Origin: Azolla caroliniana | Taxonomy: Eukaryota > Plantae > Polypodiophyta | Direction: 5' to 3' | NCBI GenBank assembly: GCA_043228905.1 | Contig: JBHGNT010000018.1 | Coordinates: 17,360,001 to 17,424,000, forward strand | Length of the DNA: 64,000 nt | In this document: in pieces, positions 1 to 64,000 of the stretch | Layout of the letters: each line of letters begins with the position of its first letter | Numbering within the stretch: position 1 is the stretch's first letter | Notes under the pieces: model-generated | Seen by the model: only the letters and a program-made list of their open reading frames with translations | The model's database searches: none | What the model was told of the DNA's origin: nothing | Position numbers and translations under genes: made by a program

Positions 1-2218
1 CCTTGCAGCTGAAGCGAGGCTGAACCAACCGAGTCTTCGTTCGGTTGTTAAAATATCGGAATTCTACGTGGACATTCGTCTTGCAATGAGGGCATAATGG
101 TAATGTAGGAAGACCAATCTTGAAAAAGGCGTCCAAAACCTTGAATTGGGTAGTCGTCATTGGTGCGCTCAGCCTCTTCTTCAACCCGCCTTCGGCATTT
201 ACCAGGATCGCAGCCAACTCTGCCTTCATCGCCTCAATCATGGTCGTACCATTTGTCTGCTGCTGCAGCTCTTCAAGTAGAAAATCATCTTGAGCATTAT
301 TCATGGGAGCTTTTGTAGAACCAGCTGCAGCATTACGATCTAATATAAGTTAGAAGGTTATGGAGTCAATTTACCAATGCACTCCCTATTCACATTGTAG
401 TTATGAGCAGAAGCTACTAATTCACCTGCTGATGTCGCTACTGCCTGAGGATATTCCGGACCCCTTTCCATTATTTCATGGTCTTCATCAAGTAGGAGCA
501 GTAATTGCTGCTCCAGATCCTCTGCATATATATCCGAAAATGATGTGATGGGAGGCTCTGTAGAACCAACTGCAGCATCATGATCTATATAATAGTTAGA
601 AGGTTATTTAGTCATTTGCACATATTGATTGACGTTGTACTTATGCGCAGAAGCTACTAATTAACCTGCTGATGTCCGAGGTAGAGGATATTCATAAGTC
701 CAACCAATTCTTTCATGATCTTCATCATCAAGCCCTACCTCCTCTACATAATTGTCAGCAAATAGTCTCATGGGAGCCTCTGTAGAAGCAGCTGCAGTAC
801 TCAATTTAGAAGGTTATGTACTCAATTTATCGATGCATTATATTGACATTGTAGTTATGAGCAAAGCTATTAATTCACCTGCTGATGTCGCTGGGGAAGG
901 ATATTCAGGAATCCCTTCCATTATTTTTTGGTCTTCCTCAAGAAGGAGTAATAATTGCTCCTCCAGATCCTCTGCATACATATCTGAAATTGATTTGATA
1001 GGAGGCACTGTAGAACAAGCTGCAACTTCATGATTTATATAATAGTTAGAAAATGATTAAGTTATTTGCCCATATTGACTGAGATTGTACTTATGCCCAG
1101 AAACTACAAATTCACCTTCTGATGTCTGAGCTGGAGGATATTCAAAATTCCATTCAATTCTTTCATGATCCTCTACATAATTGTCAGCAAATGGTCTGAT
1201 GGGAGCCTCTATAGAACCAGCTGCAGCTTTACGATCTAATATAAGTTAGAAAGTTATGTACTCAATTTATCGATGCATTATATTGACATTGCAGTTATGA
1301 GCAGAAGCTATTAATTCACCTGCTGATGTCGCTGGGGAAGGATATTCAGGAATCCCTTCGATTATTTCTTGGTCTTCCTCAAGAAGGCGTAATAATTGCT
1401 CCTCCAGATCCTCTGCATACATATCTGAAATTGATTTGATAGGAGGCCCTGTAGAACCAGCTCCAGCTTCATAATCTATATACAAGTTAGAAAATGATTT
1501 AGTCATTTGCCCATATTGATTGGCATTGTACTTATGCGCAGAAGCTGCTAATCCACCTGCTGATGTTCGAACTGGAGGATATTCAAAACTCCATTTGATT
1601 CTTTTATGATCTTCATCAAGATCCCGCTCCTGTCCATAATTGTCGGAAAAGGGTCTCATGGGAGGCGCAGTAGAACCAGCTGCAACGTCATGATATAAGT
1701 TAGAAAATGATTTAGGTATTGGGTCTCTGCATATATTAACAGAATGGGAAAGCAGGGGTTTCCTAATTCACCTGCTGATCTCAGAGCTGGTGGATCTTCA
1801 CGACTGTCTTCAATTATGCAGACAGATGTGACGGGAGATTCTGTGGAACCCGCTGCAGCTGTATCATGCATAAACATTTCAGAAACATGTTTACTATTTT
1901 TATTCGCACACATTTATTGATATTGGAAGCTCCTAATGGACCTGCGGATGTCAGAGCTTGAGGTATCTCTTGATTTTCCTGATGTAGGAGCAGGAATTGC
2001 TCCAGCTCATCTGCATATAAGTCCACATTGTCGTGGGACGTTGATGTGACGGGAAGTTCCAAGGAGTCAGCCCTGATTGATTCATCATCTTCTGTTTGGT
2101 GGAGCAATTGAAGCACCAACTGTTGGAAGTCTTCCACTTCCGTCTCATGTAATAGTAATCCTGCGAATTCATCATTAGGAATGATTTGGGTATCTCTGTC
2201 TACGCCAGCAGGAGCCAT
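1..2218 (-). CDS. Repeat-exon Dof-like zinc-finger gene, copy A (3' end runs off the window)
   Basis: Predicted exons 2218-1942, 1858-1772, 1679-1557, 1475-1320, 1235-1116, 1025-879, 791-666, 584-426, 339-<1. Introns are GT..AG and phase 1, and internal exons are multiples of 3. The last exon reads ...CPHCKTNVHVEFRYFNNRTKTRLVQPRFSCK. Some exons need a nearby in-frame alternative AG. Confidence 0.8.
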
Positions 2219-4831
2219 CCTATTAGAACGATCGACAATTGATCAGATACGATTCTGCAGGTAATGTCCTACCATACTAACTAGTATACGATTCTGCTGG
2301 TAATTTTGTCATTTCCATATATTAAGAATGTGGGTTCCTCCTTACTCTGCAAGGCAACTGCTGTTCAGGCCGTCTCGATGAATGGGTGGCGATGGTGTTC
2401 AAAGGCTCTCTTCTTTCTCTTTCTGTCTGTGTTCGAAATGCTTTGTCTCTACTGTTCTTCTGTCGGAAAAAGGGCAGAAGACAGTTTTGCGTTTTGTGTA
2501 CGCAATCGTGGGTCGTTGGATCCTGACGTCCATCCGACGGCCCACGGCTCATGCCGTCCTTTTATTTTTCAACGGCTGGGATGCCCTCGGTTTCTTTCTC
2601 TTCATTTTTCTCTTTCTTTCCGTAGAATACTCTTTCTTTCTAGTTTTTTTCTTCTGGTTAAAGAGTATTATCCTCTTTCTGGTAATACTGGTATTCTCTC
2701 TCGCAATTTTTCTATGTTTTGACTCGCGATGATCGCAATGGCAGTGGTCACTTCACAATCGCAATAAAAAGAAGAAGCAAATTGCAGGAGCAAATTCCAA
2801 CCTCTCATGATGTGAAGAATGCATATGTGCACTGTTAGAATATCAAGAATAAGAAGTTATTATAAATAAGAAATATATCCTAAATAAAGAAAATAAAAAA
2901 TTAAGTAATGTAACCACCTATTAAGGTGACTTAATGTAATTAGAAAAGTAGCACATACAATAGCTTTGCCTTGTGTATGTTGGACTGTTTAACCTCAGGA
3001 ACCTTGCCTATTCCTTTAGCCTCGAGCCTATCCATGTTAAGACTCAGACACATGCCACTTTACCATATACTGTGGGAGGGCTATGGTTTGAGCATTCTAT
3101 GGTATTGAATATAATCGTTGTGTTTTTTTTAATTATTGGTTAATTACATTAAGTTCGTGATTAATAGAGATCCTGCTAACAGCTTAATTTAAGGGACACT
3201 AAATACTGGAGGTGATACATAAGATGGTACCTCAAGGAAATCATCTTCTGTGGCAACATTAATATAGGTTCAAAAATATGCTTATCCTTCGGCATTTGCT
3301 TCCTCACAACAAACGCGGTAATATGCCTCTATTTGGATGAATCAAAGGGATGCTTGTGGCATGAACATCATGGAACAAAATCAGGGAAGATTTCTCCCAT
3401 ATGAATTCTCACAGACTTCCAAAAATAAGGAAAAAAAGATATTCCTTAACCTAGGCCCATTTGTTTGGATCAAAGTTATGTCTAGTCTAGATAGATAAAG
3501 AGGAACAAATCAAATGGATCCTTCACACACTAATTTTCCCTGATTTGCAATGAACAGCAAAACGAGAATCATTTATATGTCTCCATGTGGATGCATCTGA
3601 AGAATGAATCACCATAAACAGAATGCATGACACTAAGAAACAAGCAAAAGAGATACTTCCCAAACAAAATTTTCCTAGTTTTTCATATGGGAAAAAAATT
3701 GGAGTTCCACAATAGGAATCAAAAGGGATGAATGATCCCAAATGTCAATGGAGAGCATGGCACGAACATTGACAAAAGATCAAAGAGATATTTCTCGAAC
3801 ATCTTTTCTCAATCTCCAATGAAAACAAGACCTCCATTAAATGCACGATCCAAATCTCAACAAAAGAGGATGGGATGACGATTCAGAACAAAAAATCCAA
3901 ATAGACTTTATACCAAAGCATTTACCCGATTTCCAATGAAAGCAAAAAAACAAACTCTTTCAAATGTATCTGATTGGATGAAGGATAAATGAAGATGACG
4001 TTTTCTGGGAAACTCACCTGAATGTTAAGCTCTAAATCGAAGATATTTCCCAAACTAAAAGTTTTAGATTGTTTACTTCTAGCAAAACATGATTAAACAG
4101 TAATGAAAATTAGGACAAGTGGCCGCCTCATTCTCTAACTTTCCCCGTTTATTTCTTTTCTTCAAATCTCTCTACACTTTCTCCAACTTTTTACTCTTAA
4201 CTTACAGATTTTGATCCAAACCAAGGAAAGCGATGCTGTAAGAAGGTGAGTACATCCAAGGAACCTGGAAAGAGAGAGGAACAAAAACAACAGTGGTTCA
4301 ATGAGAAAGAAAAGAAAGATCAAGACTTTAGGGTTTTGTTGGGGTTTCTCTTGCATTGTGTGTTTAGACCCCTAATTAGCTAACAAAAAAGCATATTATT
4401 ACATTGAATTCATCAATCGGTGACACATCATACTCATGCCACCTGAAATAGTGCATACCATATCAATGATCATACACATGCCTCGTGATATAAAGCTTTA
4501 TAAACGCAAAAACTGAGCTCTTGGCCCTTCATTGTACCATCAAAGTGTAAACCATCCCCTACATGCTGCAATGAACCATAAATCACTACGATTAACCTAC
4601 AGCATTGGGTTTGATATGAGCAAAAGCATTACATAGATTTGATTTCTGTGTATTCTTGGGCTTTGTAGATGGGATGTGATCGTGGCTTCCTTCTCAATAG
4701 AGGCCATCATCTCTGCCTTGGCAATGCTTTGTTTTGGGGGAATAATACTAGCATTTAGATTGAAGACGTTCTCTGCATAAGTGAAGTCGGGAAGGCAAGC
4801 TTGGTAAATCATGAATGAGGCAATAGCCCTA

Positions 4832-4883
<52 letters not shown>

Positions 4884-5050
4884 TGTGAGTTTGTGTCTGT
4901 GAGATGGAGATGATGAGCTTCTTCTTCTTCTTCCTGCGCAGGCATGTAAATTATTTGAATCATTTGAATTATGTTTTGTTTGTGTAAATTATTAATGAGT
5001 TGATGGGATTACATGCGATGCACGGGACATGGTGGTCATTTATGCCCAAA
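2219..5050 (-). promoter_or_regulatory. Conserved upstream/5'-UTR block of copy A
   Basis: Homologous to the regions upstream of copy C (~50800-52420 and 54400-54856) and copy B (~11990-16880 and 23450-24016). Its function is inferred from position only. Confidence 0.45.
4835..4880. repeat. (TG)n microsatellite
   Basis: Directly visible dinucleotide run. Confidence 0.95.
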
Positions 5051-5062
5051 TGTCTCGAATTT

Positions 5063-5064
5063 TA

Positions 5065-5119
<55 letters not shown>

Positions 5120-5184
5120 GTGTACGTGTACGTGTACGTGTACGTGTACGTGTACGTGTACGTGTACGTGTACGTGTACGTGTA

Positions 5185-5227
<43 letters not shown>

Positions 5228-5290
5228 GTGGATGTGTATGTGTATGTGTATGTGGATGTGTATGTGTATGTGTATGTGTATGTGTGTGCG
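5063..5290. repeat. Compound hexamer microsatellite (TATGTG)n-(TACGTG)n-(TATGTG)n
   Basis: Directly visible; it explains the YV/MC/HI low-complexity ORFs. Confidence 0.95.
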
Positions 5291-6184
5291 TATAATCATT
5301 CTCATTGGAGGTGCTCGTAGAAGAGTTGCTCCTTCAGCTTGGCATCCAAGTTTAGTGAAAATAATGGATATGGTTTTGGAAATATATGTTTAGCATTTTC
5401 CTAAGATGTTCTTTGTTTGGTGAAGCCCAAGTATGTGAAAGGAATATGCAGCTATGCCAAAGGTCGTAGCACAAAACACTCTTGAAAAGGAGAATTGATT
5501 CAATGAAATATCATCATGATGCCATATCTAGAATGAGATGTTGATTAGTGTTAGGTTGTTTGGAAAGATTCCTCGATTGTTGCTCTTGTGTGTAGTCCAT
5601 ATACCCAAGGTGCTCGCGTGATGATTACAAGAGCAAGAGATCACTATAATACAAGACTATCATGATTGGGAACTACTTATACCCCCAAGTACTTGCATGA
5701 CTCCTAGTTATGGAGTACGACATTTGGCATTGAGTTGATGCAACATGTTCTCGAACGATATAGCTCCACGAAACATTTGTGAGTATGTTGCCATTATGAT
5801 CACATGACATGTAGAATAAATTTGTACCAAGGAGAATGGTTTGCATTTTATACTCGACACAATGCAACCTATATTCCAAGCCCTTCAAGCCGAAACTTGA
5901 AGAGTGTAAAATACAAAAACAATTGCTTGCACCAATATTATTTGAGTGAATAAATTACAATCTCATAATCATGTTTATCAATAAGGTCATTTGGCTGTGA
6001 TTTTGAAGAGTGATTTCAACGCAATGGATTAAAGATATCGGAGACCTGAATTGAGTGGAAACAAATTCAACATCATGTGGGAAGCATTTAAGGTTTACCA
6101 TAACGTATATTGTGTGGTTAGTGCATATATGGAGCCAACATCTACCATTGATGGATGTTGACATATTGACCCTTTGAGCCCTTA

Positions 6185-6745
6185 TTGAGGAGGGCAAAGC
6201 ACATCCGGAGGGACCTGTCTCCCAACAACATAATCGCAGCTCATGCAACAATTAGATGCCCTCAACATCCTTATAAATATGCAATGGGGAATCTATCATT
6301 GCATGACTATGGTATCAGAAACAGAGCGGTCTCATGGTGGTCACATTATGTGGGTAGCACAATTGAAGTAAAACAAGGATACCGTTTGTTACCTACTCTC
6401 TTTGGTCTTTATATAGATGAGGTGTCACATTACATAGAGAGATTGAGCAATCCAAGAGCATGGCTAGCATATATATCCATACAAATATTACTATATGTTG
6501 ATGATATTGTGTCGATGGATAGATTGATAGCATGTATATCCATACAAATATCTATTGGGGATATTATGTTGTTGACACCCCCGAAAAGACTACAAAGGTA
6601 TCGAAATGCCTTAAAAGTATTTTGTATGGATAAAGATATCTAAATAAAACTAAAGTGATGGTATTTAATGCAACACAAGCATGAGGAACAAGATCAACCC
6701 CATAATTCTTCTTGGGAGAGGAAAAGGTAGCATACGCACAATCCT
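6185..6745 (+). pseudogene. Degenerate LINE reverse transcriptase fragment
   Basis: STIEVKQGYRLLPTLFGLYIDEV...ILLYVDDIV resembles STIGVKQGCPLSPTLFGIYIDE...ILLYADD of the LINE at 17.7-20.3 kb. Confidence 0.75.
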
Positions 6746-9633
6746 CCAAGCACCAAGGATTCCTTCTTGGAAGAGGAAAAGGTGGATCTCCGGACCTGAG
6801 TTTTGACGATGAGGTCAGCGAGGCTGAAATGCCTCCGGATGACAATGAAATCAAGACCCTCGATGAGAGTCCGATTTCATTTAGGCTAAGTGGACCGAAC
6901 GAGCGACTGGGTTGGTTTGACCAGTCCAAAGAAGAGCGGGCGAGTAGTGGAGACTCAGTCGTGCATTCCCCGCGCAGGAAGCCAAGGAGACGGTTTACGC
7001 GAAAGGAAAAAGGGAAGAAGAAGATGCCGGAGTATGGCACGGATAAGGGCAAGTCGGAATGACGCAAATCCGACTTCGAGAAGAGAGATGACGGACCTTC
7101 GAGAGCGAAGTCCGCGTCAGCCAAGAAAGCCTCAACATCGGCTAATGAGCAATTACGCCGATCTACCCGCCAGAAGAACCTTGTTGTGCGGTTCGGATAC
7201 AACAAGTACATGGCGCATCACTATGCATACATGACACGTGTAGCGGAAGCGGCGAAGGACACAAATTGGCATGCCGCAATGGAGGAAGAGATGCGCACAT
7301 TGGCGGAGAATGAAACCTAGGACCTAGTTGACGCACCGAAGGGTGTGAAGCCGATCGGATGTAGGTGGGTGTACAAGGTCAAGTACAACACTAACGGCTC
7401 GATCAACTGATACAAGGCCCGGTTAGTAGCGAAAGGCTACGCGCAGCAATACGGCATCGACTACGATGAGATGTTTGCGCCAGTCACAAAGATGACGACC
7501 GTCCGTGTTTTGCTTGAGGTAGCTACGGCGAAGGGGTGGCACTTACATCAGATGGATGTCAAGAATGCGTTCCTGTAAGGCGAGCTTGAGGAACAGGTGT
7601 ACATGGTACAGCCCCCCGGATTTCACTTCGGAATGAACACCTCGGCGGTCTACCGGTTGAAGAAGTCCCTTTATGAACTAAAGCAAGCCCCGCGTGCTTG
7701 GAACACGAAAATCACTCAGCGATTGCGTCGGATGGGATTTGCAACCTCCAAATCGAACTCTTCCCTGTTCATTCGGCAAGGTCGACTCGGGCCGGTTAGT
7801 ATTTTACTCTATGTTGATGACTTGGTCATCACCGTCACCGACCTAGGTGAAATTGACCGTGTAAAGCTCCAACTCGCAGCATCGTTGGACATGAAGGACC
7901 TGGGGGACCTTCATTACTTCCTCGGGATCGAAGTGATCCGTACCCCCAAAGGCATACTGATCAGCCAATGGCATTACGTGTTGGGTATGCTCTTCAAGTT
8001 CGGGATGGCAGTTTGTAAGTCCGTCTCGACTCCTCTGGATAGAACCGTCAAGCTTCGCCTCGACTTTGGAAAGGTTTGCGACCCAACGAGGTTCCGACAG
8101 ATTGTCGGAAGCCTCATCTACTTGACTATCACTCGACCAGACCTCAGTTAGCCGGTCGGTGTGATTAGTCAGTTCATGGTGCGGAAAACTGAGGAGCCCC
8201 TTCAATGCGCACAACGCGTACTCCGGTACGTCAGTGGCACTAAGGACAGGGGCCTACTATATCGGACCGATATTGCCGTGCAGTTAGTCAGTTACACCAA
8301 TGTTGATTGGGCCGGAAACGCCGACGATTGCCGATCCACATCCGGATTCGCGTTCTCTCTTGGGAGTGTTGCGATCGCGTGGAGTAGGAAGAAGCAACCG
8401 ACAGTTGCATTGTTGAGCACCGAGGCCGAGTATAGAGGAGCCGATGTCGCAACATGCGAAGCCATCTGGCTGAAACGGCTACTTAAGGATTTGCGGATGG
8501 AGGTGTCCGATCCGACAACGATCTATTGCGATAACCTCAGTAGCATCCAATTAGCGAAGAACCCTTACCTTCCACACCCAGACTAAGCACATTGAGGTGC
8601 ACTACCACTTTGTCCACAAGCATGGCCTCTCCGGTGAAGTCGAACTTCAGTATGTTCCAACAGCTTGGCAGACCGCCGACATTTTCACCAAGCCTCTTGG
8701 TCTTGACAAGTTGTGGCAATTCTCAGGTGCACTTGGGTTGTGACACCTTGATGTGCTGAACTTGAGGGGTAGAGAATTCCCGGAAGACCACAGAAGGGAG
8801 CAGGAAAGGAGCAGAAGAGACCATGACGCCGAGTTGGATGACGAATTCGATTTCGGGTCGGTTGAAGAAGCCGAGGGCGTATTCGCGAAAGAGTTCAAAA
8901 GCGGACGTGAGGGCAGCAGTCGAATGAAAGAGCCGAAGCCAACCAAGCATGGGGGAGATGAAGCTAACTCGAATGAGAGCGAAGACCGATCAGAGGAAGC
9001 CGATTCGGTTCGGAGACGCCGAATCAACCGAGGGCCAAGCGTAAGAAAGGGCAACCGAAGAGGCGCCAACACCGCGACAACAAGGGAGCTGAGAAGTGCT
9101 GCACGAGAATACAAGCCGATTGGAAGGGTCGAGGCACGCGGAATCAAACAGGTCGAGGAGCACGAGCGAGGCATGAATCTAGAAGAAACTGGAGCGGTGA
9201 TTCGGAAGAACCAGAAGAGCCTCAAGTTGAGCTTAAGGGGGAGCGTTGCGATACAAGCTCAACATTGGCCAGATCGGCTGTGCAAGCCAAGAACCGGATC
9301 GGTTGGGACCGATCGGTTAGGCCAAACCGGGTGCACAAACTGGTGCGCAACAAGAAGTCATAGCGATGCGTAGGAATATATTTTGGGAGTTAGTGTGAAG
9401 CTCATTTATGAGCATTGAAGTACGTGTCAATACTTCTGTTAGTCCATATGGACTTATATAAAAGTGCTCACTGAGCACATTCTATGTACAGATTGAGTAT
9501 TATTTTTTGAACAAATTGTGTGTATTCTCTCTCTCTCTTTCTCCCGCGTACTCTGTGTGTGTCCAAGCTCTCCATTAAACCAGTGTTTTCCTACGTTCTG
9601 CTTCTATTGCTTCCGCATGTTGTTCTTTTCACA
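6746..9633 (+). mobile_element. 5'-truncated Ty1/copia LTR retrotransposon (RT-RNase H with stops, PPT, 3' LTR ~9244-9633)
   Basis: Copia RT motifs ([33 protein letters not shown]) and RNase H (STEAEY, IYCDN, ADIFTK) with in-frame stops. PPT AAGGGGGAG at ~9235; the LTR ends ...TTCACA. Confidence 0.88.
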
Positions 9634-10420
9634 AAATTAAACAAGGGAAAGACAACTTAGTAGAGATCAAGATCAAGAACTGAACAATACACCGAGAGAG
9701 AGAGAGAGACTCAAAGAAGTAGACAATGTCACTGTATTATTCCTAAAGTTACTACAAAATGACAACACTCACATCATCATCATGACGTGAGGAATGTGTT
9801 TCTTTTGTTTGATGGAATTGGAACATAGTATGTGTTTCCTTTGTTCCATTTGAATTGGTGTGTAGGGTGGGATTGAGTTTGTAGGGTGCCATTGGAGGCC
9901 AATTGCAATGGGCCAAGGACAAGGGGTGCCAACAAAATGTGGAAGGTGCTCAACTGTTCCCCTAGATGAAGGAAAGGGTTGATGTGTCCGTCTAATGGTA
10001 AAAGGAAAAGCAACACATGTGGTTGCAGTAGAAGTTGCCGGGTGGAGTAAACAAGGCCCCTTCCATTGTTGATCTTTTGTCCTACTCAGTGTCTACTTAT
10101 ACAAGCCAAGGGCTCTTTCACTATGTCACCCATTGTGGGTTTTTATTCAATCTCCCTTCCAAGTTTCTACAAGAGAATGGACAAGAGGAGGTAAGAATAC
10201 ACACACCTTTATCATTCCTTTTGCCTCGTGGTGGTCCATCAAGTTTGTCAAGGATTCGTTACGAATGGCAACTTTTGACGAATTATGCATTTCATACTAC
10301 GATTTCCCAATAGACCTTGTCATATTTCGCTACCGTACATACATTAAGAATGTTGTGTAATATTTAGCTCCCGAGAAGGGTTCTATACTTTAGTAAAGTT
10401 AATTACGGAAAGGGGGAGAG
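9634..10420 (-). mobile_element. LTR-like remnant interrupted by the preceding copia
   Basis: Same sequence as 39096-39670, 40705-41590 and 62176-62550. The 39 kb copy begins TGTTGG next to a reverse iMet-type PBS. Confidence 0.5.
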
Positions 10421-12555
10421 AGAAATATTGTTGTATTTCCTATTTTTCTGAACAGAACTGACGAAGGAAATAGAATGTCAATTTGCTAACCTAGGCTTCT
10501 GAACATACAATGCAGGGCCATCACAATTATCCTCGATGCTTTGTTCCTGTTTTTATTATTATGAATTATGAACAATTTGTGAGTTGGAGTTTGCCATTGC
10601 ATGCAACAATACAAAGGTGTTAGATTAGAACACAGAATGACCAACCATGAATGGGTACTAATTCATAACCATGCAGGAAAAATGTGGTATCTAACTCACA
10701 CATTGGTAGGCAATGGTGGAAGCCACAATAAATTTGCATTGGAGACATGACCACGATTTTCCTGTGGTAAAAATACATTTCAAGCACAACATGCACAATA
10801 GCTTCCATGTGGTGTCGAGTCGTACCTAGTGCTGGCGCGCTCGCTACAAGAGTTGACCCACCATAAGACAGAGTCTCGACGTAGTGAACAAGATGATTAA
10901 ATGAGGGTAGCTAGGCCTCTTATTTATAGTGATACCCAAGGCCCCCAAGCAAGTTCACACTTGGCCTAATGGGTTGTCTCAATCCCGAGGATTAAAAGTA
11001 ATCCTCCCCTTCTTTACACTCTCGTTTAACCCTCACACTTATCCACGTGTATAGAATGCATAGTCTAAGTGACATATTGTATCTAGGATGAAGATTTTAA
11101 TGGAAGATTGGATCAATGCAACTGAATTGAATAAATTAATATGTTAACATGATCCCATTCCTTCTTATTGATAGCCCAATGTGATCTACCATACGTGCAT
11201 TCGCATTCAAGAATGATTCAATGAAACGTGTATGGTAAATTATTTCAAAGTTGGGAAAAAAATAAAGATTGGAATTTCAAAAAATAACTATGGTCTATCT
11301 TATATATTGATTGAATCAAAAATTGAAAGTTCAAAACTTAGGAATTACTTAACTACTAAACATTAGAAAGCACAAACATAAAAATCAAATAATTCAAAGA
11401 CATAATTGTATTGATGATGAGCTCATCTTGCAATTATCGATTTTCTCATATTGCAACTAGTGAAGGTATCAATTTCTTCACTTTAGAACTTTACAAAAAA
11501 ATGAGTATGAACTATAGAGATTGAATAAAAAGATGTCATTATACATTATAATCAAACGTTCAAAAACTCATAAAACGTATAAGAAAACATGAGGCTAACA
11601 TAAAAATTTATTATGACATCACACTAAAGAGAGAGAGATAGGGAGAAAATTGGAATTCGAACCCAAGACATACATAAGTGATAGTAGCACAACAACTTAC
11701 CACTAGGGTGAGCTCATCATCAATAACACAAAAGGATAAATAAGAAAAAACAAGAAACACCTAAATTTCCCCTTTCAAACGTTTGTATGCTTGCATGAAC
11801 ACGTTTATTACGTTATATGGATCTAACCATCTCTCAAAACAAACTTGGAGAAGGTAACAATGTGTGAATTTACTAATATGTTAGGCCATGGCCATATTGC
11901 CATCCGTCGACTTTCCTTTATGTCCACGAATGTGAAACTCGCGACATGTCCATGATATCTAATGCATGTCCATGATATGTATCTCATGCATGGCATGCAA
12001 TCCCATCATCTCATTAATATTTACACAAACAAAAAATAATTCAAATGATTCCACTTCATTTATGTATTTCATGTATTTATTCATTTAATGGCTTGAACGT
12101 ACGAAAAGTCTGCGAAAGAAGTAGCAACAGAATACGAAGAAGAAGTAGCTCATTATCTAGTTCCTGCTTTTCTCCATCTCCATCCCCACTGATCCTCTAA
12201 ATCATGATAATAGAGATGTTGTCACAAATGGATTAGCAAGTACATACCCTTAGTATCTTTAGCTATAAATACTTTAATGTTGGTGCTTGCATACTTGATT
12301 GACTAACGCCTCTAGTATGCCACTTCTTTCAAAATACGAGAGAATGCTCCTAATTTAGGAGTTGAGAAGTATTCTAGGTTTTTGTTAACCACTAGGAAAT
12401 ATTTTTGGAAAGTCATACGATTCTCATCTTAGGTGGAATTTTCATGTTTGACGGAAGATTAGATTCAAGATAACTCGACTCTATAGGTAAAATGATAACA
12501 GGAACCTAGTCCTCCTTAAAGCCCTCCCTAACAAACGAAATCTCAAAACACATCG

Positions 12556-12559
<4 letters not shown>

Positions 12560-12588
<29 letters not shown>

Positions 12589-13665
12589 GCAAATGTCCTT
12601 GAAACTCATGCTTTTGCTCATGTCTCCTCATGCATATTGATATAATAAACCATCTCATGCATGCATGCATGACCATGATGACCCATCTATGCATGGGGGT
12701 GGATGGTACATCATGATCCATCATCCCTAGTTAATACATACATACATGCATAACATATGTACAAAAGCAAAAGCAAATAACAGTTTCGAATGAATGATTC
12801 CTCTCTCTCTCTCTCTCTCTCTCATTCACATTCAATGAAATGCTTTGCCGCCCTTCATTCATTTCTAATTCTTCTTCAAACCCATGAATGATGAAATGCC
12901 TGCAAAATATGCTACCTGCCATAGCCCGTACCCCCCTAGAAGAAGATGTCATTTCTCTCTCTATCTCAGTTTCTCAGAGAACTTACCCTCGCATTCTCTG
13001 TCACCGAAGATGATCAAATCCAAGCATTGAAGTTTACATGACAGCCACACCAAGTGGTTGTTGGCTAAAGAATCTGCAGTTAGTAACAGTCATTATATGC
13101 ATGTATCCATTCTTCCTAGTCGTATCAATAAAAGGTCTTGAGAGAGACCCTCAGAAGATCATTTGAACAATTGCCCACTGCTGAGCCCACCTTTGCCATG
13201 ATCATCATCTCCCCACAATTTGTGACCATATTGCCCATTCATCGACCACACACACACATACACATTTATAATGTACGCAAGGATTCCTTTATAATGTCAC
13301 TGAAACTCATGCCTCATGCATATTGATATAAATTTATAATATAAACCAGCTCATGCCATGCATGCATGACCATGATGACCCATGACATGCATGGGGGGTG
13401 GATGGTAAGTACATATATCATCCATCCCATCATCTCTACTTAATGCATACAAACATATGTACATACATGCAATTAATACATACGTACATATCTACAAAAT
13501 CAAAAGCAAATTATAGTCTCGAATGAATGAATGATTCCTCTCTCTCTCTCTCTCTCATTCACATTCAATGAAATGCTTTGCCGCCCTTCATTCATCTCTG
13601 ATTCTTCTTCAATCCCATGAAATGCCTGCTGCAGCATTCTGTCTGCCATGAAGAAGATGTCATCA
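12560..13665 (+). repeat. Local dispersed duplication of a ~400-bp CATG/microsatellite-rich block (~12560-12960 and ~13250-13665)
   Basis: Shared tracts such as CTCTCATTCACATTCAATGAAATGCTTTGCCGCCCTTCATTCAT at ~12820 and ~13555. Confidence 0.8.
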
Positions 13666-13738
13666 TCATCATCATCATCATCTCTCTCTGTGTTTCAGTG
13701 GAGGTGAGGTGGCCATTGATTGGAGCCATTCTGTTTGT

Positions 13739-13754
<16 letters not shown>

Positions 13755-13812
<58 letters not shown>
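13755..13812. repeat. (GA)n microsatellite
   Basis: Directly visible. Confidence 0.95.
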
Positions 13813-13814
<2 letters not shown>

Positions 13815-16526
13815 ACTTACTATTGATCGATCAAGCCAAGTGCCTTTTCTTCTTCTTTCTTCTTTCTTCTTCAAATGGATACAGTTGTTGATCTCCTAAA
13901 CCTACCTGCAGTATGATCCTCCACACGTCAAGAACAAATTCCACGCATTAAACTGTACATGACACACACACACACACACACAGATAGACAACGTGGAGGT
14001 CTACTAACTCCTCCATCATTTACCAAGCTTCTCCTCGCGACTTGACTTACGCAGAAAACTCTTTCAGTCTTATTTGCATCACAGTGCCTCCATAAGACTA
14101 TTGGCTTCGGTTTCAGAGAAGAAATTAGTTTTGAGGGTACAATTGGAGGACCAAGAACTTGGTTTTTGCCTTTGCCTGAACCTGTAGAACCAGCTTTCCA
14201 TCACTCGTGAACGTGAAATCTCCTGCAGCACTTTCTACTCACTTTTTTTTCCCCAATGCTCAACACTATTTCGCACGAATTCAACGGAGTGATTAAACGA
14301 ACCTTCCCATTTTCTGCAACATAAAGATGGATGTAAATATCTTCTTCTTCTACTTCTGAATGAGATTATCTCAAGCGCATCAAGTCTAACAAGCTCTACT
14401 TCCCCATCTCCTGTGACAAGGTATTGTCCTTTGCACCATCTTTTGGATAAACCCCAACGGAGATCTTTCTCGATTTTCTCTCATAGAACCTTCGATGTTT
14501 TTTTGTTCCCCTCATTTTTCAGGTTCCTTTGATTTATTCATCTTCTTATAACATCACTTTTCTACGCGTGGATAAAATACTGTAAGTAAAAAACAATTCC
14601 TTTTCCCTCCGTTCATTATCTGTACAGAAAGAAAGAGAACGAGAGGGAAATCTCCGTTCGTGTATTACTACAAGTCAAAATTTGAGTTTGGGAAGTTTCT
14701 TTGATTTATCTCTTTACATTCGGGTGATATTGTTTGTGGAGTTTTGGACAAAACGTCGTTTTGATCCATCCAATCAGAGGCATTTTAAGGATTTTCGTTT
14801 TTGGCGTTCATTGATTATTCGAGAAAAATTTCTTTTGAAAACTCTGTTTGATTTTCTCCTCATGTTATTTTGTGGAGAGTATGTTCTCATTGAAGATAAA
14901 GACACTCGTTTGAGTTTCTTTTCATATGAATTTTCTTTTGGTAATGTTCATGCATTACTCTCAATCAAAATTTGGTCCAACCATTCCTTTGCATCGTATT
15001 GTGGAACTCCGTTTTGCTTTCATATGAAAAACTAGGGAAATTCGTGTGTTCATGCATGTCATTCTGTTTATGGATGTTCATCCGTCCAAATGGAGACATA
15101 TCAAGGATTCTCGTTTTGCTATTCATTTATGCCTCCGTTTGATTGAAGGTCAACAATGACCTGTTGTATGCCTTTGATGGTTTGTATAAACCAAGAACTT
15201 TGATATCCAGGAGACAACAAGATAATATGCTCTTTCTGTCTAACATGTCTGGAGTTTGGGTATTTAATATTTGCTGTTACTAGAAATCCATAGGTTTTCA
15301 GATTATTGTACCATATCATTTATGCCTCCAATCTTCCTAGCTTGTGCATATACTTGACCCTCAGCCTTTATGCTAAATAAATAATCAATGAAAGAGTGGA
15401 AAATTTGTTCCTTGTACGTGATGTTTATGCAACAGGAATAACTCATTTGTTGGTTAAAGAATCATTTGTTAGTAAGGATCATTGTATGTATGCCTTCATT
15501 CTTCTTAGTTGTATCAATAAAAGGTCATGGCATCTATTTCTTTTAACATCCAGCAGATCAGAAATGTGTCCTTTCTGTGCAACATTTTTGAAAAACGAGT
15601 GACTACTATTGTCAACATTAAATGCGTAACTGGTATTTTGCTCTAATGTATTTTTTGTTGCATTCAAATCTTTTGAGCTTGGAAAACCACAAGCTGTAGC
15701 TTTTGTGCTAAAGGATAGCATGCGATGGAGTACATACCATGTCTATATTTCACTAATGACTTAAAGGGAGGTTGTTTACCACATGTTTGTTACTTGCTCG
15801 GTTCATCTATTTGTAATTTGTTGACAAAGTGTGCCCCTGTGAAAATGTTTTTTGGATATGGGTCCGAATGGTTGTCCCACTTGTGGTAATATGTTCCTGT
15901 ATGGGACTGGGACTGAATGGTTGTTCTTTGGTTGAGTATGCTATCATTTGAACCAGCTCATGCACATTTCTAGGCATAGATGTCATGGTTTAGCAATTAT
16001 ATGTAATGACCAAGAATGGAAGCATTCAAGTGCATGATAGATGTCGTGTCTAGCCCATGTTGAAGTTCAAAATTAAGAGACTCAACATGTTGGTGGCAGG
16101 CCTTCAATTCTTTGTTAAAGATAATTGAGAACCAAGAAAACACTCATTTTTTGACCTATTTAAGAATGGAAGTCTTGTGTTTTCTATCCACAGAAATATA
16201 ATGATCGGAAATACATAAATTACCTTATAGAGTAATGGTCCATAGTACGTAATACTCTCGAATGCGTTGGCAAACATTCTTCTTCATTCGAATGCAAATG
16301 GATGTGTATGTTATCAATAAGGAATACCTTAAAGTTTTTACCTTAAAAAACAAATTACCTTATAATAAATAAGGAATACAAAAGTTAGTTATCTACCATA
16401 CTTTGAGGGTGTTTACCATACTTGAATGATTGAAACATTTTCCAATGAAGGTTTTGAATTGAGGAACCTTTTAGATATTGTCCTAGAGCATTGCATTAAT
16501 ATTGGGGTTGATTTTTCTGTTGAATT

Positions 16527-16884
16527 GCAATGATGTGCATGTCATTACAGTAAGAGTGATGCAAGATTTGGAATCATCCAGGGGTTTGGAAACCCCATGG
16601 ACTGATGGGAAAGAGTGACTTGACTGAGCTGTAATGATGTCCATATGTCTTTACAGCAAGACTGATGAAAGTTTTGGAATCATTCAGGGGTTTGGAAACC
16701 CCATGGACTGATGGGAAAGAGTGACATGATTGAGCTGCAATGATGTGCATATGTCTTTACAGCAAGACTGATGCAAGATTTGGAATTATTCAGGGGTTTC
16801 GAAACCCCATGGATTGATGGGAAGGAGTGACTTGACTGAGCTGCAATGATGTGCATATGTCTTTACCGCAAGACTGATGCAAGA
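16527..16884 (+). repeat. ~106-bp tandem repeat, ~3.3 copies
   Basis: Units start at ~16527, 16630, 16736 and 16842. The three full units contain the palindrome GGGGTTT(G/C)GAAACCCC. Confidence 0.9.
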
Positions 16885-17714
16885 GTTGGAGAAATTCCTC
16901 GAGCATTGATTTTATCCATATGCCTTCTTTTAGCTGCTAAAGCCGCGACAACACATCCAACTTTGGTGGATGACAATGCTACGGTAGTATGTGTCTTCAA
17001 CTTCCACAAAATTGCATCGCCAGCAACTGTGTAAACATAACCACCTGTTGACTTGCGGTCATCCACATCTACCCCCCAATCAGAGTAACACCAACCAAAT
17101 TGTTGACTGGAGGGGTTTGTCCATCCTTGCACAAGTGTGGTTGACTCAGATTGTGTGGCTGATTAAGTCAATGTATAATGGTGAATATGTTTCAAATATC
17201 GTAGTAATCGCTTGACCGCTATCCAATGCTTTGGTCTTGGATTGGCCATGAAACAAGAAACAAAACCAACGGCAAAACAAATATATGGACGTGTGCATCT
17301 TTCTAGGTATCTTATACATTTATGTATTTGTTTATAAGGCACATCCTTCATTTCGGAAATTTCTCGTTCTATTTTTGGAGAATCATCATTTGAGAGTTTA
17401 CAAGGAGAGGTAAGCGGAGTACTAATGGACTTATTATGGAGCATATCAAACCTTTGGAGAATGGGATTAATATAGTTTGATTGTGATAATGAGATAGTAT
17501 GATTTGTTCCATTTTGAGTTACTTTAATGCCAAGAAAATGTGTCATAGTGCCTAAATTCGTGATATGAAAGGCATATGCAAGTTCCTTCTTTGCAATAGT
17601 TAGATAAGATTTAGAATTAGAGATCAAGTGCAAATCATCGACATAGACACCAATGATAACAAAAATGGATTTGACTTTTCTAATATAGATATTTGGCTCA
17701 TTGTTTTGATGATG

Positions 17715-20340
17715 ATGAGTTGGCGTGATAGCATCATCACCAATGGTCTCTCTACTTGCGTCCACATGAAAGATGGTAGTCTTGGAGCCCAAACCGCTGA
17801 TGCATACATGAGGGAGGGGGTCACTAATGAGTCAAAGAGCCACCCTTTAGTCCATGGCCCTTGAAAGTGTGCTTGGTGGCATTGTCTCTCTAGAAGTGAG
17901 AGGGATGCATGTCCTCTCTTGAGTCTATCCTTCGCTGCATGTGTCATCGAAAATTTACATGAGCGGGCACTAAAAGTGACTCCGAGATAGACGTACGATC
18001 CAACCACCTCGACTGGGCTATGGGAGATAGTTAGGTGACACTTAGCTCTAACTTGGGCCGATGTGTGGAAGATAAGGACTTTCGTTTTCCCTAGATTCAC
18101 TACCAATCCTCGTTGTACACAAAAGTCATCTAAGGCATTAAGGTGCCTCTGTAGGTCGTGTTCGGATTCAGAGAGCAAAACTATGTCATCCGCATAGAGC
18201 AAGATACGAACCTGCGTATCCCCAAGGACCACTCCGGTGCCTCCCTCACGAGCAATAAAATCTGTGATCTCATCAATGTAGATCCCAAAAAGCGTCGGTG
18301 ATAGGGGGCAACCTTGTTTTACACCAATAGTGCTAGTGACACGATTGGATAGGCCACCTGGGCATCGGACACACCCGGACACTTGTTCATATAGTGCGTA
18401 GATGGCCCATACCATATCATATGGTATCCTCAAGCTTTTAAGTCTATCAAACAACCGCTCTCTAGGGACTGTGTCAAAGGCTTTGCGGAAGTCCACAAAA
18501 CAACAATATAATTTCTTCTTGCGAGCCTTAGTTTGGTCAATTAGGCATCTAAGTGTGAAGATATGATCAATAGTGGAGAAGGCTCGTCTAAAGCCAGCTT
18601 GTTCAGGTGCACGAAGGTTTAGGGTCTCCATGTAGTCGCTAAGCTCTGCTTCCATTCTTGCACCATATAACTTAGCAAGGGTATGGCCTATCATAATGGT
18701 CCTATATGTATTTGGGTCCATGGGGTCCCCCCCTTTATGTATGGGGGCCACTATATTCATAGTCCAATGTGGTGGAAAACCCTCCGCAAGGGCACGATTG
18801 AAGATTAGAGTTAGCAAGGGAGCTAGGCACTCTCTCGCATATATAATGTGTTCTGCTCGCAATCCTGTGTGGTCCATGGACTTCCTATGTTGTAATTTCT
18901 TTATGACCTTCATGACCCTAGAGGTCGTGAAAAGTGTCCCCGTGGTAGGCCGGGGTGTGGAAAGCATTGGAAAGGGTGGTTGGTTTGGGATTTGGTAAAG
19001 TCTCTCTGTATATGTGTGCCAAGTTTTGGGATCTTCGATGGGTGTGTGTGGTCTTGGCTCCTGTAGTCTCTTCCATGCCGTGGCGCAATCGCTACTCATG
19101 AGCATATGGTAGAGTTCCCAGTATTGGGATGCCTCCCACGCTCGTCTCTTATGACGTGTCATCTTACGCATTGCTTTGCGAGCTTGTATGGAGGTAATAC
19201 TACCATTGAGTTGCGATATTGTAAGTTGTCTATGTAGGTCCCTACAATCCTCGTCATACCATTTATTTTGTGGCATTGATCCTGATCTACCTTGATTTGA
19301 GTGTTTTGTATATGGGAAACTGCTAGCTGCTGCGGAGTGGAGGATGTGTGTGAGTTTTGTACTAAGGCTTTCTAACGGTAGGGAGAGATCAAGGGAGGGG
19401 AGATGGGCCTGAACATGTTGAGAGTATATGTCAGAGAGCTCATGTGTGAAATGTATTGTGGTGTGATGGCATGGTTGACTAGACTTGGCGAGCTTAGAGA
19501 TATCACATTTTAGCTCGAAGTATAAGAAACTATGGTCTGCGCCAATAGGGCATGCGGCCACTCGGAAGGAGTTAATCATGTGGGTAGCTTCAGGGCGCCC
19601 TATTAGATAGTCAACTGTGCTTTCCCCTCCTCCATGTGGGAAACATGTGAGCTCTTTCGAGCCCGGCCACTTAGCTAAACCTTTATATATGACCATCTGG
19701 TGCCGACTGCCAAGTTCGAGCAGATGATGGCCAAAGCTCGTGGCGTCCGCACCTTGATCCTTTGATCTACGTGTGGTGCCTATGTCTAAAGGATCAACAT
19801 TTACCATATCTAGGTTTCTATTCATCTAAAATACTGTGCATTGTCGGGATTGGGTTCTCGCATTGAAGTCTCCTACAAGAAATACTTCTCCTTGGGAAGA
19901 ATATCGGATTATGTCATCCGATAGGGTTCGTATGGAGAAGGCCCATGTGGCATTCCTTCATCGACTAATCTCGTCAAGCCACCAATATTATAACGGGATC
20001 CTTTTGGGGGAAAGTAACAAATGGCGAAAAATACTGCATGGTCTTTGCTTGTGGAGACTTTCACCCACATAAAACGAGCTTCTGGGTCTATCTTCATTAT
20101 TTCTATCCTATTATGTAGCTCTCTACGAAATAGTATTGCGACACCTCCAGATCCCCTAGTAGTGTGTCGACGTGAGGTTTGTCTAAAAGCGAACTCCCAA
20201 CGGAATCCTTCGACCCGTGGGAGTCCTCTATTTGGGCTCTGATGTGTTTCTACCAAGAAAAGTATATCAGATACCTTTAGTATCTCCTCTAGGCGGTCGA
20301 GGTGTGCCCAGAGTGCGCCATTACAATTCTATAGGGTCAT
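17715..20340 (-). pseudogene. LINE ORF2 (APE + reverse transcriptase) with N-terminal stops and a frameshift
   Basis: GSGGVAILF, VGDFNAR, STVDY, GADH, EQAGFR, FVDFRKAFDTV, GVKQGCPLSP, LYADD, YLGV. Confidence 0.9.
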
Positions 20341-20376
20341 CCTAAGTGCATTTTCTGTCACTTCGGCCACACGCCG

Positions 20377-21189
20377 TCAATTAGTAGTGCGATCATTTAT
20401 GATCACTCGCCCGTCTTGGTAAAAGGCGCGATGGCCTTCTTTACGAGCTTGCATAACTCGTGGCATACAACTCTTGCGATGCTCAATTTGCATCTTAGTG
20501 AGGTCTTCATCGAGATAGATGGGGTCCCCATCCATTCCTCGAAGGATTGGTCTCTTCTTAAAGAAAGTGATTCTAGAGTCTAAGACTTTAAATTGAAGGA
20601 CTAAGGCTCTCTTCCTAGTTGTGTCACGCCCGGCCCTCCATGCTTTGGTGATAGGTAGGGCCTCTGTGTACCCTAACATTTTCCCAAGTGTTTGTGTGTC
20701 CTCATTTGGGGTTGCACCTTCCTTGAGCCCAGTGACACGTACATTTAAGCGTCGGGTCTGACGCATTTTCTATTCTTCAAGGGTGGTATTAACAATATTT
20801 TCATCTTTTATTTCTTTTTTAATGTTTCTTTTAACCACATCTACCCAACCTGTTTTAGCTAACTCTATGTTATTATTAACTTCCTCTTTAACTTTTTTAA
20901 TTTCGTCCTTTATATCCTCTATAGAGGATATTTCACCTTCTTCTCGAGATACCTCGATGTCCTTAAGTTGTTTTTTAAGGTCGATGTTTTCTACTTTAAG
21001 TTGTTCTATTTCGGCCTTGAGGGCATCTTTTTCCTCTCTATCTTTTTTCTTGTGGGTTTCGGTGTCTTTCACCCATTTTTTCATATCCATTTCTATTTTT
21101 GTTAAACAATTAAACATATCTAAAAAGTCCTCCTTACTTATAGCCTCGTCTTGTATATCCTTATGTTCCTTAGGCCGTCTAGACGTCAT
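20377..21189 (-). pseudogene. LINE ORF1 (coiled coil + RRM-like region) with one in-frame stop at 20770
   Basis: ORFs 20770-21300 and 20377-20766 are in the same frame. Coiled-coil region, then RRLNVRVTGLKE and IYLDEDLT motifs. Confidence 0.75.
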
Positions 21190-24100
21190 TGTGGTGTCAA
21201 TAAGAAAAAAAAGGTAAAATAAATGGGTTCGAGACTTAGCCGAGTTTGTGTGTATGTCGCAATCACATCGGCATTTTGTAGCGCGCGACGAGCACACCAA
21301 AAGAACCCACCCACGAACTCGTCAAGAAAATGGCACTTCACCACATCAAGAGAAAAGGGAGAAGAAACACCCCGTGACGGCGACGGCGACGGTGGCAGTC
21401 GTCAAACGACGGTAGATGACGGCAGCAGACGGCAGACGGCGGCAGTAGACGGCAGACGACTGCAAACTGTAGAAGACAGCTGTAGACGGTAGCAGACGGC
21501 GACGACCGCAGATAACCGTAGTCGTCGGACGATGAAAACAAACGACGGTGACGACACTAGCCGGCGACAGCAACGGCAGAGAGAGGCGAGGAAGCGAGAG
21601 AGGGAGAGAGAGAGCAGATGACGACGGCGACGGCAACGACAGCGACAGCAACGCAACGGTAGAGAGAGCCCTTAGAGAGAGAGAGAAGGGTAGAGCAGAG
21701 GGTTGTGATAGGGTAGGGTAGAGAGAGAATGTAGAGAGAGTGTGTGTGTGGAGAGAGAGAAGGGTAGAACAGAGGGTTGTGAGAGAGCCGGGTACAGAGG
21801 GTTGTGAGAGAGAGCCCTGACTGACCCACAAAGAGATGGGCTTGAAAGGTTCTTTTGGCAAACCATGGACTAGATTATTACATTGTAATATTTTTAGAGC
21901 ATTGAAATGTGTATGGCCTAGACGAAAGTGCCATAGAGAAGAAAGAGAATGAAGATTGGTTAAAGATATGGAGGATTGTATTGGGGTAGAATGATGTGCA
22001 TCTAAATGAGAGAGATAGAAATGCATTTTATGGGATATAATCCTCCTCATTTGCAACAAGTTCTAATAGGTTTTGCATTTGTGGCTTTATGTTTAGTAAT
22101 AGTAGGGTTATAATGAAATTCTATGATAGTACCATTTGTCGTTGCTTGACTAACCAATACCACGTGTTTGGTGATTCCTGGGCCATAGAGAACTTCATTG
22201 ATTGTGAAATGTCTTCCTCTTGTGAGCTCCAAAGGAATTTTACCCTTGCCAATACCTTGTTGAGTCCCATTGTTACCAAATCTTACTATGATAGGGGGTT
22301 GAACTTCAATATAATTAGATAACCAATCTTTTCCATGAGTTATGTGGTTCGTAGCACCAATGTCAAGATACCATATGTCATTTTTTCATTGCTTGGATTT
22401 GGTGTCGTGACGGGAAGTGATTCGACAATGAATGCTTGAAGAACATCGTCATACTTGTCACCATTTTGATATCCCTTATCATCATCCATTTCTTCTTCAA
22501 CAAGATGGGCTTGTACATGCCTCCAAGGTAGATAATCCTTGAAACTTGACTTTGAGTGTCAATCTTTTGTTGTATGATTAGTACGTTTACATATTTTATA
22601 ATAGGTATTGTTGAACTGCATTCCTCGTAGTTTAGTAGTGTTTTGATCTTTCTTTATCCATGGCTTTGAGATTTCTCCTCTTTGGTTGTACCTTTTATTT
22701 TTGTATGCTATCATTGCCACGCTTGCAGTTGAATTTGAAGTCCTTTGTGAACGCATTATTTCTTCCTGTCTAATATTTGCAAGAAGATCAACTTTATTGA
22801 ACAATTTATAGAGTTTTGGGTGGTTTTGAAAGTGGGCCGCGAGTGAGGAAGAGCACCAAGAAGGAGAATCTTTTGTAATTTACCATGGATTTCTAATCCC
22901 GAAGGTAACACATCATCGAATTTCTTTTGCCATATTTAAAGAAATTCACCAACCAGTTGTTCATCAATCATTTTGTAATTGACGAGTGCTTGAAGTGTAT
23001 GAGCTCGTTGGGCATCGTTTTTTGGTTCGTCGATAGTTTGCAAATGCTTTCACATTTCTTGGGCCGTATCCATTTTTCGTATGTTTTGCGGATGCCGTCA
23101 CTTACGTGCATTAGAATTTCCATTCTTGCGCATAGGTCTTTTTCCTCATATTCTTTAAGTTCTTCTCCTTTTTCAGGTTTTGTTAATGATCTTGAAATTA
23201 TGTCCCATAGTTTATTATATTTAAAGAGTAATTCTAATCTTCCCTACCATATTCGATAAATTGTGTTTGCCAGTTTGTTGATTGTAAACTTTCGCATGTT
23301 GGGTTGCGACGACGACATGGATTGTGCATTTATTGCAGAGGATTGTCTTGATTAGTGCTTGGCAAACACAAACTTGACTTTCATTATTTCTCAACTTTAG
23401 TCACTACAAATTTGCTTCCTCAGTGATCACACATTCAGTGGAAGCGATCACATGCTGCTCGGTTTTGAGACAATTAGACCAGAAAAAGAAGACAGAGAAT
23501 AATTTTTTACCGGACGAAAACTAGAAAGAGAATATTCTACGGTCCAAAGAGAGAGAAAAATGAAAAATAAGAAAACGAGTGCATCGCAGCCGTTGAGAAA
23601 AAACATTTCTAGAAAAATAAAAGGACGACATCCAGCCCATCGGAACCGTGCGCCGTCGGATGGACGTGAGAACGGCGGATAGACGTGAGAATCCAACGAC
23701 CCACGATTGCTTACTTACAACGCAAACTGTCTTCTGCCCATTTCCTGACAGAGAAACATCAGTTGCAAGAATTTCGAACAGTCAGAGAGAGAGAGCGCGC
23801 AAGGAGCTTTGAACACCATCGCCATCCTGCTCAACCCATTCATCGAAGCGACCTGAACAGCAGTTGCCTTGCAGGGTAAGGAGGAACCCACATTCTTAAT
23901 ATATGGACATGACAATTACCTGCAGAATCGTATCTGATCAATCGTATACTAGTTAGTAGGTGGGACATCACCTTCACCTGCCTCGGCTTCAATTGACAAT
24001 CAATCCAACCCAGAATATGGTTGCTGCTAGCGTGGTCAAAGATACCCAAATCAGTCCTACTGATGAATTGGCAGGATTACTATTAGATGAGAAGGAGGTG

Positions 24101-24494
24101 GAAGACTTCCAACAGTTGATGCTTCAATTCCTCCACCAAACAGAAGAAGATCAATCAATCAGGATTGACTCCTTGGAGCTTCCCATCAGATCAACTTCCG
24201 ACGACAATGTGGACTTATATGCAGACGAGCTAGAGCAATTCCTGCTCCTGCATCAGGAAAATCAAGAGATACCTGAAGCTCTGACATCCGCAGGTCCATT
24301 AGGAGCTTCCAATATCAATAAATGTGTGCGAATAAAAAATGTAAACAAGTTTCTGAATTTTTTATGGATGATAAAGCTGCAGCGGGTTGCACAGAATCTA
24401 CCGTCACATCTTTCTGCAACAATTATGCAGAGGAGCTGGTCCTCATGCTTGATGAGGATCACGAAATACTTAAAGATAGTCCTGAAGATCCTCC

Positions 24495-24721
24495 TGTAGA
24501 AATCGGCAACTATACAAATAGAGATTGAGAGAGAGATCACACATACACAAAATTGTTCTATATTAATTGTATATGTTACATTAGCCCAAATGGCTTCTTT
24601 GTAGAGACGATGAACAAAAAGTTATGTCTCTTCAAATGAAGAGTTTTCTCTAAAGTATAATAATAGAAATAACTTTTCGTAATAATAAATAAATATTATA
24701 TTTAGATTAAATATTTCCACA
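24495..24721 (-). repeat. 3' LTR of young copia
   Basis: TGTAGA...TCCACA, 227 bp, adjacent to the PPT. Confidence 0.95.
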
Positions 24722-24745
24722 CCCCCCCTTAAGCTAAATATTATT

Positions 24746-27700
24746 TTATTCAAAAGTATTGTCGTTCGACGAATAGTTTGGCATTGTTAGACCAATCTTT
24801 CGGCAACAAGCGATATGCTTTGTTTGAGGTACTGGCTTTGTTAGAAAATCGGCCCACATTAGTGTTGTGGACGCATACTTCAAATCTAGCTTCTTCTCTT
24901 CGATTAAGTCTCGTAGAAAGTGATGCTTGAAAGAGACATGTCGAATATTATCACTCATTTTTGGATTACAAGCTAACTTGATACATGATTGATTATCACA
25001 ATGAAGGATTAGCTTTGAGGTTTTAAACAAGTTAAGTTCTTCAAGTATGGAATGAATCCATATTCCTTCTTTAGCAGCGAGTGCGGCAGCTACATATTCG
25101 GCTTCCGTTGAAGATAATGCAACCGTTGTTTGCTTCTTAGACCTCCATGCTATAGCGGCTCCGGCGAGACAATATACGAAGCCACTTGTTGACTTACGAC
25201 CATCAACATCCCCCCCCCAATCCGAGTCCGTCCATCCAGATAATTGTGATGGATTGGTCCATCCTTCAAGGTTCATGTTGATGGACTCGGATTGCGATCT
25301 GGAGTAAGTTAACACCATATATTTCGTTCGTTTTAGATAACGTAGTAGTCGTTTTAATGCTTGCCAATGTTTCGGTCCGGGATCCTGCATAAATCTCGAA
25401 AGAATTCCAGCGGTGAAACATAAATCGGGACGTGTACAACTAACAAGGTAGCGTATACATCCAAGAATTTGCTTGTAAGGAACATTGAGCATCTCATCTC
25501 GCTCTTTGATAGTTCGAGGAGCATCTTCGATTGATAATTTGCATGGAGTTGACATGGGTGTCGAGATAGGCTTGCAATGTAGCATGTCAAAACGTTTTAA
25601 TACACTTTCAATGTATTGAGTTTGGGAAAGAGAAATGGTTCCTTTGGCACGATCTCTTTGTAGGTTCATTCCAAGGAAATACTTCATTGGACCAAGGTCA
25701 GTTATTGGAAAAGCTTGTTGAAGTTCCTTCTTCGCAAGTTGTAGATACGCGAGTGAGTTGGCAAGTAGAGGTAAGTCATCGACATAAACACCGATTATGA
25801 TGAAATTATTCTTAGCTCTTTTAATATATACATTTGGTTCATTCTTTAGTCGTTTATATCCATTCTTAGTTAGAAAATTATGAAGTCGATGATACCAAAC
25901 TCGTGGAGATTGTCGTAGACCGTATATAAGGATCGATGTAGGCGACATACAGCATTTGGTTGAGTTGAATCTTCAAAATGTGGTGGTTGTTGCATATAGA
26001 TCTCTTCTTCGAGTTCTCCATGAAGGAAAGCGGTTTGAACATCTAAGTGATGAAGTTCCAAATCAAGTTCGACGGCGAGAGAGACGAATATGCGAAATGT
26101 GATACTTCGCAATGTAGGGCTAAATGTATCTTTGAAGTCGATTCCAGGTATTTGCGAAAAACCACGAGCTACGAGACGAGCTTTGAAACGTATAATATTT
26201 CCAGTAGCATCGGTCTTCTTCCGAAGAACCCACTTACAACTAACAATTTGTCGATCAGGTGGTGGATCGACAAGGCTCCAAGTTTTGTTCTTTAATAAGG
26301 CTGTCATCTCTTCTTCCATGGCTGCTCTCCATTTAGGGCCATCGGTACCAGACAACGCTTCGCGAACGGTAATAATTAATTCATTTGCAGTATCTGGTTC
26401 TTCTTCAACTATGAGAGCGTCCATATCGAGGTCCACAAAGTGTGCCTCGAATTGGTCAAGTTCCTTATAGATATCGGACAAGGAGCGCGTACGACGAGGT
26501 GGTGAGTCGTTATCATATGAGTTTGGATAGTCTTGCGAGGATTGTGATTGTGAGTTAATTGAAACATCACTAGTGATGTCGGGTGAGTGAAGATGAAATG
26601 GCGGAATGATTTGAGAGGTTTGAGGGCTTTCAAGAGTATTTTGAATAGAATTCGAGAAATTAGATAAAGAGATTGGTAAAGTGGTAGATGTATGTAAGCG
26701 TGGTGAAGATAAGGTTGATGTAGAGGATGTGTTTGTGAGGTCATCATAATTTGTAGAGTTAGATGGTGTGAAAACACTATCAAGATGTGGGTTAATATAG
26801 TTAGTTTGTTTAGGTTGGGTATTTCTTTTATATTGGTTGGTTACATTTAAAGATGCATTTTTTATTTTACTTTTATTTTTATTAACTTTAAATTTAAATA
26901 TTGGCTTTTTATGTAGACGGAGTCGAACGGGAGGAGTTCTTGGAGGAGAGGAGATGGGAGGAGATGCAAGGGGTTGATGTGAAGGAGAGATTGGAGGAGG
27001 TGCAAGCGGTGGAGGTAGTGGCTGATCAACGTGAATAAGAGGGCGAGGGATTACCACATAACGATCGACAGCATCGAGGACTTAATCAAAGTGAGAGGCA
27101 ACGTTGATATTGGCGGCTTTTCTTGATCGATTGTTGGCGGCGATAGTAGCGGCATCAACATTCTTCGCTCGATGGCCAGTGGGTATTCTCTTTGAAGGGC
27201 GGCAATTATCATCATCACTGTTGTGTTGGTGGCAAAGGGCGGCATCGACGGCGGTGCTGTTTTGGAGGCGGCGGTCGGCAGCAATAAAGATGTTTTGTTG
27301 GCGGGAGGCGGCGGCGGTAGTGTTGGTTGGGAGGCGGCGGTCGTCAGAACCAGAGATGTTTTCTTGGCGGAAGGAGGCGACGGTGGCGGTGCTGTTTGGG
27401 AGGCGGCGATAGTCTGCAACCGCCATGTCCTTTTGGCGGGAGATGTCGATGGCATCGGTGGCGGCGGCGCTGTTTGGAGGGCAGCAATTATCATCAGCAA
27501 CACTGCTGTTTGGGCGACAAAACGTGGCGGCGGTGGTGGTGGCGGCGACGGCGACGGCGGTGTTTGCAGGGCGGCGAACAGTGGCAGCATCATCTTTTGA
27601 CTGTTCGGCTCCTTCACGAGTATTAATTTTAGGGTTATGCGTTGGTGTCGTGGATTCAAGAAATGGTGACTCATCAAATTTGACGGTACGACTATAAAAG

Positions 27701-30212
27701 AACGTGTTCTTGCTTGGATCGAATAAACGGTAAGCCTTGTAGCAACACTGCTGTTTGGGCGACAAAACGTGGCGGCGGTGGTGGTGGCGGCGACGGCGAC
27801 GGCGGTGTTTGCAGGGCGGCGAACAGTGGCAGCATCATCTTTTGACTGTTCGGCTCCTTCACGAGTATTAATTTTAGGGTTATGCGTTGGTGTCGTGGAT
27901 TCAAGAAATGGTGACTCATCAAATTTGACTGTACGACTATAAAAGAACGTGTTCTTGCTTGGATCGAATAAACGGTAAGCCTTGTAGCCGTTTGCATCTC
28001 CGTACCCAACAAAGATCGCTTTTCTTGCTCGTTGTTCTAACTTGGATCGTTTTTCAGCAGGGACGAAGGCGTATGCAAGGCAACCAAAAATTTTGAGATC
28101 TTGCATATTTGGTTTTACTCAAAACCATAACTCGTATGGTGTGATTAACCCAAGTGTTCGATGATAGTTGCGATTTTGGAGATAGCATGATGTTGCGACG
28201 GCTTCTTCCCAAAATGAGGGTGAAAGTGACGCTAGATTCAACATGCTCCGGGCCGAATTAAGGAGTGTTCGATTCTTGCGTTCGGCTAGACCATTTTGTT
28301 GTGGTGTTGAAGGAACAGAAATTCGTTGTAAAATTCCATGGTCTTTACAAAATTTTGTAAACTTGTTAGATGTATATTCTCCTCCCCCGTCAGATTGTAG
28401 ACATTTCAATTGTAGATTTAGTTGCTTTTCTGTTAGTGATTTGTAATTTGTAAAAGCAATGAACGCTTGGTCTTTGCTTTTGAGAAATGTTAGTATTGTA
28501 AACCTTGTATAATCATCGATGAAACTAATGAAATATTTTGATTTTAAAAGTGATTGAGTTGGGAATGGACCGCATATGTCACTATGGACGAGTTCAAGAG
28601 GTCGACTTCTTCGTGAGTTACTTGTAGGAAACTTTGATGATGCCATTTTGCCGAACAAGCATGCCTCACATAAGTCGATTTTGCAAAACATATCCTTTGG
28701 GACTCCTTGAGCGAGCTTGTGAGTTTGGAGTGTTCGCATAGCAGCAAGGTGTGGATGTCCAAGTCGGTAATGCCAAAGTAGAGTGAGTTCTTGTTGTCTT
28801 TCGATTTCGGTTGTGTGAACTTCGATTGTTGATTGGGTTGTTGGATGTACACTAATGGGATATAACCCTCCTTGTCTTTTGCAAGAAGTTCGTATTGTGA
28901 GACCATTTGGTAGAAGGTGACGAATCACGGCTTGGTTATGATGGAACTCGATGATGGTTCCATTCGAAGTTGCTTGACTTATCGAGAGAAGGTTCTTGGT
29001 GATACCAGGTACGTGGTACACATCATTGATCATGAAGTTTCCTCCTCCGGGGAGATGAAATGTAAGTTGGCCTTTGCCTAATGCTTGTTTTACTCCATTA
29101 TTTCCAAATCTAACAGTTATTGGATTTTGTAGGGGTGTGTACCTTTGAAGCCAATCCGATCGATGTGTAAGATGATTTGTTGCTCCGGTGTCGAGATACC
29201 ATTTGTCGTCCTTCTTTGTTGGTATGTCTGCGACAAGTGCTTCAGCTACGAAAGCTTGCATCAAGTCACTGTAACCTTCTTCTTCATATTCATTCTTTTC
29301 TTCCATCGAGGCGGCATAGACCTCTTCTTCTTCTTCTTCTTCTTCATTTCTCTCTTCCTCAAATTCCTCGACAATGTGCGCTTGTGGTCGGCGAATATTG
29401 CTTGGAAATCTCCGAATCTTTTGTTTTGCCTTACATTCTTGTGGTGTGTGGCCTGGCCTTTTGCAAATGTTGCAATAAGACCTAGTGAACTTCATTCCTC
29501 CTTTCGTCATCGGTGCATTAGTCCATTGACTCTTGAAACTCTTGTATCTTGGTTGTGATTTGAAATGAGGTCGATAGGCTGCCATAGCGATTGCTTGTGT
29601 TGATGTGTTTTCTTCTCTTGTCTTTCTCATCGAGTCTTCTTGCCTTATGTCTCCCATGAGATCTTCCACGGTAGCTTTTTTATTTAAATTTTGTGTAGTC
29701 ACAAAAGATGACCATGAAGAGGGTAAAGCACCTAGTAATAAACATCTTTGTAGTTTGTCAGAAATGTCCAAGCCAGATGTAATTGTATCATCCAGTTTCT
29801 TTTCCCAAGTGGTTAGAAAATTATCTACATCATCTTCTTCTTTCATTGTAAATGTGACATATGCACGTAGTGTGTGCACTTGTGCTGCATCCGTTTGTGG
29901 TTCATATTGTGTCTTTAATTTCTCCCAAATTTGATGCGAAGTTTGTAGCTTTCTGACCGCTTCTCCTTGAACATCTGATATATGTGCTAATAATTCCATT
30001 TTTGCTACAAGATCTTTCTCTTCCCAAATAACTTGATCGGGTCCGGGGGTATTAGGTTTTAGTGATGATCCTGACACTACATTCCAAAGTTTGTAGTGTT
30101 GAAATAATAATTCGAGTCGAGCACTCCAAATGCGATAATTTTGCTTTGATAACTTTACTAATGAAAGTTTATGTGTGTTGAGAATGTTGGCGGGAGATGA
30201 GGATTGTGCCAT
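24746..30212 (-). pseudogene. copia gag-pol polyprotein with disablements
   Basis: CNICKRPGH knuckle, WYLDTGATNH, HSDICG/SDGGGEY/NGLAER integrase, YVDD, RNase H. In-frame stops at 28119 and 27082, a 245-bp duplication, and a frameshift near 25925. Confidence 0.93.
27496..27985. repeat. 245-bp tandem duplication inside copia pol
   Basis: 27496-27740 is repeated at 27741-27985; the peptide YKAYRLFDPSK...FCRPNSSV occurs twice, in different frames. Confidence 0.92.
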
Positions 30213-30316
30213 TTTTATAGAAGAGGGCTATCCGGCTTAGCGCTCGTCTTGATGACAAATCGATCAATGCTCCTAGGATTCTCTAGTCTTATTTGATAGA
30301 TGCGGAAATCTATAAA

Positions 30317-30326
30317 TCTGATACCA
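30317..30326 (-). promoter_or_regulatory. Primer-binding site (tRNA-iMet type)
   Basis: TGGTATCAGA immediately inside the 5' LTR. Confidence 0.85.
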
Positions 30327-30553
30327 TGTAGAAATCGGCAACTATACAAATAGAGATTGAGAGAGAGATCACACATACACAAAATTGTTCTATATTAATT
30401 GTATATGTTACATTAGCCCAAATGGCTTCTTTGTAGAGACGATGAACAAAAAGTTATGTCTCTTCAAATGAAGAGTTTTCTCTAAAGTATAATAATAGAA
30501 ATAACTTTTCGTAATAATAAATAAATATTATATTTAGATTAAATATTTCCACA
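30327..30553 (-). repeat. 5' LTR of young copia
   Basis: Matches 24495-24721. Confidence 0.95.
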
Positions 30554-33500
30554 CCTCCAGCTCCCAGCTCAGCAGGTGAATTGGGAACTTCTGCTTTCCC
30601 ACTCTGTTAATATATTGCATGGACTCAATACCTAAATCATTTTCTAACTTATATCATGACGCTGCAGCTGGTTATACAGCGCCTCACATGAGACCGTTTT
30701 CTGACAATTATGCAGAGGAGCGGGATCTCGATGAAGATTGTGAAAGAATGGAATGGAGTTATGAATATCCTTCAGCTTGGACATCAGCAGGTGAATTACT
30801 AGCTTCTGCACATAAGTACAACCTCAATCAATATGCGCAAATGACTAAATAACCTTCCAACTTATATGTAGATCATGAAGCTGCAGCAGGTTCTACAGAT
30901 CCTCCCATCACATCATTTTCAGATATGTATGCAGAGGATCTGGAGCAGCAATTAATGCTCCTTCTTGATGAAGATCATGAAATAATCCAAGGGAGCCCTG
31001 AATATCCTCCATCAACTACATCAGCAGGTGAATTAGTAGCTTCTGCTCATAACTAAAATGTCATTATAGTGGCATCGATAAATTGACCACATAACCTTCT
31101 AACTTATACTAGATCGTAAAGCTGCAGCTGGTTTTACAGAGGCTCCCATCATACCAATTGCTGACAATTTCTTAGAAGAGCTAGGGCATGACGAGGATCG
31201 TGAAAGAATTGAATGAAATTATGAATATCCTCTAGCTCCGACATCAGCAGGTTAATTAGTACCTTCTGCGCATAAGTACAGCCTCCATCAATATGTGCAA
31301 ATGACTAAATAACCTTCTAACTATTATATAGATCATGAAGCTACAGCTGGTTCTACAGAGCCTCCCGTCACATCATTTTCAGATATGTATGCAGAGGATC
31401 TGGAGCGGCAATTATTGCTCCTACTTGATGCAGAGCATGAAATAATCGAAGGGAGTTATGAATATCCTCCGTCAACTACGGCAGCAGGTGACTTAGTAGT
31501 TTTTGCTCATAATGGCAATGTCAATATAGCGCATCAATGAATTGATTACATAACCTTCTAACTTATATTTGATCGTAAAGCTGCAGCTGGTTCTACAGAG
31601 GCTTCCATCAGACCATTTGCTGAAAATTTTGTAGAAGAGCTAGGGCATGATGAAGATCACGTAAGAATTGAATGGAATTATGAACATCCTCTAGCTCCAA
31701 CATCTGCAGGTGAATTGGTAGCTTCGCCGCATAAGCACAATATCAATCAATATGTGCAAATGACTAAATAACCTTCTAACTTATATGTAGATCGTGAAGC
31801 TGCAGCAGGTTCTACAGATCCTCCCATCACATCATTTTCAGATATGTATGCAGAGGATCTGGAGCAGCAATTAATGCTCCTTCTTGATGAAGATCATGAA
31901 ATCATCGAAGGGAGCCCTGAATATCCTCCATCAACTACATCAGCAGGTGAATTAGTAGCTTCTGCTCATAACTAAAATGTCATTATAGTGGCATTGATCA
32001 ATTGACTACATAACCGTCTAACTTATATTAGATGGTAAAGCTGCAACTGGTTCTACAGAGGCTCCAATGAATAATGCCCAGGATGATTTTATACTTGCAG
32101 AGCTGCAGCAGCAGACAAATGGCACGATCATCATTGAGGAGATGAAGGAAGAGTTGGATGCCATCCTGCTAAATGCTGAAGGTGGCTTGAAAAAGCGGCT
32201 CATAACACCAATGACCAGTACCCAATTCAAGGTTCTGGAGGCCTTCTTTAAGACGGGCCGGCCCACGTTCGTCGAATGTCCAAGTTGAATTTCGATATTT
32301 TAACAACCAAACGAAGACTCTGTTGGTTCAGCCTCGCTTCAGCTGCAAGGTGTGCTTCACACCACCCCATTCTCCAGCGAAAGACTGGAACCAGCAAAAG
32401 CAGGATGAGAAAGTGAATAAGAGGAAGAAGCTGGAGTTTACGGTTCACCAAGAGGAATTGGAAATGCTGGCTGGTGCCTGGGGACGGCTTCACGCGCTGG
32501 TGCAACGTTTCTGGTCGATGCCACATGTCATCGAAGTTCTAGAGGCCAACAAATTTATTCCGTGTAGCAGCCGCCGCTGCAAGTCTGAGAGTCCAACCAA
32601 GTCATCGCCAAAGAGGAAGAGGAGATCGTGGGAGTCGAAGCAGGTCGATGATGGTGGTACTGCTGCTGAGAAGGTGATGGATCGTCAATTGCCTCTTATG
32701 AGAGATCATCATGATGAGGATATGTTGTGGATGGAATCTTTTAATTCCATCATCGGAGCAGAGAGGCTAGGTAGTTCTGCTGCCTATACCTCCAGCAATA
32801 CTAATCCTAACAATAATGATAGTGATTGGTATTATGATTACTATATGAGTTGCAGCAATCTAAACAATAAACATTGCTGCTTTCACTTGGTAACTATCTT
32901 CTCAACTACATTAATATAATTACCAAGTTTGCTCACTAAAGGGGTTGATCTGCTAATGATGTTTGATATAGCTAAATGTTTGATGTTATATATAGTTAAG
33001 GTTTGACCTACTTAGTTCAGAATTATCAGTCAGTAATTCTTTTCTTATATTAAGTATTATTTATTTTACGGTCTTGTGTGACGCTTGCTTGCCTAGTTGA
33101 TTGTAGTAATATATATAAGATATGTTGTGTTCGTCAAGCTTCTTGTAATTTGTTCTTTCTTAATCTCATCCATTACTTCTGTTAATGTTTTTTTTCATAA
33201 CTGATTGTCAACTGGTTGGGTTTTTGTTAATTTATTAAAGAAGGTATTTCAGCTAAATATATATGTACAACGCATTCTATTTGGTCTTGCTTCTGACAAT
33301 CTTGTTCATTATAAACTTCGCACAGGGGAAACGACAGACTGAAACGTACATACATTTTAAGCTTTGAATTTTCCAATGTTTGCAGGATGCAAGGAGTGGT
33401 AGTATCTTTACTGTTGATGTACAATATGTGTGCCATGGAATTGTACAATTGCCCTGTATTGTTAAAGATATCTCCCACACTTTCATGGACATCTGGCTAC

Positions 33501-33819
33501 CACCTAGCCGTGATTGTTTCACATCAAGCAGCTCGGAAACAGAACTACATGATGGCAGTCCAACTTTTGTGAACATATATATATATATATATTAGAGGTG
33601 AAATATATAGGTGATGTCTGATCAGGCTGCAAATACCATACTCAGATATGTAATGTCCAATATGGTTGTGTTGTACGGTGAACTTCTCTTCGAGTGGAAT
33701 GATGATGTTGATTCTTGTTATTTTAACATCTGGACCAAGAAACATCAGACCGTTGTCAGAGAAAGAAGAGAAGTGGAGCAACATGAGGAGAAGTAGTAGT
33801 AACAGCAGAAATAGGAGAA

Positions 33820-34175
33820 AGAAGTCACAATTCGTGATTCGGTTTCAAAATTTGCGAGTCCAAATTTCACGACAAATTCCAGAAGAAGAGCTGAAGGACA
33901 TCTTCTTGGACGTGATACATGAGCCTCTCCGAACATCTCTTGCGTTGCTCAATTTTTGGAATCAATCACTAGAGGAAGTGATAGATAAAGCTTGAGCAAT
34001 TGATTGTACTAATAATAGTATGAATATGTCAACATTACACAGAAATTTCCCTACATTAGAAGATTTGCGGTTCCGACAAGCGGTGCAATGTACCACCTGT
34101 CTCAACACCGGCCATTCAATGATGAAATGCAGTTTACGTACTCATTGTACGATTTGCCATTCCAAAGCTCATTTG
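33820..34175 (+). pseudogene. Retrotransposon gag fragment with two zinc knuckles
   Basis: QFVIRFQNL...EELKDIFLD followed by CTTCLNTGHSMMKC and CTICHSKAH. Confidence 0.6.
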
Positions 34176-34959
34176 GTTGGAAAGGTATGCAGGATGAACA
34201 TTTGGACTGGCTGGATGGCGTTCCAGTTTCTTATCAATGGGACATGAGCGATGGAAATTCTGGGAAACCAATAAATCCATCCTATGGATGATGATGGTGA
34301 TGATGATATGAAATCTGAATCGGTTTTGATCTGGAGCAGCTCCAACGAGAACCATAGTTATATGGGCCAACATCTCCAACGAGAATAATTAACTATAACT
34401 GTAAACAAAATAGTTATATGGGCAGCATGAAGAGGAATAGTTGGATCCTCTCTACTGTGTGTATATATGGTTTTGGAAATCGTAATTTAGGTTTTCCATC
34501 TACCATCATGGTCATGTTTTGATGAAGCCCAAATATCATGGAAGGATATGTGAGCAATTGACATCTACGAAGAGTTCTTCCATGAGTGTGGAAGCTGCCA
34601 CAAAAAAACTGCAAAATAAGTGAAATGGTGTGTCATTAGCACCAGCATGACTCCTGGTCTAAAGTAAGGCATTTCGTACATGAAGATATACTTCATGTCA
34701 ATGGACTGAGCATGCCGATTGACATGACTGGATGGTCTAGTATGCCATCTCCATGCATTAAGTGCTGATGTAACCAAGAAGAGTTGCTCATTGGGCTTGG
34801 CATCCAAGCTTATTGAAAAATAATGGATATGTTTTTGGAAACATACGTCTAGCTTTTCCATAAGATGGATTGTCTTTGATTGGTGAAGCCCTAATATATG
34901 AAAGGAATAGGTTGCCATGCCAAAGGTCGTCATGCAAATTAGAGTAAAACACAATCAGA

Positions 34960-36284
34960 GTAAAACAAGGATACCCTTAGTTGCCTACTCTCTTTGGTCT
35001 TTATATAGATGAGGTGTCACATTACATAGAGAGATTGAGTAATCCAAGAGCATGGCTAGCATACATATCCTGTTAGGAAACATGTCCCTCCGGATGGGAT
35101 GAAGAGAAGAGTCGAATCGTTGGAAGAGCTAGGTGAGTCCGAAATTTGATTTTCGAAATGGAGAATTGATTTATGATCGATTCGGAAGACTATATTTATA
35201 AATAGTCCAAATGTGCCCCTTGTGGGATATATTTGTAAATAGCCAGAAAGTTGTTTTAGTATATAAACAACTAGGGCAAACATTAAGAAGTGTAGTAGAT
35301 CATTATCGTTGTATAGTGACATAGTTAGCGAAGGTAGTTGCCTTTGTAACTAGTGAGTGATACAGAGTGAAAGAGTGTGTAACTTTGTAGTACTTGATAA
35401 GGAAGAGCTCAAGGTCGTTGCCTTGAATTGTCTTGTTGTACTTCTTTCCCCATAGTGGTCCTTTTTTTGGAGTTTGTGGACTCCACGTGCTTTTCTCTCC
35501 TTTCGGGTTTTTCACGTTAAATACAGGTGTCTCGTTTTTGTGTTTTTTGTTTCTGTTCCTCTATGCACTGTCATTGTTGATTCTTTGCACCTGAACATAC
35601 GTACGAGTAACCTGTTGTGGTTGGTTCCAATCCTAACATATCCATACAAATATTACTATATGTTGATCATGTTGTGTTGATGGATACCATGTATATCCAT
35701 ACAAATATCATATGTTGATGATACTGTGTTGATGGCTATCATTTATATCCATATAAATGTTACTATATGCTTAGGATATTAAGTTGCTAACACCCCTGGA
35801 AGGACTACAAAGATATCTAAATGCCTATTCACACCAATCAGAGATTGAGCTAGGTAGATATATTGCACAAATACCTCTAGAAGAAAGAATTTGCCACTTG
35901 TGTCATCAAGGAGTGGAATCCGAAGAACGTTCTATTTGTTATTGTGCTTTTTTTTATGAAATAAGGGAAGATACCATTGCCTCTTTTAAGCAAGGCTTTG
36001 CCCTACTATGCAAGGTACTAGAATATGAGGACTAACGATTCATGAGGCTTTTCTTGCTAGAACTCCAGAGACATGGGGGAAGTTAATAGAAAACAACACA
36101 ACCACACAAGCTAATGAACAAAGAACAATCATAACTTCCTTTACCCATCACTCTTCCTCATGTTATGATTCAATCAAAGGCTACAAAAATGGGATCCCAA
36201 CTAAGAGGTTTTGAAGGGTTTACGGTGAGATACCATTGCCTCTTTTAAGCAAAGCCTTGGCCTACTATGCAAGCTAATGGAATG
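34960..36284 (+). pseudogene. Degenerate LINE fragment (RT and C-terminal region), interrupted by solo LTRs
   Basis: Homologous to 6365-6600; ERICHLCHQGVESEE C-terminal Cys motif. The sequence resumes at ~37845. Confidence 0.65.
35071..35638. mobile_element. Solo LTR (568 bp)
   Basis: Termini TGTTAGGA...TCCTAACA and a perfect TSD TATCC on both sides. Confidence 0.9.
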
Positions 36285-37800
36285 TGTCATGTGTTGGCCG
36301 GTTCGGATGACCAAGTATGAAAAGACTAATAAATGGTTACGGGCTTAACTAAAGACGGGTGGGGCTGAGCGAAGCAGTAAAGAAAGCCGAACTTAAAACG
36401 GAAATAATAATTATTAGTAGCAGTTGTTCATGCTCTGTTCGTAACCACCCATGTTCTGTACAAAAAGGGACATGGAAAGCATGTAAAAACGAGTTGAATA
36501 GTATTGTATCAATTGGATCTTCCATAATAGAAATATGTTACCTCATACACTATGTATTGTGTCATAATTGATCTGTGTGAGTAAAGAAAGCCGAACTTAA
36601 AACGGAAATAATAATAATTAGTAGCAGCTGTTCATGCTCTGTTCGTAACCACCCATGTTCTGTATAAAAAGGGACATGGAAAGCATGTAAAAACGAGTTG
36701 AATAGTATTGTATCAATTGGATCTTCCATAATAGAAATATGTTACCTCATACACTATGTATTGTGTCATAATTGATCTGTGTGAGTAAAGAAAGCCGAAC
36801 TTAAAACGGAAATAATAATAATTAGTAGCAGCTGTTCATGCTCTGTTCGTAACCACCCATGTTCTGTATAAAAAGGGACATGGAAAGCATGTAAAAACGA
36901 GTTGAATAGTATTGTATCAATTGGATCTTCCATAATAGAAATATGTTACCTCATACACTATGTATTGTGTCATAATTGATCTGTGTGAGTAAAGAAAGCC
37001 GAACTTAAAACGGAAATAATAATAATTAGTAGCAGCTGTTCATGCTCTGTTCGTAACCACCCATGTTCTGTATAAAAAGGGACATGGAAAGCATGTAAAA
37101 ACGAGTTGAATAGTATTGTATCAATTGGATCTTCCATAATAGAAATATGTTACCTCATACACTATGTATTGTGTCATAATTGATCTGTGTCAAATCCTAA
37201 TGTTCATGTGTAACGCATTCATAACCATTCGGTTGTACCCAGCTCGTGTTCATCTCCACAGTCACGCAGTCACACATTCTTTGATTCCTACATGGGTTAC
37301 TACTATCATTTTGAAAACGAGACAATCCCATTGTGACTCCCCGAGCACAAGACCTTGAGTCGGATACTAAAGGACAAGTATCCAACACCGTGTTACGTTA
37401 GGCTGGTAGCATCATGATGCCACCCACATAATGATGATGCCTTGTCATGATGACACTCACATGATCCCCCAAAAGGATTTGAACCCACAACCTTGTTCTA
37501 TATAGGTCAAATCCTTAGCCATTGTAATAATATGTTTATATAAATAATATAAATATATAGAATACCATAAGAACATTTTAGTGTACTTTGTATTCTAGAA
37601 TATTCTAGCGTGTTCTATATTCTAGAACCGGCTAGAGTACGCTATATTCGAGAACCTTTGAGAATACCCTATAGGGACATATAAATAAGAATTTATTAAT
37701 CATCGCAAAACCAAATTGGTTCAACACCATTCTAGAGCTCCTTATTTTGCCTACTCTTTGTAATCCGTCTTATAGTGCAATATAATACTTTCCATTCAAT

Positions 37801-37841
<41 letters not shown>

Positions 37842-37844
37842 ACA
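36285..37844. mobile_element. Probable solo LTR (TGTCA...TGACA) containing a nested solo LTR 36292-37387 (TGTTGG...CCAACA)
   Basis: Terminal inverted repeats and imperfect TSDs; the host LINE sequence rejoins across the insertion. Confidence 0.6.
36377..37190 (+). repeat. 204-bp tandem repeat, 4 near-identical copies
   Basis: Units start at 36377, 36581, 36785 and 36989. Confidence 0.95.
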
Positions 37845-38569
37845 ATATGAGGATCAGCAACGCTTGAGGCTTTTCTTGCTAGAACTTAAGAGACACGAGG
37901 AGAAGTTGATAGAAAACAACACAACCACATAAGGTAATGAACAAAGAACAATCATAATTCTCTTTACCCAACGCTCTTACTCATGCTACAAGTCAATCAA
38001 ATGGAGGATGTGCAATGGCATCCCCCACAAGATGGGCGATGTGTCAAATCCATATAAATGGAGGTTTTGATAACATCAAGGTTGTTGAAGGTGGGAAGGT
38101 AAACAACTTCTTAACCTTCAATTTCAATGAATGGTTAGATTGGGTTAGGTAACAATCAAAGATGCGATGTTGGTGTCTCAAAGAAGATTAATGGTCTTTC
38201 GAATAACAAGATCAACATTTTGAATTTAAGAGGTTATACCTCTATAGCCTTTATTTTCTATACTTAATTAGTAATTGGTGGCGGTTTAGTTTGTTAGATG
38301 GTCTTCGTTCAATCATTTAGATCATTACCGACGTCTTTTAAACTATGTATTATACACCTTATATTGATATGGCTCTCAATAGCGTAGAACACATTATGAG
38401 AGATGTGAAGGGAGGATGGTTACTTTGTTACATGTATGCCAATGGGGCCAATATGTTCCTGAAGTTTCCATTTCCACAATATTGCTCCAATGTTAGTTGA
38501 CTTTCGGCTATCCATTCGGCCTCGGGCTCAAGGTGGTCGTCCACTCCTAAAGGTTCGACTTCCATCGTG

Positions 38570-39670
38570 AACATCAAGGAGCCACCTGCCGATGCATACG
38601 GTACCAACTTCATAATTTCCCCCTCCGGAGCGTAAGTCGAATAGTCTCGCTGAGATAGCCGAAGGCTAATCGGGAGCGGGGTTGAAGTAGATTTGGTCGA
38701 TTGCATGTTGAAGTGCTCCAGGACACATTTGATGTATTTGGCTTGAGACAAGAACAATTGTCGTTAATTTCGGTGCCCACTAATCTTCATTCTGAGTATG
38801 TGTTGAGCTGAACCTAAGTCCATCATTGCTAACTTCAACCATAGTTGCCGATCAGAAGATCTTTGTTCGACGGAGATCTTGAGTCCGTTCCAAGAGTCAG
38901 ATCAACTTGGGGTCTCCAAAGGGTGTGTTGTCAGATTCAGTGTTGTTGAAGACAAATGACGACCAACAACTGATTGAAGAACCTTCGCTCTGATACCCAA
39001 TGTTGGAGTCCAGGTTGTCAGTGTGGAAACAAGAACAACACTATAGTAAGAAGATCAACAAGATGATGACAGAGACAAAACCAAGATGAACAGATTAAAC
39101 AAGGGAAAGACAACTTAGTAGAGATCAAGATCAAGAACTTAACAATACAGTGAGAGAGAGAGAGAGAGAGAGAGACTCAAAGAAGTAGACAATGTCACTG
39201 TATTATTCTTAAAGTTACATATGATGGCACTCACATCATCATCATGACGTGAGGAATGTGTTTCTTTTGTTTGATGGAATTGGAACATAGTATGTGTTTC
39301 CTTTGTTCCATTTGAATTGGTGTGTAGGGTGGGATTGAGATTGTAGGGTGCCATTGGAGGCCAATTGCGATGGGCCAAGGACAAGGAGTGTCGACAAAAT
39401 GTTGAAGGTGCTCAACTGTTCCCCTAGATGAAGGAAAGGGTTGATGTGGCCTTCTAATGGTAAAAGGAAAATCAACACATGTGGTTGTGGTAGAAGTTGT
39501 CGGGGTGGAGTAAACGAGACCCCTTCCATTGTTGATCTTTTGTCTTGCTTAGTGTCTACTTATACAAGCCAAGGGCTCTTTCACTATGTCACCTATGGTG
39601 GGTTTTTATTCAATCTCCATCCCAAGTTTCTATGAGGAAATGGACAAGAGGAGGTAAGAATACACACATC
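38570..39670 (-). mobile_element. Deleted copia remnant: RT fragment, PBS and LTR from 39001
   Basis: FLSQAKYI...VPYASAGGSLM RT fragment; GCTCTGATACC (reverse PBS) followed by TGTTGG. Confidence 0.65.
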
Positions 39671-40757
39671 TTTTCAGGTCCATGTGAATCACTCATCTTC
39701 CTATAACTTGGCATTTTTTCGATTGGATCAGAAACTATGAGTTACACAAATTCTCCTTTTCCCTCCCTTCGTTATCTGTACAGATAGAAAGAGAACGAGA
39801 GGGGAATATCCGTTTGTGTTTTGCCACAGGTTGAAAAATTGAGTTTGGGAAATATCTTCATATTCAGGTGATATTTTTTTTTGGATTTTTGGACAAAAGG
39901 TCATTCCGATTTATCCATTCAGAGACATTGTGGGGATTTCCATTTTTTGCTTTCATTGATTTTCGGATGAAATGTCTTTGGAAAAATCTATTTGATTCTT
40001 TCCTCATCCTTTTTTGTGGAGTTTTGGATGACGCATAAAAGGTAGGTTTTGTTTTTCATTGACGATTGAGGAAACTTGTTGGAGATAATTAATTATTATT
40101 TTTCTTTGGTTAATGTTCATGCCATGCTCTCAATCAACATTTGGACCAGCCATCCCTTTGAATTATATTGTGGAACTCCATTTTTCTTTCATATGAAAAA
40201 CTAGAGAAATTCCTGTGGGAAAAATCTCTTTTGACTTGTTTTTGAGTGTTCATGCATGCCATTATGTTTATGGAAGTTCATCCTTTCGAGACATCCATAT
40301 GGAAAGGATTCTCGTTTTACTATTCATTGTAAATTGGGATATTAGTGTGGGTCTTCCTTTTCTGAATAATACATGGATTTTTGAAGTAGTATTGAATGCC
40401 AAGAATAGTATGTGTTGAGATGAACCTAAGTGCATCATTGCTAACTTCAACCGTAGTTGCCGATCAGAAGATCTCTGTCCGACAGAGATCTTGAGTCTGT
40501 TCCAAGAGTCAGATCAACTTGGGGTCTCCAAAGGGTGTGTTGTCAGATTCAGTGTTGTTGAAGACAAATGACAACCAACTGATTGAAGAACCTTCGCTCT
40601 AATACGAGATGTTGGAGTCAAGGTTGTCAGTGTGGAAACAAGAACAACACTATAGTAAGAAGATCAACAAGATGATGACAGAGACAAAACCAAGATGAAC
40701 AGATTAAACAAGGGAAAGACAACTTAGTAGAGATCAAGATCAAGAACTTAACAATAC

Positions 40758-40808
<51 letters not shown>

Positions 40809-42760
40809 CAAAGAAGTAGACAATGTCACTGTATTATTCTTAAAGTTACTACAAAATGATGGCACTCACATCATCATCATGACGTGAGGAATGTGTTTCT
40901 TTTGTTTGTTGGAATTGGAACATAGTATGTGTTTCCTTTGTTCCATTTGAATTGGTGTGTAGGGTGGGATTGAGATTGTAGGGTGCCATTGGAGGCCAAT
41001 TGCGATGGGCCAAGGACAAGGAGTGTCGACAAAATGTTGAAGGTGCTCAACTGTTCCCCTAGATGAAGGAAAGGGTTGATGTGGCCTTCTAATGGTAAAA
41101 GGAAAATCAACACATGTGGTGGCTGTAGAAGTTGTCGGGGTGGAGTAAACGAGACCCCTTCCATTGTTGATCTTTTGTCTTGCTTAGTGTCTACTTATAC
41201 AAGCCAAGGGCTCTTTCACTATGTCACCTATGGTGGGTTTTTATTCAATCTCCATCCCAAGTTTCTACGAGGAAATGGACAAGAGGAGGTAAGAATACAC
41301 ACATCTTTATCATTCCTTTTGCCTTGTGGTGGGTGGTCGGTCCATCAAGTTTGTCAAGGATTCGTTACGAATGGCAATCTTTGAAGAATGATGCATTTCA
41401 TACTAACGATTTCCCAATAGACTTTGTCATATTTCGCTACCGTGCATACATTAAGAGTGTTCCATAATATTTAGCTCCCGAGAAGGGTTCTATACTTTGT
41501 AGGTAGTAGTGGTGGTGTTTTTTTTCTTTCATAATAGAAGCCAAATCTATACTTTAGAGTAAGTTAGTTACGGAAAGGGGGAGAGAGAAATGGAGGGGTT
41601 TTTTCTTTCATTAATACTTTAGGTTCATGCTTCTAAGTTCTTCTCCAGCTGCTTATTCTTCTTCTTCTTCTTCTTCTTCTTCACCTCTCTCTGACGAAAC
41701 CCTACAGAAACCCTACAAGGCTACCTGTAATTTGTCGAAACTGCCTCCTCTAAACCTAATCCTAAACTTAGAAAGCAGAATTCGACGCATCACAGCAGAC
41801 ACTCACTCATGCTACCGTTGCAGCAGATGGAACGACTTGCTACATGCAGCACAAGATGTCTCTGCTTTCGTAGGATACATGTCCGAAATGATGGGAGTCC
41901 AGCTAGAATCGATGGCGACACTGTTCAGGAAGATGGTAACGAAGCAGACGCCGTAAGGAAAGATTCATCAGGAGAAGCCTTTCTCATTGAACCTTCGATG
42001 TCTTTTGTTTCTCCCTTCTTTTCAGGTCCCTGTGAATCACTCATCTTCCTATAACTTGGCATTTTTTCGATTGGATCAGAAACTATGAGTTACACAAATT
42101 CTCCTTTTCCCTCCCTTCGTTATCTGTACAGATAGAAAGAGAACGAGAGGGGAATATCCGTTTGTGTTTTGCCACAAGTTGAAAAATTGAGTTTGGGAAA
42201 TATCTTCATATTCAGGTGATATTTTTTTTTGGATTTTTGGACAAAAGGTCATTCCGATTTATCCATTCAGAGACATTTTAGGGATTTCCATTTTGCTTTC
42301 ATTGATTTTCGGATGAAATTTCTTTGGAAAAATCTATTTGATTCTTTCCTCATCCTTTTTTGTGGAGTTTTGGATGACGCATAAAAGGTAGGTTTTGTTT
42401 TTCATTGACGATTGAGGAAACTTGTTGGAGATAATTAATTATTATTTTTCTTTGGTTAATGTTCATGCCATGCTCTCAATCAACATTTGGACCAGCCATC
42501 CCTTTGAATTGTATTGTGGAACTCCATTTTTCTTTCATATGAAAAACTAGAGAAATTCCTGTGGGAAAAATCTCTTTTGACTTGTTTTTGAGTGTTCATG
42601 CATGCCATTATGTTTATGGAAGTTCATCCTTTCGAGACATCCAAATGGAAAGGATTCTCGTTTTACTATTCATTGTAAATTGGGATATTAGTGTGGGTCT
42701 TCCTTTTCTGAATAATACATGGATTTTTGAAGTAGTATTGAATGCCAAGAATAGTATGTG
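38800..42760 (+). repeat. Tandem duplication: 38800-40415 matches 40415-42760 minus ~41308-42018
   Basis: Near-identical ORFs 39242/40877, 39441/41076 and 40215/42561. Confidence 0.88.
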
Positions 42761-43184
42761 TTATGCCTTGTGTTTTTCGTGGTTTGTATAGACCAAGAAG
42801 TTTGATATCCAAAAGGCAACAAGAAAACATTTTCTTTTTGTCTAGCATTTCTGGAGTTGAGGTAGCTTTTGTTGCTACTCCAGAAGTTTTCAGATTATTT
42901 CACCATATCGTTTATGCGTCCAATCTGTTGAACATGGAAAACCACAAGCTGCTGCTTTTGTGCTCAAAGGATTGCAAGTTCCTGGCCTGAGAGAGAGAGC
43001 GAAGGAGTCAATTGCATGTCTATATTTTATTAATGGGTTAAAGGTAGGTTATTGACCACGTTTTTGGACTTTGCTAATTTCATCTAAATGTAATTTGCAG
43101 ATAAAGTGTGCTCCCGTGAATGGTTGTCATATTTGTGGTAATATGTTCCTATATGAGTGTTGCCAAATACAAAGACATATGAGT

Positions 43185-43950
43185 GTTGCTGGTTCCGCTC
43201 TTTCAGCGGAGAATTGAGTGGCATAAAGCACACTTTACAACCGAAGCAAGGCTGAACCACAACTGAGTCTTTGTTTTGTCGTTAAAATACAGGAACTCTA
43301 CATTGACATTAGAAGCGCAGAGAGGGCATGGTGGAAATGTCCAAAGGCCTATCTTGAAGGTATCCAGAACCTTGAATTGGGTACTGGTCATTGGTGTGGT
43401 CAGCCTCTTTTTTAACCCGCCTTCAGCATTTAGGAGGATCGCATCCAACTTTGCCTTTATCACCTCAATGATCGTCGTGCCATTTGTCTGCTGTTGCAGC
43501 TCTTGTAGAACCTTGAAGGCAGCGTTGGATGCGATCCTCTTAAATGCTGAAGGCGGGTTAAAAAAGAGGCAGAGCACAGCAATGACGACTATCCAATTCA
43601 AGGCTCTAGACACCTTCTTCAAGATGGGCCTTCCGACATCACTACCATGCCCTCTCTACGCATCTAATGTCAATGTAGAATTCCAATAAGTGTCAGTTGG
43701 TTCAGCCCCACTTTGGGTTGCACAGTGTGTTTATGCCACTCCATTATCTGCAGAAAGAGTGGAATTAGCAACAGCAGGAGGAGCATGTGAATAAGATGAA
43801 GAAGCTGGAGTTTACACTTCATGGAAAGGGATTGGAAGTGCTGGCTGGTGCCTATAGGAGCCTCAGTGTGGCTGCAACGTTTCTGGTCAATGCCACGAGT
43901 CATTGAAGTTCTGGAGGCGAACAGATTTATTCTGTGCAGCAGCTGTTGCA
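43185..43950 (+). pseudogene. Copy D: inverted duplication of the Dof-like exon (fold-back, arms 43185-43458 and 43514-43772)
   Basis: The same peptide LDAILLNAEGGLKKR...CPL(C/Y)ASNVNVEF is encoded on both strands; both arms are disabled. Confidence 0.88.
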
Positions 43951-46283
43951 TGTCAGCAAGAAGAAGACCACATTGCTCTAATTAAAATTACAGTGATTAG
44001 GGTTATCAGTACTCTTCAAAGAAAAAATCTTGTAACTCAGATTGCCAGTTATGGAGTTATTATTATTATTATCATTATAGGTTTCTTGGATCACACACAG
44101 TGGTGACGTGACCATTGTGAGTCCTCTCAGATATGATAGAGCTCTCCTCGGATCAAGAAAGATGGATTGTAGAACCAAATGAAGATGGGCAACAACTCAT
44201 TCATGGATACGTAATGGTGGACATGGAAGTGAAATGTCACTGTAAACCAATATATCCATAATCCAAGCATTCATGGTTAGTTCCACAAATGGCATATGTA
44301 ACAAGTGCGGTTGGAATCATTCACTATTTTAAAGACTAGATGTTAGATTTTCCTTCAGCCTTTCAATTATAAGTCACAATATCATATTTTTGTGACAGCT
44401 TCAAAACTAGGTACTAGGTTTTAGTAGTAGAGCATATGTTATTGTTTAAACCCCTCTCAAGGGGTGGTAGAAATAAAGGACCTTTGACCTCTCCCACATG
44501 AACTTGAATCCATAATAGCATTGCACACAATTTGTGCAAGTTTGGGTTCCCAAAAATTGTTAGTTCCCTATTGGGTAACGAGGTAAATGATGGATGGCAT
44601 AATAGTACCTCAAAGCACATCCCCTCCATAGAGTGTGGTCAACACCAGCCATATCAAGGAAAACATAGTTTTGTTCGTAGGACATCAAACGAAGGATATA
44701 GGCATGTTGTCCCTAGTTCTGAAGCATATGAATGAATGTTGTGGAGGTGAATACTTTGTTGTTGGTTGACAAGTAGAAGAGAAGCAATAATCGGTTGGCC
44801 TCTCTTTGGGCATGACACAACATTTGAAGCTTTGCACTAGGGATGAAAGCACAACGCCGAACCTATAGGTGCATGGTCCTAAGCATAGGTTTGAGATAGT
44901 ACTAATCTTCGCCTCGCACTTTGTGAACTTTTTCTCTTGTTTACTTCGCTTCCTCCTAAAACTTGCCCATGAGCTAAAGTGGGAAGGATAAATTTACGTT
45001 TTTGGCAATAGCTCCCTCCCACTCACCAACATACTTAACTTATCCTTTTGGAAAAGAACATCAAGTTAGGGTCTCATGAGTTGAAGTGGTGCATAATATT
45101 TGGTTGGACATGGTCCATACTCTATTGGTTTATTACTCAATGTGTCCACTTTTTGACTTTCTTGGAAAATACTCTACTTTTGTCTTGAAAAGCTGGTCTC
45201 CCTTTTTCACATTTTTAGTTGCCAAGATGGTTGTACGCTTCGTGATAACCCATATGCATACGTCCACATCCACATCCATATCCACACACACACACACACA
45301 TCCACATACTAATACTCATGCACATACACATACGTCTATACACACATACACACACATATAACATAGAAATACACAATTAATTATACATGCTCATTCACAA
45401 GTATACATGAGGGTAGACATACTTCTATATAAATGTATCCACACATACTCCCTAACACACTAAAAAATACAATTACACTAATAGACACATTTTTATGCAA
45501 ACATATATATTGTGGTGTACGTTTTGAGCAAGCGCATGCCGTCATGTTGTGGTGTACCTTTGTTCCTTTGTGCCACCCGTTTAGCATGCATGTAGCCAAA
45601 CCAACCCAAATGGGTATCAACTTATCAACTATAAATTGAGTAAGAAGTAAGAAGCAAGGCAAGCTTGTTTGGATTCTCTCTATGTGCTTTTCACAATATG
45701 CACTTGTATGTGTAAATACAAAATTTATTCATTACATGCACATATTCACTACATAGCATTGAAACCTAGTTAGTACACCATACAAGCTCACATGGCTCAC
45801 ATATAATCTAATGCACATATATTATCGATCTGAACCGCATTATTGGTGAAGGCACAAGCTACAAATGAATCTCTCAAACACGATGAAAGCACCTAGACAT
45901 GCATCACATCACTTAAAAAAGGAGAGAGGTCATCAAATAAACCAACAAGTCTGGACATGTGGGCACGTTGGATTGCATTAGGTTGCATATTCCACGACAT
46001 AGAATAGTTTTATCAACAATAACATTTGATCAATCAAAGTGTAGACTACACAATAATAGTGCAAGTCCATGAGTTTGTATATTTGGCTACCGGATAATAG
46101 GATTGACAATGAAGATAGGATAGAAGGACCATATAATTGTTGCATAAACCAACTTCCATCACTTCATGGATATTGATAGGCCCAAGAAACCCATCCCACT
46201 CCATGGTCACGATGAATAAATGCATAGTGTAAGTGACATATTGTATCTAGGATGAAGATTTTAAAGGAAGATTGGATCAATGT

Positions 46284-49200
46284 TGTTATAGACTAGACTG
46301 ATAAAAGACTATTAAGCAAGATCAAAGAGCGATTAGATGTTAATCCAGATCCCTAATCGCATATCAATATAATCTCAAGATAGAGCTCATTGGCTATGAT
46401 GAATGCCTAGTGCAGATGCACTTAATAGGTTATCTTCTATATTGTCAGACAATAAGCCCTCAAGATGCCAAAATGATTAAGATACATGAATTTATGACCC
46501 AAAAGATGATGGGATACATGCTTACTATTTACATCATTACATGCATGAGATAGGTATAACATGACTCATTACATGCATGAGTTCATAATACTCCCCCTCA
46601 TCTCATCATCATTGTTTTAGCTCATCGGCTCTGATAATCTTTTGAGTCCAAGAGAAGGAATGTTCAGCCATTGTTTTGATGCAGGTAAGCTTTTGGTAAA
46701 AATATCCGCGAAGTTCTTGCTTGATGTAATAGGTTGAATGTTGATATAATTATCATTGAGCTCACGAGTAAAGAAAAACTTGAGAGAAATATGTTTGATT
46801 CAATCACCTTTAATGAAGCCCTTCTTGAATTGATTAATGCAAGCATAACTATCTTCATAGATAATTGTTGGTAATGGGGGCCGATAAACCGCAAGAACTT
46901 CCATTATGTCTGATTAAGCATTGTAACAATAGGCATTCTCAACTTGCTTCATGTAATGCCAATATCTCAACATGATTTGAAGGTGTTGCAGCGAATGTTT
47001 GCTTTGTTGATCTCCAAGAGATCGTTGTACCACCAACAAGGAGAACATAACCTATTTGTGATTTGCCAACATGAGAGTCAGATAAGTACCCATTGTTAGA
47101 ATAACCGGTCAATTGACTGTGCATAGAACCATTGGTAAAGAAAAGACCCATATCTTCAGTGCCTTGTAAATATTAGAAAATCAGCTTAATTCCAGTCTAG
47201 TGTCACTTGGTAGGATCGTGACTATACTGAGCCAGCAAATTGACAACGAATGAAATGTCCGGACGCGTACAATTAGCCAAGTACATAAGTGCGCCAACAA
47301 CAACCATTTAAGGGTACTGTGGTCCAAATGCTGACTCGTCAAAAGATCTTGGCTAAAATGGGTTACGAGAAGGGTCCAAAGAGCAAACTACCATAGGAGT
47401 TCTAGTAGAATGAGCTTGATCAATAGAAAACCGTTTTAATATTTTATGGATATAAGAGATCTTATAAGCAAAATGTGGTTAAACCGAGGTCTTTCATTTC
47501 AAATTGTTGTACTTCATCCAAATGTTGTACTTCTGGCTTCGGGGTATAGGCTTCAGTGGTCAACTTTGACAGTGTAGGAAGCGTCAAAGCCTTGTGTATC
47601 GAATTCCCGTTGAAAACACAAGGTTTTCTACTAAACAAACGAACATGGATATCGATAAAAAAAAGCTAATAAATTGCACCTATGTGGGCAATTTTAGGGT
47701 TTATCAACCTAATTATTGCCTATAGTTAAATAATTGGTTTCTTTATCATGCTACTACTAAAATATTTATTCTATTTTAGTGAACCTCGCCAAAAAGTCCC
47801 CGCCTTCAATCTTAAGATCATGTCTCCTGCGAAAAGGGGTTATGATGGCTATCAACAAAGCAAATCCCATAGGCTATTTTTCGAGTTTGGTTTACGTCGA
47901 GGAAGATGGAGTATTATTCCTAATATTTGCAAAGTCCGAAGGAAAGGGAAAAATGGATTTAGTCAAGAGCTTCACATACGGTAGACTTCGGAATGTTGAG
48001 TACGAAGATAATGACTCACCTAATCTCGTCCTTGATGTAGAAAGCTTGAATGGGACTAGACGGGTACTCATTGATGAAGGCAACCTGGTGGCTGAGTGTC
48101 AAAAACCAAAAAGACTAATCAACCACCTAATTGAGTTGTTTTCAAACCCAAATGATTGGGTTTTAGATTTGTTTTCCGGCACAGGTATATAATATAAAAC
48201 TTGTCGCATCAATTTAGATTAATGTATAGTCTATTCTTTAGTTTGATGTTACATGTGCAATTTCATTCTACTGTCAGGTACTACTACAACATGCACCTTA
48301 AAGATGTTCAAGAACTCTGTTGCATTGGAGAAGGACCCTTGATAATGTTAATTTCATCAAAATGAGGATCCAAGGTATCCTAGGACTGTCCAGATCAAGA
48401 CCAAGATGTTGGGGCAAAGAATATCAATGAAACTAAGATGTTCCAGATGACTTCTAGAGAACCTATGGAACCTGTAGTTGAAGAAGCAGGGGACCTTGTT
48501 GAATTAGAAGACGTGTTAGAGTTTGAACACACTAATGATTCTATTGAGCGTACCGACGAAGCCAATGAGGACAATCTTGATGAAGGAGCTAATGCGGAAG
48601 AGCCGGCTTTACCAAACCTATTATTGGATTGAATGCATATGGCTTATTGTAAAATTTGAACAATATGAATTGTTAAATTTTGATGTAATATATAAGTTGA
48701 GCTTATTTATAATTTTCGTGTAACATGCATTGAACTTAGAGATTAAGTATAATTTGTATGTGTACTTGTTGTTTGAAGTCTCCTTTATTATTTGGGGTTT
48801 ATATGAGATAAAATTATACTCTATCATTTGCTCGTATGATTGGAATACTATTGTAGACTGGTTTATTTCTACATTGACGGTGTCATGTATCACGTGTCAA
48901 GGGAATTTTTCTCTCAACATAGTAGTATCTCTTAATTGTCATGTTCACAATTTGCTTTTTAAGAAATATTTTATATAAATATACACACATAATTAAAAGA
49001 AGTCACTTATTCAGTGGGGTATGCTTTTTAGAATATGCACAATGACATGTGTTACTATTATACTTGCGTTGACATCTATACCTTATCTAAGTTTTGGACA
49101 AAAACATGGTAGATAGAATATACGTCAGATGATTTTGTTGTCGTGATATTAGTTAGTTCTATTTTTCGCTATGTTTTCATAAACCACATACGCATGCATC

Positions 49201-50498
49201 GTGCCTTTTTGAAATTCTGCTTAAATAGGGCATTTTTTAACATCTCACTAAGATATGAAAAAGAGAATGTGACATATTACCTATTTCAAATGACCCGGTG
49301 TTTACCATATTAGCCTTCGATTTCCTATCTTGACCTTGCTTGCCATACTTCTGATAAAGATCAACATGAAACTTAGAAGTTTGGCAAGTATTTGCCTAAT
49401 ACCCTCGTAGACCACATCAAAGACATGAATTGGATGAAGCATTATCTTGACTTGACTTTGATTGATGGTACATTAGCTTGACTTGATTACTTTTGGGATA
49501 TTGATTCCTATTGTTCGTCTTCCTCGAATTTGTGCATATGGGTGTTGATGACGATGTTGTCGTCTAGAATAATTAATCTCGACATGCGTCAAATCCTTAA
49601 ATTGTAGAGGAGCCACAAGTTGGCTAATTGGATGAAGTTTATTATTCTTGAGGAACACTTGGTGGTGTTTCTTAGCGACAAGAAGTTCAGATAAAAGTTC
49701 AACATAGGTTTTAAAACCACGATTACGATATTGTTCGGAAAGATTAAAATTTGAGGGATGAAAACTAGTTAACGTTTTGTTGATTAGATTTGCCTCTTGA
49801 ACAAGGTTGTCATGACCACAAAATTTAAGTTTAGAAACGATACCAAATAGTGAGGAATTATATTCAACAACTGACTTGAAATCTTGAAAATGAAGTTGAT
49901 TCCATTCATGTAAAGTGTTGGGGCGGAGAACAGTTCATTGATGATCAAAGCGGTCAAGTTTGATTTGCTTTCGGAGAGTTGATGGATTCTTGATGGAGAA
50001 GTATTGATTCTGAAGGCTTAGATCAAGGTGATGAAGGATCAAGATGAATGCTTCCGCTCCCTTCTTCCTAGCATTTTAGTTCTCAACATCATTAAAATTA
50101 TCACTTACGTTATGAAGGAGATCTTTCGTCGTGAGATGGCCTTCAACATGAACCATCCAAGTCATATAATTGGACCCATCGAACGCAAATGGCGAGAATA
50201 AGCATTTCTCTATTTGAAGAGCTTGAGAAGCTATACTAATGGTAACAATAAGGTAGATTTGTCTAAGAGAATAATTAATTGCAATGGTAGACGTTGATCG
50301 TGCTAATAACGTGTTATAGAATAGACTGATTATAGACTATTACGCAAGATCAAAGAGCGATTAGATATTAATCCAGATCACTAATCGCATATCAATATAA
50401 TTTCAAGATATAAGCTCATAGGCTGCATACTATTGACATCACGACTAAGATAGGTATAAGTTTATAACATAAATCATTACATGCATGAGTTCATAACA
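46284..50498 (-). mobile_element. Degenerate copia, probably Bianca lineage, with a foreign internal insert
   Basis: LTRs ~46284-46590 and 50313-50498; imperfect TSD AATGT/AATGC; PPT AGGGGGAG; PBS-like CGTTATTAGCACGA; gag LHFQDFKSVVEYNSSLF; RNase H ATPSNHVEILALHEAS. Confidence 0.8.
47780..48632 (+). pseudogene. Fragment of a beta-class DNA N4-cytosine/N6-adenine methyltransferase-like gene with a spliceosomal intron
   Basis: CQKPKRLINHLIELFSNPNDWVLDLFSGT, then intron 48185-48277, then GTTTTCTLKMFKNSVALEKDP, a frameshift, VNFIKMRI and an acidic tail. Confidence 0.72.
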
Positions 50499-52135
50499 AA
50501 TGCAATAAATCAATATGCTAACATGATTCCACTCCTCCTCATTGATAGCCCGATGTGATCTAACCATCTCTCAAAACAAACTTGGAGAATGACACAATGT
50601 GTGAATTTACTAGTATGTTAGGCCATGGCCATATTCCCATCCATGGACATTCCTTTATGTCCGTGAATGAAACTCGCGGCATGTGGGCATCAACCCATGC
50701 ATGACCATCGTGTTTATGCTAGCTAATGCATGGCCATGATATCTCATGCATGGCATGGAATCCCATCAACCCACGCATGACCATCATGTTCCATGCATGC
50801 GTGACCATGATATCTCATGCATGCCATGTAATCCCATCATCTCATCTCTAGTTAATATGTAATTACACAAACAAAACACAATTCATAATTTGATTCCACT
50901 TCATTTATTTATTCATTTAATGACTTGAACGTACGAAAAGCCTGCGCAAGAAGAAGAAGAAGAAGCTCATCATCTTCTTTCTGCTTCTCCCATTTAGAAA
51001 CAGCTTTTCTCCATCTCCATCTCCATCTCTGGCTGGTTTCACATACATATATTATCACAGTCATCTTGTCATGAATATCTTTTCAGTCTCAAGCATTGAT
51101 TGCTTCCACTCTCAAGCATAAAAAATGTGTACATGAGCCATGACACACATAAAAACAAGCTTGCCTTCACCACTTGACTTACGCCTGCAGAGAACGTCTT
51201 CAGTCTAAATGCTAGTATTACCCCCTTCCTAAAACAAAGCATTGCCAAGGCACATGATGGCTTCCGTTGAGAAGAAAGCCACAATCACATTCCCATCAAC
51301 GAAGCCCAAGAATGCACAGAAATCAAATCTATATAATGCTTTTGCTGATATCAAATCGAATGCTGTAGGTAAATCGGGGTGATTTATCGTTCATTGGATA
51401 ATGTAGGCGGGATGGTTTACACTTTGATGGTACAATGAATGGACAAAAACTCAGTTTTTGCGTTTATAAAGCTTTTTGTCAAGTGGCATGTGTATGATAT
51501 GGTATGCACTATTTCAGGTGGTATGAGTATTGATCAACTCAATGTAATAATATGCTTGTTTGTTAGCTACTTTAGTAATTAGGCTTCTAAACACACAATG
51601 CAAGGGAAACCCCAACAAAAACCCTAAATTCTTGGTCTGTCTTGTTTTCTCTCATTGAACCATTGATGTTTTTGTGAATCCTTTCTCTTTTCAGGTTCCT
51701 TTGCTGTACTCATCTTCTTACAACATCGCTTTCCTTGGCTTGGATCAAAATCTGTAAGTTAAAAATAAATTCTACTTTCCTCTCTCTAGTCTTTCTGTCT
51801 CGGTAAAAAGTTGGAGATAGTGTAGAGAGATTTGAAGAAAAGAAGTAAACAGGGAAAGAAAGAGAATGAGACGGCCACTTGTCCTAATTCTCATTTAATC
51901 ATGTTTTTGTCAATGTTGGTGCCATGCTTCCATTGACATTTGGATCATTCCCCCCCCCCCTTTGAATCGTATTATGGAACTCCAATTTTTCTCCCATATC
52001 AAAAACTAGGGAAATTTTTGCGGGGAAATATCTCTTTTGGCTTGTTTCTTAGTGTCATGCCATTCTGTTTATGGATCTGATTTCTTGCGAGGAAACAGAT
52101 GCCAGAAGGATAAGCATATTGTGGAACCTAATTAC

Positions 52136-53792
52136 TGTTGCCACGGAAGATGATTTCCTTGAGGTACCATCTTATGTATCACCTCCACTATTTAGTGTCC
52201 CATAAATTAAGATGTTAGGAGGATCTCTATTAATCACTAACACAATGATTGTATTCAATTCTATAGAATGCTCAAACCATTATAGCCATTCCACACTATA
52301 TGATAAAGTGGCATGTCTCTACCGTTTTAGCATGGAGAGGCTCGTCGCTAAAGGAATTGGCAAGGTTCCTGAGGTTAAACAGCTCGACATGGACAAGGCA
52401 AAGCTAATGTATGTGCTACTTTTCTGATTAAAATGGGGATTTTTGAAGTTCCATCAAAGGCAAACATTATATGTTACCTGGCATTTGTAGAACTAAGCAT
52501 GAATGCTTGGATTAAGGATATATTGGCGAATGATCGAAGGGAGAGAGTCTGTGTCATATCTGTGAGGACTTACAATGGTGACTTCACCACTGAGTGTGTG
52601 ATCCAAGAAACCTATAATGATAATAATAGTAATAACTCCACAACTGGCAATCTGCGTTATATGATTTTTTCTTGTGGAGTACCGAAAACCCTAATAACTA
52701 TAATTATAATCAGAGCAATGTGACCTTCTTCTTGTTGAAAGTGTTCTCTGATCTGCACTTGGTCATTCTAGGTAAGAAGAAGACAAAGCAATGAACGTAT
52801 GATTCGAGTTGAATCGATATTGGCGTACATTGTAAAAAGGCATGATCCACTAAATTCGCTTCATTTGATTTCATTTCTTTAAACACATCGGAAGTACTCA
52901 GGAACCTGTTTTGCATAACTAGAAAAGAATGGCACAGAACAACATCTCCTCGGCTTTTGCATCAACAGCTTTACAAAGCCATTCAATCTTTGTAGCAGTG
53001 TCTCCAACCCTTGCACATGAGATAAGGAAATGAATGTGAAGAAGAGCAGCAAATTACAAGAACAAGAATCCCCACCCTTTGAGGTGAAGAATGCATATGA
53101 TCACCAGAAGTCGAGACAGTTGATTCGATGCGACTGTACCGCTCTGAGCTGAAAGTTAGGGTTTTCCGAGTTCAAATTGATTTAAATGCAACCAAAGAAT
53201 AATGGCATTAGAGCAATAACAGTGTTGATCCTTTAATGATTACAGTACTAGTCATTCGTGTTTCAAAAATGAAATACACAAAGCACACAAAATGATGACT
53301 TGAAATCATCCTGAAAGGTATGGATTTTTTAGTAACAACATATATCAGAAGCCATATGAGCTACCTCTAGTTCATAAATGTTACACAGAAAGAGCATGTT
53401 TTCTTGTGGTCTACTGGATATCAAAGTTCGTGGTTCATAGAAACCAGCAAGTTATAAAACCTACCATTGTTCATGGAACTTCAAAAATCCACCTTCTGTT
53501 CAGAAAAATAAGACACATACAATGACCTTCCGTTGTCCATGTAAAGGTGCCTAACGTCAGAAACCTTGCGTATTCCTGTAGCCACAAGACTGTCCATGCT
53601 AAGATACTAGGAACATGCCATTTTACCATATAACGTGGAAGGGATTCTATGGGATTCAATAGAATCATTGGTTTCATTTAGATAATTTGTTAATTACATC
53701 AAGATTTGGAGAGATCCTCCTAACAGCTTATAAAGACACTAAACTGCAGGTTATAAGGTGATACTACAAGGAGATCATTTTCCGTGGCAACA
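52136..53792. repeat. Diverged inverted repeat upstream of copy C (arms ~52136-52400 and ~53545-53792)
   Basis: TGTTGCCACGGAAGATGATTTCCTTG has its reverse complement at ~53767-53792, with further collinear matches. Confidence 0.7.
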
Positions 53793-54856
53793 TCAGGCTC
53801 ATCAGAAACTCAGGGAAATGTGTCCTGGCATCCTTATATGTCTTCATTCTTCCTAGAACGTTCAGCAGATCTGAAGTGTGTCCTTTCTGCATAACATTTA
53901 TGAAAAACGAGTGACTATGATTGTAAACGTCAATGTTAATACGTAACTCAAATGACTATCTTCTTTGTTGCATTTAAAATCTGTCCTACTCAGAAAACCC
54001 TAACCTTCAAGCATTTGTACGCAATGAGAGAGAGAGAGAGAGAGAGAGCCATGGTGTAAATCACATGTCTATATTTCGTTAAGGATTTAGAAGGAGGTTA
54101 TTGACCATCTCTGCTGGTAATACTTGGGTACATTCTGTTTGTCCTCCTGTTTGGTTTAGGTTGTGAGATCATGTCTTTACCGTATGTCTATTGAATATGT
54201 CTATTGCGTGAAACCCCTTTAATAATTGATGGAAAAGAGTGACCTGACTGTTTGAATGATTAGTGAAATAGAACAATATTAGAATCTACATCAAGCGATG
54301 ATTAATTGATTAAATGTGGATGATTAGGGGTTTTGACAAGTTCTGGTATTTGTAAATGTGGATGAATGAGATGTAAGAAAACGAGAAAGAGAATGTTCTA
54401 CTAAAAAAAAGAGAAAAAAAATGGAAAATAAGAAAACGAGTGCATCCCAGCCGTTGATAAAACAAAACATTTCTAGAAAAATAAAAGGACGGCATCCAGC
54501 CCATCGGAGCCGTGCGCCGTCGGATGGACGTCAGGATCCGACAACCCACGATTGCGTACACAAAACGCGAAACTGTCTTCTGCCCTTTTTCCGACAGAAG
54601 AACAGTAGAGACAAAGCATTTCGAACACACACAGAAAGAGAAAGAAGAGAGCCTTTGAACACCATCGCCACCCCTTCATCGAGACGGCCTGAACAGCAGT
54701 TGCCTTGCAGAGTAAGGAGGAACCCACATTCTAAATATATGGAAATGACAAAATTACCTGCAGAATCGTATCAGACTTGTCAATCGTATACTAGTTAGTA
54801 GGGTAGGACATTACCTGCAGAATCGTATCTGATCAATTGTCGATCGTTCTAATAGG

Positions 54857-57039
54857 ATGGCTCCTGCTGGCGTAGACAGAGATACCCAAATCATTCCTAA
54901 TGATGAATTCGCAGGATTACTATTACATGAGACGGAAGTGGAAGACTTCCAACAGTTGGTGCTTCAATTGCTCCACCAAACAGAAGATGATGAATCAATC
55001 AGGGTTGACTCCTTGGAACTTCCCGTCACATCAACGTCCCACGACAATGTGGACATATATGCAGATGAGCTGGAGCAATTCCTGCTCCTGCACCAGGAAA
55101 ATCAAGAGATACCTGAAGCTCTGACATCCGCAGGTCCATTAGGAGCTTCCAATATCAATAAATGTGTGCGAATAAAAATAGTAAACATGTTTCTGAAATG
55201 TTTATGCACGATACAGCTGCAGCGGGTTCCACAGAATCTCCCGTCACATCTGTCTGCATAATTGAAGACAGTCGTGAAGATCCACCAGCTCTGAGATCAG
55301 CAGGTGAATTAGGAAACTCCTGCTTTCCCATTCTGTTAATATATGCAGAGACCCAATACCTAAATCATTTTCTAACTTATATCATGACGTTGCAGCTGGG
55401 CAAATCAATATGGGCAAATGACTAAATCATTTTCTAACTTGTATATAGATTATGAAGCTGGAGCTGGTTCTACAGGGCCTCCTATCACATCAATTTCAGA
55501 TATGTATGCAGGGGATCTGGAGGAGCAATTATTACGCCTTCTTGAGGAAGACCAAGAAATAATCGAAGGGATTCCTGAATATCCTTCCCCAGCGACATCA
55601 GCAGGTGAATTAATAGCTTCTGCTCATAACTGCAATGTCAATATAATGCATCGATAAATTGAGTACATAACTTTCTAACTTATATTAGATCGTAAAGCTG
55701 CAGCTGGTTCTATAGAGGCTCCCATCAGACCATTTGCTGACAATTATGTAGAGGAGGTAGGGCTTAATGAAGATCATGAAAGAATTGAATGGAATTTTGA
55801 ATATCCTCCAGCTCAGACATCAGAAGGTGAATTTGTAGTTTCTGGGCATAAGTACAATCTCAGTCAATATGGGCAAATGACTAAATAATCTTCTAACTAT
55901 TATATAGATCATGATGCTGCAGTTGGTTCTACAGAGCCACCCATCACATCATTTTCGGATATATATGCAGAGGATCTGGAGCAGCAATTACTGCTCCTAC
56001 TTGATGAAGACCATGAAATAATGGAAAGGGGTCCGGAATATCCTCAGGCAGTAGCGACATCAGCAGGTGAATTAGTAGCTTCTGCTCATAACTACAATGT
56101 GAATAGGGAGTGCATTGGTAAATTGACTCCATAACCTTCTAACTTATAATAGATCGTAACGCTGCAGTTGGTTCTACAAAAGCTCCCATGAATAATGCTC
56201 AAGATGATTTTCTACTTGAAGAGCTGCAGCAGCAGACAAATGGCACAACCATGATTGAGGTGATGAAGGCAGAGTTGGCTGCGATCCTGCTAAATGCCGA
56301 AGGCGGGTTGAAGAAGAGGCTGAGCGCACCAATGACGACTACCCAATTCAAGGTGTTGGACGCCTTTTTCAAGATTGGTCTGCCTACATTACCATTATGC
56401 CCTCATTGCAAGACGAATGTCCACGTAGAATTCCGATATTTTAACAACCGAACGAAGACTCGGTTGGTTCAGCCTCGCTTCGGCTGCAAGGTGTGCTTTG
56501 CACCACCCCATTCTCCGGAGAAAGAATGGAACCAGCAAAAGCAGGAGGAGAATGTGAATAATAGGAAGAAGCTCGAGTTTACTCTTCACCAAGAGGAATT
56601 GGAAGTGCTGGTTGGTGCCTGGGGAGGGCTTCACGCGCTGGTGCAACGTTTCTGGTCGATGCCACATGTCATCGAAGTTCTGGAGGCCAACAAATTTATT
56701 CTGTGTAGCAGCCGCCGCCGCAAGTCTGAGAGTCCAACCAATTCATCGCCAAAGAGGAAGAGGAGATCGTGGGAGTCGAAGCAGGTCAATGATGGTGGTA
56801 GTACTGCTGAGAACATGATTGATCATCAGATGCCTCCTATTAGAGATCATCATGATGAGGATATGTTGTGGATGGAATCTTTTAATTCCATCATCGCAGC
56901 AGAGAGGCTAGGTAGTAGTTCTGCTGCCTATAGCCCTAGAAATACTAATCCTAACAATAATGATAGTGATTGGTATCATGATTACTATATGAGTTGCAGC
57001 AACCTGAACAATAACAACATTGCTGCTTTCACTTGGTAA
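54857..57039 (+). CDS. Repeat-exon Dof-like zinc-finger gene, copy C (intact, ~567 aa)
   Basis: Exons 54857-55133, 55217-55303, 55449-55604, 55689-55826, 55908-56066, 56153-57039 join into 1704 nt with no internal stop. C-x2-C-x25-C-x2-C finger at 56398-56496; basic SPKRKRR motif. Confidence 0.85.
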
Positions 57040-58559
57040 CTATCTTCTCAACTACATTAATATAATTACCAAGTTTGCTCACAAAGGGGTTGATCTGCTG
57101 ATGATGTTTGATATCGTTAAATGTTTGATGTTATATATAGATAAAGGTTTGACCTGCTTACTTTTACAATGATCAGTCATTAATTCTTTTCTTATATTTA
57201 TTTTACGGCTACTTGATTGCAGTACATATATACATGATATGATGTGTTCCTTGCAATTCTTTGTTTCTTAATCGCATCCATTACTTCTGTTAAACTCTTC
57301 TTTTCATAACTGATTATCAACTGCATCTTCTTCTTCCAGAAATACGGGTTAGGTTTTTGTTAATTCATTAAAGAAGGCATTTCAGCTAAATATATATGTA
57401 TAACACATTCTATTTGCTCTTGCTCCTGGAAATCTTCAGTTCAGTATAACCCCCCCACAGGTCAAACGACAGACTGAAATGTACAATAATTTTAAACTTT
57501 GAAATTTTCAATGCTTGCAGGAGGATGCAAGGTGTGGTAATGTCTTTACTGTTGATATACAATATGGTAGCCATGGAATTATACAATTACCCTGTATTGT
57601 TAAAGATACAATATGGTAACCTTGCAGTCATAGCATCTGGTGACTCTGGAATATGGAACCACCTCATAACATCTAGCCGTGATTGTTTCACATCCAATAT
57701 GTCTGTTCAAGCTGCAAATACCATACCGCGTATAGTATCCAATATGCTCTGTGTTGTATCTTGAACTTCGCAACCACCATCATATAATTGAGGGAGAGTG
57801 GCTGAGCAAATCCATGAGTCCTGCAGAGATCATGGATGGGGTTGCTGGCCGTGTCAACCATGCCATCTCTACACTTGAAATGCTGATGTTGATTCTTATT
57901 ATTTCAACATCTGGACCAAGCCAGGTGGTGCCCATACAGTATGTGGCTCAAAAGTCTGCCTGATATCATTTCCTTTGCAATGCAGACAGAGCTCACAAGA
58001 ATAGGTCTGTCATAGAAAGAAGAGAAGTGGAGCCACATGAGGAGAAGAAGTAGTAACAGCAGAAGTAGGGGAAAGAAAGAAAAAGTATGCAGGAAAGAAA
58101 GAAGAAGTATGCAAGATTTGGACTGATGATGATGATGATGATGATGGTATGAAATCTGCAGCTGTTTTGATCTGGGGCAGCTCCAACAAGAACCATAGAA
58201 TCCTTCCTTGCTGTTGTGACCTGTGTAGCAACTCCAGCTGAGAATAATTAATTCTAACTGTAAATAAATTAGTTATATGGGCAGCAAGAAGGAGGTGCTG
58301 ATTGCAGCAAGAAGCAATGTATATGATTTTGGAAATCGTAATTTTTAGATTTTCCCTAAGATGGTCTTGTTTTGCTGAAGCCCAAATATCATGGAAGGAT
58401 ATGTATACATATTTGCATGACTCCCTAGAATAAAGTAGGACATTTGGCCTTAGGATTGATGCAACCAGGGACGTGTTCTCAGAAGATATAGCTCCAACAA
58501 TCATTTGTGATCACGTCCATTATGACCGCAAGACATGTAGAATTTGCATTTTATCTTAT

Positions 58560-61500
58560 TTGCGTGAATAAATTACAATCTCATAATCATGTTTATCAAT
58601 AAGGTCATTTGGGTGTGATTTTGAAGAGTGATTTCAACGCAATGGATTAAAGATATCGGAGACTTGAATTGAGTGGAAACAAAATCAACATCATGTGGGA
58701 AGCATTTAAGGTTTACCATAACGTATATTGTGTGGTTAGTGCATATATGGAGCCAACATCTACCATTGATGGATGTTGACATATTGACCCTTTGAGCCCT
58801 TATTGAGGAGGGCAAAGCCCATAGTAAGGGGATTTATTGTTGATTTGTGGATTTCTAAAAAAACCTTGACAATGAGACATGCTCGCAGCTCATGCAACAA
58901 TTAGATGCCCTCAACATCCTTATAAATATGCAATGGGGAATCTATCATTGCATGACTATGGTATCAGAAACAGAGCGGTCTCATGGTGGTCAGATGATGT
59001 GGGTAGCACAATTGAAGTAAAACAAGGATACCGTTTGTTACCTACTCTCTTTGGTCTTTATATAGATGAGGTGTCACATTACATAGAGAGATTGAACAAT
59101 CCAAGAGCATGGCTAGCATATATATCCATACAAATATTACTATATGTTGATGATATTGTGTCGATGGATAGATTGATAGCATGTATATCCATATAAATAT
59201 CTGTTGGGGATATTATGTTGTTGACACCCCCGAAAAGACTACAAAGGTATCGAAATGCCTTAAAAGTATTTTGTATGGATAAAGATATCTAAATAAAACT
59301 AAAGTGATGGTATTTAATGCAACACGAGCATGAGGAACAAGATCAACCCCATAATTCTTCGTGGGTGAGGAAAAGGTAGCATACGCACAATCCTCCAAGC
59401 ACCAAAGAATCCTTCTTGGAAGAGGAAAAGGTGGATCTCCGGACCTGAGTTCTAACGATGAGGTCAGCGAGGCTAAAATGCCTCCGGATGACAATGAAAT
59501 CAAGACCCTCGACGAGAGTCCGATTTCATTTAGGCTAAGTGGACCGAACGAGCGACTGGGTTGGTTTGACCAGTCCAAAGAAGAGTCGGCGAGTAGTGGA
59601 GACTCAGCCGTGCATTCCCTGCGCAGGAAGCCAAGGAGACGGTTTACGCGAAAGGAAAAAGGGAAGAAGAAGATGCTGGAGTACGGCACGGATAAGGGCA
59701 AGTCGGATCGACACAAATCCGACTACGAGAAGAGAGATGACGGACCTTCGAGAGCGAAGTCCACGTCAGCCAAGAAAGCCTCAACATCGGCTAATGAGCA
59801 ATTACGTCGATCTACCCGCCAGAAGAACCTTGTTGTGCGGTTCGAATACAACGAGTACATGGCGCATCACTATGCATACATGACACATGTAGCGGAAGTG
59901 GGTGAGCCGGAGAGCTACGCAGAAGCGGCGAAGGACACAAATTGGCATGCCGCAATGGAGGAAGAGATGCGCGCATTGGCGAAGAATGAAACCTAGGACC
60001 TAGTAGACGCACCGAAGGGTGTGAAGCCGATCGGATGTAGGTGGGTGTACAAGGTCAAGTACAACACTAACGGCTCGATCAACTGATACAAGGCCCGGTT
60101 AGTAGCGAAAGGCTATGCGCAGCAATACGGCATCAACTACGATGAGATGTTTGCGCCAGTCGCAAAGATGACGACCGTCCGTGTTTTGCTTGAGGTAGCT
60201 ACGGCGAAGGGGTGGCACTTACATCAGATGGATGTCAAGAATGCGTTCCTGTAAGGCGAGCTTGAGGAACAGGTGTACATGGTACAACCCCCCGGATTTC
60301 ACTTCGAAATGAACACCTTGGCGGTCTACCGGTTGAAGAAGAACCTTTACGAACTAAAGCAAGCCCCACGTGCTTGGAACAGGAAAATCACTCAGCGATT
60401 GCGTCGGATGGGATTTGCAACGTCCAAATCGAACTCTTCCCTGTTCATTCGGCAAGGTTGACTCGGGCCGGTTAGTATTTTACTTTATGTTGATGACTTG
60501 GTCATCACCGGCGCCGACCTAGGTGAAATTGACCGTGTAAAGCTCCAGCTTGCGGCATCGCTGGACATGAAGGACCTGGGGGACCTTCACTACTTCCTCG
60601 GGATCGAAGTGATCCGTACCCCCAAAGGCATATTGATCAACCAACGACATTACGTGTTGGGTATGCTCTTCAAGTTTGGGATGGCAGATTGTAAGTCAGT
60701 CTCGACTCCTCTAGATAGAACCGTCAAGCTTCGCCCCGACTTTGGAAAGGTTTGCGACCCAACGAGGTTCCTACAGATTGTCGGAAGCCTCATCTACTTG
60801 ACTATCACTCGACCAGACCTCAGTTAGTCGGTCGGTGTGATTAGTCAGTTCATGGTGCGGAAAACTGAGGAGCCCCTACAGTGCGCACAACGCATACTCT
60901 GGTACGTCAGTGGCACAAAGGACGAGGGCCTACTATATCGGACCGATATTGCCGCGCAGTTAGTCAGTTACACCGATGTTGATTGGGCCGGAAACGCCGG
61001 CGATTGGCGATCCACATCCGGATTCGCGTTCTCTCTTGGGAGTGCTGCGATCGCGTGGAGTAGCAAGAAGCAGCCGACAGTTGCATTGTTGAGCACCAAA
61101 GCCGAGTATAGAGGAGCCGTTGTCGCAACATGCGAAGCCATCTGGCTGAAACGGCTACTTAAGGATTTGCGGATGGAGGTGTCCGATCCGACGACGATCT
61201 ATTGCGACAACCTCAGCAACATCCAATTAGCGAAGAACCCTATCTTCCACGCCCAGACTAAGCACATTGAGGTGCACTACCACTTTGTCCACGAGCGTGG
61301 CCTCTCTGGTGAAGTCGAACTTCAGTATGTTCCAATGGCTTGGCAGACTGCCGACATTTTCACCAAGCCTCTTGGTCTTGACAAGTTGTGGCAATTCTCA
61401 GGTGCATTTGGGTTGTGACACCTTGATGTGCTGAACTTGAGGGGGAGAGAAGTCCCGGAAGACCACATAAGGGAGCAGGAAAGGAGCAGAAGAGACCATG

Positions 61501-64000
61501 ACGCCGAGTCGGATGACGAATTCGATTTCGGGTCGGTTGAAGAAGCCGAGGGCGGATCCACGAAAGAGTTCAAAAGCGGACGTGAGGGCAGCAGTCGAAT
61601 GAAAGAGCCGAAGCCAACCAAGCATGGGGGAGATGAAGCTAACTCGAATGAGAGCGAAGACCGATCAGAGGAAGCCGATTCGGTTCGGAGACGCCGAATC
61701 AACCGAGGGCCAAGCGTAAGAAAGGGCAACCGAAGAGGCGCCAACACCGCGACAACAAGGGAGCTGAGAAGTGCTTGAGGGGGAGTGTTGCAATACAAGC
61801 TCAACATTGGCCGGATCGGCTGTGCAAGCTAAGAACCGGATCGGTTGGGACCGATCAGTTAGGCCAAACCGGGTGCACAAACTGGTGCGCAACAAGAAGT
61901 CGGAGCGATGCGTAAACCGCGAGGCCGTTGGAAAGATATTACGCGTAGGAATATATTTTGGAAGTTAGTGTGAAGCTCATTTATGAGCATTGAAGTACGC
62001 GTCAATACTTCTGTTAGTCCATATGGACTTGTATAAAAGTGCTCATTGAGCACATTCTATGTACAAACTGAGTATTATTTTTTGAACAAATTGTGTGTGT
62101 GTGTCCAAGCTCTCCATTAAACCTGTGTTTTCCTACGTTCTGCTTCTGTTGCTTCCGCATGTTGTTCTTTTCACAAAATTAAACAAGGGAAAGACAACTT
62201 AGTAGAGATCAAGATCGAGAATTGAACAATACACCGAGAGAGAGAGAGAGACTCAAAGAAGTAGACAATGTCACTGTATTATTCCTAAAGTTACTACAAA
62301 ATGACAGCACTCACATCATCATCATGACTTGAGGAATGTGTTTCTTTTGTTTGATGGAATTGGAACATAGTATGTGTTTCCTTTGTTCCATTTGAATTGG
62401 TGTGTAGGGTGGGATTGAGTTTGTAGGGTGCCATTGGAGGCCAATTGTGATATTTTGCTACTGTACATACATTAAGAATGTTGTATAATATTTAGCTCCT
62501 GAGAAGGGTTCTATACTTTAGTAAAGTTAGTTACGGAAAGGGGATGAGAGAAATATTGTTGTATTTCCTATTTTTCTGAACAGAACTGACGAAGGAAATA
62601 GAATGTCAATTTGCTAACCTAGGCTTCTGAACATACAATGTAGGGCCATCACAATTATCCTCAATGCTTTGTTCCTGTTTTTATTATTATGAATTATGAA
62701 CAATTTGTAAGTTGGAGTTTGCCATTGCATGCAACAATACAAAGGTGTTAGATTAGAACACAGAATGACCAACCATGAATGGGTACTAATTCGTAACCAT
62801 GCAGGAAAAATGTGGTATTTAACTCACACATTGGTAGACAATGGTGGAAGCCACAATAAATTTGCATTGGAGACATGACCACGATTTTCCTGTGGTAAAA
62901 ATACATTTCAAGCACAACATGCACAATAACTTCCAATGGCGTCGAGTCGTACCTAGTGCTGGCGCGCTCGCTACAAGAGTTGACCCACCACAAGACAGAG
63001 TCTCGACGTAGTGAACAAGATGATGAAATGAGGGTAGCTATGCCTCTTATTTATAGCGATACCCAAGGCCCCCAAGCAAGTTCACACTTGGCCTAATGGG
63101 TTGTCTCAATCCCGAGGATTAAAAGTAATCCTCCCCTTCTTTACGCTCTCGTTTAACCCTCACACTTATCCACATGTATAGAATGCATAGTCTAAGTGAC
63201 ATATTGTATCTAGGATGAAGATTTTAATGGAAGATTGGATCAATGCAACTGAATTGAATAAATTAATATGCTAACATGATCCCATTCCTTCTTATTGATA
63301 GCCCAATGTGATCTACCATACGTGCATTCGCATTCGAGAATGATTCAATGAAACGTGTATGGTAAATCATTTCAAAGTTGGGAAAAAAATAAAGATTGGA
63401 ATTTCAAAAAAATAACTATGGTCTATCTTATATATTGATTGAATAAAAAATTGAAAGTTCAAAACTTAGGAATTACTTAACTACTAAACATTAGAAAGCA
63501 CAAACATAAAAATCAAATAATTCAAAGACATAATTGTATTGATGATGAGCTCATCTTGCAATTATCGATTTTCTCATCTTGCAACTAGTGAAGGTATCAA
63601 TTTCTTCACTTTAGAACTTTACAAAAAAATGAGTATGAACTATAGAGATTGAATAAAAAGATGTCATTATACATTATAATCAAATGTTCAAAAACTCATA
63701 AAACGTATAAGAAAACATGAGGCTAACATAAAAATTTATTATGACATCACACTAAAGAGAGAGAGATAGGGAGAAAATTGGAATTCGAACCCAAGACATA
63801 CATAAGTGATAGTAGCACAACAACTTACCACTAGGGTGAGCTCATCATCAATAACACAAAAGGATAAATAAGAAAAAACAAGAAACACCTAAATTTCCCG
63901 TTTCAAACGTTTGTATGCTTGCATGAACACGTTTATTACTTTATATGGATCTAACCATCTCTCAAAACAAACTTGGAGAAGGTAACAATGTGTGAATTTA
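58560..64000 (+). repeat. Segmental duplication, copy 2 of 5940-11872 (continues past the window end)
   Basis: Collinear with copy 1 up to the last base of the window. Confidence 0.92.
59395..62175 (+). mobile_element. 5'-truncated copia, duplicate of 6746-9633 (3' LTR 61786-62175)
   Basis: Same junctions and several of the same stop codons as the first copy, so it was duplicated with the segment rather than transposed independently. Confidence 0.88.

What the first reader, a model, noticed from the sequence alone, without database searches (positions are those of the whole stretch)
43185..43772. Fold-back of the zinc-finger exon inside its own gene cluster: candidate hairpin-RNA / proto-MIRNA regulator
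Seen: arms of ~270 bp (43185-43458 antisense, 43514-43772 sense) with a ~55-nt loop. The inner stem 43403-43449 / 43524-43570 pairs over 47 bp with a single G:U. It lies directly downstream of a copy of the family's upstream block (~41940-43160). On a plus-strand transcript the left arm is antisense to the A/B/C mRNAs (the AILLNAEGGLKKR region), with several mismatches. Known: inverted duplication of target genes is an established origin of plant MIRNA/hpRNA loci. Inference: the cluster may encode its own silencer.
Basis: partly seen in the sequence, partly recalled or inferred. Interest (0 to 1): 0.8.

Follow-up and report, generated by a model that had tools for sequence, protein, structure and literature searches.

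The report
Spliced hairpin RNA from Dof-like gene
In a plant, likely a fern, a broken copy of a zinc-finger regulator gene carries an old fold-back that public sequencing contigs show spliced as RNA and that is predicted to form a 270-base-pair hairpin, which would likely be cut into small RNAs able to damp its sister genes: a new example of a known route to gene silencers, with the small RNAs still untested.

Summary
The fold-back is real: arms 43185-43459 / 43514-43772, 216 of 255 aligned bases complementary, fold z = -29. An independent DNA contig (L003) and contigs of runs X1 and X4 cross the loop, so it is no assembly artefact. New here: X1 and X4 join 42215 to 43101 over an 885-nt GT..AG intron, so the locus is likely a spliced plus-strand RNA. 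It is a gutted copy of a Dof-like zinc-finger family whose named relatives are fern proteins. The arms are sisters and about as old as the B/C split. The 47-bp stem is not special: p = 0.065 against scattered mismatches, no G:U bias, and it is the most variable, CpG-decayed part among haplotypes. The best match to family mRNAs lies at 43363-43397. Small RNAs could not be tested. Best reading: an endogenous inverted-repeat hairpin RNA, likely diced into mixed siRNAs, drifting almost neutrally; a precise MIRNA is possible but unsupported. The family has two more fold-backs. Known kind (endoIR / proto-MIRNA), new member. The scan had not noted it on other DNA.

The parts
41979..43155 (+). Family 5' block (5' exon pieces and first intron) kept by the hairpin locus D
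   Evidence: 65-77% matches to the 5' regions of A (4309-3526), B (14479-15903), C (51650-54107) and loci L004/L005/L008
42026..42131 (+). Small GT..AG intron (106 nt), weakly supported
   Evidence: one X4 contig, 27 letters on the short side; ends read
42132..42215 (+). Non-coding exon upstream of the hairpin
   Evidence: X4 record 16, 0 other letters over 42129-42212; an almost identical copy lies in 39669-40416
42216..43100 (+). 885-nt GT..AG intron, removed in contigs of X1 and X4
   Evidence: joint 42212->43098, GT..AG (cut +3), sides 32 and 84 letters; CAG|GTGATA ... TTTGCAG|
43151..43189 (+). 13-bp direct repeat (43151-43163, 43177-43189) at the entry into the left arm; its last 5 bases are the first of the arm (junction microhomology)
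   Evidence: sequence
43185..43459 (-). Left arm: antisense copy of the zinc-finger exon (C 56539-56264)
   Evidence: frameshifting 2-nt insertion and 3-nt deletion against the genes
43363..43397 (+). Best predicted guide region: 35 nt exactly complementary to B, 29 nt to the L002/L004/L005/L006/L008 copies
   Evidence: position 43387 differs in X1, X2, X4
43403..43570 (+). 47-bp inner stem (43403-43449 / 43524-43570) with the loop; variable among haplotypes
43460..43513 (-). Unpaired loop = further antisense exon sequence (C 56263-56210)
   Evidence: blastn 43186-43510 to 56538-56210; crossed by L003 and by X1, X4 contigs
43514..43772 (+). Right arm: sense copy of the same exon piece, 17-nt deletion and stop before the second Cys pair
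43773..43943 (+). Unpaired sense continuation of the exon (to C 56712), frameshifted
43953..44303 (+). 3' tail, 87% like C intron 52738-52472 in reverse; covered to 44218 by an X4 contig
1..4943 (-). Family copy A (last exon cut by the window start), inverted near-twin of C
   Evidence: 92-99% blocks with C
14479..33470 (+). Family copy B, broken by a LINE (about 17600-21300), a recent Copia (24495-30558, LTRs 99.6% alike) and a 20-nt deletion in the zinc finger
51156..57608 (+). Family copy C: predicted repeated 138/159-nt phase-1 exons and an intact last exon (ORF to 57039) with C-x2-C-x25-C-x2-C Dof-like finger
   Evidence: exon model is predicted, not shown

Best explanation
Locus D is a gutted copy of a Dof-like zinc-finger gene that kept its 5' exons and intron and holds an old fold-back of the last exon; contigs show it spliced on the plus strand, the RNA is predicted to fold into a 270-bp imperfect hairpin, and it is likely cut by Dicer-like enzymes into a mixed set of siRNAs that likely methylate the locus itself and would weakly silence sister genes. 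Shown: the inverted repeat, its descent from one family copy, the GT..AG joint into the left arm, contigs across the loop, loss of coding capacity, CpG-rich variation in the inner stem. Inferred: origin by replication template switching (asymmetric arms, microhomology and a 13-bp repeat at the junction); one continuous transcript through both arms; folding in vivo; dicing; self-methylation; action in trans. The locus appears to drift almost neutrally, so it is best seen as an endoIR / proto-MIRNA stage rather than a finished MIRNA.
For: Fold z = -29. Arms are sisters: 13 sites group L+R against B+C, 2 and 0 the other ways; support 0.96-0.99. Splice joint over 42216-43100 in 2 of 4 laid runs (X1, X4; two study codes, both 2017, possibly one campaign); X1 record 5 carries the joint and runs to 43272, inside the arm; X1 (43364-43630) and X4 (43182-43695) cross the loop; X2 covers 43108-43444. 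Longest ORFs of the predicted spliced RNA are 73, 54 and 36 codons, behind 6 upstream ATGs for the longest. L-R differences fall 9/17/13 on codon positions 1/2/3, against 6/10/22 for B-C. 46-71 of 309 possible 21-mers score 3 or better against each of 7 family copies scored; exact 21-mers: 15 for B, 9 each for L002/L004/L006, 3 for L009, 0 for A and C (expected by descent, no shuffle control). X4 differs from the window at 9 of 260 bases in the inner stem region against 4 of 769 elsewhere (Fisher p = 0.001, region chosen after seeing the data); 5 of the 9 are CpG transitions; CpG o/e 0.49 and 0.43 in the arms against 0.87 (C) and 0.65 (B). Long imperfect transcribed inverted repeats are DCL2/3/4 substrates (PMC10827316, passages); DCL1, 3, 4 are present in the ferns surveyed (PMC5569507, passages).
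Against: No small-RNA data were reachable. Library type of X1-X4 is not on record; only the splice joint argues for RNA, and no single contig spans joint and both arms. One X1 contig lies in the intron (42893-43062). The longest perfect helices outside the inner stem are only 14-20 bp, and in the expressed haplotype the 47-bp helix breaks into 20 and 16 bp, which may make a poor siRNA substrate. No G:U bias for the plus strand (10 against 11; minus strand folds at -365.0), so no sign of selection on the RNA structure. CpG decay also fits ordinary methylation of a pseudogene among transposons. LIRBase notes that a long inverted repeat need not yield hairpin RNA or siRNAs (PMC8728187, passages). 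A and C match the arm at only about 80%, with no exact 21-mer.
Confidence: 0.55

Rival explanations
1. Inert transcribed pseudogene: the fold-back is a scar of an unstable gene cluster, still read from the inherited promoter, giving few or no small RNAs and no effect on paralogues.
For: No compensatory or G:U signal; variants among haplotypes break pairs (energy -341.2 with the X4 letters against -365.7); two further fold-backs in the family (C intron, L007/L009) show that such inversions arise often here; L- and R-specific changes are balanced overall, 15 against 21, p = 0.41.
Against: Splice sites and transcript have been kept while the arms diverged by about 0.18 substitutions per site, far more than the 0.5% between haplotypes outside the stem; variation is concentrated in the stem, as if it were singled out for methylation.
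Confidence: 0.27
2. A true, lineage-specific MIRNA: DCL1 releases one dominant 21-nt guide from the left arm, most plausibly 43363-43383 (5' U; duplex with 43590-43610 has two mismatches and one G:U), which slices most family members in the PMTSTQFKVL codons.
For: That 21-mer scores 0 against B and L009, 1 against A, L002, L004, L006 and 3 against C; it is unchanged in L003 and in X2 and X4, and in X1 from 43364; the left arm has no private change over 88 columns (43363-43450) where the right arm has 9 (gap p = 0.022, run p = 0.051, both post hoc).
Against: Precursor of 588 nt, MFEI -1.35, against means of 213 nt / -1.21 for species-specific and 155 nt / -0.96 for conserved Arabidopsis MIRNAs (bioRxiv 10.1101/2024.05.03.592357, passages). 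Three left-arm changes in the expressed haplotype fall inside the 88-column stretch (43387, 43418, 43419). Other cold-spot tests are not significant (p = 0.07-0.35). No Rfam match; the sequence is in no paper searched. Third codon positions of the target site are not spared between paralogues.
Confidence: 0.12
3. The RNA acts through a short peptide (73 codons, 43468-43686, the helix-rich stretch before the zinc finger, without a complete finger), a microProtein-like competitor of the family.
For: The ORF exists in the predicted spliced RNA and its sequence is the same in 5 database gene calls apart from a one-codon deletion in 2.
Against: It starts inside the loop behind 6 upstream ATGs and a very stable stem; right-arm private changes fall 4/10/4 on codon positions, the opposite of coding constraint.
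Confidence: 0.03
4. Assembly artefact or chimeric read.
For: Palindromes are a known artefact class (own knowledge).
Against: Arms differ at 39 of 255 columns with indels; independent DNA contig L003 is 98.8% identical over 40703-46370 including the loop; X1 and X4 contigs cross the loop.
Confidence: 0.01

Closest known systems
Endogenous inverted-repeat (endoIR) siRNA loci, e.g. Arabidopsis IR71 (PMC10827316, passages)
   Same: Non-coding, spliced (so likely Pol II) transcript with a long imperfect fold-back.
   Different: 270-bp stem rather than about 3 kb; clear parent gene family in the same cluster; siRNAs not shown here.
MIRNA birth by inverted duplication of the target gene (Allen et al. 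2004, seen only as cited in PMC5026261 and bioRxiv 10.1101/2024.05.03.592357); NBS-LRR-derived MIR472/825/1885/6025/1510/2089/5163/9863 and exon-covering inverted repeats in NBS-LRR clusters (PMC5026261, passages)
   Same: Both arms keep extended similarity to an expanded, clustered gene family; left arm antisense to a conserved coding stretch.
   Different: Parent family is a divergent Dof-like zinc finger in a likely fern; no mature miRNA known; arms already 15% diverged without shortening.
Arabidopsis PAI1-PAI4 tail-to-tail repeat and maize Mu killer (PMC3431836, passages)
   Same: Inverted duplication of a family member that can act on homologues in trans; the L007/L009 tail-to-tail pair resembles PAI1-PAI4 directly.
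   Different: Mu killer is a perfect 2.4-kb hairpin against a transposon and PAI1-PAI4 holds whole genes; here a short, old, mismatched exon piece, 76-82% like its possible targets.
Soybean CHS1-CHS3 repeat; Drosophila simulans hairpin RNAs against Dox/MDox (PMC8728187, passages)
   Same: Hairpin derived from the family it would silence.
   Different: Function shown there, untested here.
Dof transcription factors (Pfam PF02701)
   Same: C2-C2 finger with the F-R-Y-F-N-N...Q-P-R motif; matches profile positions 5/6-34.
   Different: Spacing C-x2-C-x25-C-x2-C (canonical x21, recalled); the C-terminal 25 profile positions are not matched; 3 of 9 proteins scanned pass the cut-off.

Membership tests
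endoIR / hairpin-RNA locus | Long genomic inverted repeat predicted to fold as one strand | tested here: met
endoIR / hairpin-RNA locus | Transcribed through both arms | tested here: inconclusive
   Splice joint into the left arm and contigs across the loop in X1, X4; no single contig through all, library type not on record
endoIR / hairpin-RNA locus | Non-coding | tested here: met
   ORFs of 73 codons or less, frameshifts in both arms, no third-position bias
endoIR / hairpin-RNA locus | Population of 21-24-nt siRNAs from both arms, RDR-independent | not testable with these tools
   only assembled contigs were served
MIRNA born by inverted duplication | Both arms similar to a protein-coding family beyond the mature sequence | tested here: met
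   74-82% to A, B, C and eight loci
MIRNA born by inverted duplication | One precisely excised miRNA/miRNA* duplex dominating the reads (criteria of Axtell and Meyers 2018, recalled; paper not held) | not testable with these tools
   no small-RNA reads
MIRNA born by inverted duplication | Short precursor (about 300 nt or less, recalled criterion) | tested here: not met
   whole fold-back is 588 nt; a sub-hairpin from 43363 to 43610 would be 248 nt
MIRNA born by inverted duplication | Duplex region conserved more than the rest of the precursor | tested here: inconclusive
   47-bp stem: not met (most variable part). 43363-43383: unchanged where covered, but too short to tell; left-arm cold stretch p = 0.02-0.05 post hoc
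MIRNA born by inverted duplication | Target cleavage opposite guide positions 10-11 | not testable with these tools
   no degradome data
Known MIRNA families (Rfam 15) | Match at gathering score | tested here: not met
   0 matches in the window
Dof family (for the parent genes) | PF02701 at or above 26.6 bits | tested here: inconclusive
   C 24.1 bits; P0007 29.2, P0078 26.9, P0073 27.4 pass; 5 others 22.8-25.6; P0006 no match
Dof family (for the parent genes) | C-x2-C-x21-C-x2-C spacing (recalled) | tested here: not met
   x25 in C and in 7 of 8 aligned proteins, x15 in P0006
Dof family (for the parent genes) | Binds AAAG DNA (recalled) | not tested
   no assay

The most novel reading that the evidence does not exclude
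The locus is a working, selectively kept family-wide silencer (guides from 43363-43397), and a fast-expanding fern-lineage Dof-like gene family has repeatedly bred its own silencers by fold-back: hairpin D, the tail-to-tail pair L007/L009 and the intronic repeat in C. That would be a plant transcription-factor counterpart of the Drosophila hairpin-RNA versus Dox arms race, caught at three stages in one family outside the seed plants.
Probability: 0.12. Interest if true: 0.7.

Novelty: new member of a known kind. Interest (0 to 1): 0.38.

Why it matters
The inverted-duplication route to plant MIRNAs is documented mostly in seed plants and mostly for defence genes. This is a dated, spliced, polymorphic intermediate in a likely fern, sitting among its parent genes, with haplotypes that differ in stem quality. 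One small-RNA library plus a methylome would place it on the siRNA-to-miRNA path and test whether such hairpins restrain an expanding transcription-factor family. It also points to an undescribed-looking Dof-like clade with repeated exons. The mechanism itself would not surprise a specialist.

Tried and rejected
Laying X1-X4 on 46000-58600 at 90% likeness gave no contig that fits C's last exon closely (the pieces at 56642-56712 are the hairpin locus's own contigs) and no cover in 46000-48946 (7 of 30 bins); lack of cover proves nothing about expression of C, and more distant paralogues would fall under the cut-off. The intron bins 42474-42875 and 44350-45000 also had no cover. Rfam: 0 matches. 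Longer homologues: none among 1828 candidates. Atlas: no usable hit for P0001. A Copia ORF search gave no named plant source. G:U strand bias: none. The 47-bp stem as a conserved duplex: rejected. RNA editing as the cause of the X1/X2/X4 differences: rejected, as changes at 43387 and 43418 also appear in gene calls P0088 and P0068/84/85 from assemblies. A MITE or terminal-repeat origin: rejected, both arms are host exon sequence. Trans-methylation footprint in L002-type copies: none seen (2 CpG changes in 275 columns against 3 in 310). Nucleotide-level constraint on the target site between paralogues: none. IQ-TREE gave no output; polarity was done by majority of four outgroups instead (3 of 39 sites ambiguous, dropped). 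Literature: the candidate 21-mer is in 0 papers; searches (listings) showed no description of this locus; the Azolla small-RNA paper PMC8386757 (passages; supplements 1 part 1 and a search, 3 part 1, 4 part 1; supplement 2 not read) lists no Dof target and its novel miRNAs were not found as text; the genus of the window is not established, so this is no test. bioRxiv supplements are closed and figures are not held.

Full report
Observation. The arms 43185-43459 and 43514-43772 are complementary at 216 of 255 aligned columns, with 39 mismatches and 25 gap columns. The plus strand folds at -365.7 kcal/mol, z = -29.35, with 0 of 100 shuffles as stable. The inner helix 43403-43449 / 43524-43570 has 47 uninterrupted pairs. 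Only three local inverted repeats with arms of 40 nt or more were found in the window: this one and two in C's intron. It is no artefact: DNA contig L003 matches 40703-46370 at 98.8% through the loop, and contigs of X1 and X4 cross the loop.

Anatomy. The window holds four copies of one gene family: A (minus strand, cut at base 1), B (broken by a LINE, a recent Copia and a 20-nt deletion in the finger), C (last exon intact) and the hairpin locus D. D keeps the 5' block (41979-43155), lacks the middle repeat exons, and then reads: antisense exon piece (C 56538-56210), sense piece (C 56264-56712), and a tail like C's intron in reverse. The loop is thus the unpaired end of the antisense piece. 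A 13-bp direct repeat and 5 bases of microhomology mark the entry into the left arm; with the asymmetric arms this suggests template switching during replication or repair (inference). The encoded domain is Dof-like: PF02701 at E 4e-5, just under the cut-off, spacing C-x2-C-x25-C-x2-C. A profile search of 1.84 billion representatives gave 19 hits; of the 10 looked up, the 4 with an organism name are Ceratopteris richardii (3) and Adiantum nelumboides (1) hypothetical proteins, at E 5e-7 to 5e-4. The plant is therefore likely a fern; an earlier scan note on this genome says the same (e1-10617911). The genus is not established.

Age and descent. The arms are sisters: 13 sites join L and R against B and C, 2 and 0 the other ways, in 235 columns; tree support 0.96-0.99, arm branches 0.079 and 0.097. 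L-R identity (84.7%) equals B-C identity (85.2%) over the same stretch, while haplotypes differ by about 0.5% outside the stem (32 substitutions over about 5,640 bases for L003; 4 of 769 for X4). The fold-back is old. L-R differences show no third-position excess (9/17/13 against 6/10/22 for B-C), and both arms are frameshifted, so they diverged as non-coding DNA.

Transcription. Four runs were laid, all as contigs, library type not on record. X1 and X4 (2 of 4; two study codes, both 2017, possibly one campaign) join across 42216-43100, a GT..AG intron on the plus strand with a pyrimidine-rich acceptor; X4 also skips 42026-42131 (27 letters on the short side). X1 record 5 holds the joint and runs 88 bases into the left arm; X2 covers 43108-43444; X1 covers 43364-43630 and 43613-43809; X4 covers 43182-43695 and 43872-44218. 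This is good evidence for a spliced plus-strand RNA and fair evidence that it passes through both arms; no single contig shows the whole, and one X1 contig lies in the intron. The predicted spliced RNA has ORFs of 73, 54 and 36 codons only.

Is the stem under selection? Mostly not. Mismatches that give G:U on the plus strand number 10, those that give it on the minus strand 11. A 47-column window with one mismatch arises in 6.5% of 20,000 random placements. X1, X2 and X4 share a haplotype that differs from the window at 9 places in 43362-43612; with these the 47-bp helix splits into 20 and 16 bp and the energy rises to -341.2. Nine database gene calls over the locus (two identical to the window, one on a contig of L003's length, so not all independent) add inferred changes near 43412, 43421 and 43426. 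That fits methylation of the stem, a possible footprint of siRNAs, but it also fits ordinary pseudogene methylation. One hint runs the other way: against four outgroups the left (guide) arm has no private change over 88 columns while the right arm has 9 (p = 0.022 and 0.051, post hoc; overall 15 against 21, p = 0.41), though three left-arm changes of the expressed haplotype fall inside that stretch.

Targets. Of 309 21-mers from 43185-43513, 46-71 score 3 or better against each of the seven copies scored; 43363-43397 is exactly complementary to B (35 nt) and to five L002-type copies (29 nt), while A and C share at most 16-17 nt. This is expected from descent and shows potential, not action. 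The 21-mer 43363-43383 starts with U, forms a duplex with two mismatches and one G:U, scores 0-3 against all seven and is unchanged where L003, X1, X2 and X4 cover it; it is the best MIRNA candidate, but 21 unchanged bases are not significant at this variant density, and target third positions are not spared between paralogues. It matches no Rfam family and no paper searched.

Mechanism. Most likely (0.55): the inherited promoter and intron give a spliced non-coding RNA; it folds; DCL3/DCL4-type enzymes, with DCL1 help, cut mixed 21- and 24-nt siRNAs; these methylate the locus and weakly silence paralogues. Shown are the repeat, its origin, the splice joint and non-coding drift; folding in vivo, dicing, methylation and trans action are inferred from how endoIRs behave (PMC10827316, passages) and from DCL1/3/4 being present in ferns while DCL2 was found in only three early-branching ones (PMC5569507, passages). 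Rivals: inert transcribed relic (0.27), precise MIRNA (0.12), short peptide (0.03), artefact (0.01).

Context. The family is prone to fold-backs. L007 and L009 together show two whole copies tail to tail (93.7% alike), and C's intron holds an inverted insert. This lowers the case for D as a purpose-kept silencer, since such scars are frequent here, and at the same time gives the bold reading: repeated self-silencers in one expanding family (0.12).

Comparison and novelty. It works like an endoIR and like the intermediates of the inverted-duplication model; exon-covering inverted repeats in NBS-LRR clusters and MIRNAs derived from them are described (PMC5026261, passages), as are PAI1-PAI4 and Mu killer (PMC3431836, passages), soybean CHS and the D. 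simulans hairpins (PMC8728187, passages). At 588 nt and MFEI -1.35 it is longer and more stable than even young Arabidopsis MIRNAs (bioRxiv 10.1101/2024.05.03.592357, passages). Membership as an siRNA or miRNA locus cannot be granted without reads. I found no description of this locus or of a small RNA against this Dof-like clade in eight searches (listings), in PMC13161181 (passages) or in PMC8386757 (passages and parts of three supplements); subscription papers, figures and bioRxiv supplements were out of reach. Verdict: real, likely expressed, a new member of a known kind; interest 0.38.

Noticed in passing
L009 2286-2733 and L007 1-354: A second fold-back in the family: read together, the two contigs give two whole gene copies (93.7% alike over 2177 columns) tail to tail around a spacer of about 60 nt; both share in-frame stops and a 30-nt zinc-finger deletion. 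PAI1-PAI4-like layout; join inferred from a 401-nt overlap at 98.5% between different assemblies.
   Followed up: partly
window 52472-53800: C's first intron holds an inverted 1.3-kb insert from another family-like locus, absent from A and L005/L008, making intronic inverted repeats 52136-52457 / 53470-53792 (71%) and 53150-53289 / 53877-54009 (71%); it includes a reversed copy of D's 3' tail (87%).
   Followed up: partly
L002, L004, L005, L006, L008, first 266 ORF columns: Five copies are invariant over the 266 columns that match the loop-proximal hairpin, against 24 variable sites in the next 595 (p = 0.003, post hoc). Recent gene conversion is the simple reading; unexplained.
   Followed up: partly
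window 54857-57039 (also 300-1800 and 30554-32070): Family genes are built from tandem exon-intron modules (about 230 nt; predicted 138- and 159-nt phase-1 exons with acidic sequence) ahead of a Dof-like last exon; nearest named relatives are Ceratopteris and Adiantum hypothetical proteins at E about 1e-6.
   Followed up: partly
L001 1-4251: Looks chimeric: 98% like A over its first 354 bases, 96% like B overall, without B's 20-nt deletion; suggests conversion or unequal recombination in the cluster.
   Followed up: no
window 39669-40416 / 42017-42762 and 38795-39673 / 40407-41308: Recent local duplications (98.8% and 94.6%) that copy part of D's 5' exon and intron just upstream.
   Followed up: no
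window 41705-41772, 41870-41978, 42330-42416: Contigs in X1, X2, X4 about 90% alike, one with a different joint, point to another expressed locus that shares D's 5' region.
   Followed up: no
window 43615-43617: Gene calls P0084 and P0085 lack one Phe codon in the right arm, matching the 3-nt gap of the left arm: arm-to-arm conversion or slippage.
   Followed up: no
window 5935-11872 / 58553-64000: Direct duplication (88-98%) of a Copia-derived block next to A and C, although A and C face opposite ways.
   Followed up: no
window 24495-30558; 27496-27988; 36376-37190: Very recent Copia (LTRs 99.6% alike) with an internal 245-bp tandem duplication; a separate 204-bp tandem array of four near-identical units.
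   Followed up: no
window 47761-48189: ORF fragment with a methyltransferase-like motif (VLDLFSGTG; label recalled, not searched), probably transposon cargo.
   Followed up: no
window 43984-44023: X3 contig lacks these 40 bases (5-letter microhomology, not a GT..AG joint): a deletion allele of D's tail.
   Followed up: no

What the first reader, a model, noticed from the sequence alone, without database searches (positions are those of the whole stretch)
47780..48632. Bacterial-type N4mC/N6mA DNA methyltransferase fragment with an intron, carried inside an LTR element
Seen: QKP..LI..LI..FS...D.VLDLFSGT is split by a GT-AG intron (48185-48277) and continues in frame as GTTTTCTLKMFKNSVALEKDP, then after a frameshift NFIKMRI. 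Known: this is the C-terminal SAM-binding layout of beta-class amino-methyltransferases (QKP...VLDPFxGSGTT...GRxxIGxE.D...RI). Such enzymes are mainly prokaryotic, with horizontally acquired 4mC writers described in bdelloid rotifers and Marchantia. The catalytic (D/S)PPY motif is not visible and this copy is broken. Inference: the genome has, or had, an intact intron-bearing amino-methyltransferase, possibly TE-borne.
Basis: partly seen in the sequence, partly recalled or inferred. Interest (0 to 1): 0.8.

Follow-up and report, generated by a model that had tools for sequence, protein, structure and literature searches.

The report
Broken transposon-borne plant DNA methyltransferase
This is a broken, internally deleted copy of a cut-and-paste transposon lying inside an older retrotransposon of a plant (likely a fern); intact relatives carry a conserved, intron-containing bacterial-type DNA methyltransferase fused to a predicted ParB-like domain that likely marks the transposon's own DNA, a design already reported in a brown alga.

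Summary
The fragment is real: Pfam N6_N4_Mtase E=1.6e-8, and its GT donor recurs at the same codon in 68 of 76 related loci. It is not cargo of the LTR element. It belongs to a 1.8-kb deletion remnant of a Sola-like DNA transposon (window 47498-49302) nested in a Copia element. Intact relatives, such as L004 (7.6 kb, 33-bp TIRs), hold a DUF7869 transposase head-to-head with a spliced gene: N-terminal domain, predicted ParB fold, then a beta-class methyltransferase with DIPY/DIPH (52 of 80 loci), under purifying selection. The window copy lost the ParB part and the catalytic motif in one 2.26-kb deletion and has three frameshifts, so it is dead. Ginkgo has five homologues. The intact protein likely binds palindromes in its own element and writes 6mA; no activity is shown, and affinity to rotifer or Marchantia 4mC writers is not supported. 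The design is published for Ectocarpus Sola1-1_Ec32; my searches found no land-plant report. This scan has noted the same family many times on other DNA of this genome and in other genomes.

The parts
46283..46588 (-). 3' LTR of the host Copia element (TG..CA type), interrupted by an insert of about 120 bp
   Evidence: aligns with 50311-50498; purine tract abuts it on the minus strand
46398..46464 (+). Piece of the Sola-like transposase inside the 3' LTR (likely repair filler)
   Evidence: tblastn 82% over 22 aa, E=1.8e-6, to the L004 transposase; blastn 75% over 67 nt
46590..47493 (-). Degenerate Copia RT C-terminal half and RNase H
   Evidence: tblastn of a Copia ORF from elsewhere in the window: 29% over 196 aa, E=1.7e-22, at 46906-47454
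47498..47593 (-). Remnant of the Sola-like DUF7869 transposase; left edge is the deletion junction with Copia RT
   Evidence: 77% over 96 nt to L004 1611-1706; tblastn E=9e-10; DUF7869 E=0.038
47594..47779 (+). Remnant of the region upstream of the main exon (likely intron), with one half-site of the family palindrome at 47596 and the AG acceptor
   Evidence: half-site found; 47721-47886 aligns to L028 at 69%; AG at the same place in L004
47780..47886 (+). Start of the main exon (EPRQKVP...), ending at a 104-bp frameshifting deletion with 4-bp microhomology at 47883-47886
   Evidence: comparison with L028 and L004; P0008/P0054 show the undeleted peptide
47887..48099 (+). N-terminal beta-rich domain of the accessory protein (no Pfam family; weak PH-like fold match)
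   Evidence: 50-73% identity to the best phmmer hits; AlphaFold confident at model residues 64-176; best Z 5.4
48100..48184 (+). Methyltransferase motifs X and I (QKP..DWVLDLFSG), fused to the N-terminal domain by a deletion of about 2.26 kb that removed the ParB-like domain and the DIPY catalytic exon
   Evidence: similarity to full-length relatives begins at 48099/48100; 82-89% aa identity over 28 codons
48185..48277 (+). 93-bp GT-AG intron inside motif I
   Evidence: donor position shared by 68 of 76 loci
48278..48632 (+). Last exon: motifs II-III and acidic tail, with two +1 frameshifts; stop at 48630-48632
   Evidence: 70% aa identity of the tail to L004; other copies lack one base near 48340 and 48380 (table 4)
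48633..49269 (+). 3' non-coding and subterminal region of the transposon
   Evidence: 67-79% identity to L028, L027 and L032
49270..49302 (-). Right terminal inverted repeat (reads AACACC.. from the end)
   Evidence: same end in 12 loci with different flanks; 95% over 37 nt to the left TIR of L004
49303..50310 (-). Degenerate Copia gag, cut by the insertion
   Evidence: six-frame translation; DUF4219 E=0.0025
50311..50498 (-). 5' LTR of the host Copia element; flanks AATGT/AATGC are a near-perfect 5-bp target duplication
   Evidence: a DNA contig skips 46282-50504 (table 5)

Best explanation
The stretch is a dead, internally deleted copy of a Sola-like cut-and-paste transposon nested in a Copia element, and its intact relatives encode an intron-containing protein with a predicted ParB-like domain and a beta-class DNA amino-methyltransferase domain that likely binds palindromes in its own element and would write N6-methyladenine there. 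History, inferred from the junctions: the transposon inserted at the end of Copia gag in the opposite orientation. Deletions removed its left end together with the Copia protease, integrase and first half of RT, about 1.9 kb between transposase and passenger gene, 104 bp of the main exon, and 2.26 kb holding the ParB-like domain and catalytic motif; their order is unknown. Mechanism in intact copies, inferred: the ParB-like domain loads at CGATRC-N3-GYATCG palindromes just upstream of the main exon, which brings the methyltransferase onto the element's own control region between the two divergent genes. The mark would favour the element's expression or transposition against 5mC silencing. Odds: anatomy and TE origin about 0.95; catalytically active DNA methyltransferase about 0.75; adenine rather than cytosine about 0.75 of that; self-targeting through the palindromes about 0.6.
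For: Shown: L004 has 33-bp perfect TIRs, an uninterrupted 897-aa DUF7869 ORF (E=1.7e-52) and the passenger gene on the opposite strand with an ADIPYG motif. Transposase and passenger gene lie head-to-head in 5 of 80 loci (L004, L036, L068, L069, L021), and both termini are present in 4 of them; L068 has a 4-bp target duplication. The window shares the terminus, a transposase remnant and four collinear gene pieces with these. Its junctions are bridged by DNA contigs with no differences: 47429-47786 in X2 and 47980-48254 in X3, a second study. DIPY in 40 and DIPH in 12 of 80 loci. dN/dS of the DIPY exon is 0 to 0.05 in 5 of 6 unsaturated pairs (0.26 in the sixth; 5 of 11 pairs saturated); for the QKP exon it is 0 to 0.05 in 7 of 7 unsaturated pairs; for the transposase 0.10-0.23. 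Predicted: the AlphaFold model of the main exon (mean pLDDT 71) has ParB/Noc as all 8 Foldseek hits at E<=0.001 and PadC Z 9.9, rmsd 3.0, 100 aligned. Palindrome in 20 of 80 loci, 1-12 copies, at most 0.05 expected. Ginkgo Gb_37443 ranks N6-adenine enzymes M.RsrI, M.MboIIA and CcrM first (E=2e-6 to 5e-6). Same design in Ectocarpus Sola1-1_Ec32 (PMC12477816, passages).
Against: No enzyme activity, modified base, DNA binding or spliced transcript is shown. DIPY/DIPH departs from the textbook DPPY (recalled), and DIPH has lost the aromatic residue. The ParB-like motif reads GG[SN]HS without the arginine of the ParB nucleotide-binding motif (ParB motif recalled), so a CTP clamp is uncertain. A target duplication is seen in only 1 of 4 loci with both ends. 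L004, L036, L001, L006 and L039 show a single palindrome, 10 of 28 loci with the N-terminal domain show none (9 of them have under 450 bases upstream), and the pattern was read off these same loci. No transposase was found in loci of the DIPH group. The PDB ranking rests mostly on the SAM-binding part, which does not determine the target base. The loci are collapsed repeat contigs from metagenomes, of unknown plant species.
Confidence: 0.6

Rival explanations
1. Same transposon origin, but the intact enzyme writes N4-methylcytosine, for example at the CG in the palindromes, blocking host 5mC, like MpDN4MT1 or rotifer N4CMT.
For: PF01555 covers both activities; PMC12477816 leaves the base open for the Ectocarpus protein; the palindrome holds CG dinucleotides; some D-motif beta enzymes are 4mC writers (recalled).
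Against: No SPPY-type match under the motif pattern in 80 loci, whereas MpDN4MT1 has TSPPY and N4CMT SPPY. N4CMT E=0.35 and M.PvuII E=0.91 against E=2e-6 for M.RsrI.
Confidence: 0.14
2. The passenger protein is a DNA-binding transposition or transcription cofactor whose methyltransferase fold is catalytically silent or acts on RNA.
For: Non-canonical DIPY/DIPH motif; DIRS-borne methyltransferase domains are reported as likely inactive (PMC4738411); streptophytes are described as lacking abundant genomic 6mA (bioRxiv 10.64898/2026.05.21.726589).
Against: The catalytic-motif exon and the SAM-binding exon are both under stronger constraint than the transposase; D, P and the aromatic residue are kept in 40 loci, and FSG[TS]G is near-invariant.
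Confidence: 0.2
3. A piece of a host methyltransferase gene was captured and carried by the LTR retrotransposon.
For: It lies between two LTRs and replaces the Copia protease-integrase-RT region; Ginkgo homologues are annotated as genes.
Against: The insert ends exactly at a TIR shared with 12 loci that have other flanks, includes a transposase remnant, and keeps its intron in the orientation opposite to the Copia. No other locus among 80 has these Copia flanks.
Confidence: 0.04
4. An RNA or protein methyltransferase (Trm11, PrmA type), or a chance match or bacterial contaminant.
For: Weak sub-threshold Pfam and NCBIfam hits of relative P0047 to PrmA, TRM5 and RsmD models (E=1e-4 to 0.08).
Against: N6_N4_Mtase is the best hit by over 13 orders of magnitude for P0047 (E=5e-18); the catalytic motif precedes the SAM motif, as in the beta class; conserved introns and plant TE context.
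Confidence: 0.02

Closest known systems
Sola1-1_Ec32 of Ectocarpus and its 1104-aa ParB-like + N4/N6 methyltransferase accessory protein (PMC12477816; passages read)
   Same: Sola transposon; accessory gene on the strand opposite the transposase; ParB-like plus amino-methyltransferase domains; self-modification proposed, untested
   Different: Brown alga, 21.5 kb, against land plant, 6.0-7.8 kb here; I could not compare sequences, so common descent is untested; palindromes and the N-terminal domain are not mentioned in the passages read
Sola1 cluster_4009 of the fern Cibotium barometz (PMC12973397 Table S2 row)
   Same: TIR begins AACACC and shares CATTTGAAA with the TIR here; 4-bp TSD; 19 autonomous copies listed
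   Different: The row lists only 'Sola1' as domain; the terms Mtase, N6_N4 and DUF7869 do not occur in the searched supplement; its sequence was not compared by me
Plavaka accessory genes PAG2/PAG3 of red algae (bioRxiv 10.1101/2025.02.11.637652; passages)
   Same: DNA transposon carrying a PF01555 methylase and a ParB-like protein, with arrays of inverted repeats beside the ParB gene
   Different: There the methylase is fused to SET and ParB to a 2OG oxygenase, in separate genes of an EnSpm-type element; here ParB and methylase are one protein in a Sola-like element
Beta-class N6-adenine methyltransferases M.RsrI, M.MboIIA, CcrM (PDB hits)
   Same: Motif order: catalytic motif, then QKP, then FxGxG
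   Different: DIPY/DIPH motif, ParB fusion, introns, transposon-borne; all NCBIfam scores are far below family cut-offs
Eukaryotic 4mC writers MpDN4MT1a/b (bioRxiv 10.1101/2021.02.12.428880) and rotifer N4CMT (PMC8885841); passages
   Same: PF01555-type enzyme of prokaryotic origin in a eukaryote
   Different: They are host genes with SPPY motifs; N4CMT has a chromodomain; similarity to N4CMT is at noise level (E=0.35); MpDN4MT1 could not be compared
DAM-carrying DIRS and LTR retrotransposons (bioRxiv 10.64898/2026.05.21.726589; part 1 of 5 and passages)
   Same: Transposon-borne prokaryote-like adenine methyltransferase proposed to aid the element
   Different: Retrotransposons with DAM-type domains, and DAM-LTRs are reported absent from Streptophyta; here a class II element, though by accident nested in an LTR element

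Membership tests
Beta-class DNA amino-methyltransferase (PF01555), intact relatives | Profile match above the curated cut-off | tested here: met
   window ORF 35.2 bits, Ginkgo P0046 65.7, P0047 66.2; cut-off 26.7
Beta-class DNA amino-methyltransferase (PF01555), intact relatives | Catalytic motif IV N-terminal to the SAM-binding motif I | tested here: met
   DIPY exon precedes the QKP..FSG exon in L004 and the other full loci
Beta-class DNA amino-methyltransferase (PF01555), intact relatives | Canonical (D/N/S)PP(Y/F) catalytic motif | tested here: inconclusive
   DIPY 40, DIPH 12 of 80 loci: D, P and aromatic kept in DIPY, first Pro replaced
Beta-class DNA amino-methyltransferase (PF01555), intact relatives | SAM-dependent methylation of DNA | not testable with these tools
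   needs a biochemical assay
Beta-class DNA amino-methyltransferase, the window copy | Catalytic motif and intact frame | tested here: not met
   motif exon deleted; one frameshifting deletion and two +1 frameshifts
Eukaryotic 4mC writers (MpDN4MT1, N4CMT) | SPPY catalytic motif | tested here: not met
   no SPPY-type match under the pattern; the motif is DIPY/DIPH
Eukaryotic 4mC writers (MpDN4MT1, N4CMT) | Shared clade in a phylogeny | not tested
   their sequences were not in hand; the tree held only family members and 4 distant prokaryote-type rows on long branches
Sola DNA transposons | Terminal inverted repeats (11-1124 bp per PMC10741241) | tested here: met
   33-bp perfect TIR in L004, 34-bp in L021; matching termini in L068 and L069
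Sola DNA transposons | 4-bp target-site duplication | tested here: inconclusive
   present in L068, absent in L004, L021 and L069, which may be collapsed contigs; the window has lost its left end
Sola DNA transposons | DDD transposase of the Sola type | tested here: inconclusive
   DUF7869 E<=4e-51 in 5 of 5 ORFs scanned, with DGMDQ, QLDN and GHTHDHID motifs; no Sola reference sequence was available, so DUF7869 = Sola rests on recall and on the TIR likeness to the published Cibotium Sola1
ParB/Srx-fold nucleotide-binding domains | ParB/Srx fold | tested here: met
   Foldseek: 8 of 8 hits at E<=0.001 are ParB or Noc; VIA Z 9.9 to PadC over model residues 248-389; on a predicted model
ParB CTPase clamps | Arginine-bearing nucleotide motif (GxxRxxA, recalled) | tested here: not met
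   the equivalent segment is GG[SN]HSxEA, with Ser invariant in 32 of 32 rows
ParB CTPase clamps | Sequence-specific loading on palindromic sites | not testable with these tools
   palindromes are present; binding is untested
LTR retrotransposon gene capture (transduction) | Cargo without mobile ends of its own, amplified with the LTR element | tested here: not met
   cargo ends at its own TIR and holds its own transposase remnant; no other locus shares the Copia flanks

The most novel reading that the evidence does not exclude
Land-plant Sola transposons, in ferns and with relatives in Ginkgo, encode an active self-targeting adenine methyltransferase that is loaded on an internal palindrome array by a ParB-fold domain. 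This would be a parS-like address system used by a eukaryotic transposon, and an enzyme-backed source of localised 6mA in nuclear DNA of a lineage thought to lack it.
Probability: 0.35. Interest if true: 0.8.

Novelty: new member of a known kind. Interest (0 to 1): 0.5.

Why it matters
The window copy itself is dead and does nothing. The family matters because reports of 6mA or 4mC in multicellular plants usually lack an identified enzyme and target. Here there is a conserved candidate writer, a candidate address (the palindromes) and defined loci at which to look, so the question becomes directly testable by long-read modification calling and one in vitro assay. If active, it would extend the few known cases of transposons that modify their own chromatin to a prokaryote-derived ParB-methyltransferase in land plants. 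The design is already in print for a brown alga, which caps the surprise.

Tried and rejected
No whole genome is held for this window, so intact copies in this organism could not be searched directly; no reads were laid on L004, so whether organism A holds an L004-like intact element stays open. A word-indexed search with the window ORF for longer proteins found 0 of 292 candidates, because the ORF is a deletion chimera. With P0046 it found 5 of 4530, all Ginkgo, and with the tail alignment 3 of 7992, all Ginkgo. The protein Atlas gave no answer for either query. Single-sequence AlphaFold of P0057 failed (pLDDT 35) and was not used. A profile of the main exon found nothing in the PDB by sequence (3 chance hits at E>1). 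The N-terminal domain gave only weak PH-like matches (Z 4 to 5.4), which is inconclusive; it was not folded alone. Viral contigs: 0 relatives with P0057 and 2 distant ones with the tail alignment; no donor was identified, and the tree cannot place the family among prokaryotic enzymes. Expression: no RNA holder listed. One contig of a run only guessed to be RNA spans the intron at unspliced spacing; not used as evidence. Summed contig depth is far higher over 48150-49380 than over the flanks, but contig depth is no copy number and was not used. My first palindrome scan used even lengths and missed the odd-spaced sites. A tblastn extension of the transposase remnant to 47656 is doubtful, since DNA similarity stops at 47593 and a palindrome half-site follows. 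The Cell version of the Marchantia paper and the original Sola paper are not held; bioRxiv supplements could not be seen and may list land-plant homologues.

Full report
Observation. The window is transposon-rich, about 38-40% G+C, with Copia and LINE remnants. At the stated place the peptide QKP..DWVLDLFSGT (from 48100) is followed by GT at 48185 and AG at 48277, and continues in frame as GTTTTCTLKMFKNSVALEKDP. ORF 47761-48189 matches PF01555 at E=1.6e-8, above the cut-off. The flanking element has LTRs at 46283-46588 and 50311-50498, a near-perfect 5-bp target duplication, and gag and RT/RNase H on the minus strand; protease, integrase and the first half of RT are missing.

The ORF is a chimera. 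A phmmer search of 1.84 billion proteins gave 52 hits of two kinds: most match query residues 35-113 at up to 73% identity and then continue with a different sequence (LRKD..NLIVAL), while a minority match only the QKP tail. One hit, Ginkgo Gb_37443 (EukProt), holds both parts, separated by about 450 residues; four more Ginkgo paralogues exist. So the window copy is an internal deletion of a much longer gene.

Intact relatives. A metagenome scan with the tail alignment kept the best 80 of 260 confirmed stretches; most are AT-rich and intron-bearing. L004 is a complete 7,594-bp element with 33-bp perfect TIRs, an 897-aa DUF7869 ORF (E=1.7e-52) and, head-to-head, the passenger gene with an ADIPYG motif. 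Five loci show this arrangement and a sixth holds both genes in a nested layout. Both termini are present in 4 loci (6.0-7.8 kb); one has a 4-bp target duplication and three do not. A published fern Sola1 (Cibotium, PMC12973397 Table S2 row) has a similar TIR and a 4-bp TSD, and Sola elements are described as DDD transposons with 4-bp TSDs (PMC10741241, passage). That DUF7869 marks Sola transposases is my recall; that the host is a fern is an inference from this TIR likeness and from earlier scan notes.

The window copy. Similarity to relatives ends at 49302, the TIR end, in 12 loci with different flanks. On the left, 47498-47593 is a piece of the transposase, followed by a palindrome half-site, the splice acceptor, the exon start, a 104-bp deletion at a 4-bp microhomology, the N-terminal domain, and a 2.26-kb deletion at 48099 that removed the ParB-like domain and the catalytic exon. 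Two +1 frameshifts break the last exon. DNA contigs bridge the left junction (X2) and the 48099 junction (X3, another study) without differences, so these are not assembly errors; X2 may be the source sample. The copy is therefore a 1.8-kb dead remnant of a DNA transposon that landed in a Copia element, not cargo of that element.

What the intact protein is. The intron donor inside motif I is at the same codon in 68 of 76 loci with the motif. The catalytic motif is DIPY in 40 and DIPH in 12 of 80 loci. Pairwise dN/dS is 0-0.05 for the DIPY exon in 5 of 6 unsaturated pairs (0.26 in one), 0-0.05 for the QKP exon in 7 of 7, and 0.10-0.23 for the transposase; between two dead copies (window and L028) it is 0.31-0.43 on short stretches. 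These loci are collapsed repeat contigs, so the values describe family consensus divergence. An AlphaFold model built on a 44-row alignment (mean pLDDT 71) matches ParB and Noc by Foldseek (8 of 8 hits at E<=0.001) and ParB-like PadC at Z 9.9. The ParB arginine motif (recalled) is replaced by GG[SN]HS. The N-terminal domain, the part kept in the window, folds confidently but matches only PH-like folds weakly (Z up to 5.4). Against the PDB, Gb_37443 ranks M.RsrI, M.MboIIA and CcrM at E=2e-6 to 5e-6, rotifer N4CMT at 0.35 and M.PvuII at 0.91.

Palindromes. Earlier scan notes pointed me to an internal palindrome array, which I then tested. CGATRC-N3-GYATCG (one mismatch allowed) occurs in 20 of 80 loci, 1-12 times, mostly upstream of the main exon, against at most 0.05 expected from shuffles. 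Ten of 28 loci with the N-terminal domain have none, nine of them with little upstream DNA. The pattern was read from these loci, so the test shows recurrence, not function. The window has no whole site.

Mechanism. Shown: anatomy, domain order, conservation and the dead state of this copy. Predicted: the ParB-like fold. Inferred: the intact protein binds the palindromes between the two divergent genes and methylates nearby adenines, favouring the element against host 5mC silencing. Rivals are a 4mC writer (0.14), a catalytically silent or RNA-acting cofactor (0.2), LTR capture of a host gene (0.04) and a non-DNA methyltransferase (0.02).

Comparison and novelty. [quoted passage not shown] Red-algal Plavaka elements carry the two domains in separate genes with inverted-repeat arrays (bioRxiv 10.1101/2025.02.11.637652, passages). 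DAM-bearing retrotransposons are a different class, and DAM-LTRs are reported absent from Streptophyta (bioRxiv 10.64898/2026.05.21.726589, part 1 and passages). Iyer et al. 2016 (PMC4738411, passages and section 8) describe a ParB-HTH-fused family in chlorophytes and chytrids and note few such enzymes in land plants. Paper searches (listings seen) showed no report of this passenger gene in land plants; subscription papers and Repbase were not searchable. The scan has noted the family repeatedly in this genome and others; those notes are not independent support.

Verdict. A real but dead copy, and a new member of a known kind at family level. Interest 0.5: the copy is ordinary debris, while the family gives a testable candidate for a self-targeting non-5mC writer in land plants.

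Noticed in passing
window 46396-46518: The Copia 3' LTR carries an insert of about 120 bp, absent from the 5' LTR, that includes a piece of the same Sola-like transposase; likely filler from break repair.
   Followed up: partly
L028 1-1608: An independent deletion derivative of the same subfamily: it also lacks the ParB and DIPY exons, but with other breakpoints.
   Followed up: partly
L012, L024, L026, L042, L049, L056, L078; Ginkgo P0046, P0057-P0060: A well-supported DIPH group (98/97) that includes Ginkgo; no DUF7869 transposase was found in these loci, so it may ride another element or be domesticated.
   Followed up: partly
L064 4012-6332: A partial transposase lies downstream of the passenger gene beyond a terminus at about 4040, which suggests one copy inserted into another.
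   Followed up: no
window 32215-32916, 56143-57036, 43206-43655: Repeated ORFs with weak Dof zinc-ribbon matches (E=4e-5 to 0.3) beside tandem repeats of about 459 bp; possibly another transposon family.
   Followed up: no
window 24746-30227 and 17624-19822: A frameshifted but domain-complete Copia element and a LINE-type RT ORF.
   Followed up: no
window 6228-11552 and 58877-63680: Two copies, 95-98% alike in the blocks reported, of a repeat about 5 kb long.
   Followed up: no
P0051: A remote intronless relative with a DLPY motif and a C-terminal cysteine-rich segment; source unnamed.
   Followed up: no
PMC12973397 Table S2, rows 3204-3205: The representative sequences look shifted by one row: the sequence under cluster_4008 begins with a near-copy of the TIR listed for cluster_4009.
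   Followed up: no

Follow-up and report, generated by a model that had tools for sequence, protein, structure and literature searches.

The question raised by this locus is whether the short tandem units that precede a zinc-finger reading frame at positions 54857-57039 are spliced and translated exons of one gene, and what kind of protein such exons would build. The analysed stretch of 64,000 nucleotides from Azolla caroliniana (the window) was found to be AT-rich, transposon-rich plant DNA with four gene copies, designated A, B, C and D, of which copy C occupies these positions. The features of the window that bear on the question are collected in Table 1.

Table 1. Gene copies in the window and the predicted parts of copy C.
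Feature	Position	Strand	Description
Copy A	1..2218	-	9 exons; window edge cuts inside the finger
Copy B	24017..~32950	+	broken; XY dimer present three times, with a period of 460 bp
Copia LTR retrotransposon in copy B	24495..30553	-	LTRs of 227 nt, free of mismatches; target duplication of 5 bp
Copy D	43186..43943		fold-back pair of decayed last-exon fragments, without blocks
Candidate 5'-UTR intron	54712..54820	+	52 or 109 nt long, depending on the acceptor; donor AG|GTAAGG; putatively spliced
Exon 1	54857..55133	+	starts with ATG; acidic, leucine-rich; final ~145 nt homologous to blocks
Intron 1	55134..55216	+	83 nt, phase 1; GTCCAT donor; acceptor +9 to CAG
Exon 2	55217..55303	+	class W block, 87 nt; in-frame 60-nt deletion
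Intron 2	55304..55448	+	145 nt; contains stump of deleted Y block (compared with copy A)
Block X	55449..55688	+	exon 3 (156 nt) and 84-nt intron
Block Y	55689..55907	+	exon 4 (138 nt) and 81-nt intron
Block X'	55908..56152	+	exon 5 (159 nt) and 86-nt intron
Last exon	56153..57039	+	887 nt; initial 37-82 nt homologous to block start
Two predicted helices preceding the finger	56251..56376	+	AlphaFold2 pLDDT 57-80; equivalent segment in fern relatives
Dof-derived C2-C2 finger	56398..56496	+	CX2CX25CX2C
Distal strand K-L-E-F-T-L	56569..56586	+	aligned to conserved F-motif of fern relatives; probable register
Bipartite NLS-like basic motif	56713..56766	+	pattern match, C-terminal to finger; putative function

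Joining the six predicted exons of copy C (277, 87, 156, 138, 159 and 887 nt) gave a protein of 567 aa with one terminal stop, and its five introns (83, 145, 84, 81 and 86 nt) were all in phase 1. The preliminary description had predicted this open frame without internal stop, the phase-1 introns and the make-up from tandem exon-plus-intron units, and these claims stand, with unit periods of 240, 219 and 245 bp. Its intron length of mostly 81-86 nt applies to four of the introns and fails for intron 2, which is longer because most of a Y block that is present in copy A has been deleted. Intron 1 departs from the proposed GTGAAT donor and TAG acceptor: its donor is GTCCAT, no AG is found at the usual register, and an in-frame CAG acceptor 9 nt further on is needed. 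The 5'-UTR donor was found 127-145 nt upstream of the ATG in 9 of the 11 loci examined. No Pfam family was matched at E 0.01 by exon 1, X' and the Y blocks.

Copy A was stop-free up to the window edge, and four of its eight acceptors have moved in frame to CAG. In copy B, exon 2 is split by a Copia element, one of the Y blocks contains a stop, and a 20-nt deletion takes out the first Cys pair of the finger. The Copia element is very young, as its LTRs are identical; the empty site was seen in one contig of sequencing run X1, and the element contains an internal 245-bp tandem duplication (27496-27988). The fold-back of copy D, if transcribed, would form a hairpin and could give small RNAs against the family.

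Thirteen further related loci (L001-L013) were recovered from metagenome contigs out of 140 candidate stretches, L013 being the D locus (98.8% identity). Complete models from ATG to finger were obtained for six of the seven ATG-bearing loci, coding for 468-619 aa, and the ATG and exon 1 were conserved. Among the copies, the number of blocks ranged from 2 to 7; the low count of L007 could be an assembly collapse, while copies A (seven blocks) and C (four) share one contiguous window. Copies B and D, L009, L011 and L012 (frameshifted last exon) are dead or damaged, and in L002 one block is frameshifted. This chimeric frameshifted block, at L002 2168-2330, was also seen in two proteins, P0009 and P0010, where it runs via the start of its own intron directly into the C-terminal tail, so that the finger is deleted in some copies. 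In L001 (1-1650), a coding exon like that of copy C (95-100%) is followed by a downstream flank like that of copy B (100%), a mosaic reflecting gene conversion, a crossover (recombinant) or a chimeric assembly. An upstream flank of about 500 bp and the 5'-UTR donor are common to the copies, which fits a putative local segmental duplication rather than transposon capture.

Elsewhere in the window, a further LTR-type element occurs twice, at 5935-11872 and 58553-64000, with 88-98% identity between the copies, a LINE-type reverse transcriptase ORF at 17624-19825, and a 204-bp tandem array with 99% matches at 36376-37190. A decayed fragment of an N6/N4 DNA methyltransferase was found at 47761-48330 (+), with a match to PF01555 of 35.2 bits (cut-off 26.7) and a weak match to MboIIA; its SAM-binding motif is apparently split by a GT-AG intron and resumes in another frame. 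Marchantia and bdelloid rotifers are known to have amino-methyltransferases of bacterial type, and intact copies elsewhere in the genome may merit a look.

Splicing and translation of the blocks were assessed over the window and the 13 loci. The length was a multiple of three in 57 of 58 internal exons, as against 35 of 68 introns, and a stop interrupted the predicted frame in 3 of the 58 exons, compared with 52 and 58 for the other two frames. If retained, 65 of the 68 introns would introduce a stop or a frame shift. GT donors were present in 66 of 68 introns and an AG acceptor at the expected register in 50, with an in-frame AG 9-27 nt further on (+9, +15, +27) in 17 of the other 18; these counts come from donor and acceptor matrices trained on the window's own sites, with two spurious donors and one stump acceptor removed manually and one degenerate acceptor missed in copy A, which leaves one exon and one intron uncounted. 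The in-frame AGs at +9, +15 and +27 of each block would allow the acceptor to slide once the first AG mutates. A newly formed T-rich tract precedes the last acceptor of L010 and L012, which has moved 27 nt downstream while staying in frame. The GC content was 0.45 in exons and 0.31 in introns, and a branch-like yTRAy was present in 31 of 44 distinct introns.

As many units are near-identical copies, the weight rests on tree-aware tests, in which changes were counted between nearest-neighbour units only. Indels were multiples of three in 11 of 12 cases in exons versus 7 of 41 in introns (Fisher p 4e-6, with the frameshifted L002 exon included here and left out of the stop test), and their frequency per 100 substitutions was 2.0 in exons versus 12.3 in introns, i.e., about six times higher in the latter. 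In 51 in-frame exons, 2 distinct stop sites were observed versus 15-25 expected; once B, L009 and L011 were set aside, the remaining 39 exons, among them those of L012 despite the frameshift in its last exon, showed none versus 10-19 expected (P at most 4e-5). Five and 22 contigs of run X1, 80-95% alike, spanned intron and Copia sequence, and run X2 yielded no contigs; no joint at any predicted splice site was found in the X1 contigs, and, as X1 behaves like DNA of a related plant, this result is neutral. The patterns of stops, indels and splice sites constitute strong indirect evidence that the blocks are spliced and translated, and on this evidence we consider it very probable that they are. 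The multi-copy, spliced and translated family predicted earlier is, at the sequence level, borne out by the indel, stop and omega tests.

Where two alternating module types had been proposed, four block classes were found instead, namely X (including X'), Y, W and Z. Each formed a clade across loci (support of 97 for X plus X', 100 for Y, 98 for W and 100 for Z; 48 distinct units); since the classes group across loci, they are older than the gene copies. Their order is fixed among copies whose last exons share 81-89% identity. The end of exon 1 (~145 nt) aligned to a whole Z block with a score of 116, compared with a maximum of 28 in 300 shuffles, and the start of the last exon (37-82 nt) aligned to the starts of the Y and X blocks with scores of 54 and 52, compared with shuffle maxima of 28 and 30. 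Because both ends align to blocks, a block has the structure of a last-exon start fused to an exon 1 end, which is the expected product of unequal crossing-over around a single phase-1 intron. From these alignments, the array probably arose in an ancestor with one phase-1 coding intron, by unequal crossing-over between similar stretches flanking that intron, and further crossovers, later of XY dimers (460 bp), would have altered the block number. Gain, loss or skipping of any block preserves the frame, because every block is symmetric (phase 1-1). Two other candidate remnants, a fused block in the first half of exon 1 and an intron plus block upstream of the ATG, were not supported, their scores lying below the shuffled maxima.

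The finger had been described as Dof-like. The Dof profile PF02701 matched copy C with E 3.9e-5 and 24.1 bits, below the cut-off of 26.6, over profile positions 6-34 of 59. This cut-off was passed by two of three close relatives and four of nine fern relatives, and 11 of 12 matched only to position 33-35 of 59. The CX2C...CX2C pattern, whose cysteines are the predicted ligands, was present in copy C and in nine other intact last exons, with a spacer of 25 residues between the Cys pairs. In the available text of PMC9477738, Dof is defined by CX2CX21CX2C, i.e., a spacer of 21, and mutations of R170, Y171 and W172 of CDF2 weaken or abolish DNA binding, for which K166 is also needed. The K166 equivalent is retained in copy C, and R-Y-W is replaced by A-P-P in the collinear register or by L-E-F in a displaced register. 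For the latter, the strand lies 24 residues later and aligns to the conserved F-motif of the relatives, suggesting the distal strand K-L-E-F-T-L as a stand-in for the R-Y-W-T stretch of Dof.

The best PDB sequence match was CDF1 (PDB 8XUF), with E 0.1 and 0.0038. AlphaFold2 modelled the finger domain with a pLDDT of 68 and the whole last exon with 38. In a fold search, CDF1 ranked first of 48,161 chains (Z 2.9, rmsd 3.1, 44 aligned), a weak match tied with unrelated entries, and Foldseek returned no match at E 0.001. Shared with CDF1 and CDF2 are the C2-C2 cysteines and the core with F-x-Y-x-N-N and Q-P-R-x-x-C-K. In contrast to Dof, extra helices precede the finger, which lies in the C-terminal half behind 3-8 coding introns, whereas tobacco CDF genes are given one intron in the available text of PMC13161181. 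Because the spacer is 25 instead of 21 residues and the equivalents of R, Y and W are absent, the protein falls outside the Dof family as defined. The homologous core and the profile match support the earlier term Dof-like, whereas the spacer and the missing R-Y-W speak against a canonical domain; judged by its core, the finger is of Dof ancestry, remodelled, and Dof-like by ancestry only.

A profile search against 1.84 billion representatives yielded 19 proteins, of which 11 belong to the family and 8 are distant relatives; the named distant relatives were all annotated as hypothetical protein of Ceratopteris (KAH7278441, KAH7276318, KAH7439326) or Adiantum (MCO5614854, GOP47_0006642, L7F22_007257), and these results contained neither a canonical Dof nor any named protein from a seed plant or moss, which makes a fern the likely source of the DNA. 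Across 11 aligned proteins of the Azolla family and the fern relatives, 16 columns were invariant. Common to all are the 25-residue spacer, V-x-F-R-Y-F-N-N-x-x-K, Q-P-R, helices ahead of the finger and the distal F-motif. The fern relatives differ in their fourth ligand, which is C or H at +5/+6 and not part of CX2C, and no similarity was seen outside the domain. None of 14 matched the block profile or the activation-domain rule given below. Weak negatives were returned by a search for a longer spliced relative (none in 1841 candidates of 523-2000 aa) and for an acidic-block protein among 10 profile-search hits, and the ESM Atlas gave no usable match for P0001. The lineage-specificity proposed earlier for the family does not extend to the finger, which is found with the same alterations in proteins of Ceratopteris and Adiantum without acidic blocks; on the shared columns it falls within a wider, as yet unnamed class of Dof-derived fingers in ferns. 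P0019-P0024, P0026, P0027 and P0039-P0043 (Ceratopteris, Adiantum and other assemblies) also fall into this wider class, one conserved subfamily of which (520-540 aa) additionally carries a cluster of Cys at the N-terminus and a conserved motif at the C-terminus.

For the finger, omega was 0.17-0.19 (p about 5e-8), rising to 0.32-0.36 in the following helix region and 0.9-1.3 in the C-terminal tail, with 0.41-0.47 for the whole last exon. These values were determined from ten intact copies (L009, L011 and L012 excluded), which represent about four independent lineages because six of them (L002, L004-L008) are 96-99% identical. The omega values indicate purifying selection on the finger.

The arm before the finger contains 22-25% D+E and has a net charge of -45 to -83, and the exon number varies from 4 to 9 among copies, in agreement with the expandable acidic region that the preliminary description had placed there. 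According to an activation-domain rule given in the available text of PMC10550315 (39-aa tile, charge at most -9, W+F+Y+L at least 7), which has a precision of 18-32% on human factors, 26 of 529 tiles qualified, in copy C at aa 7-89 and 216-273; these regions correspond to exon 1 and X' only, and not to the X and Y blocks. As far as the available text of PMC13004512 shows, activation domains conserve their character without conserving sequence. Taken together with the NLS-like motif behind the finger, these features point to a nuclear transcriptional activator with non-canonical targeting, composed of an acidic block arm and a Dof-derived finger, a proposal for which our confidence is evenly balanced. 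The acidic, leucine-rich arm would recruit coactivators, for which charge and hydrophobic residues would be needed and not one exact order of residues; tethering to chromatin would fall to the finger and its extra helices, via a new DNA motif or a partner protein, and the canonical AAAG reading would not be used. Block gain or loss would then likely change the activating strength.

Selection on the blocks bears on whether the arm does any work at all. Block omega was 0.77-0.78 (p 0.03) and, without the broken loci, 0.82-0.84 (p 0.2-0.3); pairwise pN/pS was 0.94-1.19. Substitutions per column were nearly equal in exons (0.079) and introns (0.097), so that the proposed comparison of exon and intron decay was mixed, the substitution rate giving no separation and the frame-specific purging of indels and stops a clear one. 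It is conceivable, if rather unlikely, that the blocks are spliced and translated yet tolerated filler, added by recombination and harmless through their symmetric phase, with exon 1 and the last exon doing the work and selection only keeping the path from ATG to finger open. An omega of about 0.8, pN/pS near 1 and the similar substitution rates of exons and introns agree with filler kept merely in frame, which would give the same picture; so do the tolerance of 2-7 blocks and of a 60-nt deletion, and the fern relatives without blocks. Less easily accommodated is the two-fold excess of D<->E swaps in blocks (32 versus 15 expected; p about 1e-4, 11 change classes tested) together with a D+E content per block of 0.23 +/- 0.03, although acidic-to-other changes were not depleted (47 versus 46-49 expected). 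Against filler speak also three central leucine columns, where 34, 32 and 32 of 34 blocks have L, and the persistence of the four classes in fixed order among the diverged copies. From these patterns, the blocks appear to be constrained in frame, probably in charge and hardly in sequence.

A more far-reaching version of the activator, which we regard as unlikely, is a plant counterpart of the primate Olduvai arrays, a fern regulator acting as a dial, with activation modules each encoded by a single symmetric exon, its strength set by exon skipping within transcripts and by unequal crossing-over among the copies, and a finger that reads a new motif. That the Azolla finger would, in such a dial, be the most canonical-looking member of the fern class is equally doubtful.

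Dof-domain proteins also bind partner proteins. A non-DNA-binding antagonist or adaptor, in which the finger would bind proteins only (e.g., canonical Dofs or their partners) and dampen transcription, the acidic arm being a DNA-mimicking decoy or a chaperone-like tail, would account for the lost R/Y/W equivalents, the strongly negative arm and two LxLxL matches. We consider it improbable, since the K166 equivalent, the basic F-R-Y-F-N-N and Q-P-R are invariant in 11 of 11 aligned proteins, which fits a kept nucleic-acid surface, and since the leucine runs sit in an acidic context that conforms to the activation rule. Finally, that the units are not spliced but a non-coding tandem repeat before a single-exon gene with its ATG inside the last exon, or decaying debris, agrees with gene callers giving just the last-exon ORF (P0001-P0008), with no longer protein having been found and with a transposon-rich setting with many dead copies, and is very unlikely given the frame-specific purging of stops and indels in blocks, the conserved GT, in-frame AG, ATG and exon 1, the finger omega of 0.17 and the first internal Met, which is Leu in 7 loci.

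Several known systems resemble the proposed activator family in part. According to the accounts available, Olduvai (DUF1220) arrays of primate NBPF genes are alike in the lineage-specific, open-ended addition of tandem exon-plus-intron units, in unit classes of fixed order, in a higher-order repeat and in gene duplication on top. The available text of bioRxiv 10.1101/2021.07.06.450945 describes Olduvai units as doublets of exons that are gained in triplets and cleaved by furin, whereas here single symmetric exons, XY dimers and a terminal zinc finger were found; the likeness is one of logic, not of sequence. Acidic activation domains, as presented in the available texts of PMC10550315 and PMC13004512, share the acidic and leucine/aromatic composition, but in Azolla each candidate module is its own duplicable exon.

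OsDes1, an 'atypical Dof' of rice, is also Dof-derived, outside the family definition and a reported activator; in the available text of PMC11343033, it has 132 aa and no C2-C2 domain, whereas in the Azolla family a remodelled finger is retained. Introns can likewise be gained by tandem genomic duplication within a gene, as given in the available texts of PMC3265369 and PMC4974935; here, in contrast, an existing intron was probably copied with its flanks, giving a new exon and intron together, repeatedly. A literature search on Dof in ferns and Azolla, atypical Dof and plant symmetric-exon duplication found neither the family nor the wider fern class, subscription journals and supplements being outside its scope; the wider class may be entered as Dof in the transcription factor tables that accompany fern genome papers. 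Both exon-cassette arrays and divergent zinc fingers have precedents, so that the family is not a new category.

The family would provide a clear natural example of the joint birth of exons and introns through repeated crossing-over, with selection in the block array acting on frame and charge and not on residues. Since its copies have 2 to 7 blocks, the relation of activation-module number to strength is directly testable. The finger places the family in a Dof-derived class of ferns that lies at the Pfam cut-off and is labelled hypothetical, and which surveys demanding the full domain, such as that of PMC13161181 as far as its available text describes it, would filter out.
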